Part shown: positions 1-64,000 of the stretch, piece by piece
How the letters are laid out: each line of letters starts with the position of its first letter
How positions within the stretch are numbered: position 1 is the first letter of the stretch
Assembly: GCA_964016885.1 (NCBI GenBank)
Contig: OZ024750.1
Location: 26,164,001 to 26,228,000, forward strand
Direction of reading: 5' to 3'
Length of the DNA stretch: 64,000 nt
Source of the DNA: Eledone cirrhosa
Taxonomy: Eukaryota
Program-made: the position numbers and the translations under genes
The notes under the pieces: generated by a model
What the model was told of the DNA's origin: nothing
Seen by the model: the letters and a program-made list of their open reading frames with translations, nothing else
Database searches by the model: none

Positions 1-405
1 CATTTCCCACCCAGAAAAAATTGTAGCACCGACTTTTTCCTACAAGGACTCTAGCAGACTCTCCTCTCCATCTAGTCTCTTGCACACAGCATACATCAAT
101 TTCCTTTCCCTCTAGCCTTTCTACGATTTCTCCTGCTCTTCCTTTCATTGAGCCTACATTGATGGTACCAACTCGGAGTTTTGGGCATTTGTCGACAGTC
201 GTAGGGAAGGGTCTCTGGATTGGCGCTTCACATGGGTGCTTGGTAGCTCGCAGATTCATATTTCATCTATTGATTCAGAGTTGCTCAAATTTATTCTCAG
301 CTCATCCATCCATAACGGTAGGAAAATTGAGGGCTAGAAGAACAGTGGTGGTGGGATAATGGCAGGGTGTATTGGGCTGGGACAGGGGAGGAGAGAGTTA
401 GTTAG

Positions 406-421
406 GTAGTAGCAGTAGTAA

Positions 422-487
<66 letters not shown>

Positions 488-492
488 CAGCA
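406..492. repeat. (TAG)n microsatellite
   Basis: Direct reading; source of the spurious poly-Leu ORF. Confidence 0.95.
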
Positions 493-608
493 GAAGAAAT
501 GGCATGCTGAGGTTTGATTGGTCGAATAGGCTATGGTGGTGTGAGGGGGTGGGCGTGAGGGAAATTGGAAGGTAGGGAGAGAGGGTCGCCGTCAAGATGG
601 GTGACTGG

Positions 609-1185
609 ATCGAAGCCAAATCAACTGTAGTGATTCATGGGCGAAGAGGGAACGGGAGGTAATGGGTGGCTTAGAGATAGATAGAGAGAGGGTAGCCATC
701 ATAGAGAGATAGATAGAGAGGGGGTAGCCATCATAGAGAGAGAGGGTCGCCGCATGGCAAAATAGTCGATAGAATACATCAACAATAATATTAATAATAA
801 TAGCGTCATGGCCTGAAGCCTTCAAGATGGAAAAATAGACAGAGACGAGGAAAAATAGACAGAGTCAGCATGGTAGTAGAATAACAAATTGGCTGTGAGG
901 TAGGTAGCTAAATACCTTCGTAAAATTTGTATGGATGGATGACTGGAACGAAGCCAAATCAACTCTAGTGATTCATTTTAGCCTTTCAGAATAGAGTGTC
1001 TTATCTCTTCAATAGCTTCAAGATGAGTGAGGTGGAATGGGCGAAGAGGGAACGGGAGGTAATGGGTGGCTTAGAGATAGATAGAGAGAGGATAGCCATC
1101 ATAGAGATAGAGATAGAGAGAGGGTAGCCATCATAGAGAGAGAGATAGAGAGGGGGTAGCCATCATAGAGAGAGAGGGTCGCCGC

Positions 1186-1186
<1 letters not shown>
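609..1186. repeat. Local direct duplication (~609-756 vs ~948-1186) containing ~34-bp AGAGATAGATAGAGAGAGGGTAGCCATCAT units
   Basis: CGAAGCCAAATCAACT and TGGGCGAAGAGGGAACGGGAGG occur twice, each followed by 2-3 GTAGCCATCAT units. Confidence 0.85.
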
Positions 1187-1239
<53 letters not shown>

Positions 1240-1251
1240 ATAATAATAAAT

Positions 1252-1295
1252 CTGCAGACCCTAATGTTTCCGAGTATAACCCTTCATCAGTACAG
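1252..1295 (-). ncRNA. Type I hammerhead ribozyme motif, family C (slightly decayed)
   Basis: Minus strand: CTGTA-CTGATGA-AGGGTTATACTCG-GAAA-CATTAGGG-TC-TGCAG. Confidence 0.65.
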
Positions 1296-1627
1296 CCCAC
1301 TATTCTCCTGCAAAACCGTCAGAGCCAGTGAAAAGATATGCTATTTTCAAAAATACAGTGACTCATCGGCTGATTTTTTGCATATTAGCAGACTGGCTGA
1401 CATATACCAATATATACACAACAAAGCCTGCAGCTCCATACTCCTTCGCTGTCTCCTCTCCCTCTCTCTATGTCCCTCTTTCCATCTCCTTTCTTATAAC
1501 TACTATCTCTTTCTCTCTATCTTTCACTCTCTTTTGTGTGTGGGGGTGCGGGTGTGTATGTGCATGTGTGTGTGTGTGTGTGTTTGTAAATATGATGTTT
1601 AATATAGAAATCTCATATATATTTCAG

Positions 1628-1762
1628 AATGCCGAATAGGAATGTTTGGTGTTCATTGTACAGGGACATGCCATTGTATCAAGAACATTAACTGTGACCA
1701 TCGAAATGGAAGATGTTCAGATGGATGTTCTGCAGGTTATACTGGTGACATATGCCAAGAAG
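1628..1762 (+). CDS. EGF-like repeat exon, phase 1-1 (MEGF10/11- or SCARF-like protein)
   Basis: tttcag/GT flanks, 135 nt, ECRIGMFGVHCTGTCHCIKNINCDHRNGRCSDGCSAGYTGDICQE with 8 Cys. Confidence 0.85.
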
Positions 1763-1941
1763 GTATATCATAAAGTTGTTACATAATTACGATAATTACA
1801 AACACACACATATATATATATATGTGTGTTTGTGTGTGTTTATGTGTGTGGAGGGTGTTGCAGATGCGGGTGTGTATGTGCATGTGTTTGTGTGTGTGTG
1901 TAAATATGATGTTTAATATAGAAATCTTATATATATTTCAG

Positions 1942-2076
1942 AATGCCGAATAGGAAAGTTTGGTCTCAATTGTAATAGGACATGCCAGTGTATCAACAAC
2001 ACAAACTGTGACCATCGAAATGGAACATGTTCAGATGAAGCTACTAAAAGTCGTATTGGTAACAATTGCCTAGAAG
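1942..2076 (+). pseudogene. Decayed EGF exon
   Basis: 135 nt and open, but the donor reads GG instead of GT and the seventh Cys is lost (SDEATKSR). Confidence 0.75.
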
Positions 2077-2103
2077 GGATATCATAAACTTGTTACGTAT
2101 TTA

Positions 2104-2143
<40 letters not shown>

Positions 2144-2160
2144 ACACACACACACACCCA

Positions 2161-2191
<31 letters not shown>

Positions 2192-2284
2192 CCACACACA
2201 TACATACACTCACACATACACACGCATACACTCAGACACGCACAAACGCACACACATATATATTTTTTGGGGCCTGTCTACGTG

Positions 2285-2316
<32 letters not shown>

Positions 2317-2484
2317 CATGTGTTTGTGTGTTTGATGTTTAATATAGAAATCAATTCTACTGGACTAGAATAGTTTTATCCAAAGAAAACATCACGAAAT
2401 GGCTTTCCTGATGATTACGTTTGAATGAAATAGTTCTAATAGTTTTAAATGTATATATATATATATTCTATATATATATAGAAC

Positions 2485-4410
2485 TGGTCATTCCGTATGG
2501 TCCACCTCGATGTAATATTATGGTGAGCACTCAACGTAATGCAACTCAACTGTCTTCGTTTGTGTTGTTGGTGGTGCGAGTACGGAGTTAATTATTATAG
2601 AATAACAGGAGGCTGGACTGGTGTAATTCCTTGAAAGGTTTATTATACTATGATCATTTCAATGACAGGGTTCAGTATGAATCCGGTGACATCATCAGGT
2701 ATTCAGAATATAACAAAGGAATATAATAGACAAAATCCATGGGGCTGAAAATCAGAGACATGAGGACGACCGAACATTCAGGAGCTTCTACCTCGGTCGA
2801 CCGCCCCCAATTGTTTCTATACAGATGAGAGACGTGTATTTACGCTTAAACAATGAATCAATCTGTTACAATTAATAATTTATGTCCAGTGTTACTACGT
2901 TAGCATAGCAAATTGCATTACTAATGATTTAGAATAGTGATACTTTTACTATCATGAGTGTGAATTGCCGCTGTTGAAAGATGTAGTGAACAATTAAGTT
3001 GATATAATAGACTTAAACATGCTTACGTTCAATTATATCATACCATATATAAACGCAAGCCTCTCCGAGATATTACCATACCAAGCAAGTTAGAGGTGTA
3101 ATATCTTAGACGGTTATCATAAGACCATACGTTAGGAAGTACGTCTGTAGACGCATAGCTTAAAAAATACGCACGGGTGGGTATATTCATATATAAACAT
3201 ACGTACGCACGTGTTTGTACATCCTCCAATGCATATACTCGTAAATATACGCAGATACATAGAATAAGTGTACATGCACACATGGTAATACGAGGTACGT
3301 AATATAGTTAGTACCAGTTATAAGACACAAACCGGTATTCACACGCCGTAGTGCATTTTGATAGAATTCTTTACATTTCCGGAAATATTCGTTGTTCGAC
3401 CATATCTTAAAGAAGTGGAAAATTGTGAATTTTCCCTTCCTGCATGATGCGAAGTGTTCACTGCATGTGGTGTTTCTGACAGTGGGATCTCCAATTTATT
3501 TTTTATGGACCCGAACCCTATCATGTAGACCCGTTCTCAAATGTAGTATTCTTCACGTTGTGGGCAGGTCACACAATAAATTAAGGTTTTTGTTTTGCAA
3601 TTCACGCTTGCCTTAAATTTGAAAATGTCATTGTTTTAAAAGGAGATTTGCCCTCTCTCTTCAATGAATGAACAAGTTCCGTATCAAGGGTTCCCGCATT
3701 TCTTAACTTACATTGATTCATTGTCGGACGTAAATTTCGCCTCAATAAACAGTATTTTTAAAGTTAGGTGCTTGGCGTCTACTATATAGTATTTGTGAGT
3801 CTTTTATGAGTGCTTTCATTTTGGAGGACTGCTTGAGAATCGGGAGATATTGTTTAGCGTCTTTCATGATGTTGAAGTTCTGGGCTATTCTGGGCCTTGG
3901 AGATGGCCGTATTGATGAAGTTCACCGGATAGTATATTAAGGAGCTCTTTTAGTTCATATAATCTTTTTTCCTATAGTGTGGTTTGTGTTTCTATGGTGC
4001 AAATGCGTTTTGTCATATAAAAGGGAATGTTCCTTTTGGTATGTGAGTGGTGTGCCTACCGGAAATTCAAGTACTGGTGTGTGTCTGTTCGTTTGTAAAA
4101 TAGGTCTGTTTTTATATTTTCCCCTTCTTTAATGATAGTGATATCCCAAAACGGTCGTCCCTTTTTGTTTCAATCCATGGTAAATTGTCTTGCTTCGTGA
4201 AGCCTGTTTATGATGAAATGGAATCTTTGTAGGTCTCCTTGGCTTCTATTAAAGAAGATGAAGCAGTCGTCTAGGTAACATTTCCAGTTGTTATTAATGT
4301 AGGTGGCAAAGTCGTGACTGAAAGCGTCTTGCAGCTGGGAATATAATTTTACCTCTAGGTGACCCAAGACGAGTGTTACATATGTTGGGGCTACTTTGGT
4401 GCCCATGGCT
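2485..4410 (-). mobile_element. Decayed Penelope-like element (RT fragment, endonuclease region, 3' tail)
   Basis: MGTKVAPTY...YLDDCFIFF...FTM PLE RT motifs at 4170-4406, downstream TDLFYKRTDTHQYL; HHR-like motif near the 3' end. Confidence 0.75.
2645..2702 (-). ncRNA. Hammerhead motif in PLE 3' repeat
   Basis: ATAC-CTGATGA-(imperfect stem II)-GAAA-TGATCA-TA-GTAT; palindromic ATGATCAT stem III. Confidence 0.55.
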
Positions 4411-5822
4411 GTTTCTTTTGTGTATGTATGTATATATATATTCCTGCGATTGTCTGTTTTTTCTTCTTTCTTTTCTGTTATTCCGAACTATATATATATA
4501 TATACATAATATTTTACCTTTGAACAGAAATACACGGACTACCTGCCGGTTATATAGGGATACTTTTGTTGGTCCCATTTATGTTACTTGTACTTGTGAT
4601 TGCAGCGGTCATGTACAGGTATGTGATTTCTTGTATCAATACAATTGTTAGAAGTAATTGGTGAATTTCAATCTGTCTGATGTTTAGATTTAGAATCAAT
4701 AAAATTGTATTTTTCTTTTATAATTGTATATTGTGTAATTGACCTTCGTATGTTTCAGCGATGAGTTTTCAATATGATAACTTATTTTCCCAGTTGTTCG
4801 GTGAATATTAATGACCACGTATAATATTAAATGTACTAATTGCAGTCGTTTGACTAATTATTGCCTCATAATTTGAGCAGGACATTTAAAAAATTTCTTT
4901 TTCACACAAACATAGTAATTGTGTTTGATAGGCTAAAACAAGCTTTGCCTTGATGTTATTTCAATAGAGATACATCAGGCATAAAGTTGGAAACTGTAAA
5001 GTATTACATCATGTTCTCAATATTGTGAATTTCCTATATATTTCATATTAGTATTTTATTGTTTTGACTAGAAATATTTTGATTAGCTAATTACATTTTC
5101 TATAGCCCAAGCAATATCAAGTTTATTTTTTATACCGTTACAATTACAAAATGTCACGAGTCATAGGCATACTTATTGAAACAGTTTATAATTGAGTCTA
5201 ATATGTTAGAATCTTTTAAAAATATCCTTTAAAAAATACTCGTACGAATTAAATACAAAATTTTCAGTCGAAAACAAAAGCAAATTACTTCAAATTATAT
5301 AATTTTGAAAAATAGATGTGAATGTTCTCAAAGACTTGATCTCAGTCAAATAATCTTTTTTTAATTTTTATTCTATATTTTACTGTTAGCTGTTGCCATA
5401 TTTTGAGTGGATAGACAATTCTACAATTCAAACTGTAAAGTCAAAATATAAAAGATACAAAATGTGAAGGATTTCTTACCTTTCTCTGGATTCTCAAACT
5501 CAAGGGAAAAATAGTACCTTGCAAAATAGAGTGCTTCGATCACAAACTTAGTTGCAAAGAATAAATTGAGATGCTTGGTGACAGTGAGCAAGAAAAATCT
5601 GTATCCCTTATATATATACATAGATAGATAGACACGCACACACATGCACGCACACACGCACACACACATACACGCACACACACACTTGTGTGTGTGTGCG
5701 TGTGTGTGTGTGTGCCTTGTTTTTGGTACAGAAAGAATTTTTGTCTCCAGTTTATATTTCCGTATTCCCGGGTCAAAGGCCACTGTTCTGTTCAACAACG
5801 TAAAATAACGCCATACAGACAC

Positions 5823-5879
<57 letters not shown>

Positions 5880-5973
5880 CACGTATCTATATATATATAT
5901 ATATGTGTAGTGATAGAACACTGGAAGGTAATATCCGTAGTGGTTGAGCACTCTGTCCATGGGACGAGTTAGG

Positions 5974-8273
<2,300 letters not shown>

Positions 8274-8474
8274 AATGTATATATATATATATATAACGTA
8301 GGAGGTGTGGTACGGAACCAGATGGATCATAATGCACCAGATTACTCAATACTTGGGTAGTAGAGTGGGTAATAGGAACATGTTTAAGCCGTTTCGACGG
8401 CTGTTTCTGGACTCCAGAAATAACCGTCGAAACGGCTTGAGCACTGCCGTCGGGGTTAAACATTTTCCTATATA

Positions 8475-8508
<34 letters not shown>

Positions 8509-8573
8509 AATGAAGAGAGAATGTGGGTAGGACAGAGAGAGAGTAAGAAATGTGTCTGTGTGTTTGGTACCCG

Positions 8574-8608
<35 letters not shown>

Positions 8609-8609
<1 letters not shown>

Positions 8610-9146
8610 CCCATTTGTGGCGCCTCCCCCCTATTGGGGATTTCGATTGTTGAAATTGTTTGTTTTTATAGTTTTTACACGACTGTATGTAAAATCCCCG
8701 GCATGTCTTTGTATTGTCCCCTTTCTTGTTGCGCCCTTGTGGCTAATAAAGAAATCTATCTATCTATGTATCTATCTATCTATTGGAGATTTCGATTGTT
8801 GAAATTGTTTGTTTTTATATTTTTTACACGACTGTATCTAGAATTTACTGAAAGGTGGGCGAATGAAGTGAATATCGCCCGAGTGATTGGGCCTTCTCTG
8901 TTTATAAGCCTGTAGGTTAAAGAAGAGAACAAAAGGAAGAAAGGAGAAATTGCACAATACGCTCCTGGAGTAGAGGGTTGTTCTATCGACGGGTATTAAA
9001 CAACCCATTTGTGGCGCCTCCCCCCTATTGGGGATTTCGATTGTTGTAATTATTTGTTTTATATTTTTTACACGACTGTATGTAAAATCCCCGGTATGTC
9101 TTTGTATTGTCTCCTTTTCTTGTGCGCCCTTGTGGCAAATATAGAA

Positions 9147-9199
<53 letters not shown>

Positions 9200-11148
9200 A
9201 CTACCTGGACTTGGAGAAACCACAGTTGTCAAGGTGAACGGCTACCTCTCGGAGCCGTTCCATATTACGCGATCCATTCGACAGGGATGCCCTCTCTCCT
9301 CCCTTCTGTACGTACTGACTCTCGAGCCACTACTGCGGAAGCTGGAGCTATTGCAGGGCATCCTTCTGGAACCGGGACTGCGGAAAGCGGCGTCGGCCTA
9401 CGCCGACGACGTGACAGTAATGGTGTTGAGCGCCTCACAAATCGAGGAAGTCGGCACCTTACTAAAGGAATACGAAAGTCTCACAGGAGCGAAGCTGAAC
9501 CGGGACAAGTCCATCGGTTTGCAACTCGGATCGTGGAGAGGCAGACCGATGCCTTCCGATGGCGTCGTCGGACGCTGGACGGAAGGACCGGTAAAGCTGC
9601 TCGGGGTCTGGTTTGGTCCGGACCTCCAGGTGGAGAAGAACTGGAACGAAGTGACGGCCAAGGTGTTTGCACTCACCCAGAAGTGGGCCGAGTGCAAACT
9701 ATCCTTGAAAGGTCGAGCGGAGGTGGCGAACACTTTTATAGCGTCCGCCATCTACTACCGCTTGACCGTCGTGCCTTGTCCAGCCAAAACGCTCGCCAAA
9801 ATGGAGCGCGCTGTTCCGATTCCTTTGGAAGAGGCGGGCTCCTTTGGTGAGAAGATCCATCTGCTGCCAACACCCTTCTAACGGAGGGCTGGGGATGCCG
9901 TGGTTGACGATGCGCAAACACCCGCTCAGGCTGCGGCATCTCTACGTATTCCTCACCGGACAACCGGTGTGGGCCCCGTTCGTGAGGCGAGCCTTCCCAC
10001 GACTCGTCTCGCTGACCGAGCTGCAGTCCTGGGTCAAGCAGAGACCGAGGAAAATGGGCGACTGGCACATCGAATGTGCTCAGGCGCTCACAGCCCTCTG
10101 GCAGGCGGACCCGGCGATCAGTGGAGACTCCACTTCATCATTCTATAGAGGGTTGGTCCGCAGCAAGTGCGACGACGCGCTCGGTGAAACTCTAGGCGTA
10201 GAGGAAGATGAACTGGCCAGTCTGTTCGGTAGGACCTTCCGCCCGTGACCGATGGACAACTTCCAAAAGTCCCTGGCCTGGCAGTGCTACCGAGGAGCTC
10301 TACCAGTTCGAGACAAGCTCTACAGACATGGGCGCCCGGGCAGGGACCCTGCAAAAGAGATCTGTCCGAGGTGCGTGCGAGACGAAGAAACCGTCGCGCA
10401 TGCATTCATACACTGCCCGGGCGTCACTGACCTGTGGGGCTATGTAGAACGACTATTGTCGCGGGTGGGACCGATCCAGTTGACCACCGAGTCCATTGTC
10501 ATGATCAAACCGCCACCCTCCTTCAAAAACGAAGGAGAGGCGGTTTTCCTTTGTGTGATAGCTATGGCGAAAGAGGTTGTATGGTGGACAAGGTTGAAAG
10601 GGCTGAGGTCAGACACCTTTCTCTCCGGCCAACAACTGATTCTTTTTTTCAAATACCACTTTGGAAGAAGAATCAGGATGGAGAGAGAGGTGCTGTACCC
10701 CAGCAAGTTTTATGAAAGGTGGGTGAAAGTGGCGAGAATGGCCCGAGTGAATGGGCCTTCTCTCTATATCAGCCTGTAGGTTGAGGAAAAGGAGGAGGAG
10801 AGGAAAGGAGTACAAGCTCTTCGTACTCCTGGAGATGAGGGTTGCACATTTTTTTCGGGGGTATGTGTTACCCATATAAACTGTCTCCCTCTATTGGGGA
10901 AAATCGACTAACTTTTAAATTCCATCTGTGATAACATTTTACACGTTTTTATTGTATGTAAACTTCCCCCTTTGTATTTGTCCCCTTCTTTTGTGCCCCT
11001 GTAGCTAATAAAGAAATATATCTATCTATTGGAGATTTCGATTGTTGAAATTGTTTGTTTTTATATTTTTTACACGACTGTATGTAAAATCCCTGGCATG
11101 TCTTTGTATTGTCCCCTTTCTTGTTGCGCCCTTGTGGCTATTAAAGAA

Positions 11149-11149
<1 letters not shown>
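8609..11149 (+). mobile_element. Cluster of 5'-truncated L1/Tx1-clade LINE copies separated by (TCTA)n
   Basis: RSIRQGCPLS, AYADDVT, CPRC..ETVAHAFIHC (zf-RVT); repeated 3' UTRs ending AATAAAGAAA(TCTA)n; longest copy 9200-11016. Confidence 0.9.
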
Positions 11150-11208
<59 letters not shown>

Positions 11209-11212
11209 CTCC

Positions 11213-11622
11213 AACAGGGGGCTGAAACATACGGCCCGCAAACTACTTTTCTATGGCCTGTGGTAGAACCAATATTTCAGATTCCATTATAACTGGTGAA
11301 AATAAGGCGGTGAGCTGGTGGAATCGTTAGCACATCTGGCGAAATCCTTAGCGGTACTTCTTCTGTGTTTACGTTGTTAGTTCATATTCCGCCGATCTCA
11401 ACTTTGCTTTTCATCCTTTTGGAGTCGATAATCTAAGTACCAGTTGTGAACTGGGATCGATGTAATCGACTGGACCCTAAACCCCAAATTTCCTGCCTTG
11501 TGTCTATAGTAGAAATAATTGTAACTGGTGAAAATCATCACCCACCACAACGTTTGGCCCACTGTGCCTCTCCTACAGGACGTAATGGCCGTTTTATGCC
11601 CTTGAGTTTGAGAGTCCTCTTC
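11213..11622. mobile_element. hAT-like MITE interrupted by a SINE
   Basis: CAGGGGGCTGAAAC...GGCCCGC start and GAGTTTGAGAGTCCTC end; the paralog at 29198-29602 has clearer TIRs. Confidence 0.55.
11304..11521 (+). mobile_element. tRNA-derived cephalopod-type SINE
   Basis: GGCGGTGAGCTGG head, TTCATCCT..GTCGATAA..AAGTACCAG body, 14-bp TSD TAACTGGTGAAAAT (11290-11303 / 11522-11535). Confidence 0.8.
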
Positions 11623-11887
11623 TACACACACACACTCATATATATGCATCCACTTTACTTTTTTTCTGTATCTGGACTACGCCCATGCTGTAGCATCACC
11701 TTGGTAAGTTATGGGGACGTCAACAAACCAACAAGCATTCGTGGGAGGGCAAACACAAACGCAAAGACAGACACAGGCATATATATATATATACGACGAG
11801 CTTCTGTTAGTTTTGCTCTATCAAATCTCCCCACAGGGTTTGGTCGGCCCGGGCAGTGTGACTGAACCCGGAAACATGTGTATATCG

Positions 11888-11985
11888 TATTAAATTAACA
11901 ATGAAAATAAAAACAACAAAGTCAAGTTACTTTATAACTTCGTTGTTTTTAATTTGTTGTTTTTATTTTCATTGTTAATTTAATA
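11888..11985. repeat. Perfect 33-bp inverted repeat
   Basis: TATTAAATTAACAATGAAAATAAAAACAACAAA ... TTTGTTGTTTTTATTTTCATTGTTAATTTAATA. Confidence 0.85.
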
Positions 11986-12469
11986 AATAATATCTGACTC
12001 TGTATCTAAAGAATTAACTCAGCGAGACACAGAACTTCACTATGGATTTTACGGAATTAGATTGAGTTTTATCTACGGTAGGGACCCTACTACCAGAGGT
12101 AGACCACACTGAAAAGGAAAAAAAAATTATATATGTGTGTGTGTGTATTATATATATATATATATATAAAACTACATACATATGTACATACATTTACCTA
12201 TGTGTATAACTATACATTTATATATGTGTATGTATGCATGCATTTATGTTTAAGTGCGTGTATATGTGAGATGATTTAAATAGTTTTGGGTAAGGAGAAA
12301 ATTTTGCCTCCAGATTTTATTACCTAGGGAGATTAACACAACAGTTGTTCCTCCTCATCAAACACCAACGCCGGCCTGTATCTAGTATACATGTGTATGT
12401 ATGTATGTATGTATGTATGTATGTATGTATGTATGTATGTATGTATGTATGTATGTATGTATGTATGTA

Positions 12470-12885
12470 TGCGTGTGTATGTTCGTATGTATAAGTATTT
12501 ACCCAAACCTTTCATCACCATTGCTTCTTATTCTTGCCATTTCTGTTGGTGTTGTTCTTGTAACTGTTGTCATAGTTGTGTAGCCCTTATTTTCATTTTG
12601 TTTGATTTCTTTCGTTTTCTTTTTCTTTTATGTCGCTAAGGAATTCGTTGACAATCTTCTTTCATTTATTTTCTTCATTCAAATGCATCCACACTGGCTG
12701 TCTCAGAGACGTACAAATATGGCTTATAAATTTACCAAATTAAAGAGCCTTCCAGCGCTCCAAAAGCTTCAAACGCCCCTAACGACCCTTGCTCCCTAAC
12801 GACCCCTTGCTCCCAAACGCCCCTCTAAGAGCTCCGAATCACCCCCGGGAGTTCATATGCCTCCCGTTGAGAACCTTTTGGTTTA
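12470..12885 (+). mobile_element. hAT-like non-autonomous element end (inverted paralog 17757-18180; fragment 31113-31195)
   Basis: Shared CATATGCC..GTTGAGAACC terminus and internal homology. Confidence 0.55.
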
Positions 12886-14184
12886 GACAGATAGCATATT
12901 AGATTGTAAAATAAAAATCATCGATTTGGCTGAATACCAAACAATTCCAATGGGGATGTAATTGTTTAAATCTAACGCAGGATAAACACATAATTTGAGC
13001 ACAATTCAAGGACGCATATTTTAGGGTGAGCTAGATGTAAATATATCAAGTCACTACTCATAGAAAGTTTGTCAGGGACGAAAGAATGGAAGTCAAGTTT
13101 CTACTGAATGAGATATAAACTGTGTATGTGAAAGGATATATGTCATTACAACATGTCATTAAGAAAAGCGCGCTACCGCCTCTTCTAACGAAAACCTTTC
13201 GGAAATTAAATAATATCCTAATTATGAAGAAACCAAATGTAATATTTTATTATAGCTTTTCACTACTACATTAGTCCATCTCAAACCCCTCTGGAGATAA
13301 TTTCCTGTTTAATAACTGTATAATTTACTGGAGTTGGGGTTTACTAATTGTATCCCTTTTCTGTTGTTGTTTAGGGTGAGGTCAGTCATAACTAAGGACA
13401 CCTATCATCAAAAACATTTCAGTCATCACCATACTAACATTTAGGTGCCTTACGAACAACATTATTTGTTTTTGACTGCTTTCTTTAGCAGTTCGAGCGG
13501 CTATAAAGAAAGTGTCCTCCCCACAAGTAACTTTCTAACAAATAAATACGCAGAACCAATTAGATATACCCAGATCTCAGACATTTGTATCTGTCAGGTT
13601 TTGACACTCAAATACATTTACCTCATGCATTATCCTTATTCAATAGATCATGTTATAGACATTATCTCAATAACTATATATTTCCCAAACCCAGTTAAAA
13701 TAAAATTTAAAATATGGGATAACACTCAATCTGATGAAGTCTCAGCCAAGTAACATCAAATATATTATCCAGAAATTAAATTATAAAAGAATATTAACAA
13801 TTTTTTAAACAGTTACCAATTTGCACCAGCACTGATGCAAAGGCATATTGCGTAAGGCATATTGCCTATAAGAAATATGACTTACATGGCCACGATAATA
13901 TAAACTGGCAAGACATATGTATTGAGAAACCGAACCGATTTGCAATACAAGACTGTTACTTATTCTATCGACTAATCAGTAGCGGTGAAAATCACATTCG
14001 TATCAGAACATAAATGAGTGAAAATAAATGACACAAGAACATATTTTATATTGGTTAAAATAATTATCTTACCTAGGTTAATTGTTTCAAATATATAAGA
14101 ATGGAGGAATTAGATTGTTCGATGAGAATATCTCTCTGGAAATTATTAATGATACGAGAATTTGTCTTCTGTTAGAAATAAATA

Positions 14185-14350
14185 ATCGTTTCTACCTTTG
14201 GCACAAGGCCAGCAATTACCTAGTGCATTACTGGTACTTTATTTTATCGACCCCGTAAGGATGAAAGGCAAAGTTAACCCCAGCGGGATTTGAACTCAGA
14301 TCATAAAGGTCCGTAACTCTTTGCTGCAAAGCATGGGTCCGACCCTCTAC
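14185..14350 (-). mobile_element. SINE, same family as 11304
   Basis: Reverse complement of CTTTCATCCT..GGGGTCGATAAAATAAAGTACCAG. Confidence 0.7.
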
Positions 14351-14639
14351 CGATAATGTGTTATAAATATGACTGAATATGAGATTGTGATCAAGTCGTC
14401 ATTCCCTCGTCAATTATTTTTATTTTGTTAAGTACAATGTTATTTAATAATTTTTAAATTTCCTTTTGCTGTAATAAAATTAATAATTAATTTGTAATTT
14501 AAATGTAACATGTTTTTTTTTTTTGTCTTAATCTGAAAAACATAGTTCTCAACACTATATTCTAGTTCTCACTTTTACCACTCACTTGTTCAATATACAG
14601 CTACTCTCGCATGCATAAACAGGACAAAAAAGCCATAGG

Positions 14640-14835
14640 TAACGACAGCAGAAAAGCCAGGGGAAAAGACAGCGGATAAGACAGTGGAAAAGACAGTGGA
14701 AAAGACAAATGAAAAGATAGTGGAAAATCAGCGGAAAAGACAGTGGAAAAGACAGTGGAAAAGACAAAGGAAAAGACAAAGGAAAAGAAAAAAGAAAAGA
14801 CAAAGGAAAAGAAAAAAGAAAAGAGAGCGGAAATA
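14640..14835. repeat. 12-bp minisatellite (GGAAAAGACAGT-like)
   Basis: Direct reading. Confidence 0.85.
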
Positions 14836-15075
14836 ACAGAGGAGAAAAATCTGGAGATGGGAAATCAGACCACATAAAAAATATTTCTAAAGATACAGGT
14901 GAGTTGGTTGTTTTATTAACTGTTGAATGTCTATACTTAGTTTAATAAAACTGTAATATTCTCGAAAACCAAAGAAATTTTATAAATACATATATATAAA
15001 AAAGAGTCAGGACACCGACGGCTGAGCTCCGGACGTTTCGACAGCTAAATCCGAACTAAGCCACCAGTATTAGAA

Positions 15076-15173
<98 letters not shown>

Positions 15174-15459
15174 CGTGTGTGTGTCTGCGTGTGTGTGTCT
15201 GCGTGTCTGTGTGTGTGCGTGTATGTTTATTTATACATTTATACAAACTAACACACTTTAAAATATTAATAAGAAAATATATGATCACGTGACAACCTGG
15301 TTGAGCTTGTTTTGTTTGGGAAGTCTGAATTTCATAATGGGTGCATTTCGATATATTGGGTCCTACATCTATCTCCCACACACTGTTGACATGAAATATC
15401 CATCTGCACAGTGTTATAGCTCAGCTATATTTATATGTATCTATATCTCTTCAAATAAT

Positions 15460-15645
15460 TGTTTCTAGTTTTGGCACAAGGCCAGCAAATAACCAGTACA
15501 TTACTGGTACTTTATTTTATCGACCTCGTAAGGATGAAAGGCAAAGTTAACCTCGGCGGGATTTGAACTCAGATCATAAAGAGCCATAACTCTTTGCTAC
15601 AAAGCATGGTATCCGACCATCTACTGATACTGCCAATCCACCGCC
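15460..15645 (-). mobile_element. SINE with 19-bp TSD
   Basis: TSD CTATATCTCTTCAAATAAT at 15441-15459 and 15646-15664. Confidence 0.8.
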
Positions 15646-15737
15646 CTATATCTCTTCAAATAATAAACGCAACATATATAACTCGGTTTATCTATTTAGC
15701 TGCAGTTCATTTATCCATTTTCTAACTATCTATCTTT

Positions 15738-16263
15738 CCTTAAAAGGTCGAGCGGAGGTGGCGAAGACTTACATAGCGAATTTCTGTTTTCCTCTGTATA
15801 GTGGCTATGGTAAAAGAGGTTATAAGGTGGACAAGATGGAGAGGGCTGAGGACAGATGCCTTTCACTCCGGACAACTCATTCCCTTCTTTAGGTACCACT
15901 TTAGAAGGAAAATCAGAGTGGAGAGAAAGGCACTGCACTCCAGTAAATTTACTGGAATGTGGGTGAATGTAGCAAAAGTGGCCCGAGAGATTGGGCCTTC
16001 TCATTATATAAACCTGTAGGTTGAAGAAGAGAGCAAAAGAAAGAATGGAGCACTTGCACAACACGCTCCTGGAGTTGAGGGTTGTTCAATCTACGGGGTA
16101 TAAAACAATCCATTTGTAGCGCCTCCCCCCTGCTGGGGATTTTAATTGTTGAATTTGTGAATTTGTTTGTTAAATTTTTTTTTACACTTTCGTATGTAAA
16201 ATCCCCGGCATATATCCTTGTATTGTCCCCTTTCCTTGGGCACCATTGTGGCAAATAAAGAAA
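15738..16263 (+). mobile_element. Tx1 LINE 3' fragment flanked by (TCTA)n
   Basis: MVKEVIRWTR..GLRTDAF homologous to the 10252 ORF; same 3' UTR. Confidence 0.85.
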
Positions 16264-16269
16264 TCTATA

Positions 16270-16306
<37 letters not shown>

Positions 16307-18195
16307 CTTTACCTATCTATCTACCTATCTACCTATCTATCTATATGTCTGTCTTGTTAGTCCGTACGTCCTTCCCTCCATTCGTCCGTCCATCCTTCCC
16401 GGCTTTTTAGTGTATCGTTTATTGTCAATTACGTGCGTTGACGCTGTTAAATTAAATTTACGTAAATTCAAAAAAATTGCAAGGCACACAATGGACCGAT
16501 TAATCTTATGTCCACTAATAAATGCCGAAATATCTTACATCTTTACTGTTTTTTAAAAAGTAGGAAATATTGATCGATAGACTACAATAGGCACGCCTAG
16601 CTAAAACAACATTATTTTATAATCTTCTCTACGTACGCTCACTTCTCAATTTCATTTCCTTCTCTACATTTCTTTTGACTCTCACTTTTCCTCTTTCTTT
16701 TTTTCTGACCCATCACGCCTTTCTTAACATCACGCCCTCTCTTAGATTTTGAGTGACTACTTCATTGGTTGTCTTGCAAACGTGTAACTAACTACTTAGA
16801 ATAAACATGATATCTTCAGCTACATCTGTATATATCTGTTACTAAATCACATAAGAGAGACGAAATGTGGCTCGAGATTAGTGAGATAAAATCTCTTGTG
16901 GTGGTACCATTTGAAATAGTATAACTGTTTATACATTTTTGTGGGTTGCTCAGATGTCTAGCCACCCTATATAAAGACCCGAATGTTATTGAACATGATT
17001 GTTCATTTTTGGACAAAGGTTTCAGTGTGAGAATAACATGATAGCTTGCCGTGTTCCTTTCAGGATCATCTTCTAATTCCACTGACTTCATAGTTCCAAT
17101 GACTTTCAAGGAGGGCAAAGATAAAATATCTCCCATTGGAAACTTTTAGCTAGACAAAGCAGAACTATAGAATGTAGTCAACTTTTGGAAGACTACATTT
17201 TCTATTAGGGCTTACTTTTGACTCATGTTTTCTTTTAATCATTACAGGCTTTCGATAGAAGAATGTAGACGACTACAGTTTTCCGGCTGGATGAGCTACA
17301 GATATCAAAGGAAGAGTTACTTGCAACTCTAATGTGTCGCATTTCTCTTTCTATGTTTATAATATTAATAATTGAAACTATCAATATTTTAAATCCATTA
17401 AACAATAAAAAAAAGTTGAGGATCAGATTCTCACATTTTTTTTTTCCTTAAATGATTGTCAAAATCAAAGAGAAATTCCCACATGACACTCTCGTCTGAA
17501 TTTCTTGTTTGATGCTCAAGTTGAACATCTGTAAATCATTGTTAAAAACATGAGCCGGGATATAAAAACTAGGTGGGCATTGTTCTGGACAGGAGACATT
17601 ATGGGGAAAGAACAATATTAATAAGAAAAAATATGAGAGTTGGCTAGGATACGATGAATACGCATGTATGTGACACATGTATGTGACAATCTAAGCAGGA
17701 GTAAAGTGTAGCAAATTTTGAGTTGCAGAGTGCCTCATTAGAGGCAATAACAATGTAGAGCAGAGGTTCTCAACGGGGGGCATATGACCCCGGGGGCGTT
17801 TCGTAGCTCCAGTAGGGGGGGGGGGGGCGTTTTGGCGCAAGGGGCGTGGGGAGAGGTGTATGAAGATTTGGGGGCGCTAGGCTATTTACTTAGGTAGATT
17901 TTATAAGCCATATTTTTACGGCTCTGAGACAGCCAATCAGAATGCATTTGAATAAAGAAAACTAAGAAAATAAATAAAAGAAGCTTGTCAACCAATTCCC
18001 CAGGGAGATAAATGAAAAACGAAAGAAATCAAAGAAAATGAATATAAGGACAACGACAACTTTTACAACAGTTACAAGAACAACAGAATCGACAAGAAAA
18101 AGAAGCAATGGTGATGAAAGGTTTGGGTGTATACATATACATACATAGAATCATACAAACACATGCATACATACATCGTTTTCGAGTACGGCCAC

Positions 18196-18769
18196 TACTT
18201 TATATCTATGTAGAAGAACCCCTACCGATGCGCTGAACAAGTGTGACTTTTTAGACCAGCCGGCGACTTGAAAACTCTGGTACAAACACTACACCTGTGA
18301 CATTTATTGACACATAGTGCTGGGCCCATGGTGCCATGTGACGACAAGGGCAGAGAGATCTCCAGATATAAAGCAATGCCTGTGCTGTGAAGCCTTTATA
18401 GCGAGCAAAGGCACTGCACAAAGCCAGTCCCACTCTCTTAACCATGATGATATTTACCAAAAAGAAGAACAAGTCAACATCATTGGATACCATCAGGGTT
18501 GCAGGTGTTATATCAGAGTTTTCCTTCTCCTAGAATTCTGCCTTGACAAAGGCTAAGGGGTCATCTCTCCCAGTGATTTTGGATGGCCATTGACTCTTAA
18601 GAGCTCCGTTGCCCTTTGACAGGTTTTGTTTTTAGTCCTGCAGGATGTCCAAAGTCACCCTCCTCACCAAGAAACCTTGGTGGGGTTGCCAGTTTAGTCG
18701 CCAACGACCCGACCATGAGACAGGCTGTACTGGAATACATGTTACCAGTAGCACCAACTGGTGACCTGA
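18196..18769 (-). mobile_element. Short RTE-derived non-autonomous element next to (CATA)n
   Basis: Homologous to 30147-30717, which ends in a C2H2 remnant CSVCTRVFKSLAGLKSHTRSAHR. Confidence 0.6.
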
Positions 18770-18959
18770 CATACATACATACATACATACATACATACAT
18801 ACATACATACATACATACATACGATGGCGACCGTTGTGGTCAGTGTCTGATAATCGGACGTGTGTAATTACGGCTTACATGAAGGCAACATACTATATAT
18901 TGGAAAAAGTTGAGCTACATTACGCGGTAAGATTACATACAATAATTCTACATAAGTGT

Positions 18960-19260
18960 TTGAACTGTAAGTGTGTTGTAAAACACCTATTTATATGAAC
19001 GATACATACACTTTAACATATAAATGCAACGTTGTTATATTACATTTATAAAGAAATATACAAGTAACGTTTTCGATTCAGAAACAAAACATAGGTGTTT
19101 GAAATGTGAATATGTTGTGAATAAGTTGTAGAACACCTATTTATATGAATGATACATAAACATTAACATATAAATACAGCGTTGTTATATTATATTACAT
19201 TCATAAAGAAATATACTAAGTAACGGTTCTTTTTGTTCTCGATTCAAGAACAACGTTTAA
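18960..19260. repeat. ~150-bp tandem duplication
   Basis: AACACCTATTTATATGAA...AAAGAAATATAC occurs twice. Confidence 0.75.
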
Positions 19261-19419
19261 AACACAGTTGTAGAATTAAAAACTAACTGAAAAGAAATAT
19301 TACCCAAGCTGTGAAAATCTTTAAATTTGATTCTGATAGAACTTTGTCGAAACTTTTAAAGAAGATCATCGACTATTTTGAAAAATAAATACGAAATATT
19401 AGTGAATAGACGAACTCAT

Positions 19420-21700
19420 CATGGTAAAATGTACAAGTCTCCTTCGACCAAATCGCAACTACAACCGTTGTATACAGTGAAGGCACGAGCTTAACCAAGA
19501 ATTATATGAAGCATACAAACAATCTGAACCCCAAAAGTTCGGTTTTATGCAAAGGCTAAAAACTTTGTGGAACTCCAAACACCCAGAATTAGACTTTTCT
19601 CCAAAGCATTTAAATGAACAGGCAAAACGTATCATTAGATGTAAATTGATACATCTAACGGAATTGAGTGATACTACAAATACAGCCCTTGCAGACAACC
19701 ACCCCACCTCCACTGACAGACAAAGAGAATGGCCAGCTAAATCTAACAGTGAACAGCTCACCAACAATTTTGCTGAAATCCATCCCACTTCCACTGAAGA
19801 ACAGCGAGAAAGGTCAGCTAACTCTAGTAGTAATTGTCACCACATCAACAACGAGGCTGAAATTCATGACTCTACTGTACAAACAGAAGACCAAAAACTA
19901 GTGGACACCTTACAAGTGAAATGGGACGATATGTTTCAAGAGATACACAGCGTTAATGTGAGTGACAGACCATACAAGACCAGAACCAGTAAAGAACCCA
20001 CTAAATTGGAATTGGAAGCGGTGAACGAAATAGCTGGCAATTATCTGAAGGTTATACGATCTAAAGGTGTAGAAACGACATTTGAAACGCTTAATATTTT
20101 GTTATGTTTCAGCTGTCACATTGCTATCATATAACACACATCTAAAACTACGTAATCAAGATACAAACAAAAAGCCTGAACCAGCGTGCATGCGAAATTT
20201 AAAAAGCAAAATTTTGTCCCTAAGACGAAGTATCTCACACATCGCAGTCGTTATGAAATGCAACATAGAGAGCAACTTCACACGACACCAGGAAGACCTA
20301 AAAAAAAAGTTAGAGAGACGATTTGGAGATACAAAATTTAAAACTTTGAACTCCAAATTACACCAGTTGAAACAACAACTCACAGCTACAACAGAAAGAC
20401 TAAAATATAAGTCAACAGCACATAAACGACAAGTACTAAATAGATTGTTTGCCAGAGATCCTAAATCAGTTTATCGCAGCTTCGGTGGCAAAAGCTCAAT
20501 CCCTGTAAATGACACCCCTTCAAAAGAACAGGTTGAGAGCTACTGGAGATCTGTATGGGAAACGGATGACGGATTCAACCGACAAACTAATTGGCTAAAA
20601 GAACTGGAACAGGACTACTGCCAACATGTCCAGACAAAACAATATGACATAGATGGGTCAATACTGGAAACAGCTCTACAGAAAATGTCGAATAGGAAAT
20701 CACCAGGCCAAGACCTCATTACAGGATACTGGTTGAAGAATTTCACTTTCTATCGGCAAGATCTCATACGGCTGTTTACAGAAACCATTAAAGGCACACA
20801 AGAACTGCCCAGATGATTATCAACTGCCACTACTCTCCTCATTCCCCAAAATAGCCAAACCACCCTTGCTAAAAATTACCGCCCAATAGCCTGCCAAAAC
20901 ATCATGTATAAATTATATACTGGGTGCCTTAACCTGTTCTTACAGGATCACTGTGATACCAACAACATCATAACACCTGAGCAAGCTGGTAGAAAGAGGG
21001 AGGTGTGGGGTTGCATAGATCACCTACTAACTAATAAAATGATTCAGGAAAAAACAACAAAGAATCGCAGAAACATGACTGTGGTGTGGCTGGACTATCA
21101 AAAAGCATTTGATAGTGTACCTCATGGGTGGATTATTAAGGCTTTACAGTTAGCCAAAGTCCCACAAACATTGGTAGCTGCTGTTGAACGCATGACCAAG
21201 AACTGGTACACCGATTTGATCCTTAGAGGTGAGAAGGAGCAAGTTAAGACTGATAAGATACATTACCAGAAGGGCATCTTTCAGGGTGATAGCTTGTCAG
21301 TGCTACTCTTCGTTCTCTCACTAAATCCACTATCTTACCTACTCAGAAAACAAGGTGGACAAAGAAGTGGGTCCAGAAGTATCTCCCATCTTTTCTTTGT
21401 TGATTACCTGAAGTTGTATGGGCCAAATACCAATGACACCAAGAAACAATTGGACCTCATTACACAATTTTAAACACAGGAGTTTACAAATCCAGTATCC
21501 AAGATACACCTTTACCTTCATACCCATCATTATTGGAGCTACGGGTTATATACTAACCCGCTTGAACCAAAGTATGACTGAACTTGGATTTGCGGACAAA
21601 GAGCGCAGCTCCCTCATTTATAGTCTACAAATGGATGCGATAGCCGGTACCTTCAACATTTTCAAAACATTCTTGCGATTCAAGGGATGGCAATTTCTTT
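19420..21700 (+). mobile_element. R4/Dong-clade non-LTR retrotransposon, frameshifted and internally deleted
   Basis: N-terminal W..KHPEL..L.EQA, KSPGQD, NYRPIAC, EQAG, WLDYQKAFDSVPH, GIFQGDSLS, C-terminal IPIIIGATG. Confidence 0.8.
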
Positions 21701-21931
21701 TCTTTTACAACCTTGCCACCAGTCAACGCAATCAGTCGCATATTTTGGCGTGGGAGGCTATTTATTAAATTTAAGATGAATACTATCTCCGACAGTAATG
21801 CCACAACTACAGTCATGTTGAATAATTGGTTATTCTTCTAACTATATCTTCTGAAGACACCTTTTATTCGAATTCGTATAGATATCCGGATAATTACATA
21901 ATTCATTTTACAAGGATTTGCTACAAACAGC

Positions 21932-22915
21932 ATGGCTGAACACAACATCAACAAAAAAATTAATGAAGTACCGAAGACAAATAACAAGGAAGGTAAACAA
22001 ACTTTATTCAGTTGTAGCTACAGAAGAAACCTAAATTATAAATCGCATTTCTCTTGGAGTTGCGAACTTAATAATGATTTATTTAATTGTTATAAAATGT
22101 CAAAAACCAATCCCTCCATTGGCTATATGAACAGAATGAAGCTACACTGGGACGAAATACACCCAGAGCTAAATTATTTCCCAGCGAAACAATTACGCCA
22201 ACAAGCGACGTTTGTTGAACGTAAAAATAAGATAAATATTATTAATTGTAAGTCCCCCACAACAAACATGTTATCAACAGCACGTGCTACAGGTCGCCAT
22301 GCTACTAGACTTCCTAGCAGCCAGGTCGAACAGCGCCTTGAAACAACTATGCCTGTAAGAAACTTGACACCACCTGTACCATCTAAGTCTACCTCGAATG
22401 GTGGGGAAAACACCATCGATAATAATAATAATCGAAGAAATAATAATAATAATCGAAGAAATTTGACACCACGTGTACCATCCGAGTCTACCTCGACTGT
22501 TGTGGAAAATACTATCGATAATGATAATAATCAAAAGTATAAACAATTGAAATATTCCCTCAACGAAATCTTCCAGTGAGAAATTAATTCATGTATAAAT
22601 ATCTCTCTTGCTGAACGTATTAAAACGACAATGTTTCATAAAAAAACAAATAATGAAATATTACGTGTTGACGAAATAGGGGATGAATATTTACGACGGA
22701 TAAAAACCCCAACATTTTGGCAAATCAACGCCTGTTTATATGCCTTAGCAACGACAGTGAAGCATTATCAAACACACAGCATTATCAAACACACAAAAAA
22801 CCTCATTCCTCACCAACAAAGAGTGAAAAATAAAATAGAGACGATGTTTGGTAACAGTAGAACCAGAACTCTCCAATATAAGCTGATCACCATTAAACAA
22901 GAATTGAAGTGAGGC
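21932..22915 (+). mobile_element. 5' part of a second R4/Dong-like element
   Basis: GYMNRMKLHWDEIHPELNYFPAKQLRQQA and KIETMFGNSRTRTL parallel the 19547/20082 ORFs. Confidence 0.65.
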
Positions 22916-23990
22916 CAGCATCAAGCGTTTTCGATACCGCGTAAATACTAAACTAATCATGGGTGATGTCTCGGCCGCAGTCAGAGTGGTTGCCTCAGAG
23001 GACACTGTACTGCAATGCATCGAGGAGGTCATGGCTGCCCTGCGACTCAAGCTCCCTGAGCCACCTGTTGACCTACCCCCACTCGATCCCCAGCTGCTCC
23101 CTGTGGCTTCCATGTCTCATCATGTCCTTCCCAGCTAGCAGCAGCGGAGGTGCTGATGGGCTCCGACCTGGCCACCTCAAGGAGTTGCTCTCCCCTCTCT
23201 CCGCTGAGGTCGGCGGCCGCCTTCTGTGTGCATTTGTGTCACCAATAGGCGCCCTGGATGCTCACGCCTGAGGTTTCTTTTTTTCGGCTTGCCTGACCGC
23301 TCTCAGGAAGAAAGAGGGTTGCATACGCCCCATCGCTGTGGGTAATTTCTTCCGGAGGTTGGCTGCTAAGGTGGTCTCCAGGTCCATAACACCTGAACTG
23401 GATGAGGAGTTCAGTCCGGTGCATCAGGGTGTCGCCGTGTTCGTGGATGTGAGAGGGCGCACATGCAACCAGGCAGTCTTCAACCGGAACCGGCATCCAG
23501 GGACTCCAGGCACCTCATTGTCAAGCTTGACATGAGGGACCATCTGCTTGATGCCTGTCTCAGCCGAACTCTCTCCGGCTACCCGCTGGCCTACCTGTCA
23601 TATGGATCCCAGAGCATGCTCCTTGCTGCTGATACGTTATCTTCGGCCACTGGGGCCTACAGGGTGACCCTTTGATCCCCCTCCTGTTTGCGCTTGGTAT
23701 AAACCACATTGCCCGTAGTATCACGGCCCCTCTCAATGTTTGGTACCTGGATGATGCTACCCTCGAAGAGCCCGTGGAGACTGTCTGCCACGACCTTCAA
23801 TCGGTCTCCAGGTCAACTCGCCCTCCGACAAAAGAAACTTCGGTGTCCTTGGCTCTAGTGCTACCTCTCTATTCACCACCATAGGCGGTATGTGCCTCTC
23901 GAGTTGGAATGGCTCTTCCAGCACATCTGCGTTACCATCCTCCAGGGAAACGCCTTCTCCATTTTGTCCGTCGGGTCTGTGGAGGGCCAG
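22916..23990 (+). mobile_element. CRE-clade non-LTR retrotransposon fragment
   Basis: SSGGADGLRPGHLKELL, RPIAVGNFFRRLAAK, WYLDDATL, WLFQHICVTILQGNA. Confidence 0.75.
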
Positions 23991-24479
23991 CACTTGGGAC
24001 CTCATTTGCTCACCATACGGATTAAGACATATAACCTCTCTTTTTCTTTTATTTACTCTTTTACAATTAAAAGGTTAGTCTTACATAATACTGAAGTAAA
24101 AAAAAACGCAAGCAAATTATATAGTGAAATAGAACATGTGTAATCGACTGATGTTTAGCACAAAGAGTGCACACGTCGTCTCGAGACACTGAACGCTAAC
24201 GATAATTCCGTTAGCATCGTCGTGAAGAACGCCACTAAGACAACATTTTCGGAGTTTTCCTCACTTTCGATTTATAATTTAACCCGGCTTGCAATGTCCT
24301 CCCTTTCTATTGCTGGATTTATTATATTATTAACATGGCAGGTCACTTTAGCAGCTGGTAAGATAAGTGATTTGTTATTCTATTCACTTATTGAATACTT
24401 TGATTTCTTGTCTACGTCAAATATTTTTCTCATTTTCATTAATACTGTCATGTTGTCACCTGATCCTCCATCCTAACAG

Positions 24480-24640
24480 TATTGTTATACTTTGGGAGGG
24501 TCATGTTGCCAATAAGAAACACACGCACCAGTTGCTTTCACTCCATTTTATTATAAATTAAATTTATAAATTTAAGAATTTATAAATTTCGGTTGGTTGG
24601 TTGTACAGTGTGACTGGGGATTCTTCTCTTTGTTTGTGCC
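24480..24640 (-). repeat. Fragment of family E repeat with the hammerhead deleted
   Basis: Matches ~35047-35280 except for the HHR core. Confidence 0.7.
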
Positions 24641-25599
24641 TCTCTATATATATATGTTTGTGCCTCTTCTATATATATATGTCTCTTACTCCACTATATA
24701 TATATATATATATATTTGTGTCTGTGTGTGTGTGTGTGTATGTATGAGCATGTGTATGTACACATGTGTATATGTCATCATTATCATCATCATTTCACGT
24801 CCGCTTTCATCTGTAAGCAAGTTTTGCGTGAGTTACATAGAACAAATTAGTACTGAAGCGTGTCTTCTGACCAATCAGTCAGGCCAAGGTCACATCGAGT
24901 TGTTTTTGACACAAACTGAAGGGTCCTACTCACCCTTTGTTTAGTAAGCTTTCTACGGCCGTATCCCTTTCTTACTACCAACTGCGTTGCAGCCTGTACT
25001 GATTGATTTTATTGTGTAGATCAGCAGGGCTAAGGAGATGGTGTTTTTAAACAACTAAAGGTTTATCTCAATTCTTTTATGTATGGGATCGACAGCGGGT
25101 GAACTTCCACTCACCAACCACTCTGGAGAGGTTGACCATAAATCAAACTGCAGAACCCTTCAAATGTGGAGAAGGGACAATAAGGGACGGAGATAAGTAT
25201 GAAGTTATAGGTATGTGTGGGGGTTTGTTTGGCAAGACAATGAGTAAGGGGTAGCAGTTACTGATTAGTGTATGGGGTGTATTGGTGTGAGGGATGTGGT
25301 CAACATGGTGGAGGTTGTGGCGTGATGGAGAGATAAGAAGCGGGTTTAGGGATGAGTAAGAGTTAGGGATAGCGGATTAGTGTACGGGGAGTGGGGCATG
25401 TAGTGAAGGATGTGGTCGATAGAGATAGGGGTCGTGTTAGAGAGATGGGTAAGGGATAGTGAGAGATAAGGTTTGCTAATAGTGGTGGAGTGAACAATGG
25501 GGAGAGAAAGCAGCTACTATTGGCCAATGGTGAGGATATCTAAGGTGTCTAGTGTTTGAGTGGTTCTCGAGTGTATATGTGTAGTGGATGCCGCATTGG

Positions 25600-26130
25600 G
25601 GAGTACAGATGGGGAAAGTAATCATAGGAGGGAGGGTGTACTTCATGGATGGGTCAGGTCATATTTTATGATTCTGGTCGGGTCTTCATTAACACAGCAT
25701 AGCGCCAGCCACATCTGCCACATCTCTTGTGAGTCCATCGATTTCACTTTGTGCACCTTATAGAACTCCTGCCCAGCCTTTTCTGGCATATCGAACACAG
25801 CCATCTCCCTGATTGTATCCCCTTCTTGTCCTCTTTCGTGCTTAACCCTTTTGCCTGTGATGCGATTAGTTTTAGGCTTTTCAACTCTAAGTTCTTGCAT
25901 GTTTGAAGTTTTGTCCTTTACCATCCTACGGATTCAGTTGAGGTACTCAGTACAGTTTTGAAATACTCAGTGAAGAACAGTGAAGAACAGTGATAAATAG
26001 GAGTGGAATAAGGACTGAGCCCTGGTGGACATCGAACTGCACTTCATCACTCTACTGGCATTCAGCTATTTTATACATGGCCCAAACTGCTTTCACAAGT
26101 CATTCATCTACATGAAAGGTTCTCAACCCA
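25600..26130 (-). mobile_element. Decayed RTE-like LINE fragment
   Basis: Minus-strand VHQGSVLIPLLF RT motif near 26000-26040. Confidence 0.5.
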
Positions 26131-26709
26131 TTTCAGCCAAACGCCCCTTTTGCCCCTCGAAATCACGAAACGCCCCCTACCCTATTTTTCCATTTGTCAA
26201 TATACTACTGATTTTGATATCAGTAGATTACTGGGGCAAATCAAGTTATGTTAGAATCTTTAAAATATACTCGTACGAATTAAATACAAAAAGTTTCAGT
26301 CCAAAATAAAAGCAAACTATTTTAAATTATATATTTTAGAAAAACAGACGTGAATGTTCCCAAAGATTTGATCTCAGTCGAAAAAACCTTTTTTGAAAAA
26401 TTCTATATTTTACTGTTAGCTGTTGTAATATTTTGAATGGATAGACAATTCTACAATTCAAACTGCAAAGTCAAAATACAAAAGATGCAAATTATGAAGA
26501 ATTTCCTACCTTTCTCTGAAATCACAAACTCAGGGGGAAAATAGACCTTGCAAAATAAAATACCTCGTATCAAAATAAAATACTTAGTAGCAACGAATGA
26601 ATTGAGAAGCTTCGTGACAGTGAGAAAGAAATATCTGTATTCCTTACATATATATACATAGATAGATACACACCCACCCATATAAATGCACGCACACACA
26701 CACACACAG

Positions 26710-26796
<87 letters not shown>

Positions 26797-26933
26797 CATA
26801 CACATACACAAACTTCAGTGTGCGTGTGTGTGCCTTGGTTTTGGTACAGAAAGAATTTTGACTCCAGTTTTTATTGCCAGGTCAAACGCCACTGCTCTTT
26901 TTAACGACGCCAAATAACAAGGCCATATATATA

Positions 26934-27498
26934 TTAATTTTTAATTTTTAAAATTTTCTTATTTTACGTCTTTCATATAATTGTTCTGCATCCCCCTGCA
27001 TTGAACCACCTAGGTACTTTGACATAACTTATATATTTACTAGTATTAGTGTACATCTGTACGCATATGTTGGTAGATGTATTAATTCTCTATATTTATC
27101 TCCAAATTATTTGTTGAGCAAACTTACCAAATCTACTGCTAATTCATTATAGTAGTAGTAGGCTCTTGTCATAATACCACCCCACTCCTAATTGACTAAC
27201 CTCAGTGTCACGTGATTGATACTTTAGAATCCACCACTGACCAGAGATAGTGAACTTTTTCAGTGCTATGGAATTTTGTCCCCGCTAGCTTATTACATCC
27301 ACTGAATAATTATTTTTATATCGGTTTCTAGTGTCCGCGCATTGCCTGGGAACTTAGCTGAGAATAGACTCCCTGACGACGTAATGAATTCTCTATAGTT
27401 ATATATAACTATATTTATCCCATTACAGAAACTAATTAGTTGGAGTGAAAGTTTTAGTAAGTTAATTCTTAATTTTTAAAATTTTCTTATTTTACGTC

Positions 27499-27502
<4 letters not shown>
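26934..27502 (+). mobile_element. Family A retrozyme-like monomer (528-bp unit plus ~45-bp terminal direct repeat) in (TA)n
   Basis: Diverged homolog of the 560-bp array unit; TTAATTTTTAAAATTTTCTTATTTTACGTCTTTC at both ends. Confidence 0.8.
27368..27446 (+). ncRNA. Type I hammerhead ribozyme, family A
   Basis: ACTCC-CTGACGA-CGTAATG...CATTACA-GAAA-CTAATTAG-TT-GGAGT. Confidence 0.85.
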
Positions 27503-27568
<66 letters not shown>

Positions 27569-27647
27569 AGAGAAAGATGGAGGGACAGAGAGAGTAAGAA
27601 ATGTGTATGTGTCTGTGTTTCGTACACGTCTATCTATCTATCTATTT

Positions 27648-29170
27648 ATCTAGAATTTACTGAAAGGTGGGTGAATGAAGTGAATATGGCCCGAGTGATT
27701 GGGCCTTCTCTGTTTATAAGCCTGTAGGTTAAAGAAGAGAACAAAAGGAAGAAAGGAGGACTTGCACAATACGCTCCTGGAGTAGAGGGTTGTTCTATCG
27801 ACGGGTATTAAACAACCCATTTGTGGCGCCTCCCCCCTATTGGGGATTTCGATTGTTGTAATTATTTGTTTTATATTTTTTACACGACTGTATGTAAAAT
27901 CCCCGGTATGTTTTTGTATTGTCCCCTTTTCTTGTGCGCCCTTGTGGCAAATATAGAAATCTATCTATCTATATATCTGTGGAAGAAGCAGGCTCCGCTG
28001 GTGAGGACATCCGCCTGCTGTCAGCACCCTTCCAACGGAGGCTGGGAATGCCGCGGCTGATGATGCGCAAACATGCGCTGAGGCTGCGGCATCTCCAGGT
28101 ATTCCTCACCGACCCCCAACCGGTGTGGGCACCATTTGTGAGCAGGCTTTCCCACAGCTCGTCTCGCTGACGAAGCTGCAGTCCTGGGTGAAGAAAAGAC
28201 CGAAAACGATGGGCGCCTGGCACATTGAATGCGCTCAGGCGCTCACAGTCCTCTGGCAAGCGGGCGCAGCAATCAGTGGAGACACCACTTCGACATTCTA
28301 TAGAGGGATTGTACGTTACAAGGGCGACGGCGTGCTCGGAGAGACTCTGGGCGTCGAAGAAGATGAGCTCGCCAGTCTGTTTGGTAGGACTTTCCGCCCG
28401 TGACCTATGGACAACGTCCAGAGGTCCCTGGCCTGGCAGTGCTACCGAGGAGGTCTACTGGTTCCTGACAAGTCCTACAGGTACGGACGCCCCGGCAGGG
28501 ATCCTTCCAAGAGGACGTGTCCAAGATGCGCACAGGACATTGAAACAGTCCTGCACGCAATTGTACACTTCCCGAGCCCAACCGACCTGTGGAACTATGC
28601 AGAACAACTGCTGTCGCGTATGGGACAAATCCAGTTGACTGCCGAGTCCATAGTATGGATCAAACCGCCAGCCTCTTTCAAAAACGAAAGAGAGACGGTT
28701 TTCCTCTGTACGGTGACTATGGTCAAAGAAGTTATATGGTGGACGAGGTTGAGAGGACTCAGGACAGATGCCTTTCTCTCCGGACAACAATTGATTCCGT
28801 TCTTTAAGTATCACTTTAGAAGGAGAATCAGGGTGGAGAGAGAGGCACTGCACCACAGTAAGTTTACTGAAAGGTGGGTGAATGAAGCGAAAATGGCCCG
28901 AGTGATTGGGCCTTCTCTGTTTATAAGCCTGTACGTTGAAGAAGAGAGCAAAAGGAAGAAAGGAGAACTTGCACAACACGCTACTGGAGTTGAGGGTTGT
29001 TCTATCGACGGGGTATTAAATAACCCATTTGTGGCCCCTCGCCCCTATTGGGGATTTCGATTGTTGTAATTGTTTGTTTTTATATTTTTTACACGACTGT
29101 ATGTAAAATCCCGGGCATGTCTTTGTATTGTCCCCTTTTCTTGTGCGCCCTTGTGGCTAATAAAAAAAAA
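27648..29170 (+). mobile_element. Two 5'-truncated Tx1 LINE copies in (TCTA)n
   Basis: Homologous to 8837-11016; ORF 28407-29069 has a zf-RVT-like CPRC. Confidence 0.85.
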
Positions 29171-29287
29171 TCTATCTATCTATCTGTCTATCTCCAACAG
29201 GGGGCTCAAACATTCGGCCCACGAACTAATTTTCTGTGGCCGGTGGTAGAACCAATATTTCATATTGCATTATAACTGGTGAAAATA

Positions 29288-29500
29288 AGGCGGTGAGCTG
29301 GTGGAATCGTTAGCACATCTGCCGAAATGCTTAACGGTACTTCATCCGTTTTTACGTTCTGAGTTCAAATTCCGCCGATCTCAACTTTGCTTTTCATCCT
29401 TTTGGGATCAATGAATTAAGTACCAGTTGTGAACTAGGATCGATGTAATCGACTGAACCCTAAACGCCAAATTTCATGCCTTGTTCCCATAGTAGAAATG
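29288..29500 (+). mobile_element. SINE inside hAT-like MITE (older paralog of 11213-11622)
   Basis: Same nesting and TSD-like flanks as at 11.3 kb. Confidence 0.75.
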
Positions 29501-29882
29501 ATTATAACAGGTGAAAATCTTCACCCACCACCACGTTTGGCCCACTGTGCCCGCCCCCCAGGACGTAATGGCCCTTTTGTGTCCTTGAGTTTGAGACCCC
29601 TCTTCTACACACACATATACATACTTTACTTTTGTTCTGTCTCTGAACTACGCCCGTGCTGGAGCATCACCTTGGTAAGTTATTGGGACATCAAGAAACC
29701 AACAAGCATTGGTGGGAGGGCAAACACAAACGCAAAGACACACACAGACATATATACATATATACGACGGGCTTCTTTTAGTTTCGGTTTATCAAATCCA
29801 CTCACAGGGCTTCGGTCGGGCCGGGCAGTGGGACTGAACCTGGAAATATGTGGCCGGAAGCAAGCCTCTTGTCACACTTCGC

Positions 29883-29939
<57 letters not shown>

Positions 29940-29996
29940 CATATATATATATGTGTGTGTGTGTAAAATATATATTATACACATACACACACACAC

Positions 29997-30051
<55 letters not shown>

Positions 30052-30146
30052 CCTTACACACATAAATATAAATGCATGTATGCATAGCTATATACATACG
30101 TAAATGTATGTATGTATGTATGTATGTATATATGTATGTATGTATG

Positions 30147-30717
30147 TCAGATCACCAGTTCGTGCTACTGGTAACATGTATCCCAGTACAACCTGTCTCA
30201 TGGTCGGGTCATTGGCGACTAAACTGGCAACCCCACCAAGGTTTTTTGGTGAGGAGAGTGACTTTGGACATCCTGCAGGACTAAAAACAAAACCTGTCAA
30301 AGGGCAATGGAGCTCTTAAGAGTCAATGGCCATCCAAAATCACCGGGAGAGATGACCCCTTAGCCTTTGTCAAGGCAGAATTCTAGGAGAAGGAAAACTC
30401 TGATATAACACGGGCAACTCTGATGGTATCCAATGATGTTGATTGTTCTTCTTTTTGATAAATATCATCTTGGTTAAGAGAGTGGGACTGGCTTTGTGCA
30501 GTGCCTTTGCTCACTATAAAAGCTTCACGGCACAGGCATTGCTTTATATCTGGAGATCTCTCTGCACTTGTCGTCACATGGTAGCATGGGCCCAGCACTA
30601 TGTGACAATAATTGTCAAGTGTAGTGTTTGTACCAGAGTTTTCAAGTCGTTGGCTGGACTAAAAAGTCACACTCGTTCAGCGCATCGGTAGGGGTTCTCC
30701 TACGTGGATATAAAGTA
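30147..30717 (+). mobile_element. Short RTE-derived element after (TATG)n
   Basis: Homolog of 18196-18769; terminal C2H2 zinc-finger remnant. Confidence 0.6.
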
Positions 30718-30760
30718 TATACATGTATCTATGTAGATTTATATATATCTATATATGTAG

Positions 30761-30846
<86 letters not shown>

Positions 30847-30975
30847 TAAAATAACAGATTAAAGTTTAAGCAAAGAATCGCTGCTTTCCCCCTTAACGGG
30901 ATCTTGGTTCTTATATATTTGATATATATCTTCCTTATCGAGCCCTCTTTGGATTTTAGTCTTCAATATTATTAT

Positions 30976-31048
<73 letters not shown>

Positions 31049-31199
31049 TATATATATATAAATCTACATACATACATATATATCAATGTATGTAGATTTA
31101 TATATATATATAAACGCTTCCCTAATGTTCCCTTGCTCCGTAGATCCAAAACACCCCAGGGGTGCATATGCCCACCTTTGAGAACCTTTGATCTACATC

Positions 31200-32950
31200 T
31201 AGCTCCCTAAGTGTCCACCATACAACGGAGAATGGGACCCTGTCAAAGGGTTCTCCTTGTCTACAAAATCTAGATACAATGGCTTACACTTCGCTAAGTA
31301 CCTCTCAAGCGTTCGTCGCACTATAAAAGGGGAATCAATGGCACTCCTCTTCTTCTTCTTCTTCTTCTTCTTCTTCTTCTTCTTCTTCTTCTTCTTCTTC
31401 TTCTTCTCCTTCTTCTTGCTAAAATGGTAGTGGATGGGGGAAGAGTCTTCAACCATTCCTTCCAGTGGGTTTGTCAGAAGCAACCGTCTCCAAATAATCC
31501 GGCTGGATCCCCAATCTAGACCAGATGTGCTCATGGATGTTATCCAATCATCTTGCGCGGTCTCTATCTCTGGGCTTCCTTCCGGTTGCGTTTACCCGTA
31601 AAATATTTCTAGAGATTTTTTCCCCGAGACATTCTAAACGCATAGATATAGTATCGTATCTGTAATCTCACAATTCGGAGAAGTAGCAACTCTCCCTGGA
31701 GGGAGACCTGATCTCCAATCTACGCACCCTACTGAGTAACGTTACTCAAAATACCTTTTGGAGCAACCCCATTGCTGACGCTTGTATTGACGACCATATT
31801 CGTTTCGTCATTACCCAAGATTCATGACCATAATAAGTGTTGACACGAATACCGTACTGAAGATAACCAGTTTGGATTCTTCACCTACATCCCTTCTTCT
31901 GAATAACAACAGCTGAAGCTGGCGCTTTACAGCACCTGCTCCTGCAATTCTTGCACTTAATTCAGCCTCATGAGTTTCATCACTTGTGAACATTGCCCCG
32001 AGATACATGAATTTCTCCACCTGTTTCAGTGGAACCCCATTCATATATAGATTGCAAGGCACAATATTCCTTGAGATGACGAGTATCTCAGTTTTCTCAG
32101 CATTGATTTACATTCCAGCCATGTAGAACTTGATATCAAACCTACAGAGTGCAATTTGGTGATTACCTTCTGCCGAATTAAGGAATACCGAGTCGTCTGA
32201 AAATTCTAGCCGACTGATTTTACACTTGCCAGTCATGATACAACTTCTAGCCCGACTGCCCATGTCAATCATTTTCATGTAAATAATGAAACACGCATCC
32301 TTGGCAGAACCCGACTCCCATATTGAATGGTTTCCATTTAGCACCATTTATCCAGTGGTAGTCCTGCCTATCATAAATTCAAACGTCATCTTATCTACTT
32401 TGATTATCTCCCGGATTAATCATGCTATAACATTTTCAACAAATTTTATGATATGGTCAATCAACTTGATACTTCTATACTTATTCTCTCTAGTGTATCT
32501 TCATTGCCCTTGTAGAAGTTGACAATAACTTTGCTGCACCAGTCATTGGGTATGACACATTTCTGGTACTACTTGATTATCTATATGTCCGACTAACACA
32601 TATCCTACAATGCCGGGTGCTTTTAGCATCTCAACAAATATACCAGATGGTCCAGTGGTCTTCTCTAGTTTCATGTCCCTAATTGCTTTATCTATCTCAT
32701 TGCTGTCAACTTCTTAGCTGATCCCTTAGTCAGATCTACAGATGGTAAGCCCTTACTGTCTCTTCGTTCAGTAGTCTCTCGTAGTAAGTACTTCTTTTCG
32801 GCATAAGACAGGGTAGGTGTTCTACTATCATTTCGACCATTTCACGATTTTCTCTAGCACACTCTCTTGCAATCCGATATACATCCGTCAGCTGTTCTAT
32901 GCGACGAAGAACATGAGCAACTGTTTTTATCCCTCTGCCCTTGCTAGGTA
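31200..32950 (-). mobile_element. Nested decayed RTE-clade LINE fragments with a (TTC)n tract
   Basis: AIDSPFIVRRTLERYLAKCKPLYLDFVD, LEFSDDSVFL, LKQVEKFMYLG. Confidence 0.7.
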
Positions 32951-33359
32951 TACCTAGTTAAACCTAATTAAGGAGATAATGGATGTAAGGGTGGGTAGGA
33001 AGACTGGACAAAAGAAAGAGAGGGGTCAAGCTGTTCAGGCTAGAAAGAAGTGGGGCTGATAGAATACTCGATGTAACGGCCGTATAGCTCAGGGGTAGGT
33101 GCAGTATACTGGGAGAAAATTTGAGCTTCGTGGTAGCTGACGAACAAGTCGGCGTATTTCGTGCACATTCAATTTACCATGGCTATCCCAGTAATTTGTT
33201 GGTAATATTTTCCCGAAATCGTTGAGGTTGAGAACAACTGAATCTTTTATCACCTCTTTAATCTTATAATAATTGATATGGTATATAATTGATACCTCAT
33301 TTATAACTGTATTTAATTAATGGTATCTTCAACATTGTCATGTATATTGATATTTTCTG

Positions 33360-33481
33360 AATGCCCAGCAGGAAAGTACGGTGAGTTTTTTCGATTGACG
33401 AAAACAGTAAGTGTGACAAGCTAACTGGAAGGTATCCAGCTGGATGTGCTGCAGGTTATATGGGAAACAGCTGCAACGCAG
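33360..33481 (+). pseudogene. Divergent decayed EGF exon
   Basis: ECPAGKYG... frameshift ...SKCDKLTGRYPAGCAAGYMGNSCNA; acceptor reads CTG instead of CAG. Confidence 0.6.
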
Positions 33482-33506
33482 TTATTTCCTAATGATGCTA
33501 AGTTTT

Positions 33507-33544
<38 letters not shown>

Positions 33545-33879
33545 GGGTAACAGATTATTGTTATAGGTAGTCCACTTAAGTGTAGTCCAGTTATGGTACT
33601 CGGAGTAGTGGATGATATCAACGCTTGGCTAAGTTTGACTCAACAAGTCGTTTCCATAGTGATGCTGTGAGTACGCGGTAATTTATATGTTGTTAACACT
33701 TGGAGTAATGATAAATCAGGAAAGAAGTTTGACACGGTTTGCTATACAAAAAAGGTTTTTAATCTCATTGCTGACACTTGTTTCTCTGTACTGGTAGGTC
33801 TAGAGATCAGAACAATAACAACAATACTAACAATGCTAGCAATAAATTATTTGAAATAAACACAACATCAATCTAGGTG

Positions 33880-33948
<69 letters not shown>

Positions 33949-33969
33949 TGAGGGAGAATAAGAAAATGC

Positions 33970-34527
33970 GAAGTAGTTTCAGATGTTAAAGTCCTTTAAT
34001 GATAATGTTGTGATACATCTTTCAATGACGACAGTGGCCACACGCTTCCGTGTACCCAGTGCCATGACATCATCAGACAGCTTCTTACATAATGAGGTTA
34101 TGTTCCCGAGGCAATCCAAATTGAATCGACAAGGGAACGGACAAAGCCAGTGTTCTTGAATCCTTCCCCCGATCCCTTGTGTGTCCCAATTCACCCCCAC
34201 CGGTTTGCGCAGGGGCAAGTCGAAGGAAGTTGAGCATCCACCACCCGAAAACTCTACGAAACTCACCTAGGCAGGTCCCCTCACACCCAAACCATGTCTG
34301 TAATATGACATGGTTTTAGTTTACTGCTAGTCGCCCTGCCAGTGGCAGTTGACCGACACCTAGTGGTAGTGGTAAAGTATGAATTTCAAATAGGCCCCGA
34401 TACTACCCCTAAATTATGCTTGGACAATAGAATTGACTATCACCCACTAAGAGAATATAAACTTAACTTTAGATATGGTTTCACAGTGGAAATTATGATT
34501 GAAAATTAAAAATTAAAAATTAAAAAT
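33970..34527 (-). mobile_element. Family D HHR-containing repeat (HHR 34007-34081)
   Basis: Reverse-complement homolog of 52270-52840; GCTGT-CTGATGA-...-GAAA-GATGTA-TC-ACAAC. Confidence 0.65.
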
Positions 34528-34539
34528 TCACAAGCTTAA

Positions 34540-34807
<268 letters not shown>

Positions 34808-35015
34808 GTATTAAGGATACTATTTATGGTTATGCAAGTACAAAAACCTTTTGTAGTTATATATATATAGTTTTTACAAACCCTAAATAGTGATGGGCAG
34901 TAATATATTACTACCTTATTACCAGTAAGTTAAATAGCTCAATGTAATAACATCAGATGTTTCACAGAGCAGTTATATATAAGTTATAAGAATCAAAGAT
35001 CTTGATTCTTATAAC

Positions 35016-35045
<30 letters not shown>

Positions 35046-35054
<9 letters not shown>

Positions 35055-35619
35055 ATACTTTGGGAGGGTCATGTTGCCAATAAGAAACACACGCACCAGT
35101 TGCTTTCACTTCAATTTATTATATATCTATAAATTTATATATTTACAAATCTACAAACTTATAAATTTCTGGTTGGTTGGTTGGTTCCACAACCAGATAG
35201 TTGTTTATATATAGTCATAGTCCTTTCGTCACACACTCTGTGACCTCTTCAGTGACTGGGGATTCCTTTCTTTGTTTCTGTGCCTTTCCTTTCTTCTGTC
35301 CTACGCCATTTTGTTTCTGTGTGTGTGTTGTGTGCTCAGTTTGCCACAGAAACAAAATGGCGTAGGACAGAAGAAAGGAAAGGCACAGAAACAAAGAAAG
35401 GAATCCCAAGTCACTGAAGAGGTCACAGAGTGTGTGACGAAAGGACTATGACTATATATAAACACGTATCTGGTTGTGGAACCAACCAACCAACCAGAAA
35501 TTTATAAGTTTGCAGATTTGTAAATTTATAAATTTATAAATATATAATAAATTAAAGTGAAAGCAACTGGTGCGTGTGTTTCTTATTGGCAACATGACCC
35601 TCCCAAAGTATAACAATAT
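35046..35619. mobile_element. Family E foldback element: ~275-bp inverted arms, each with a minimal HHR (35213-35257 -, 35409-35453 +)
   Basis: AGTCA-CTGAAGA-GGTCACagagtgtGTGAC-GAAA-GGAC-TA-TGACT; arms nearly identical. Confidence 0.75.
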
Positions 35620-36084
35620 TGGTTTCAACACACGATTTCAGATAAAGAATCTTGCTAAACAAATTCAGAAACGATATATATATATATATAATAACTAGAA
35701 ATTGATTAACATGAATAATCACAGGAGATAATTTTTACAAGTGTGTAACCACACATAGTTAGGTGGGTAACTAAATAAAGTTGACCAGAACTTCAAAAAT
35801 AGATACCTTATAATATGATTAATCTTCCCTGTATATATTCCATTAAAGAAATAGATTTCACCAATTAATCGGATGGTAAACCACGGAAGTGGAGACTTGG
35901 ATTTTCAACAAGGAAGAAATCCCAGCGATCCGTGTTTACACTTCAAGTTCAAATCAGCGACTGGCCAGCAACACGTGGTATATCTACTAGACATACACAC
36001 ATCATACTAGCTTCGTCCCAGTGGCGTGGATAGGGTTATCGACAATTAGAAACAGCAGTCGAGTCCTTTGATTTATCTTAATTT

Positions 36085-36188
<104 letters not shown>

Positions 36189-36364
36189 AAAGAATAGAGG
36201 TGTAACACACAAGTTATTATATATTGGTAAACGGAATAGAAAATGCTGACAAATTGTGTGCATGTGTTTGTGTGTGTGGAAATATGATGTTTAATATAGA
36301 AATCGCTACTACAGGAATAATTTTGAATGAAATAGTTCTAATAGTTCTAAATGTATATATATAT

Positions 36365-36918
36365 ACGTATGTATATATACGTACATATATATATACATGT
36401 TACTGTACGTCTGTATACATATATGCATGTACGTATACATACTTATATTTAAGTATCAGCCGTACTAAGAGTGAGAAATGAAATTTCATTATTTCCATTT
36501 ATTGTTTTCGGTACGCCCGGCCGACTAACTCACTCGATATGCAAATTAGGTTGCTCAGTCGTTAATATGCATAAGGAAACTATATACTTTCAAAGGTTCA
36601 ATCAACTGACAGGAAGGTATACCGTGCTGATGACAGCTAATAAGCTAGAAACTAGTTCATCGTTCCTTTGTCAGTGTTGAACAAAATGGCACAATGGTTG
36701 CCGAATACTGTACGGCTAATAATTCTGGCTGTTTGTTTACAAACAAACCGAGCATTATAATAAATATTCGGTAAACCCATACGTACATATATTTATGTGT
36801 GTGCATGTATGTATATAGATACTACTGTACGTCTGTATACATATATGTATGTACGTATGCATACTTATATTTAAGTATTAGCCGTACAAAGAGTGAGAAA
36901 TGAAATTTCCTTTTTTCC

Positions 36919-36922
<4 letters not shown>
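36365..36922 (+). mobile_element. Family B retrozyme-like element: 422-bp unit plus ~100-bp terminal redundancy; HHR 36622-36662
   Basis: TACTGTACGT at 36401 and 36823; GTG-CTGATGA-CAGCTaataAGCTA-GAAA-CTAG-TT-CAT; ends in (TA)n. Confidence 0.8.
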
Positions 36923-36991
<69 letters not shown>

Positions 36992-36996
<5 letters not shown>

Positions 36997-37190
36997 GTAA
37001 TCTGAGTTTTTCGAATATTAATAATAACATTCGATTCGGATGCAATTATGCAAACCCGCTTGAACTTTATAGCCTTGTCAGTAGAATGAACACTTCATTC
37101 TTGCTCCTGTGTTGGCATGCCGACAGAACTGCAAACACTAATGTTTCTGGGTATCACCCTTCGTCAGTACAGCCCGCTTTTCTCCTGGAA
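36992..37190 (-). mobile_element. Family C HHR element (HHR 37129-37172)
   Basis: CTGTA-CTGACGA-AGGGTgatACCCA-GAAA-CATTAGTG-TT-TGCAG; tail abuts (TA)n. Confidence 0.75.
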
Positions 37191-37321
37191 CACCGCTATC
37201 TCTTTCTCTCTATCTCGTGTGTGTGGGTGTGTGGTGTGTGCAGGTGTGTGTGTGCTGGTGTGTGCGTTCATGTGTGTGTGTAAATATGATGTTTAATATA
37301 GACATTTTATATATATTTCAG

Positions 37322-37456
37322 AATGCGCAATAGGAAGATTTGGATTTAATTGTAGAAAGACATGCCATTGTATCGACAACAAAAACTGTGACAATCGAAA
37401 TGGAAGTTGTTCAGATGGATGTACTGCAGGTTATGTTGGTGACAATTGCCAAGAAG
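37322..37456 (+). CDS. EGF-like repeat exon, phase 1-1
   Basis: AG/GT, 135 nt, ECAIGRFGFNCRKTCHCIDNKNCDNRNGSCSDGCTAGYVGDNCQE. Confidence 0.85.
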
Positions 37457-37649
37457 GTATATCATAAACTTGTTACATAATTACTATAATTCCTATATAC
37501 ACACACACACAGATATATATGTTTATGTGTGTGTGTGTGTGTGCGTGTTTGTGTGTGTGTGTTGGGGGTGGGGGTGAATCTGCATGTGTGTGTATGTGTG
37601 TGTGTGTGTAAATATGATGTTTAATATAGAAAGATTATATATATTTCAG

Positions 37650-37805
37650 AATGCCTGATAGGACAGATTGGTATTGATTGTAAAGGGGTATGCCATTGTA
37701 TCTACGTCTTTAACTGCGACTACCGTTCTGGTATATGTACAGATGGATGTACTGCAGGTTATGTTGGTTATCCTTCAAGTCATATTGGTTACATTTGCCA
37801 AGAAG
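37650..37805 (+). CDS. EGF-like repeat exon with 21-nt in-frame insertion
   Basis: AG/GT, 156 nt, ECLIGQIGIDCKGVCHCIYVFNCDYRSGICTDGCTAGYVGYPSSHIGYICQE. Confidence 0.75.
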
Positions 37806-38203
37806 GTATATCATAAACTTGTTACGTATTTACTATAATTACTACACACACACACACACACACTCACACTCACACAATACACACACATACACACACATAC
37901 ACACACACACGCACACACTCACATACCCACACACTTTCACACATATATATATATATATGTGTTTCCGTGTGTATGTGTGTGTTTGTGTGTGTGTGCATGT
38001 GTTTGTGTGTGTGTGCATGAGTTTGTGTGTGTGTGCATGTGTTTGTGTGCATGTGTTTAATATAGAAATCGCTTCTACAGGACTACTTTTGAATGAAATA
38101 GTTCTAATAGTTCTAAATGTATATATATATATATATATATATTTCAATTTAGTAGTCAGTTACAAATATCAAGCTCTAAGAAAATATTTCTGAGCATTAC
38201 ATT

Positions 38204-38338
38204 ATAATTTAAAAAAATATATGATCAACACTACTGTGTTTTTTTTTTTTGAAAAAAAAAAAAAAAAAAAAAAAAATTATTGTCATTTTGCAAAAAAAAA
38301 AACACAGTAGTGTTGATCATATATTTTTTTAAATTATA
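38204..38338. repeat. ~47-bp inverted repeat around a poly-A spacer
   Basis: TATAATTTAAAAAAATATATGATCAACACTACTGTG(T)n and its reverse complement. Confidence 0.85.
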
Positions 38339-38961
38339 TATATATATATATATAGTAGAATAATCGAGTATCGAAAAATCGGCGCACGAGTTCACGATAA
38401 ACAAAATTCGATATGAGCGGAAGAGGGCTCAATAATTCAGATAAATCAGAGCTATAACTATCGTTAAAATACCGTCACACACAGAACAAGTCTATAATCA
38501 ACCGTACGACCGAAAGATTGCGATATGGAAGATTCGGGACATTCAGAAAAAAAAATCAAAAAATCAATAAATCAAATGAATGTAAAAAGCATAACCGGAC
38601 CCGCTAGAAAGATGGTAAATCTAGCTTCTTGGGTTTCTGTAAATCCTTAAACTGCCCTCTATCAGCTCACATAAAAATATATGAGACTTCTAGAAGCCAG
38701 CGGACAGGAAAATTTACTTCCTCAACGAGCCTTTGTCCGAACGAATGAAAAGGCATAACCCAGGCTGAAGGAACGCACGTGTAATTCAGCAAGGGAGATA
38801 ACCTCTACATCCGCAAAAAATATTCGGGAAAATGTGGAAATACACATATCGAATAAGAGTGCTCAATAGACATGTTAAAATAAACAGGAGCTATTCATAA
38901 TTTAATAGAATCGACAAAAAATGAACAATAAAATTAACTGGTCAATAGCTAGGTCTAGAGC

Positions 38962-39020
<59 letters not shown>

Positions 39021-39114
39021 ATTTATATATATATATACATAGAACATACTACCCTAAGTATTGAGTACTTTGGTGCGATATGGTCCATCTGGTTCCTTAC
39101 CACATTTCCTTCGT

Positions 39115-39187
<73 letters not shown>

Positions 39188-39339
39188 TATATATATATAT
39201 GTATATATTTATATATATATATGTATATATTTATATATATATATATATGCATATATTTATATATATATATATGTATATATTTATATATATATATATAACA
39301 CACACACACACACACATATATATATATCTATCTATCTAG

Positions 39340-39700
39340 GGCGGGTAAAATACCCGAGATCCATGGACGAGTTCTCTCCTTCGGTCTCTGACCCTCATTA
39401 TCGCAGCAATGTCCTGCGTCTCCAACAGACCAGTGTCTGTCTTTAGGGCATCAACATACGTTAACCTTGGTCTTCCTCTTCCAGTGTGTCCATGTAGCGG
39501 CTCCGATAGGAGCTCTGAGTGCAATGCCAACTCTGGATGTCGGTGAGCATGTCCAGCTAACCTCAGTCTCTTCTGTGTCACTTTTGAGCTGACTTTTGGG
39601 ATGCTCCCGTACAGCTCTGAGTTTTTCACCTTCAGTGTATACTGATTAATGTTCAGAGCCATCCTCAGCATTCTCGTGTAGCACCCATGCACCATCTGAG
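39340..39700 (-). mobile_element. RTE-clade LINE 3' fragment
   Basis: [11 protein letters not shown]...RLRLAGH...GRGRPRLTYVD. Confidence 0.8.
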
Positions 39701-39708
39701 TGAGTTTT

Positions 39709-39756
<48 letters not shown>

Positions 39757-39879
39757 GAGAGAGAGAGAGCAAGAATGAAGTGTTCATTCTACTGACATGG
39801 CTATAAAATTGAGGCTTGTTTGCATAATTGCAAACGAATCGAATGTTGTTATTAATATTCGAACAACTCAGATTACATT

Positions 39880-42989
<3,110 letters not shown>

Positions 42990-44216
42990 CTGTCTTTATC
43001 CCATTGCAGAAACTAATTAGTTGGAGTGAAAATTTAAGTAAGAAAAAAATTTTTTTAAAAATTTTTTAAAAAAAATATTTTCTTATTTTACGTCCTTTAT
43101 ATTATTGTTCTGCATTCTCCTGCATTGAACCACCTAGGTACTATGACATAACCTGTGTATTTGCTGGCATGGGCGTGCATCTGTGCGCTTATGTTAGTCG
43201 ATATATTAAATTATCTATATTTATCTCCAAATCACTGATTTGTCGAGCAAACTTGTCAAAACCACTTCTAAAAAAAAAATTTTTTTTGGGGTGTTAGTAG
43301 GCGTCAGTCATCTTACCATCCCATTCCTTCTAACTAGCCTCTGTGTCACGTGATTGATTCTTTAGAATCGGCCATTTGACTTGAAGCAGTGAGAATTTCG
43401 GTACATAGAATCCAGTCCTCGCAAGCTGTTCGATCTACCGAATTATTATTATTTTTATATGAGCCGCCAGTGTCCGCGCATTGCCTGGAGACTTAACTGA
43501 GAATAGACTTCCTGATGACGCAATGAATTCTCGACAGTTGGATTACGTAACTGTCTTTATCCCATTGCAGAAACTAATTAGTTGGAGTGAAAATTTAAGT
43601 AAGAAAAAAATTTTTTTTAAAAATTTTTTTAAAAAAATATTTTCTTATTTTACGTCCTTTATATTATTGTTCTGCATTCTCCTGCATTGAACCACCTAGG
43701 TACTATGACATAACCTGTGTATTTGCTGGCATGGGCGTGCATCTGTGCGCTTATGTTAGTTGATATATTAAATTATCTATATTTATCTCCAAATCACTGA
43801 TTTGTCGAGCAAACTTGTCAAAACCACTTCTAAAAAAAATTTTTTTTGGGGTGTTAGTAGGCGTCAGTCATCTTACCATCCCATTCCTTCTAACTAGCCT
43901 CTGTGTCACGTGATTGATTCTTTAGAATCGGCCATTTGACTTGAAGCAGTGAGAATTTCGGTACATAGAATCCAGTCCTCGCAAGCTGTTCGATCTACCG
44001 AATTATTATTATTTTTATATGAGCCGCCAGTGTCCGCGCATTGCCTGGAGACTTAACTGAGAATAGACTTCCTGATGACGCAATGAATTCTCGACAGTTG
44101 GATTACGTAACTGTCTTTATCCCATTGCAGAAACTAATTAGTTGGAGTGAAAATTTAAGTAAGAAAAAAATTTTTTTTAAAAATTTTTTAAAAAAAATAT
44201 TTTCTTATTTTACGTC

Positions 44217-44220
<4 letters not shown>
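42990..44220 (+). mobile_element. Family A tandem array, inverted arm, ~2.2 units; HHRs at 43507-43588 and 44067-44148
   Basis: Reverse complement of the left arm; ends TTACGTCCTTT then (AT)n. Confidence 0.9.
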
Positions 44221-44307
<87 letters not shown>

Positions 44308-44477
44308 GAAGTGGTTTTTTTTTTACAAAATGATAAATAACCGAGGTGTCCTACACAAGTGAAAGTATAAAGAAAAAAACATGAAATCGAAAATGCAACT
44401 GGAGTCTTATTTAAAAAAACATATATATATTTATTTGGTTCCTTTGCGCGTTTCGCAGTTCTTCTGCTTTTCAAAAG

Positions 44478-44871
44478 TACATACATATATGAATACGGAC
44501 GTACAGTAGTATGTATATACATACATACATATATGAATACAGACGTACAGTAGTATGTATATACATACATACATGCCCACATATATATATATATATATAT
44601 ATATAAATATATGTACGTATGGGTTTACCGAATATTCATTTTAATGCCCGGTTTGTTTGTAAACAAACAGACCGAATTATTAGCCGTACAGTGTTCGGCA
44701 ACCATGGTTGCCATTTTGTTCAACACTGATAAAGAACGATGAACTAGTTTCTAGCTTATTAGCTGTCATCAGCACTATCTACCTTCCTGTCAGTTGATTG
44801 AACGTTTGAAAGTATATACTTTCCTGATGCATATTAACGGCTGAGCAGCCTAATTTGCATATCGAGTGAGT
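44478..44871 (-). mobile_element. Family B copy (HHR 44737-44777)
   Basis: CGATGAACTAGTTTCTAGCTTATTAGCTGTCATCAGCAC on the + strand. Confidence 0.8.
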
Positions 44872-44884
44872 ATATATATATATA

Positions 44885-45325
44885 TGTGCATGTATGTACG
44901 ATATACATACTACTGTACGTCTGTATACATATATGCATGTACGTATGCATACTTATATTTAAGTATCAGCCGTACTAAGAGTGAGAAATGAAATTTCATT
45001 TTTCCATTTATCGTTTTCGGTACGCCAGCCGACTAACTCACTCGATATGTAAATTAGGCTGCTCAGTCGTTAATATGCATATGGAAAGTATATACTTTCA
45101 AACAGTCAATCAACTGACATGAAAGTATACGGTGCTGATGACAGCTAATAAGCTAGAAACTAGTTCATCGTTCCTTTGTCAGTTTTGAACAAAATGGCAA
45201 CGATGGTTGCCGATCACTGTACGGCTAATAATTAGGGATGTTTGTTTACAAACAAACCGAGCATTATAATAAATGTTCGGTAAACCCATACGTACATATA
45301 TATATGTGTGCATGTATGTATATAT
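44885..45325 (+). mobile_element. Family B copy (HHR 45130-45170)
   Basis: CGGTG-CTGATGA-CAGCTAATAAGCTA-GAAA-CTAG-TT-CATCG. Confidence 0.8.
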
Positions 45326-45331
45326 ATTCGT

Positions 45332-45450
45332 GGAGGCGCGTAGCTGAGTGGTTAGAGAATCGGATTCGCAATCGTGAGGTTGTGAGTTCGATTCCCGGAC
45401 CAGGCGATGCGTTATGTCCTTGGGCAAGACACTTTATTTCACGTTTCTCC
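45332..45450 (+). mobile_element. tRNA-derived SINE head
   Basis: A box TAGCTGAGTGG, B box GTTCGATTCC, followed by GTCCTTGGGCAAGACACTT. Confidence 0.75.
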
Positions 45451-45569
45451 TTCTACCTGGAGTTGCGACCGATAGAGAGTATTAGCAATTAGAAAGATCA
45501 ATAGAAACATCGTTTCCTCGGTCCGATTTGACACAAAAAAAGTCGATCGACTGTCGATGTATATATATA

Positions 45570-46096
45570 TACATACTATTGTACATATGTAACCATATAT
45601 GTATGTACGTATACATACTTATATTTAAGTATCAACCGTACTAAGAGTGAGAAATGAAATTTCATTTTTTCCATTTAACGTTTTTGGTACGCCCGGCCGA
45701 CTAACTCACTCCATATGCAAATAAGGGTGCTCAGTAGTTAATATGCATAAGGAAACTATATACTTTCAAAGGTTCAATCAACTGACAGGAAGCTATACGG
45801 TGCTGATGACAGCTAATAAGCTAGAAACTAGTTCATCGTTCCTTTGTCAGTGTTGAACAAAACGGCAACGTTGGTTGCCGAACACTGTAGGGCTAATACT
45901 TCGGGCTGATTGTTTACAAACAAACCGAGCATTATAAAAAATGTTCGGTAAACCCATACGTACACATATATATATGTGTGCATGTATGTATATACATACT
46001 ACTGTACGTCTGTATACATATATGTATGTACGTATACATACTTATATTTAAGTATCAGCCGTACTAACAGTGAGAAATGAAATTTTATTTTTCCAT
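45570..46096 (+). mobile_element. Family B copy with terminal redundancy (HHR 45798-45838); inverted tail fragment at 46120-46205
   Basis: Same unit, same ...TTCCAT end running into (TA)n. Confidence 0.8.
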
Positions 46097-46205
46097 ATAT
46101 ATATATATATATATATATAAATGGAGAAATGAAATTTCATTTCTCACTCTTAGTACGGCTGATACTTAAATATAAGTATGTATACGTACATACATATATG
46201 TATAC

Positions 46206-46274
<69 letters not shown>

Positions 46275-46446
46275 AATATAATCTGAGTTTTTCGAACATT
46301 AATAATAACATTCGATTTGTTTGCAATTATGCAAACAAGCCTGAATTTTATAACCATGTCAGTGGAATGAACACTTCATTCTTGCTCCTGTGATGGCATG
46401 CGAACAGAACTGCAGACACTAATGTTTCTGGGTATCACCCTTCATC
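46275..46446 (-). mobile_element. Family C tail, truncated within the HHR core
   Basis: Homology to 52970-53140 ends at CCCTTCATC. Confidence 0.7.
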
Positions 46447-46861
46447 CTTCATATCCATGTTTGTGTATTTTTAGCTGTAATAATCTCCCGGTCTTCTTGC
46501 TTCTATTTCTATTTTCTTTTTTCCTTTCTCTTTCTCCTTCTTCATCTTTCTCTGCCTCTTTTTCTGTTTCCTTCTTCATCTTTCTTTCCTTTCTCTACCT
46601 TCACTATTTCTATCTCGCCTCTTTTATTTCTATCTGTACCTCTATTATTACTACTATTTTGATGTGATAGTTTGAACTCGTAAATTTGCCGGTTACGAAT
46701 TTATTTGTATGTTCTTTCTCTCTTTCTTCTTTCCCCCTCCCTTCCTTTCCATCTGTACTCCTTCTTCTGTTTCTCTTTATATCTTTATTATTAATATTAA
46801 TATTGATGTGGTAATTTAAAATTGTAAATTTACCGTTATGCATATTTCTTTTATTTTCTCT

Positions 46862-46967
46862 TGGTCTCTGACGAAATGATAGAGATAACATGTGTTTTAA
46901 ATTGAGCGACACTGCTTTCTGTGTTTAGCAATTTTTAGACAACTCTATCATAGAATAAGTAAGACTG
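46862..46967 (+). ncRNA. Hammerhead-like motif with one core change
   Basis: TGGTCT-CTGACGA-A-ATGATAGAG...CTCTATCAT-A-GAAT-AAG-TA-AGACTG. Confidence 0.5.
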
Positions 46968-47160
46968 TAAGTAAATTTCCTTGTTTGTATGTCGACCATG
47001 TTATTCAATTTTTCAATTTTATTATTCAAAGATATACTTACACAATAATACAAGTGAAGTAATAAACTCGTCATCAACGTAAACCTCTTGTTCAGTCTTT
47101 CAACGCCGTACGCTTAAACTATTCACGATAAGAAGTTTTCACAACCTCTAATCGGATTAC

Positions 47161-47242
<82 letters not shown>

Positions 47243-47337
47243 TTTTATATCAGTTATAAAATATTTACTCGTTAAATAAAACTTTTGCATATATTTTGCT
47301 CCAATACCGTTGAGCGCTTTATATTATAACTGAAAAA

Positions 47338-49571
47338 ATGGAATTCTTTAAGATCTCTTCTTCTCTAAAAGACATACCTCTACCTAGAAACAAGGACTTT
47401 ATTAAACAACTAATAGATAAATCAGACTCCTTTATAAGGAGAATTAGGTGGCGTGCATTCCACTTTGATAAATCTAAATCTAACGTAAACGAAAATGTCT
47501 CAGACCTAGACAGAGTCTTCAAATCTAAAAAAAATCCACCCCCCAACAAACTTTTGAATGATTTTGAAAACGATATAATTTCTATCATACAAGGAGTCAG
47601 ATTCAAGAGAAACTTCAATGGCCAGGAATATCTGAAAGGCATTAGGGATAACATTGCGAGCTTAGAGAGAACAGAGAAGATCTTGGTGAAATCGGACAAA
47701 ACCAACAACCTCTATGGAGTAGAAAAAGACATGTATAATGGCCTCATACTGAAAGAACTAAGGAAAAAGTACAAGGTAGCAGATAAGGCTGAACTTGAGA
47801 AAATGAATGTTGAGGCATCATGTATAATGCATGAGTTGGAAATTGAGAACAAAACACAACCTTTCGTGCCTAGGAAACCCAAGATCAATATGAAAGATCA
47901 CAAGAGAAATTTTGAAAATGACTTGCCAGTCAGGTTGATTGCACTATCAAAATCTGACCTGGGTAAACTTAGCAAGAACATTCTAGACAGAGTGATACAG
48001 CAAATTAAGGACTTGAATTGTTTACCTGGCTTGACCTTGTGGAAGGGAACTGGGGAGGTCATTGAGTGGTTTAATGAAATTAAATATAACAATAATAATA
48101 AATTTATTCAACTAGATATTGCTAACTACTATTCATCCATTACCCCTAATCTACTTAATAAGGCACTAAATTACGCATTCAAGCATACAGACCTGACTAG
48201 CAATGAAATGCACATTATATTATCGGCAGGGAAAACTTTGATAGAATTTAATAACCAACTATGGACTAGGGCAGATAGAGATAATAATTTTGACATTACT
48301 ATGGGATCATCAGACTCAGCTCAGGTAACGGACCTTCTGGGCCTATTTATAATTAATTCGCTGCATAGGAAAATACCCGGTGTTACCGGTGGTTTATATA
48401 GAGATGACATGCTTTTACTTATTGAAAATAATAACTCTGAACTAAATAAGAAAATAAAATAAATTATACAATTTTTTAATTACCTTAATCTTAAAATAGA
48501 AATTGAGAATAACCATAGAATAGTCAATTTCCTAGACGTAACATTTAATCTCAACACATGTCTTCACTATCCATTTCACAAGTTAAATGAAAACTTGAAT
48601 TATGTCAATTTTAGCTCCAATCACCCCAGATCTGTCAAAAATACTATAGTGAACTCTGTTCAAAAACGTATCTCTAGAATCTCTTCCAATAAAAATATTT
48701 TTGACGAAAAAGCCCAGTATTATAATGAAGCTTTAGCTAGAGCAGGATATAGTGATAAAATTATGTACATCGATAATAGACAAACTAACCAAAATAACAA
48801 CAATTTTAATTACAGTAACAACTTTAACAACTATAATAGAAAGCACTACAATAATTTCAAAAACCAGAAAAGAAATAGAACTAGAAATATAATATGGTTT
48901 GCCCCCCCCCCCCCCCTTTCTCACTAAACATTAAAACCCACATCGCTAAACTATTTTTTAATGCTCTTGACAAACGCTTCCCTAGAACACATAAGTATCA
49001 CTCAATTTTTAATAGACATACTATAAAATTAACGTACTCGTCCACCAAAAATTTAGCACAAAATATTAATAGAATAAATAATAGGAATCTAAAACCTAGC
49101 CAAAATACCGAAAATAGCCTAAACAATATTCAACTAAAAAACTGTAACTGTAGAGATAGATCTAAATGTCCGCTAAATAACAATTGCTTAGTTAAAAATA
49201 TAATATACAACTGTAATGTTAGAACTGATTTAAATTCTTTTAATTATGTTGGTTCCACCTCGACAGAATTTAAACTTCGCTATAATAATCACAAAAATTC
49301 TTTCACGGATCCAAATAAAAAATCCTCAACATCGCTGTCAGGGTTACTCTGTCAACTTAAGCATGATAAAGTTGGCTATTCGATGGTTTGGAATATAGTC
49401 TCAAAAGGGATTCCTTTTAATTCCTCTTCTGAGACATGTGACCTCTGCGCGGAGGAGATATTCTTTATACTAAAATCAAAAAATTCCCTTAATTTACGAA
49501 CCAATTTATTCAGCTGTTGCAGACATAGATTGAACTCAACATTTAAATATAAATATAAATTTAAAATGTAG
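47338..49571 (+). mobile_element. Penelope-like element (Naiad-like) RT + GIY-YIG ORF with two lesions
   Basis: LDIANYYSSI, MGSSDSAQVTDLLG, YRDDM, CNCRDRSKCPL, YVGSTSTEFKLRYNNH, CDLC; in-frame TAA at 48460-48462, frameshift in the C run at 48902-48916. Confidence 0.9.
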
Positions 49572-50800
49572 TATAAAATGTAGTATATTTACTTAAGGTA
49601 TTTGACTATTTATGAAACTTGGCGATAAATCTTTCGATTCCTTCAATTTTTAAAACCTTTCTGCATGAATATATAATTAATGAGATTAAATAAACTACCC
49701 TAAAATTGGCGTTGCTCCCAATCTTTTGAATAAATTTTTTAAGCTGGATAAACTTCTATAATAAATATAAGAGCATTTGTAGAATAAGTTTTGAATGATT
49801 TCTGCTAAATAAGGCTTGGTGAACAATTTTGGTTTGTTTGCTTTTGATTCTGATTCTATGTGACCGATATGCGTGGCATACTATGTTCTCTTGCGTCCCT
49901 AGATACTCTGTGGAGTGACGAAGATATTCTTGGCGTTTTTAATTTTAATTTTAATATTGATATCTGTTGTCTACTCTATGCTTGATCGATGATCATGCAA
50001 GTGAGGCTGAAATGTTATTTTAGATGTTAATGTAAATCTTATATATTTTATGTCTATATATATGTATATATGTATGTAAATGTATGTAGGGTGGAATCTT
50101 TTGTAACGCATTGAAGTTTTTCATGAAATATAAGAATATGTGCAGCGTATCACGTAGGTTCACATGTGCGTCTATATTTATCAACTTGAATTTGAGATAA
50201 CCTTCTCTTTTCTCTTTTTTTTTTCACGAGAATGCATATATACTTATGTTTGAAGTTTTATCTCAAATTTTGCTTATAGACCTAAGAATTTTTAAACTGA
50301 GCATGTGGTCATTTTTTCACACTTTATGGATATGTGTCTCATTCATGAATACTGATATTTACATTATAACACCTAATTCATAAAAATTGATAATTCAAAT
50401 GGATGAGACATAATATATTTTTAATATATTTTAAATATATCATCTTTCTTTCTTTTTCTCCTTTACACTAGTTTAACTGTATCCCTTCCCTTAACCTCTC
50501 ACATATACGATGATCATCTGTCCAAAGGCAGCCTACTATATATATTTTTTCACCTCCTCAATGTATTTCTCTCTATCATATCTCCTTGTCTCTCTATCTC
50601 GCTCCGTTGTTTTTCTTTACATACATCTCTTCATCTTCTTCTTTTTTATTTACATACATCTCTTCATCTTCTTCTTCTCATCTTCGTTTTTCTTTCTATA
50701 TAACTGTCATAACAGTTTCACTACCAAATCAACTTTTTAAATGGAAGTTGCATTATTACAAGGTATGTCACTAATTATTTATAAAACAGCTTATGTATTG

Positions 50801-50866
50801 TATTTTGTCTGAGGAAGGCATAACATATTTTTAATATGATATCCCAGAAATATATATAACGAAATA
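50801..50866 (+). ncRNA. Type I hammerhead in PLE 3' region
   Basis: TATTTTGT-CTGAGGA-AGGCAT...ATCCCA-GAAA-TATATA-TA-ACGAAATA; 8-bp stem I; (TA)n ~40 bp downstream. Confidence 0.7.
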
Positions 50867-51026
50867 AATATGGTTTTATAAATATAGTTTCCATTTGTTT
50901 AATATCGTATATATATATATATATATATATTGAAGTGTTCATTCTACTGTCATGGCTATAAAATTGAGGCTTGTTTGCATAATTGCAAGCGAATCGAATG
51001 TTACTAATATTCGAAAAACTGTTATC

Positions 51027-51102
<76 letters not shown>

Positions 51103-51117
51103 ATATTATATATATAG

Positions 51118-51400
51118 GATAACAGTTTATCGAATATTAATAACATTCGATTCGCTTGCAATTATGCAAACAATACTCAATTTTATATCCATGACAGTAG
51201 AATGAAGACTTTAAACTTGCTCCTGTGTTAGCAGACACTAATGTTTCTGGGTATCACCCTTCATCAGTGCAGTCTACTGTTCTTCTACAAAACCGTCAGA
51301 GCCAGTGAAAATATATACTATTTTCAAAAATACAGAGTGACTCATTGGCCTCATTTGCATATCAGTAGACTGGCCAGTCAGTTTCCTGTATACGAGAGAT
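51118..51400 (-). mobile_element. Family C element (HHR 51231-51270); inverted tail at 50931-51027
   Basis: GCA-CTGATGA-AGGGTgatACCCA-GAAA-CATTAGTG-TC-TGC. Confidence 0.7.
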
Positions 51401-51679
51401 AAATGGCCGACTTTGCCAAATTTAAATAAAAGAGACAATTTATATATACAAATATATACACAACAAAGCCTGCAGCTCCATTCTCCTTCGCTGTCTCCTC
51501 TCCCTTTCTCTATGTCCCTCTTTCAATCTACTCTCTTACAACCACTATCTCTCTCTCTCTATCTTTCACTCTCTGTCGTGTGTGTTGGTGTGTGGTGGGT
51601 GCAGGTGTGTGCGTGCATGTGTGTGTATGTGTGTGTGTGAAATATGATGTTTAATATAGAAATCTTATATATATTTCAG

Positions 51680-51814
51680 AATGCCGAATAGGAAAGTTTG
51701 GTGTTGATTGTAAAGAGACATGCCATTGTATCAACAACACAAACTGTGACCATCGAAATGGAAGTTGTTCAGATGGATGTACTGCAGGTCATACTGGTGA
51801 CAATTGCCAAGAAA
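51680..51814 (+). CDS. EGF-like repeat exon, phase 1-1
   Basis: AG/GT, 135 nt, ECRIGKFGVDCKETCHCINNTNCDHRNGSCSDGCTAGHTGDNCQE. Confidence 0.85.
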
Positions 51815-51979
51815 GTATATCATAAACTTGTTACATAATTACAATAATTACTATATACACACACACATATATATGTGTATGTGTGTGTGTGTGGGGGGGG
51901 GGGGGGTACAGGTGTGTATGTGCATGTGTTTGTGTGTGTAAATATGATGTTTAATATAGAAATCTTATATATATTTCAG

Positions 51980-52114
51980 ATTGCCCAGTAGGATGGTTTG
52001 GTGTTAATTGTAAAGGGACATGCCATTGTAACGACAATATTAACTGTGACATCCTTAATGGAAGTTGTTCAGATGGATGTACTACAGGTTATGTTGGTGA
52101 CAATTGCCAAGAAG
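51980..52114 (+). CDS. EGF-like repeat exon, phase 1-1
   Basis: AG/GT, 135 nt, (D/N)CPVGWFGVNCKGTCHCNDNINCDILNGSCSDGCTTGYVGDNCQE. Confidence 0.85.
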
Positions 52115-52269
52115 GTATCTCATAAACTTGTTACGTATTTGCTACACACACACACACACACATACACACACACATACACACACACATACACCCACACACA
52201 CACACACACTCACTTCAATCTAGATTCTCACTTGTACATTTTTGAATTTTTAATTTTTGATTCCTGACT

Positions 52270-52919
52270 TTTGATTTTTAATTTTTAGTTTTAATTTCCA
52301 ACTCTCATTCATAATTTCCACTGTGAAACCATAATACCTAGAATTAAGTATATTTTCTCTTAGAGGTTGATGGTCAATTCTACTGTCCATCCTTAATGTA
52401 GGGTAGTATTGAGACCTATTGATACTCACACTCTCCCAACCCCACTAGCTTTCGGCTGACTGCCACTGACCGGGTGGCTAACAGTAAACCATATATTACA
52501 GGCCTGAATAGGTCAGTGTTTGTTTGAGAGGGGGAACTGCCTAGGCGAATTTCGTTGAATTCTGTGGTAGCTGATGGTCAATCCTTCGGACCTGCGCCTG
52601 CGCAGACCGGTGGGGGTGAATTGGTACTCACAAGGGAAACGGACGAAGAACCCTAGAACACACACTTCGTCCGTTCCCATGTCGATTCAATTTGGATGGC
52701 CTCGGAAACATAACCTTATTATGCAACAAGCTGTCTGACGATGTCGCGGCACTGGCGCACGGAATAGTCTGTCCACTGTCGCCATTGAAATATGTATCAC
52801 AGCATTAATATTAAAGGACTTTAACATCTGAAACTACTTATTCGATATTTACTCCGTCACTCCTATGTGGAATAAGTACGTTGAGTGCTACAATTGAATT
52901 ACATCAATATTTACCTTAA

Positions 52920-52920
<1 letters not shown>
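52270..52920 (+). mobile_element. Family D HHR-containing repeat (HHR 52730-52803)
   Basis: GCTGT-CTGACGA-(long imperfect stem II)-GAAA-TATGTA-TC-ACAGC; followed by (TA)n. Confidence 0.7.
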
Positions 52921-52969
<49 letters not shown>

Positions 52970-52970
<1 letters not shown>

Positions 52971-53330
52971 AATGTAATTTGAGTTTTTTCGAATATTAAT
53001 ACCATTCGATTCGCTTGCAATTATGCAAACAAGCCTGAATTTTATAGCCATGTCAGTAGAATGAACACTTCATTCTTGCTCCTGTGTTGGCATGCGAAGA
53101 GAACTGCAGACACTGATGTTTCTGGGTAGCACCCATCATCAGTACAGCCCACTGTTCTCCTGTAACACCATCACAGCCTGTGAAAATATATGCTATTTTC
53201 AAAAATACACAGTGACTCATCGGCCTAATTTGCATATCAGCAGACTGGCTGATCAGTCAGATCTGCATATTAGCCAGATTTGCATTTTAGCAGACTGGCC
53301 TGTCAGTTTCCTGTATATGAGAGATAAATG
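52970..53330 (-). mobile_element. Family C element with canonical HHR (53104-53147)
   Basis: CTGTA-CTGATGA-TGGGTgctACCCA-GAAA-CAtcagTG-TC-TGCAG, GUC cleavage triplet. Confidence 0.85.
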
Positions 53331-53620
53331 GCCAACTTTGCCAAATTTAAATAAAAGAGACAATTTATATATACAAATATATACACAACAAAGCCTGCAG
53401 CTCCATTCACCTTCGCTGTCTCTTCTCCCTCTCTCTGTGGTCCTCTTTGAATCTACTCTCTTACCACCACAATCTCTCTCTCTCTATCTTTCACTCTCTC
53501 TCTTGTGTGTGTGTGGATGTGTGGTGGATGTGTGGTGGATGCAGGTGTGTATGTGCATGTGTGTGTGTGTGTGTGTGTGTAAATATGATGTTTAATATAG
53601 AAATCTTATATATATTTCAG

Positions 53621-53755
53621 AATGCCGAATAGGAAAGTTTGGTCTCAATTGTAATAGGACATGCCAGTGTATCAACAACACAAACTGTGACCATCGAAAT
53701 GGAACATGTTCAGATGAATCTACTAAAAGTCGTACTGGTAACAATTGCCTAGAAG
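53621..53755 (+). pseudogene. Decayed EGF exon (duplicate of 1942-2076)
   Basis: GG donor, lost Cys (SDESTKSR). Confidence 0.75.
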
Positions 53756-53782
53756 GGATATCATAAACTTGTTACGTATTTA

Positions 53783-53848
<66 letters not shown>

Positions 53849-53939
53849 ACACACATACATACACTCACACATACACACGCATACACTCAGACACGCACAA
53901 ACGCACACACATATATATTTTTTTGGGCCTGTCTACGTG

Positions 53940-53971
<32 letters not shown>

Positions 53972-54139
53972 CATGTGTTTGTGTGTTTGATGTTTAATAT
54001 AGAAATCAATTCTACTGGACTAGAATAGTTTTATCCAAAGAAAACATCACGAAATGGCTTTCCTGATGATTACGTTTGAATGAAATAGTTCTAATAGTTT
54101 TAAATGTATATATATATATATTCTATATATATATAGAAC

Positions 54140-56065
54140 TGGTCATTCCGTATGGTCCACCTCGATGTAATATTATGGTGAGCACTCAACGTAATGCAAC
54201 TCAACTGTCTTCGTTTGTGTTGTTGGTGGTGCGAGTACGGAGTTAATTATTATAGAATAACAGGAGGCTGGACTGGTGTAATTCCTTGAAAGGTTTATTA
54301 TACTATGATCATTTCAATGACAGGGTTCAGTATGAATCCGGTGACATCATCAGGTATTCAGAATATAACAAAGGAATATAATACACAAAATCCATGGGGC
54401 TGAAAATCAGAGACATGAGGACGACCGAACATTCAGGAGCTTCTACCTCGGTCGACCGCCCCCAATTGTTTCTATACAGATGAGAGACGTGTATTTACGC
54501 TTAAACAATGAATCAATCTGTTACAATTAATAATTTATGTCCAGTGTTACTACGTTAGCATAGCAAATTGCATTACTAATGATTTAGAATAGTGATACTT
54601 TTACTATCATGAGTGTGAATTGCCGCTGTTGAAAGATGTAGTGAACAATTAAGTTGATATAATAGACTTAAACATGCTTACGTTCAATTATATCATACCA
54701 TATATAAACGCAAGCCTCTCCGAGATATTACCATACCAAGCAAGTTAGAGGTGTAATATCTTAGACGGTTATCATAAGACCATACGTTAGGAAGTACGTC
54801 TGTAGACGCATAGCTTAAAAAATACGCACGGGTGGGTATATTCATATATAAACATACGTACGCACGTGTTTGTACATCCTCCAATGCATATACTCGTAAA
54901 TATACGCAGATACATAGAATAAGTGTACATGCACACATGGTAATACGAGGTACGTAATATAGTTAGTACCAGTTATAAGACACAAACCGGTATTCACACG
55001 CCGTAGTGCATTTTGATAGAATTCTTTACATTTCCGGAAATATTCGTTGTTCGACCATATCTTAAAGAAGTGGAAAATTGTGAATTTTCCCTTCCTGCAT
55101 GATGCGAAGTGTTCACTGCATGTGGTGTTTCTGACAGTGGGATCTCCAATTTATTTTTTATGGACCCGAACCCTATCATGTAGACCCGTTCTCAAATGTA
55201 GTATTCTTCACGTTGTGGGCAGGTCACACATTAAATTAAGGTTTTTGTTTTGCAATTCACGCTTGCCTTAAATATGAAAATGTCATTGTTTTAAAAGGAG
55301 ATTTGCCCTCTCTCTTCAATGAATGAACAAGTTCCGTATCAAGGGTTCCCGCATTTCTTAACTTACATTGATTCATTGTCGGACGTAAATTTCGCCTCAA
55401 TAAACAGTATTTTTAAAGTTAGGTGCTTGGCGTCTACTATATAGTATTTGTGAGTCTTTTATGAGTGCTTTCATTTTGGAGGACTGCTTGAGAATCGGGA
55501 GATATTGTTTAGAGTCTTTCATGATGTTGAAGTTCTGGGCTATTCTGGGCCTTGGAGATGGCCGTATTGATGAAGTTCACCGGATAGTATATTAAGGAGC
55601 TCTTTTAGTTCATATAATCTTTTTTCCTATAGTGTGGTTTGTGTTACTATGGTGCAAATGCGTTTTGTCATATAAAAGGGAATGTTCCTTTTGGTATGTG
55701 AGTGGTGTGCTGACAGGAAATTCAAGTACTGGTGTGTGTCTGTTCGTTTGTAAAATAGGTCTGTTTTTATATTTTCCCCTTCTTTAATGATAGTGATATC
55801 CCAAAACGGTCGTCCCTTTTTGTTTCAATCCATGGTAAATTGTCTTGCTTCGTGAAGCCTGTTTATGATGAAATGGAATCTTTGTAGGTCTCCTTGGCTT
55901 CTATTAAAGAAGATGAAGCAGTCGTCTAGGTAACATTTGCAGTTGTTATTAATGTAGGTGGCAAAGTCATGACTGAAAGCGTCTTGCAGCTGGGAATATA
56001 ATTTTACCTCTAGGTGACCCAAGACGAGTGTTACATATGTTGGGGCTACTTTGGTGCCCATGGCT
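54140..56065 (-). mobile_element. Duplicate of decayed PLE (HHR motif 54300-54357)
   Basis: Copy of 2485-4410. Confidence 0.75.
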
Positions 56066-57476
56066 GTTTCTTTTGTGTATGTATGTATATATATATTCCT
56101 GCGATTGTCTGTTTTTTCTTCTTTCTTTTCTGTTATTCCGAACTATATATATATATATACATAATATTTTACCTTTGAACAGAAATACACGGACTAGCTG
56201 CCGGTTATATAGGGATACTTTTGTTGGTCCCATTTATGTTACTTGTACTTGTGATTGCAGCGGTCATGTACAGGTATGTGATTTCTTGTATCAATACAAT
56301 TGTTAGAAGTAATTGGTGAATTTCAATCTGTCTGATGTTTAGATTTAGAATCAATAAAATTGTATTTTTCTTTTATAATTGTATATTGTGTAATTGACCT
56401 TCGTATGTTTCAGCGATGAGTTTTCAATATGATAACTTATTTTCCCAGTTGTTCGGTGAATATTAATGACCACGTATAATATTAAATGTACTAATTGCAG
56501 CGTTTGACTAATTATTGCCTCATAATTTGAGCAGGACATTTAAAAAATTTCTTTTTCACACAAACATAGTAATTGTGTTTGATAGGCTAAAACAAGCTTT
56601 GCCTTGATGTTATTTCAATAGAGATACATCAGGCATAAAGTTGGAAACTGTAAAGTATTACATCATGTTCTCAATATTGTGAATTTCCTATATATTTCAT
56701 ATTAGTATTTTATTGTTTTGACTAGAAATATTTTGATTAGCTAATTACATTTTCTATAGCCCAAGCAATATCAAGTTTATTTTTTATACCGTTACAATTA
56801 CAAAATGTCACGAGTCATAGGCATACTTATTGAAACAGTTTATAATTGAGTCTAATATGTTAGAATCTTTTAAAAATATCCTTTAAAAAATACTCGTACG
56901 AATTAAATACAAAATTTTCAGTCGAAAACAAAAGCAAATTACTTCAAATTATATAATTTTGAAAAATAGATGTGAATGTTCTCAAAGACTTGATCTCAGT
57001 CAAATAATCTTTTTTTAATTTTTATTCTATATTTTACTGTTAGCTGTTGCCATATTTTGAGTGGATAGACAATTCTACAATTCAAACTGTAAAGTCAAAA
57101 TATAAAAGATACAAAATGTGAAGGATTTCTTACCTTTCTCTGGAATCTCAAACTCAAGGGAAAAATAGTACCTTGCAAAATAGAGTGCTTCGATCACAAA
57201 CTTAGTTGCAAAGAATAAATTGAGATGCTTGGTGACAGTGAGCAAGAAAAATCTGTATCCCTTATATATATACATAGATAGATAGACACGCACACACATG
57301 CACGCACACACGCACACACACATACACGCACACACACACTTGTGTGTGTGTGCGTGTGTGTGTGTGTGCCTTGTTTTTGGTACAGAAAGAATTTTTGTCT
57401 CCAGTTTATATTTCCGTATTCCCGGGTCAAAGGCCACTGTTCTGTTCAACAACGTAAAATAACGCCATACAGACAC

Positions 57477-57535
<59 letters not shown>

Positions 57536-57631
57536 CACGTATCTATATATATATATATATATGTGTAGTGATAGAACACTGGAAGGTAATATCCGTAGTG
57601 GTTGAGCACTCTGTCCATGGGACGAGTTAGG

Positions 57632-59931
<2,300 letters not shown>

Positions 59932-60132
59932 AATGTATATATATATATATATAACGTAGGAGGTGTGGTACGGAACCAGATGGATCATAATGCACCAGAT
60001 TACTCAATACTTGGGTAGTAGAGTGGGTAATAGGAACATGTTTAAGCCGTTTCGACGGCTGTTTCTGGACTCCAGAAATAACCGTCGAAACGGCTTGAGC
60101 ACTGCCGTCGGGGTTAAACATTTTCCTATATA

Positions 60133-60166
<34 letters not shown>

Positions 60167-60231
60167 AATGAAGAGAGAATGTGGGTAGGACAGAGAGAGA
60201 GTAAGAAATGTGTCTGTGTGTTTGGTACCCG

Positions 60232-60266
<35 letters not shown>

Positions 60267-60267
<1 letters not shown>

Positions 60268-60804
60268 CCCATTTGTGGCGCCTCCCCCCTATTGGGGATT
60301 TCGATTGTTGAAATTGTTTGTTTTTATAGTTTTTACACGACTGTATGTAAAATCCCCGGCATGTCTTTGTATTGTCCCCTTTCTTGTTGCGCCCTTGTGG
60401 CTAATAAAGAAATCTATCTATCTATGTATCTATCTATCTATTGGAGATTTCGATTGTTGAAATTGTTTGTTTTTATATTTTTTACACGACTGTATCTAGA
60501 ATTTACTGAAAGGTGGGCGAATGAAGTGAATATCGCCCGAGTGATTGGGCCTTCTCTGTTTATAAGCCTGTAGGTTAAAGAAGAGAACAAAAGGAAGAAA
60601 GGAGAAATTGCACAATACGCTCCTGGAGTAGAGGGTTGTTCTATCGACGGGTATTAAACAACCCATTTGTGGCGCCTCCCCCCTATTGGGGATTTCGATT
60701 GTTGTAATTATTTGTTTTATATTTTTTACACGACTGTATGTAAAATCCCCGGTATGTCTTTGTATTGTCTCCTTTTCTTGTGCGCCCTTGTGGCAAATAT
60801 AGAA

Positions 60805-60861
<57 letters not shown>

Positions 60862-62810
60862 ACTACCTGGACTTGGAGAAACCACAGTTGTCAAGGTGAA
60901 CGGCTACCTCTCGGAGCCGTTCCATATTACGCGATCCATTCGACAGGGATGCCCTCTCTCCTCCCTTCTGTACGTACTGACTCTCGAGCCACTACTGCGG
61001 AAGCTGGAGCTATTGCAGGGCATCCTTCTGGAACCGGGACTGCGGAAAGCGGCGTCGGCCTACGCCGACGACGTGACAGTAATGGTGTTGAGCGCCTCAC
61101 AAATCGAGGAAGTCGGCACCTTACTAAAGGAATACGAAAGTCTCACAGGAGCGAAGCTGAACCGGGACAAGTCCATCGGTTTGCAACTCGGATCGTGGAG
61201 AGGCAGACCGATGCCTTCCGATGGCGTCGTCGGACGCTGGACGGAAGGACCGGTAAAGCTGCTCGGGGTCTGGTTTGGTCCGGACCTCCAGGTGGAGAAG
61301 AACTGGAACGAAGTGACGGCCAAGGTGTTTGCACTCACCCAGAAGTGGGCCGAGTGCAAACTATCCTTGAAAGGTCGAGCGGAGGTGGCGAACACTTTTA
61401 TAGCGTCCGCCATCTACTACCGCTTGACCGTCGTGCCTTGTCCAGCCAAAACGCTCGCCAAAATGGAGCGCGCTGTTCCGATTCCTTTGGAAGAGGCGGG
61501 CTCCTTTGGTGAGAAGATCCATCTGCTGCCAACACCCTTCTAACGGAGGGCTGGGGTTGCCGTGGTTGACGATGCGCAAACACGCGCTCAGGCTGCGGCA
61601 TCTCTACGTATTCCTCACCGGACAACCGGTGTGGGCCCCGTTCGTGAGGCGAGCCTTCCCACGACTCGTCTCGCTGACCGAGCTGCAGTCCTGGGTCAAG
61701 CAGAGACCGAGGAAAATGGGCGACTGGCACATCGAATGTGCTCAGGTGCTCACAGCCCTCTGGCAGGCGGACCCGGCGATCAGTGGAGACTCCACTTCAT
61801 CATTCTATAGAGGGTTGGTCCGCAGCAAGTGCGACGACGCGCTCGGTGAAACTCTAGGCGTAGAGGAAGATGAACTGGCCAGTCTGTTCGGTAGGACCTT
61901 CCGCCCGGGACCGATGGACAACTTCCAAAAGTCCCTGGCCTGGCAGTGCTACCGAGGAGCTCTACCAGTTCGAGACAAGCTCTACAGACATGGGCGCCCG
62001 GGCAGGGACCCTGCAAAAGAGATCTGTCCGAGGTGCGTGCGAGACGAAGAAACCGTCGCGCACGCATTCATACACTGCCCGGGCGTCACTGACCTGTGGG
62101 GCTATGTAGAACGACTATTGTCGCGGGTGGGACCGATCCAGTTGACCACCGAGTCCATTGTCATGATCAAACCGCCACCCTCCTTCAAAAACGAAGGAGA
62201 GGCGGTTTTCCTTTGTGTGATAGCTATGGCGAAAGAGGTTGTATGGTGGACAAGGTTGAAAGGGCTGAGGTCAGACACCTTTCTCTCCGGCCAACAACTG
62301 ATTCTTTTTTTCAAATACCACTTTGGAAGAAGAATCAGGATGGAGAGAGAGGTGCTGTACCCCAGCAAGTTTTATGAAAGGTGGGTGAAAGTGGCGAGAA
62401 TGGCCCGAGTGAATGGGCCTTCTCTCTATATCAGCCTGTAGGTTGAGGAAAAGGAGGAGGAGAGGAAAGGAGTACAAGCTCTTCGTACTCCTGGAGATGA
62501 GGGTTGCACATTTTTTTCGGGGGTATGTGTTACCCATATAAACTGTCTCCCTCTATTGGGGAAAATCGACTAACTTTTAAATTCCATCTGTGATAACATT
62601 TTACACGTTTTTATTGTATGTAAACTTCCCCCTTTGTATTTGTCCCCTTCTTTTGTGCCCCTGTAGCTAATAAAGAAATATATCTATCTATTGGAGATTT
62701 CGATTGTTGAAATTGTTTGTTTTTATATTTTTTACACGACTGTATGTAAAATCCCTGGCATGTCTTTGTATTGTCCCCTTTCTTGTTGCGCCCTTGTGGC
62801 TATTAAAGAA

Positions 62811-62811
<1 letters not shown>
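60267..62811 (+). mobile_element. Duplicate Tx1 LINE cluster in (TCTA)n
   Basis: Copy of 8609-11149; ORF 61506-62441 open. Confidence 0.9.
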
Positions 62812-62878
<67 letters not shown>

Positions 62879-62973
62879 CTCCAACAGGGGGCTGAAACAT
62901 ACGGCCCGCAAACTACTTTTCTATGGCCTGTGGTAGAACCAATATTTCAGATTCCATTATAACTGGTGAAAAT

Positions 62974-63191
62974 AAGGCGGTGAGCTGGTGGAATCGTTAG
63001 CACATCTGGCGAAATCCTTAGCGGTACTTCTTCTGTGTTTACGTTGTTAGTTCATATTCCGCCGATCTCAACTTTGCTTTTCATCCTTTTGGAGTCGATA
63101 ATCTAAGTACCAGTTGTGAACTGGAATCGATGTAATCGACTGGACCCTAAACCCCAAATTTCCTGCCTTGTGTCTATAGTAGAAATAATTG
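62974..63191 (+). mobile_element. Duplicate SINE in hAT-like MITE
   Basis: Copy of 11304-11521. Confidence 0.8.
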
Positions 63192-64000
63192 TAACTGGTG
63201 AAAATCATCACCCACCACAACGTTTGGCCCACTGTGCCTCTCCTACAGGACGTAATGGCCGTTTTATGACCTTGAGTTTGAGAGTCCTCTTCTACACACA
63301 CACACTCATATATATGCATCCACTTTACTTTTTTTCTGTATCTGGACTACGCCCATGCTGTAGCATCACCTTGGTAAGTTATGGGGACGTCAACAAACCA
63401 ACAAGCATTCGTGGGAGGGCAAACACAAACGCAAAGACAGACACAGGCATATATATATATATACGACGAGCTTCTGTTAGTTTTGCTCTATCAAATCTCC
63501 CCACAGGGTTTGGTCGGCCCGGGCAGTGTGACTGAACCCGGAAACATGTGTATATCGTATTAAATTAACAATGAAAATAAAAACAACAAAGTCAAGTTAC
63601 TTTATAACTTCGTTGTTTTTAATTTGTTGTTTTTATTTTCATTGTTAATTTAATAAATAATATCTGACTCTGTATCTAAAGAATTAACTCAGCGAGACAC
63701 AGAACTTCACTATGGATTTTACGGAATTAGATTGAGTTTTATCTACGGTAGGGACCCTACTACCAGAGGTAGACCACACTGAAAAGGAAAAAAAAATAAT
63801 ATATGTGTGTGTGTGTATTATATATATATATATATATATAAAACTACATACATATGTACATACATTTACCTATGTGTATAACTATACATTTATATATTTG
63901 TATGTATGCATGCATTTATGTTTAAGTGCGTGTATATGTGAGATGATTTAAATAGTTTTGGGTAAGGAGAAAATTTTGCCTCCAGATTTTATTACCTAGG

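Follow-up and report, generated by a model that had tools for sequence, protein, structure and literature searches.

The repeat copy at positions 26934..27502 (plus strand) of the window, by which we mean the whole 64,000-nt stretch of Eledone cirrhosa DNA analysed here, raises the question of what one copy of slightly more than unit length can tell us about the fold of its RNA and about the template from which it was made. An earlier note took it for a diverged monomer of the tandem array in the same window, whose compensatory changes reveal selection on a hammerhead fold and whose length indicates reverse transcription around a circle. The geometry given there, a 528-bp unit plus a terminal direct repeat of about 45 bp, is accurate: the repeat is 46 nt long, is identical at 45 of 46 positions with a period of 528, and lies at 26934..26979 (plus strand), starting about 21 nt past the cut-site position, and at 27462..27507 (plus strand), where it continues into a (TA)n target tract at 27503..27565 (strand not applicable). 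At the 5′ end, too, there is a short (TA)n just before the copy (26925-26933), and with (TA)n on both flanks a target-site duplication, which in non-LTR retrozymes exceeds 4 bp where there is one, is unreadable. The parentage is another matter. The insertion belongs to a repeat that we call family A and is one-armed, 5′-truncated and 1.08 units long, with its 3′ end at a start site termed S1, but it is not a monomer of the array. It falls in an older subfamily of its own, S16, whose consensus it matches at 557 of 574 positions; it has three segmental duplicates at 98-100% identity and, among the 40 of 2,415 candidates that were scored, many dispersed relatives at 94-96%. These S16 relatives, together with the S16 match and the place of the array subfamily on a derived branch, rule out a decayed array unit. 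It is correct that much of the unit differs from the array (76% identity over the whole unit to the units at 40395-44224, so that 24% of bases, or about one in four, differ), but divergence from the array is the wrong framing, as S16 is a sister subfamily. The window itself lies within a tandem segmental repeat of about 60-70 kb (1831-12328 and 53506-64000; G000:C10 25.9-26.3 Mb), and the insertion is found in four copies of this repeat at 98-100% identity.

The predicted type I hammerhead of the copy occupies 27368..27446 on the plus strand, with the predicted cut after GUU at 27441. Stem I (27368-72/27442-46) reads CTCC/GGAG versus TTCC/GGAG, and the 5′ strand CTTC of the array leaves one U-G pair. 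The core CTGACGA (27373-27379; CTGATGA in the array) is followed by an extra C at 27380, which together with an extra A at 27427 sits at the base of stem II, then by stem IIa, GTAATG/CATTAC (27381-27386/27421-27426; GCAATG/CATTGC in the array), and by the inner hairpin or stem IIb, TATAGTT/AACTATA (27394-27400/27407-27413; GACAGTT/AACTGTC in the array); the core element GAAA (27428-31) and a 12-nt palindromic stem III (27430-41) complete the fold, all on the plus strand. The differences from the array that the earlier note listed in stem II, the inner hairpin, stem I (U-G against C-G) and the core can each be read directly in the two sequences. The arrangement CUGANGA ... GAAA ... NUH with stems I-III, of which stem I is open, is that of a type I hammerhead, except that stem II is flanked on both sides by a single additional base and is split by an internal loop. 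Across copies, pairing reaches 99.3% in stem I, 98.9% in stem IIa and 97.8% in stem III. A candidate pseudoknot, in which GAGAAT (27360..27365, plus strand) is complementary to 27388-27393, is conserved and 92.8% paired, and none of its six pairs has a change on both sides. Rfam gave no match at the gathering score and no hammerhead among 13 matches at E ≤ 10, and the long split stem II places the family A hammerhead outside the Rfam models. Since Rfam is negative and this copy, taken alone, gives no better a fold than its shuffled versions (z = −1.0), support for the fold comes from comparison.

For that comparison, 124 complete units and the copy under study were grouped into 16 subfamily clusters, several of which hold only one or two units. 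The cluster of the array, S10, is the youngest (mean distance 0.7%) and lies on a derived branch of the subfamily tree, along which stem IIa passes through GAAAGG/CCTTTC, GTAAGG/CCTTAC, GTAATG/CATTAC and GCAATG/CATTGC. Hence the direction implied by the earlier note, from the array to the copy, is reversed, and the change in stem II is GTAATG to GCAATG. The second pair of stem IIa carries three Watson-Crick types across 16 of 16 consensuses and is the sole such pair among the 28,817 tested, these being the pairs of variable, gap-free columns in the 16 consensuses; the strict test bars G-U and single-row types, a looser version having let 3-5% pass the two-type test. Two types are seen in 16 column pairs, two of them in the predicted ribozyme and one in a long hairpin (+142/+153), and the remaining 13 are background from shared descent. 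In 30 genomic copies, the best matches to the subfamily consensuses, 95.0% of cells are paired compared with 87.9% in shuffles (slid controls, 38-49%), and double-change cells number 60 compared with 17. Counted by pairs instead of cells, double changes affect 6 pairs, which does not exceed the shuffles (196 of 500). Such pairs make up two of the six in stem IIa and four of the nine in stem IIb, and there are none in stems I and III, stem I having one-sided changes only and stem III none.

What stands of the claim that selection acts on RNA structure is that stem II and the inner hairpin covary across the 16 clusters; what does not stand is its application to this copy. The comparison supports, as far as sequences can, selection that would act at the level of source lineages and not on the copy at 26934..27502. 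The core change from CTGATGA to CTGACGA, which had been counted in favor of the fold, has no evidential value. Among 216 ribozyme copies (the top 70 variants listed), the sole carriers of CTGACGA are this insertion and the three segmental duplicates of it, and a change private to one insertion and its duplicates is rejected as a sign of selection. The copy holds a single ribozyme and is a monomer derivative, one unit short of the two by which Li et al. (bioRxiv 10.64898/2026.07.22.740005, in its accessible part) call an insertion active. Since it has one ribozyme only, it is unable to release unit-length RNA alone, and its private changes are for that reason unlikely to be under selection. The value of the family lies in the series: the 16 subfamilies form a natural set in which covariation can be followed in an atypical hammerhead that is missed by Rfam.

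Family A is abundant. Three disjoint exact ribozyme motifs of 25-28 nt gave 936, 3,777 and 4,256 matches, reversed controls giving 0, which amounts to at least 8,969 exact matches in the 3.0-Gb genome. Within the window, a covariance-model search matched only family A copies (9 strong among the 10 listed). The unit is non-coding, arranged in tandem and low in GC, and carries one predicted type I hammerhead, which at the level of the family describes a non-LTR retrozyme. No ORF was found in it, the longest Met-started frames in two consensuses being 27 and 79 aa, and hence there is nothing of the ORF for RT with a C-terminal GIY-YIG endonuclease that marks an autonomous Hydra-clade element. A palindrome, GTCACGTGA(T) at 27207..27216 (strand not applicable), is conserved in 15 of the 16 consensuses; we take it to be E-box-like, and it may be a promoter element.

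The ends of the copies are where family A departs from the prediction of circular permutation. A sample was drawn from most of the first 100 listed matches on contig C1 from each of two motif searches, and after 15 overlapping loci and all arms shorter than 28 nt had been dropped it comprised 219 arms at 125 loci. Their 3′ ends fall at S1 in 90 cases, at S2 in 100, elsewhere in 28 and at a locus edge in one. Fixed 3′ sites, two in number, account for 190 of the 219 arms, which rules out circular permutation of the ends, although the 5′ ends do vary. S1 lies at about +62 and S2 at about +178 from the predicted cut site, both are fixed 3′ ends beside (TA)n, and S2 ends are often trailed by extra (CT)n. 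In the copy under study S2 corresponds to 27086..27094 (plus strand) and is unused. Arms are frequently joined head-to-head, and among 77 such pairs we count 54 of S1 with S2, one of S1 with S1 that is rearranged, none of S2 with S2, and 22 with an unclassified arm, which gives S1 with S2 in 54 of 55 classifiable two-armed insertions. The same holds for young arrays, in which both ends are seen in 12 of the 20 examined and are S1 and S2 in 12 of 12. The array of the window is likewise a single two-armed insertion of subfamily S10 with a unit of about 560 bp (40395..44224), its minus arm (40395-42989) ending at S2 and its plus arm (42986-44224) at S1. Two fixed 3′ ends, a one-sided tail, variable 5′ truncation and an inverted second arm together are what mobilization by a Penelope-like protein would be expected to leave: the available portions of PMC8557442 and PMC3846280 give, as the Penelope pattern, a one-sided tail combined with an inverted arm, and the work on PAc links the tail to two internal start sites (PMC11167929, as far as accessible).

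Which element might supply the enzyme is suggested by the window itself. A broken copy of PLE1, a Hydra-type Penelope-like element (PLE), lies at 47314..50908 (plus strand). It has a hammerhead-like motif of its own (50809) and shares with family A the layout of two sites and two hairpins, and PLE1 is a candidate for the kind of driver involved. The broken ORFs of the window carry RWR, DKT and CxCX5C motifs that fit the Hydra clade, for which (TA)n is the target according to the sections of PMC8557442 at hand; the Hydra label rests on these motifs because Pfam gave no match for three ORF pieces. At least 150 close copies of PLE1 are present, and in some of them the open frames come close to 750 aa. 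PLE1, PLE2 and PLE3 each have two end clusters, and the order ribozyme, S1, S2 is common to the family A unit and to the ends of PLE1 and PLE2. PLE3 is a third Hydra-type element, found with inverted arms at 5905-8175 and 57560-59830 (also L281-L299); its hammerhead-like motifs are at 6041 and 8108, and some 68 nt separate its two end clusters. PLE2 (L267 near 100-175) also has a hammerhead-like motif, with a long stem III and a core start, TTGAGAA, that resembles the U3-A8 core variant in the part of PMC4209133 consulted.

The feature that connects family A with these elements is a hairpin just behind each start. In the copy a bulged hairpin, H1, is predicted at 26983..27006 (plus strand), 7 nt behind S1, with a base helix GTTC/GAAC and a 2-nt 3′ bulge, and a further one, H2, at 27099..27119 (plus strand), about 8 nt behind S2. 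The hairpin descriptor fits 14 of the 16 subfamily consensuses at each of the two sites. Between the two sites a 21-bp hairpin is predicted (27034..27083, approximate ends, plus strand), which is kept by G-U pairs and two double changes. The structure in common is a hairpin 6-8 nt behind the start with an RCUC/GAGY base (GUUC/GAAC at S1 of family A) and a bulge of 1-2 nt; its descriptor fits all nine of the sites that could be read in families A, PLE1, PLE2, PLE3 and E (family B being outside this count), against a background of 84 matches in 128,000 window positions. The rule was stated before the ends were mapped in PLE3, E and B, the readable site of PLE3 being already known then; by the time the descriptor was coded, all of these sequences had been seen. 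In these later families the rule holds at both sites of E and at the sole readable site of PLE3, and it failed by eye in family B. No PLE ORF was found at three of three family E loci.

The window holds further repeats. Four more hammerhead-like families, in most of which stem II is flanked by an additional base on both sides, are found in it: B (36627, 44772, 45135, 45803), D (1290, 37167, 51267, 53142), E (34076, 52735) and F (35252, 35414). Family E has two fixed ends with the shared hairpin and family B one main end (18 of 19). Fragments at 9086-10779, 27969-29069, 60658-62441 and 19481-21473, which we take to be other non-LTR retrotransposons with RT and a zinc-finger region, are unrelated to family A.

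No DNA similarity is detected between family A and PLE1 loci, and alignments of its end regions with those of PLE1 and PLE2 are not above shuffles (128-492 of 500). The two kinds of element are joined in one chimera, in which an S16 arm ending at S1 is joined head-to-head to a PLE2 arm ending at its S2 (L092:1931-4001, L251:930-3352); its junction is without (TA)n, and no second case was found when 20 junctions, drawn from 58 unpaired arms, were inspected. We propose, with a probability of roughly 0.78, that family A is a protein-free retrozyme with a predicted conserved type I hammerhead, likely mobilized by a Hydra-type Penelope-like RT-endonuclease. More tentatively, and with somewhat less than even odds, the hairpins modelled here may be a duplicated RNA handle common to Hydra-type PLEs and the retrozyme, in which the bulged RCUC/GAGY hairpin would measure a TA 6-8 nt upstream, one handle serving each dimer subunit and DNA strand. 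For another Penelope-like protein, the accessible text of PMC11167929 describes internal initiation at two sites, extension of both strands and a predicted dimer.

The form of the template is a separate question. Arms cross a cut site in 169 of 190 cases and two cut sites in 44; 73 of 189 are longer than one unit and 8 of 189 longer than two. The template must continue through the cut site, because arms copied from a cut linear monomer could be no longer than 62 or 178 nt. The crossings are clean in 282 of 285 cases and have an indel within 5 nt in 3 of 285, about half of the 285 crossings having been selected by an exact or near-exact match there. Lineage polymorphisms agree among the repeated segments of one arm in 212 of 218 comparisons and across arms in 269 of 281, where chance would give 84 and 111 disagreements, respectively (the count leaves out the S1 and S2 zones). 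Moreover, two variants common to young insertions are fixed in all eligible units of both arms (19 of 19 and 35 of 35; 110 units in 21 young arrays), which points to a one-unit bottleneck with re-multiplication, most simply by way of a circle. An RNA circle model has been proposed in the available parts of PMC7229834 and PMC4209133, and we give a ligated circle slightly better than an even chance of being the template of family A, as judged from these DNA copies. The copy at 26934..27502 does not bear on the choice and is by itself ordinary: its 46-nt repeat is the remainder left by copying that begins 62 nt behind a cut site and ends about 21 nt before the next, and as it fits the circular, linear and jumping models alike, the slightly-more-than-unit length from which the earlier note had argued does not establish a circle.

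The stops of the arms speak in part for a different template, namely tandem transcripts in which some ribozymes have cut, so that arms stop at the end of a linear RNA and arrays grow partly by DNA duplication. In a set of 179 arms, more stops than expected fall at +1..+15 (19 compared with 5.3) and at −90..−61 (28 compared with 12.8), and those at +1..+15 are more frequent in later passes (13 of 60) than in the first (6 of 74). Arms stop 0.25 times per 100 nt during the first pass and 0.51 times during the second, and at matched positions the second pass has 31 stops in 4,710 nt compared with 66 in 28,431 nt. The rise begins at the second cut site for S1 and S2 arms alike, and there is none after one lap (14/4,266 nt versus 6/3,900 nt, p = 0.12), a pattern that leans towards linear templates, as does the scarcity of arms above two units. 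Private variants common to neighboring units in three arrays (6 of 14, 2 of 9 and 2 of 6), adjacent or patterned, suggest duplication at the DNA level, and multimeric linear retrozyme RNAs occur in axolotl (PMC7229834, in the portion available). Yet the stops fall at +3..+15 and not at +1, which with the second excess suggests pausing at a structure, and variants fixed in every unit would still need the bottleneck and re-multiplication, so we regard a linear template as rather unlikely, though with an appreciable share of the probability. A 15-unit array, L231 (G000:C4:68365500-68375400), has one variant that is present in every unit but absent from the rest of the assembly, and a second in 6 of 14 units in an irregular pattern; a search for parent and offspring arrays found variant T318G 15 times, all in one array, and no parent array. 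The remaining possibility, that cut linear monomers were the template and the enzyme jumped, in the way of a telomerase-like enzyme, from the 5′ end of one molecule either to its own 3′ end or to that of a second, would account for stops and for a recurrent 4-nt indel just inside the 5′ end of the cut RNA. This indel lies at about +13 to +20 and is not uniform inside 36 of 86 insertions, and indel density at +11..+20 is 3.25 per 100 nt. This stretch of the unit (window 27452-27461) is a 4-nt repeat of two versus three copies in most subfamilies and, being located where stops pile up, may mark a polymerase pause. The extra (CT)n after many S2 ends is a sign of slippage, and template jumps have been proposed for Penelope elements in what is accessible of PMC3846280, but the cleanness of the crossings, even with about half of them selected by their match, makes jumping improbable, and a ligated circle remains our preferred template.

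Two further explanations concern the identity of family A. The fold could be a relic or a protein-binding structure that does not cut in vivo, its covariation reflecting another role. The atypical core context with the extra base on each side of stem II and the failure of Rfam are in line with this, as is the predicted active monomer fold, which at −14.3 kcal/mol is not the lowest in energy (−15.6 kcal/mol; dimer energies were computed for the nested part of the fold only). In addition, 8 of 9 Xenopus retrozyme dimers were uncut in vitro (bioRxiv 10.64898/2026.07.22.740005) and Penelope minimal hammerheads cut poorly (PMC4209133), both as given in the accessible parts of these sources. A relic would hardly keep its core, its GAAA and its stem III palindrome across subfamilies that differ at about one base in four, nor collect stops beside the predicted cut, and we consider this explanation improbable, to a degree similar to or marginally less than that of jumping. 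Still less probable, in our judgment, is that the unit is a pseudo-LTR, the detached end of an autonomous Penelope-like element, so that its copies are truncated elements and not an independent retrozyme. Xenopus retrozymes do resemble pseudo-LTRs (bioRxiv 10.64898/2026.07.22.740005, in the part consulted), and the common order of ribozyme, S1 and S2 at the PLE1 and PLE2 ends is what would be expected. However, arms longer than one unit run into another unit among the arms listed, tblastn matches near family A copies are neighbors apart from one inverted chimera, and the 16 subfamilies evolved as whole units of 520-560 bp.

With an independent retrozyme driven by a Hydra-type enzyme as the preferred reading, the life cycle could run as follows. 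Tandem copies would be transcribed, and the ribozyme would cut, best as a dimer formed through the palindromic stem III. The enzyme would bind the bulged hairpin and set a nicked (TA)n strand on the TA 6-8 nt 5′ of it, and reverse transcription would start inside the RNA, at the TA that the hairpin measures. Two hairpins for two DNA strands would yield arms that meet head-to-head, one of them with a longer tail than the other. The copy at 26934..27502 would have started at S1, run for 1.08 units and stopped where stops are over-represented, and with one ribozyme only it would be a dead end. These proposals bear on how Penelope-like elements make inverted, one-tailed insertions, and on which enzyme moves animal retrozymes and how they are recognized. 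If the handle is real, it would explain the Penelope tail and inverted arm, and a ribozyme RNA circle without sequence kinship to its driver would borrow the enzyme of the latter through structural mimicry alone. The strict pairing of S1 with S2 and a hairpin common to autonomous elements offer a small and exact target for a test in vitro.

By the features read from its sequence, family A would be an animal non-LTR retrozyme mobilized in the manner of Penelope, and that class is already known. In a literature search mostly without subscription papers, neither a Hydra-type partner, nor the one-of-each count of sites, nor a repeated positioning hairpin, nor family A itself was found. A link between retrozymes and PLEs has already been argued from their distribution and from pseudo-LTR similarity (bioRxiv 10.64898/2026.07.22.740005, accessible part); family A has no sequence similarity to the two pseudo-LTRs with which it was compared. 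Animal non-LTR retrozymes, as described in the available parts of PMC7229834 and the same preprint, share with family A a non-coding, AT-rich unit with one type I hammerhead, of which there are thousands of copies, from monomers and dimers to multimers, in the company of Penelope-like elements. The unit of family A is 520-560 bp, compared with about 170-400 nt in expressed animal retrozymes and 51-972 bp in Li et al.; animal retrozymes have circular RNA, whereas family A is known here from DNA, and its fixed two-site ends, inverted arms and shared hairpin are features not described for animal retrozymes in these portions of the literature.

Hydra-clade PLEs, from what is accessible of Craig et al. 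(2021; PMC8557442), resemble family A in their (TA)n target, their hammerhead near the 3′ end, their partial tandems and their inverted, 5′-truncated arm with a tail on one end. Family A differs in having no ORF and a tail of about 116 nt compared with 30-40 bp, and non-autonomous partners of the Hydra clade were not found in those sections. PAc, the green anole Poseidon element (Frangieh et al., 2024; PMC11167929, consulted in part), likewise has two internal starts behind the ribozyme that set the tail, an AT-rich target and extension of both DNA strands; it needs RNA 3′ of the start sites, and ribozyme mutants had no effect on insertion in vitro. It belongs to another clade, however, and starts in an AC-rich stem-loop that is described as non-homologous to the target, whereas the ends of family A overlap a TA running into (TA)n, and the part consulted describes no repeated positioning hairpin like that of family A. 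As for the ribozyme, the closest forms in the available text of PMC4209133 and PMC7229834 are the minimal hammerheads of Penelope and axolotl HHR_Amex2, which share with family A a short stem I, a long stem II, an extra base between 9 and 10.1, a G10.1-C11.1 pair and a palindromic stem III suited to a dimer, HHR_Amex2 having a mismatch at the base of stem II (PMC7229834). Unlike these, the family A hammerhead has a 7x7 internal loop that splits stem II, a candidate pseudoknot to the flank of stem I and a palindrome of 12 nt.
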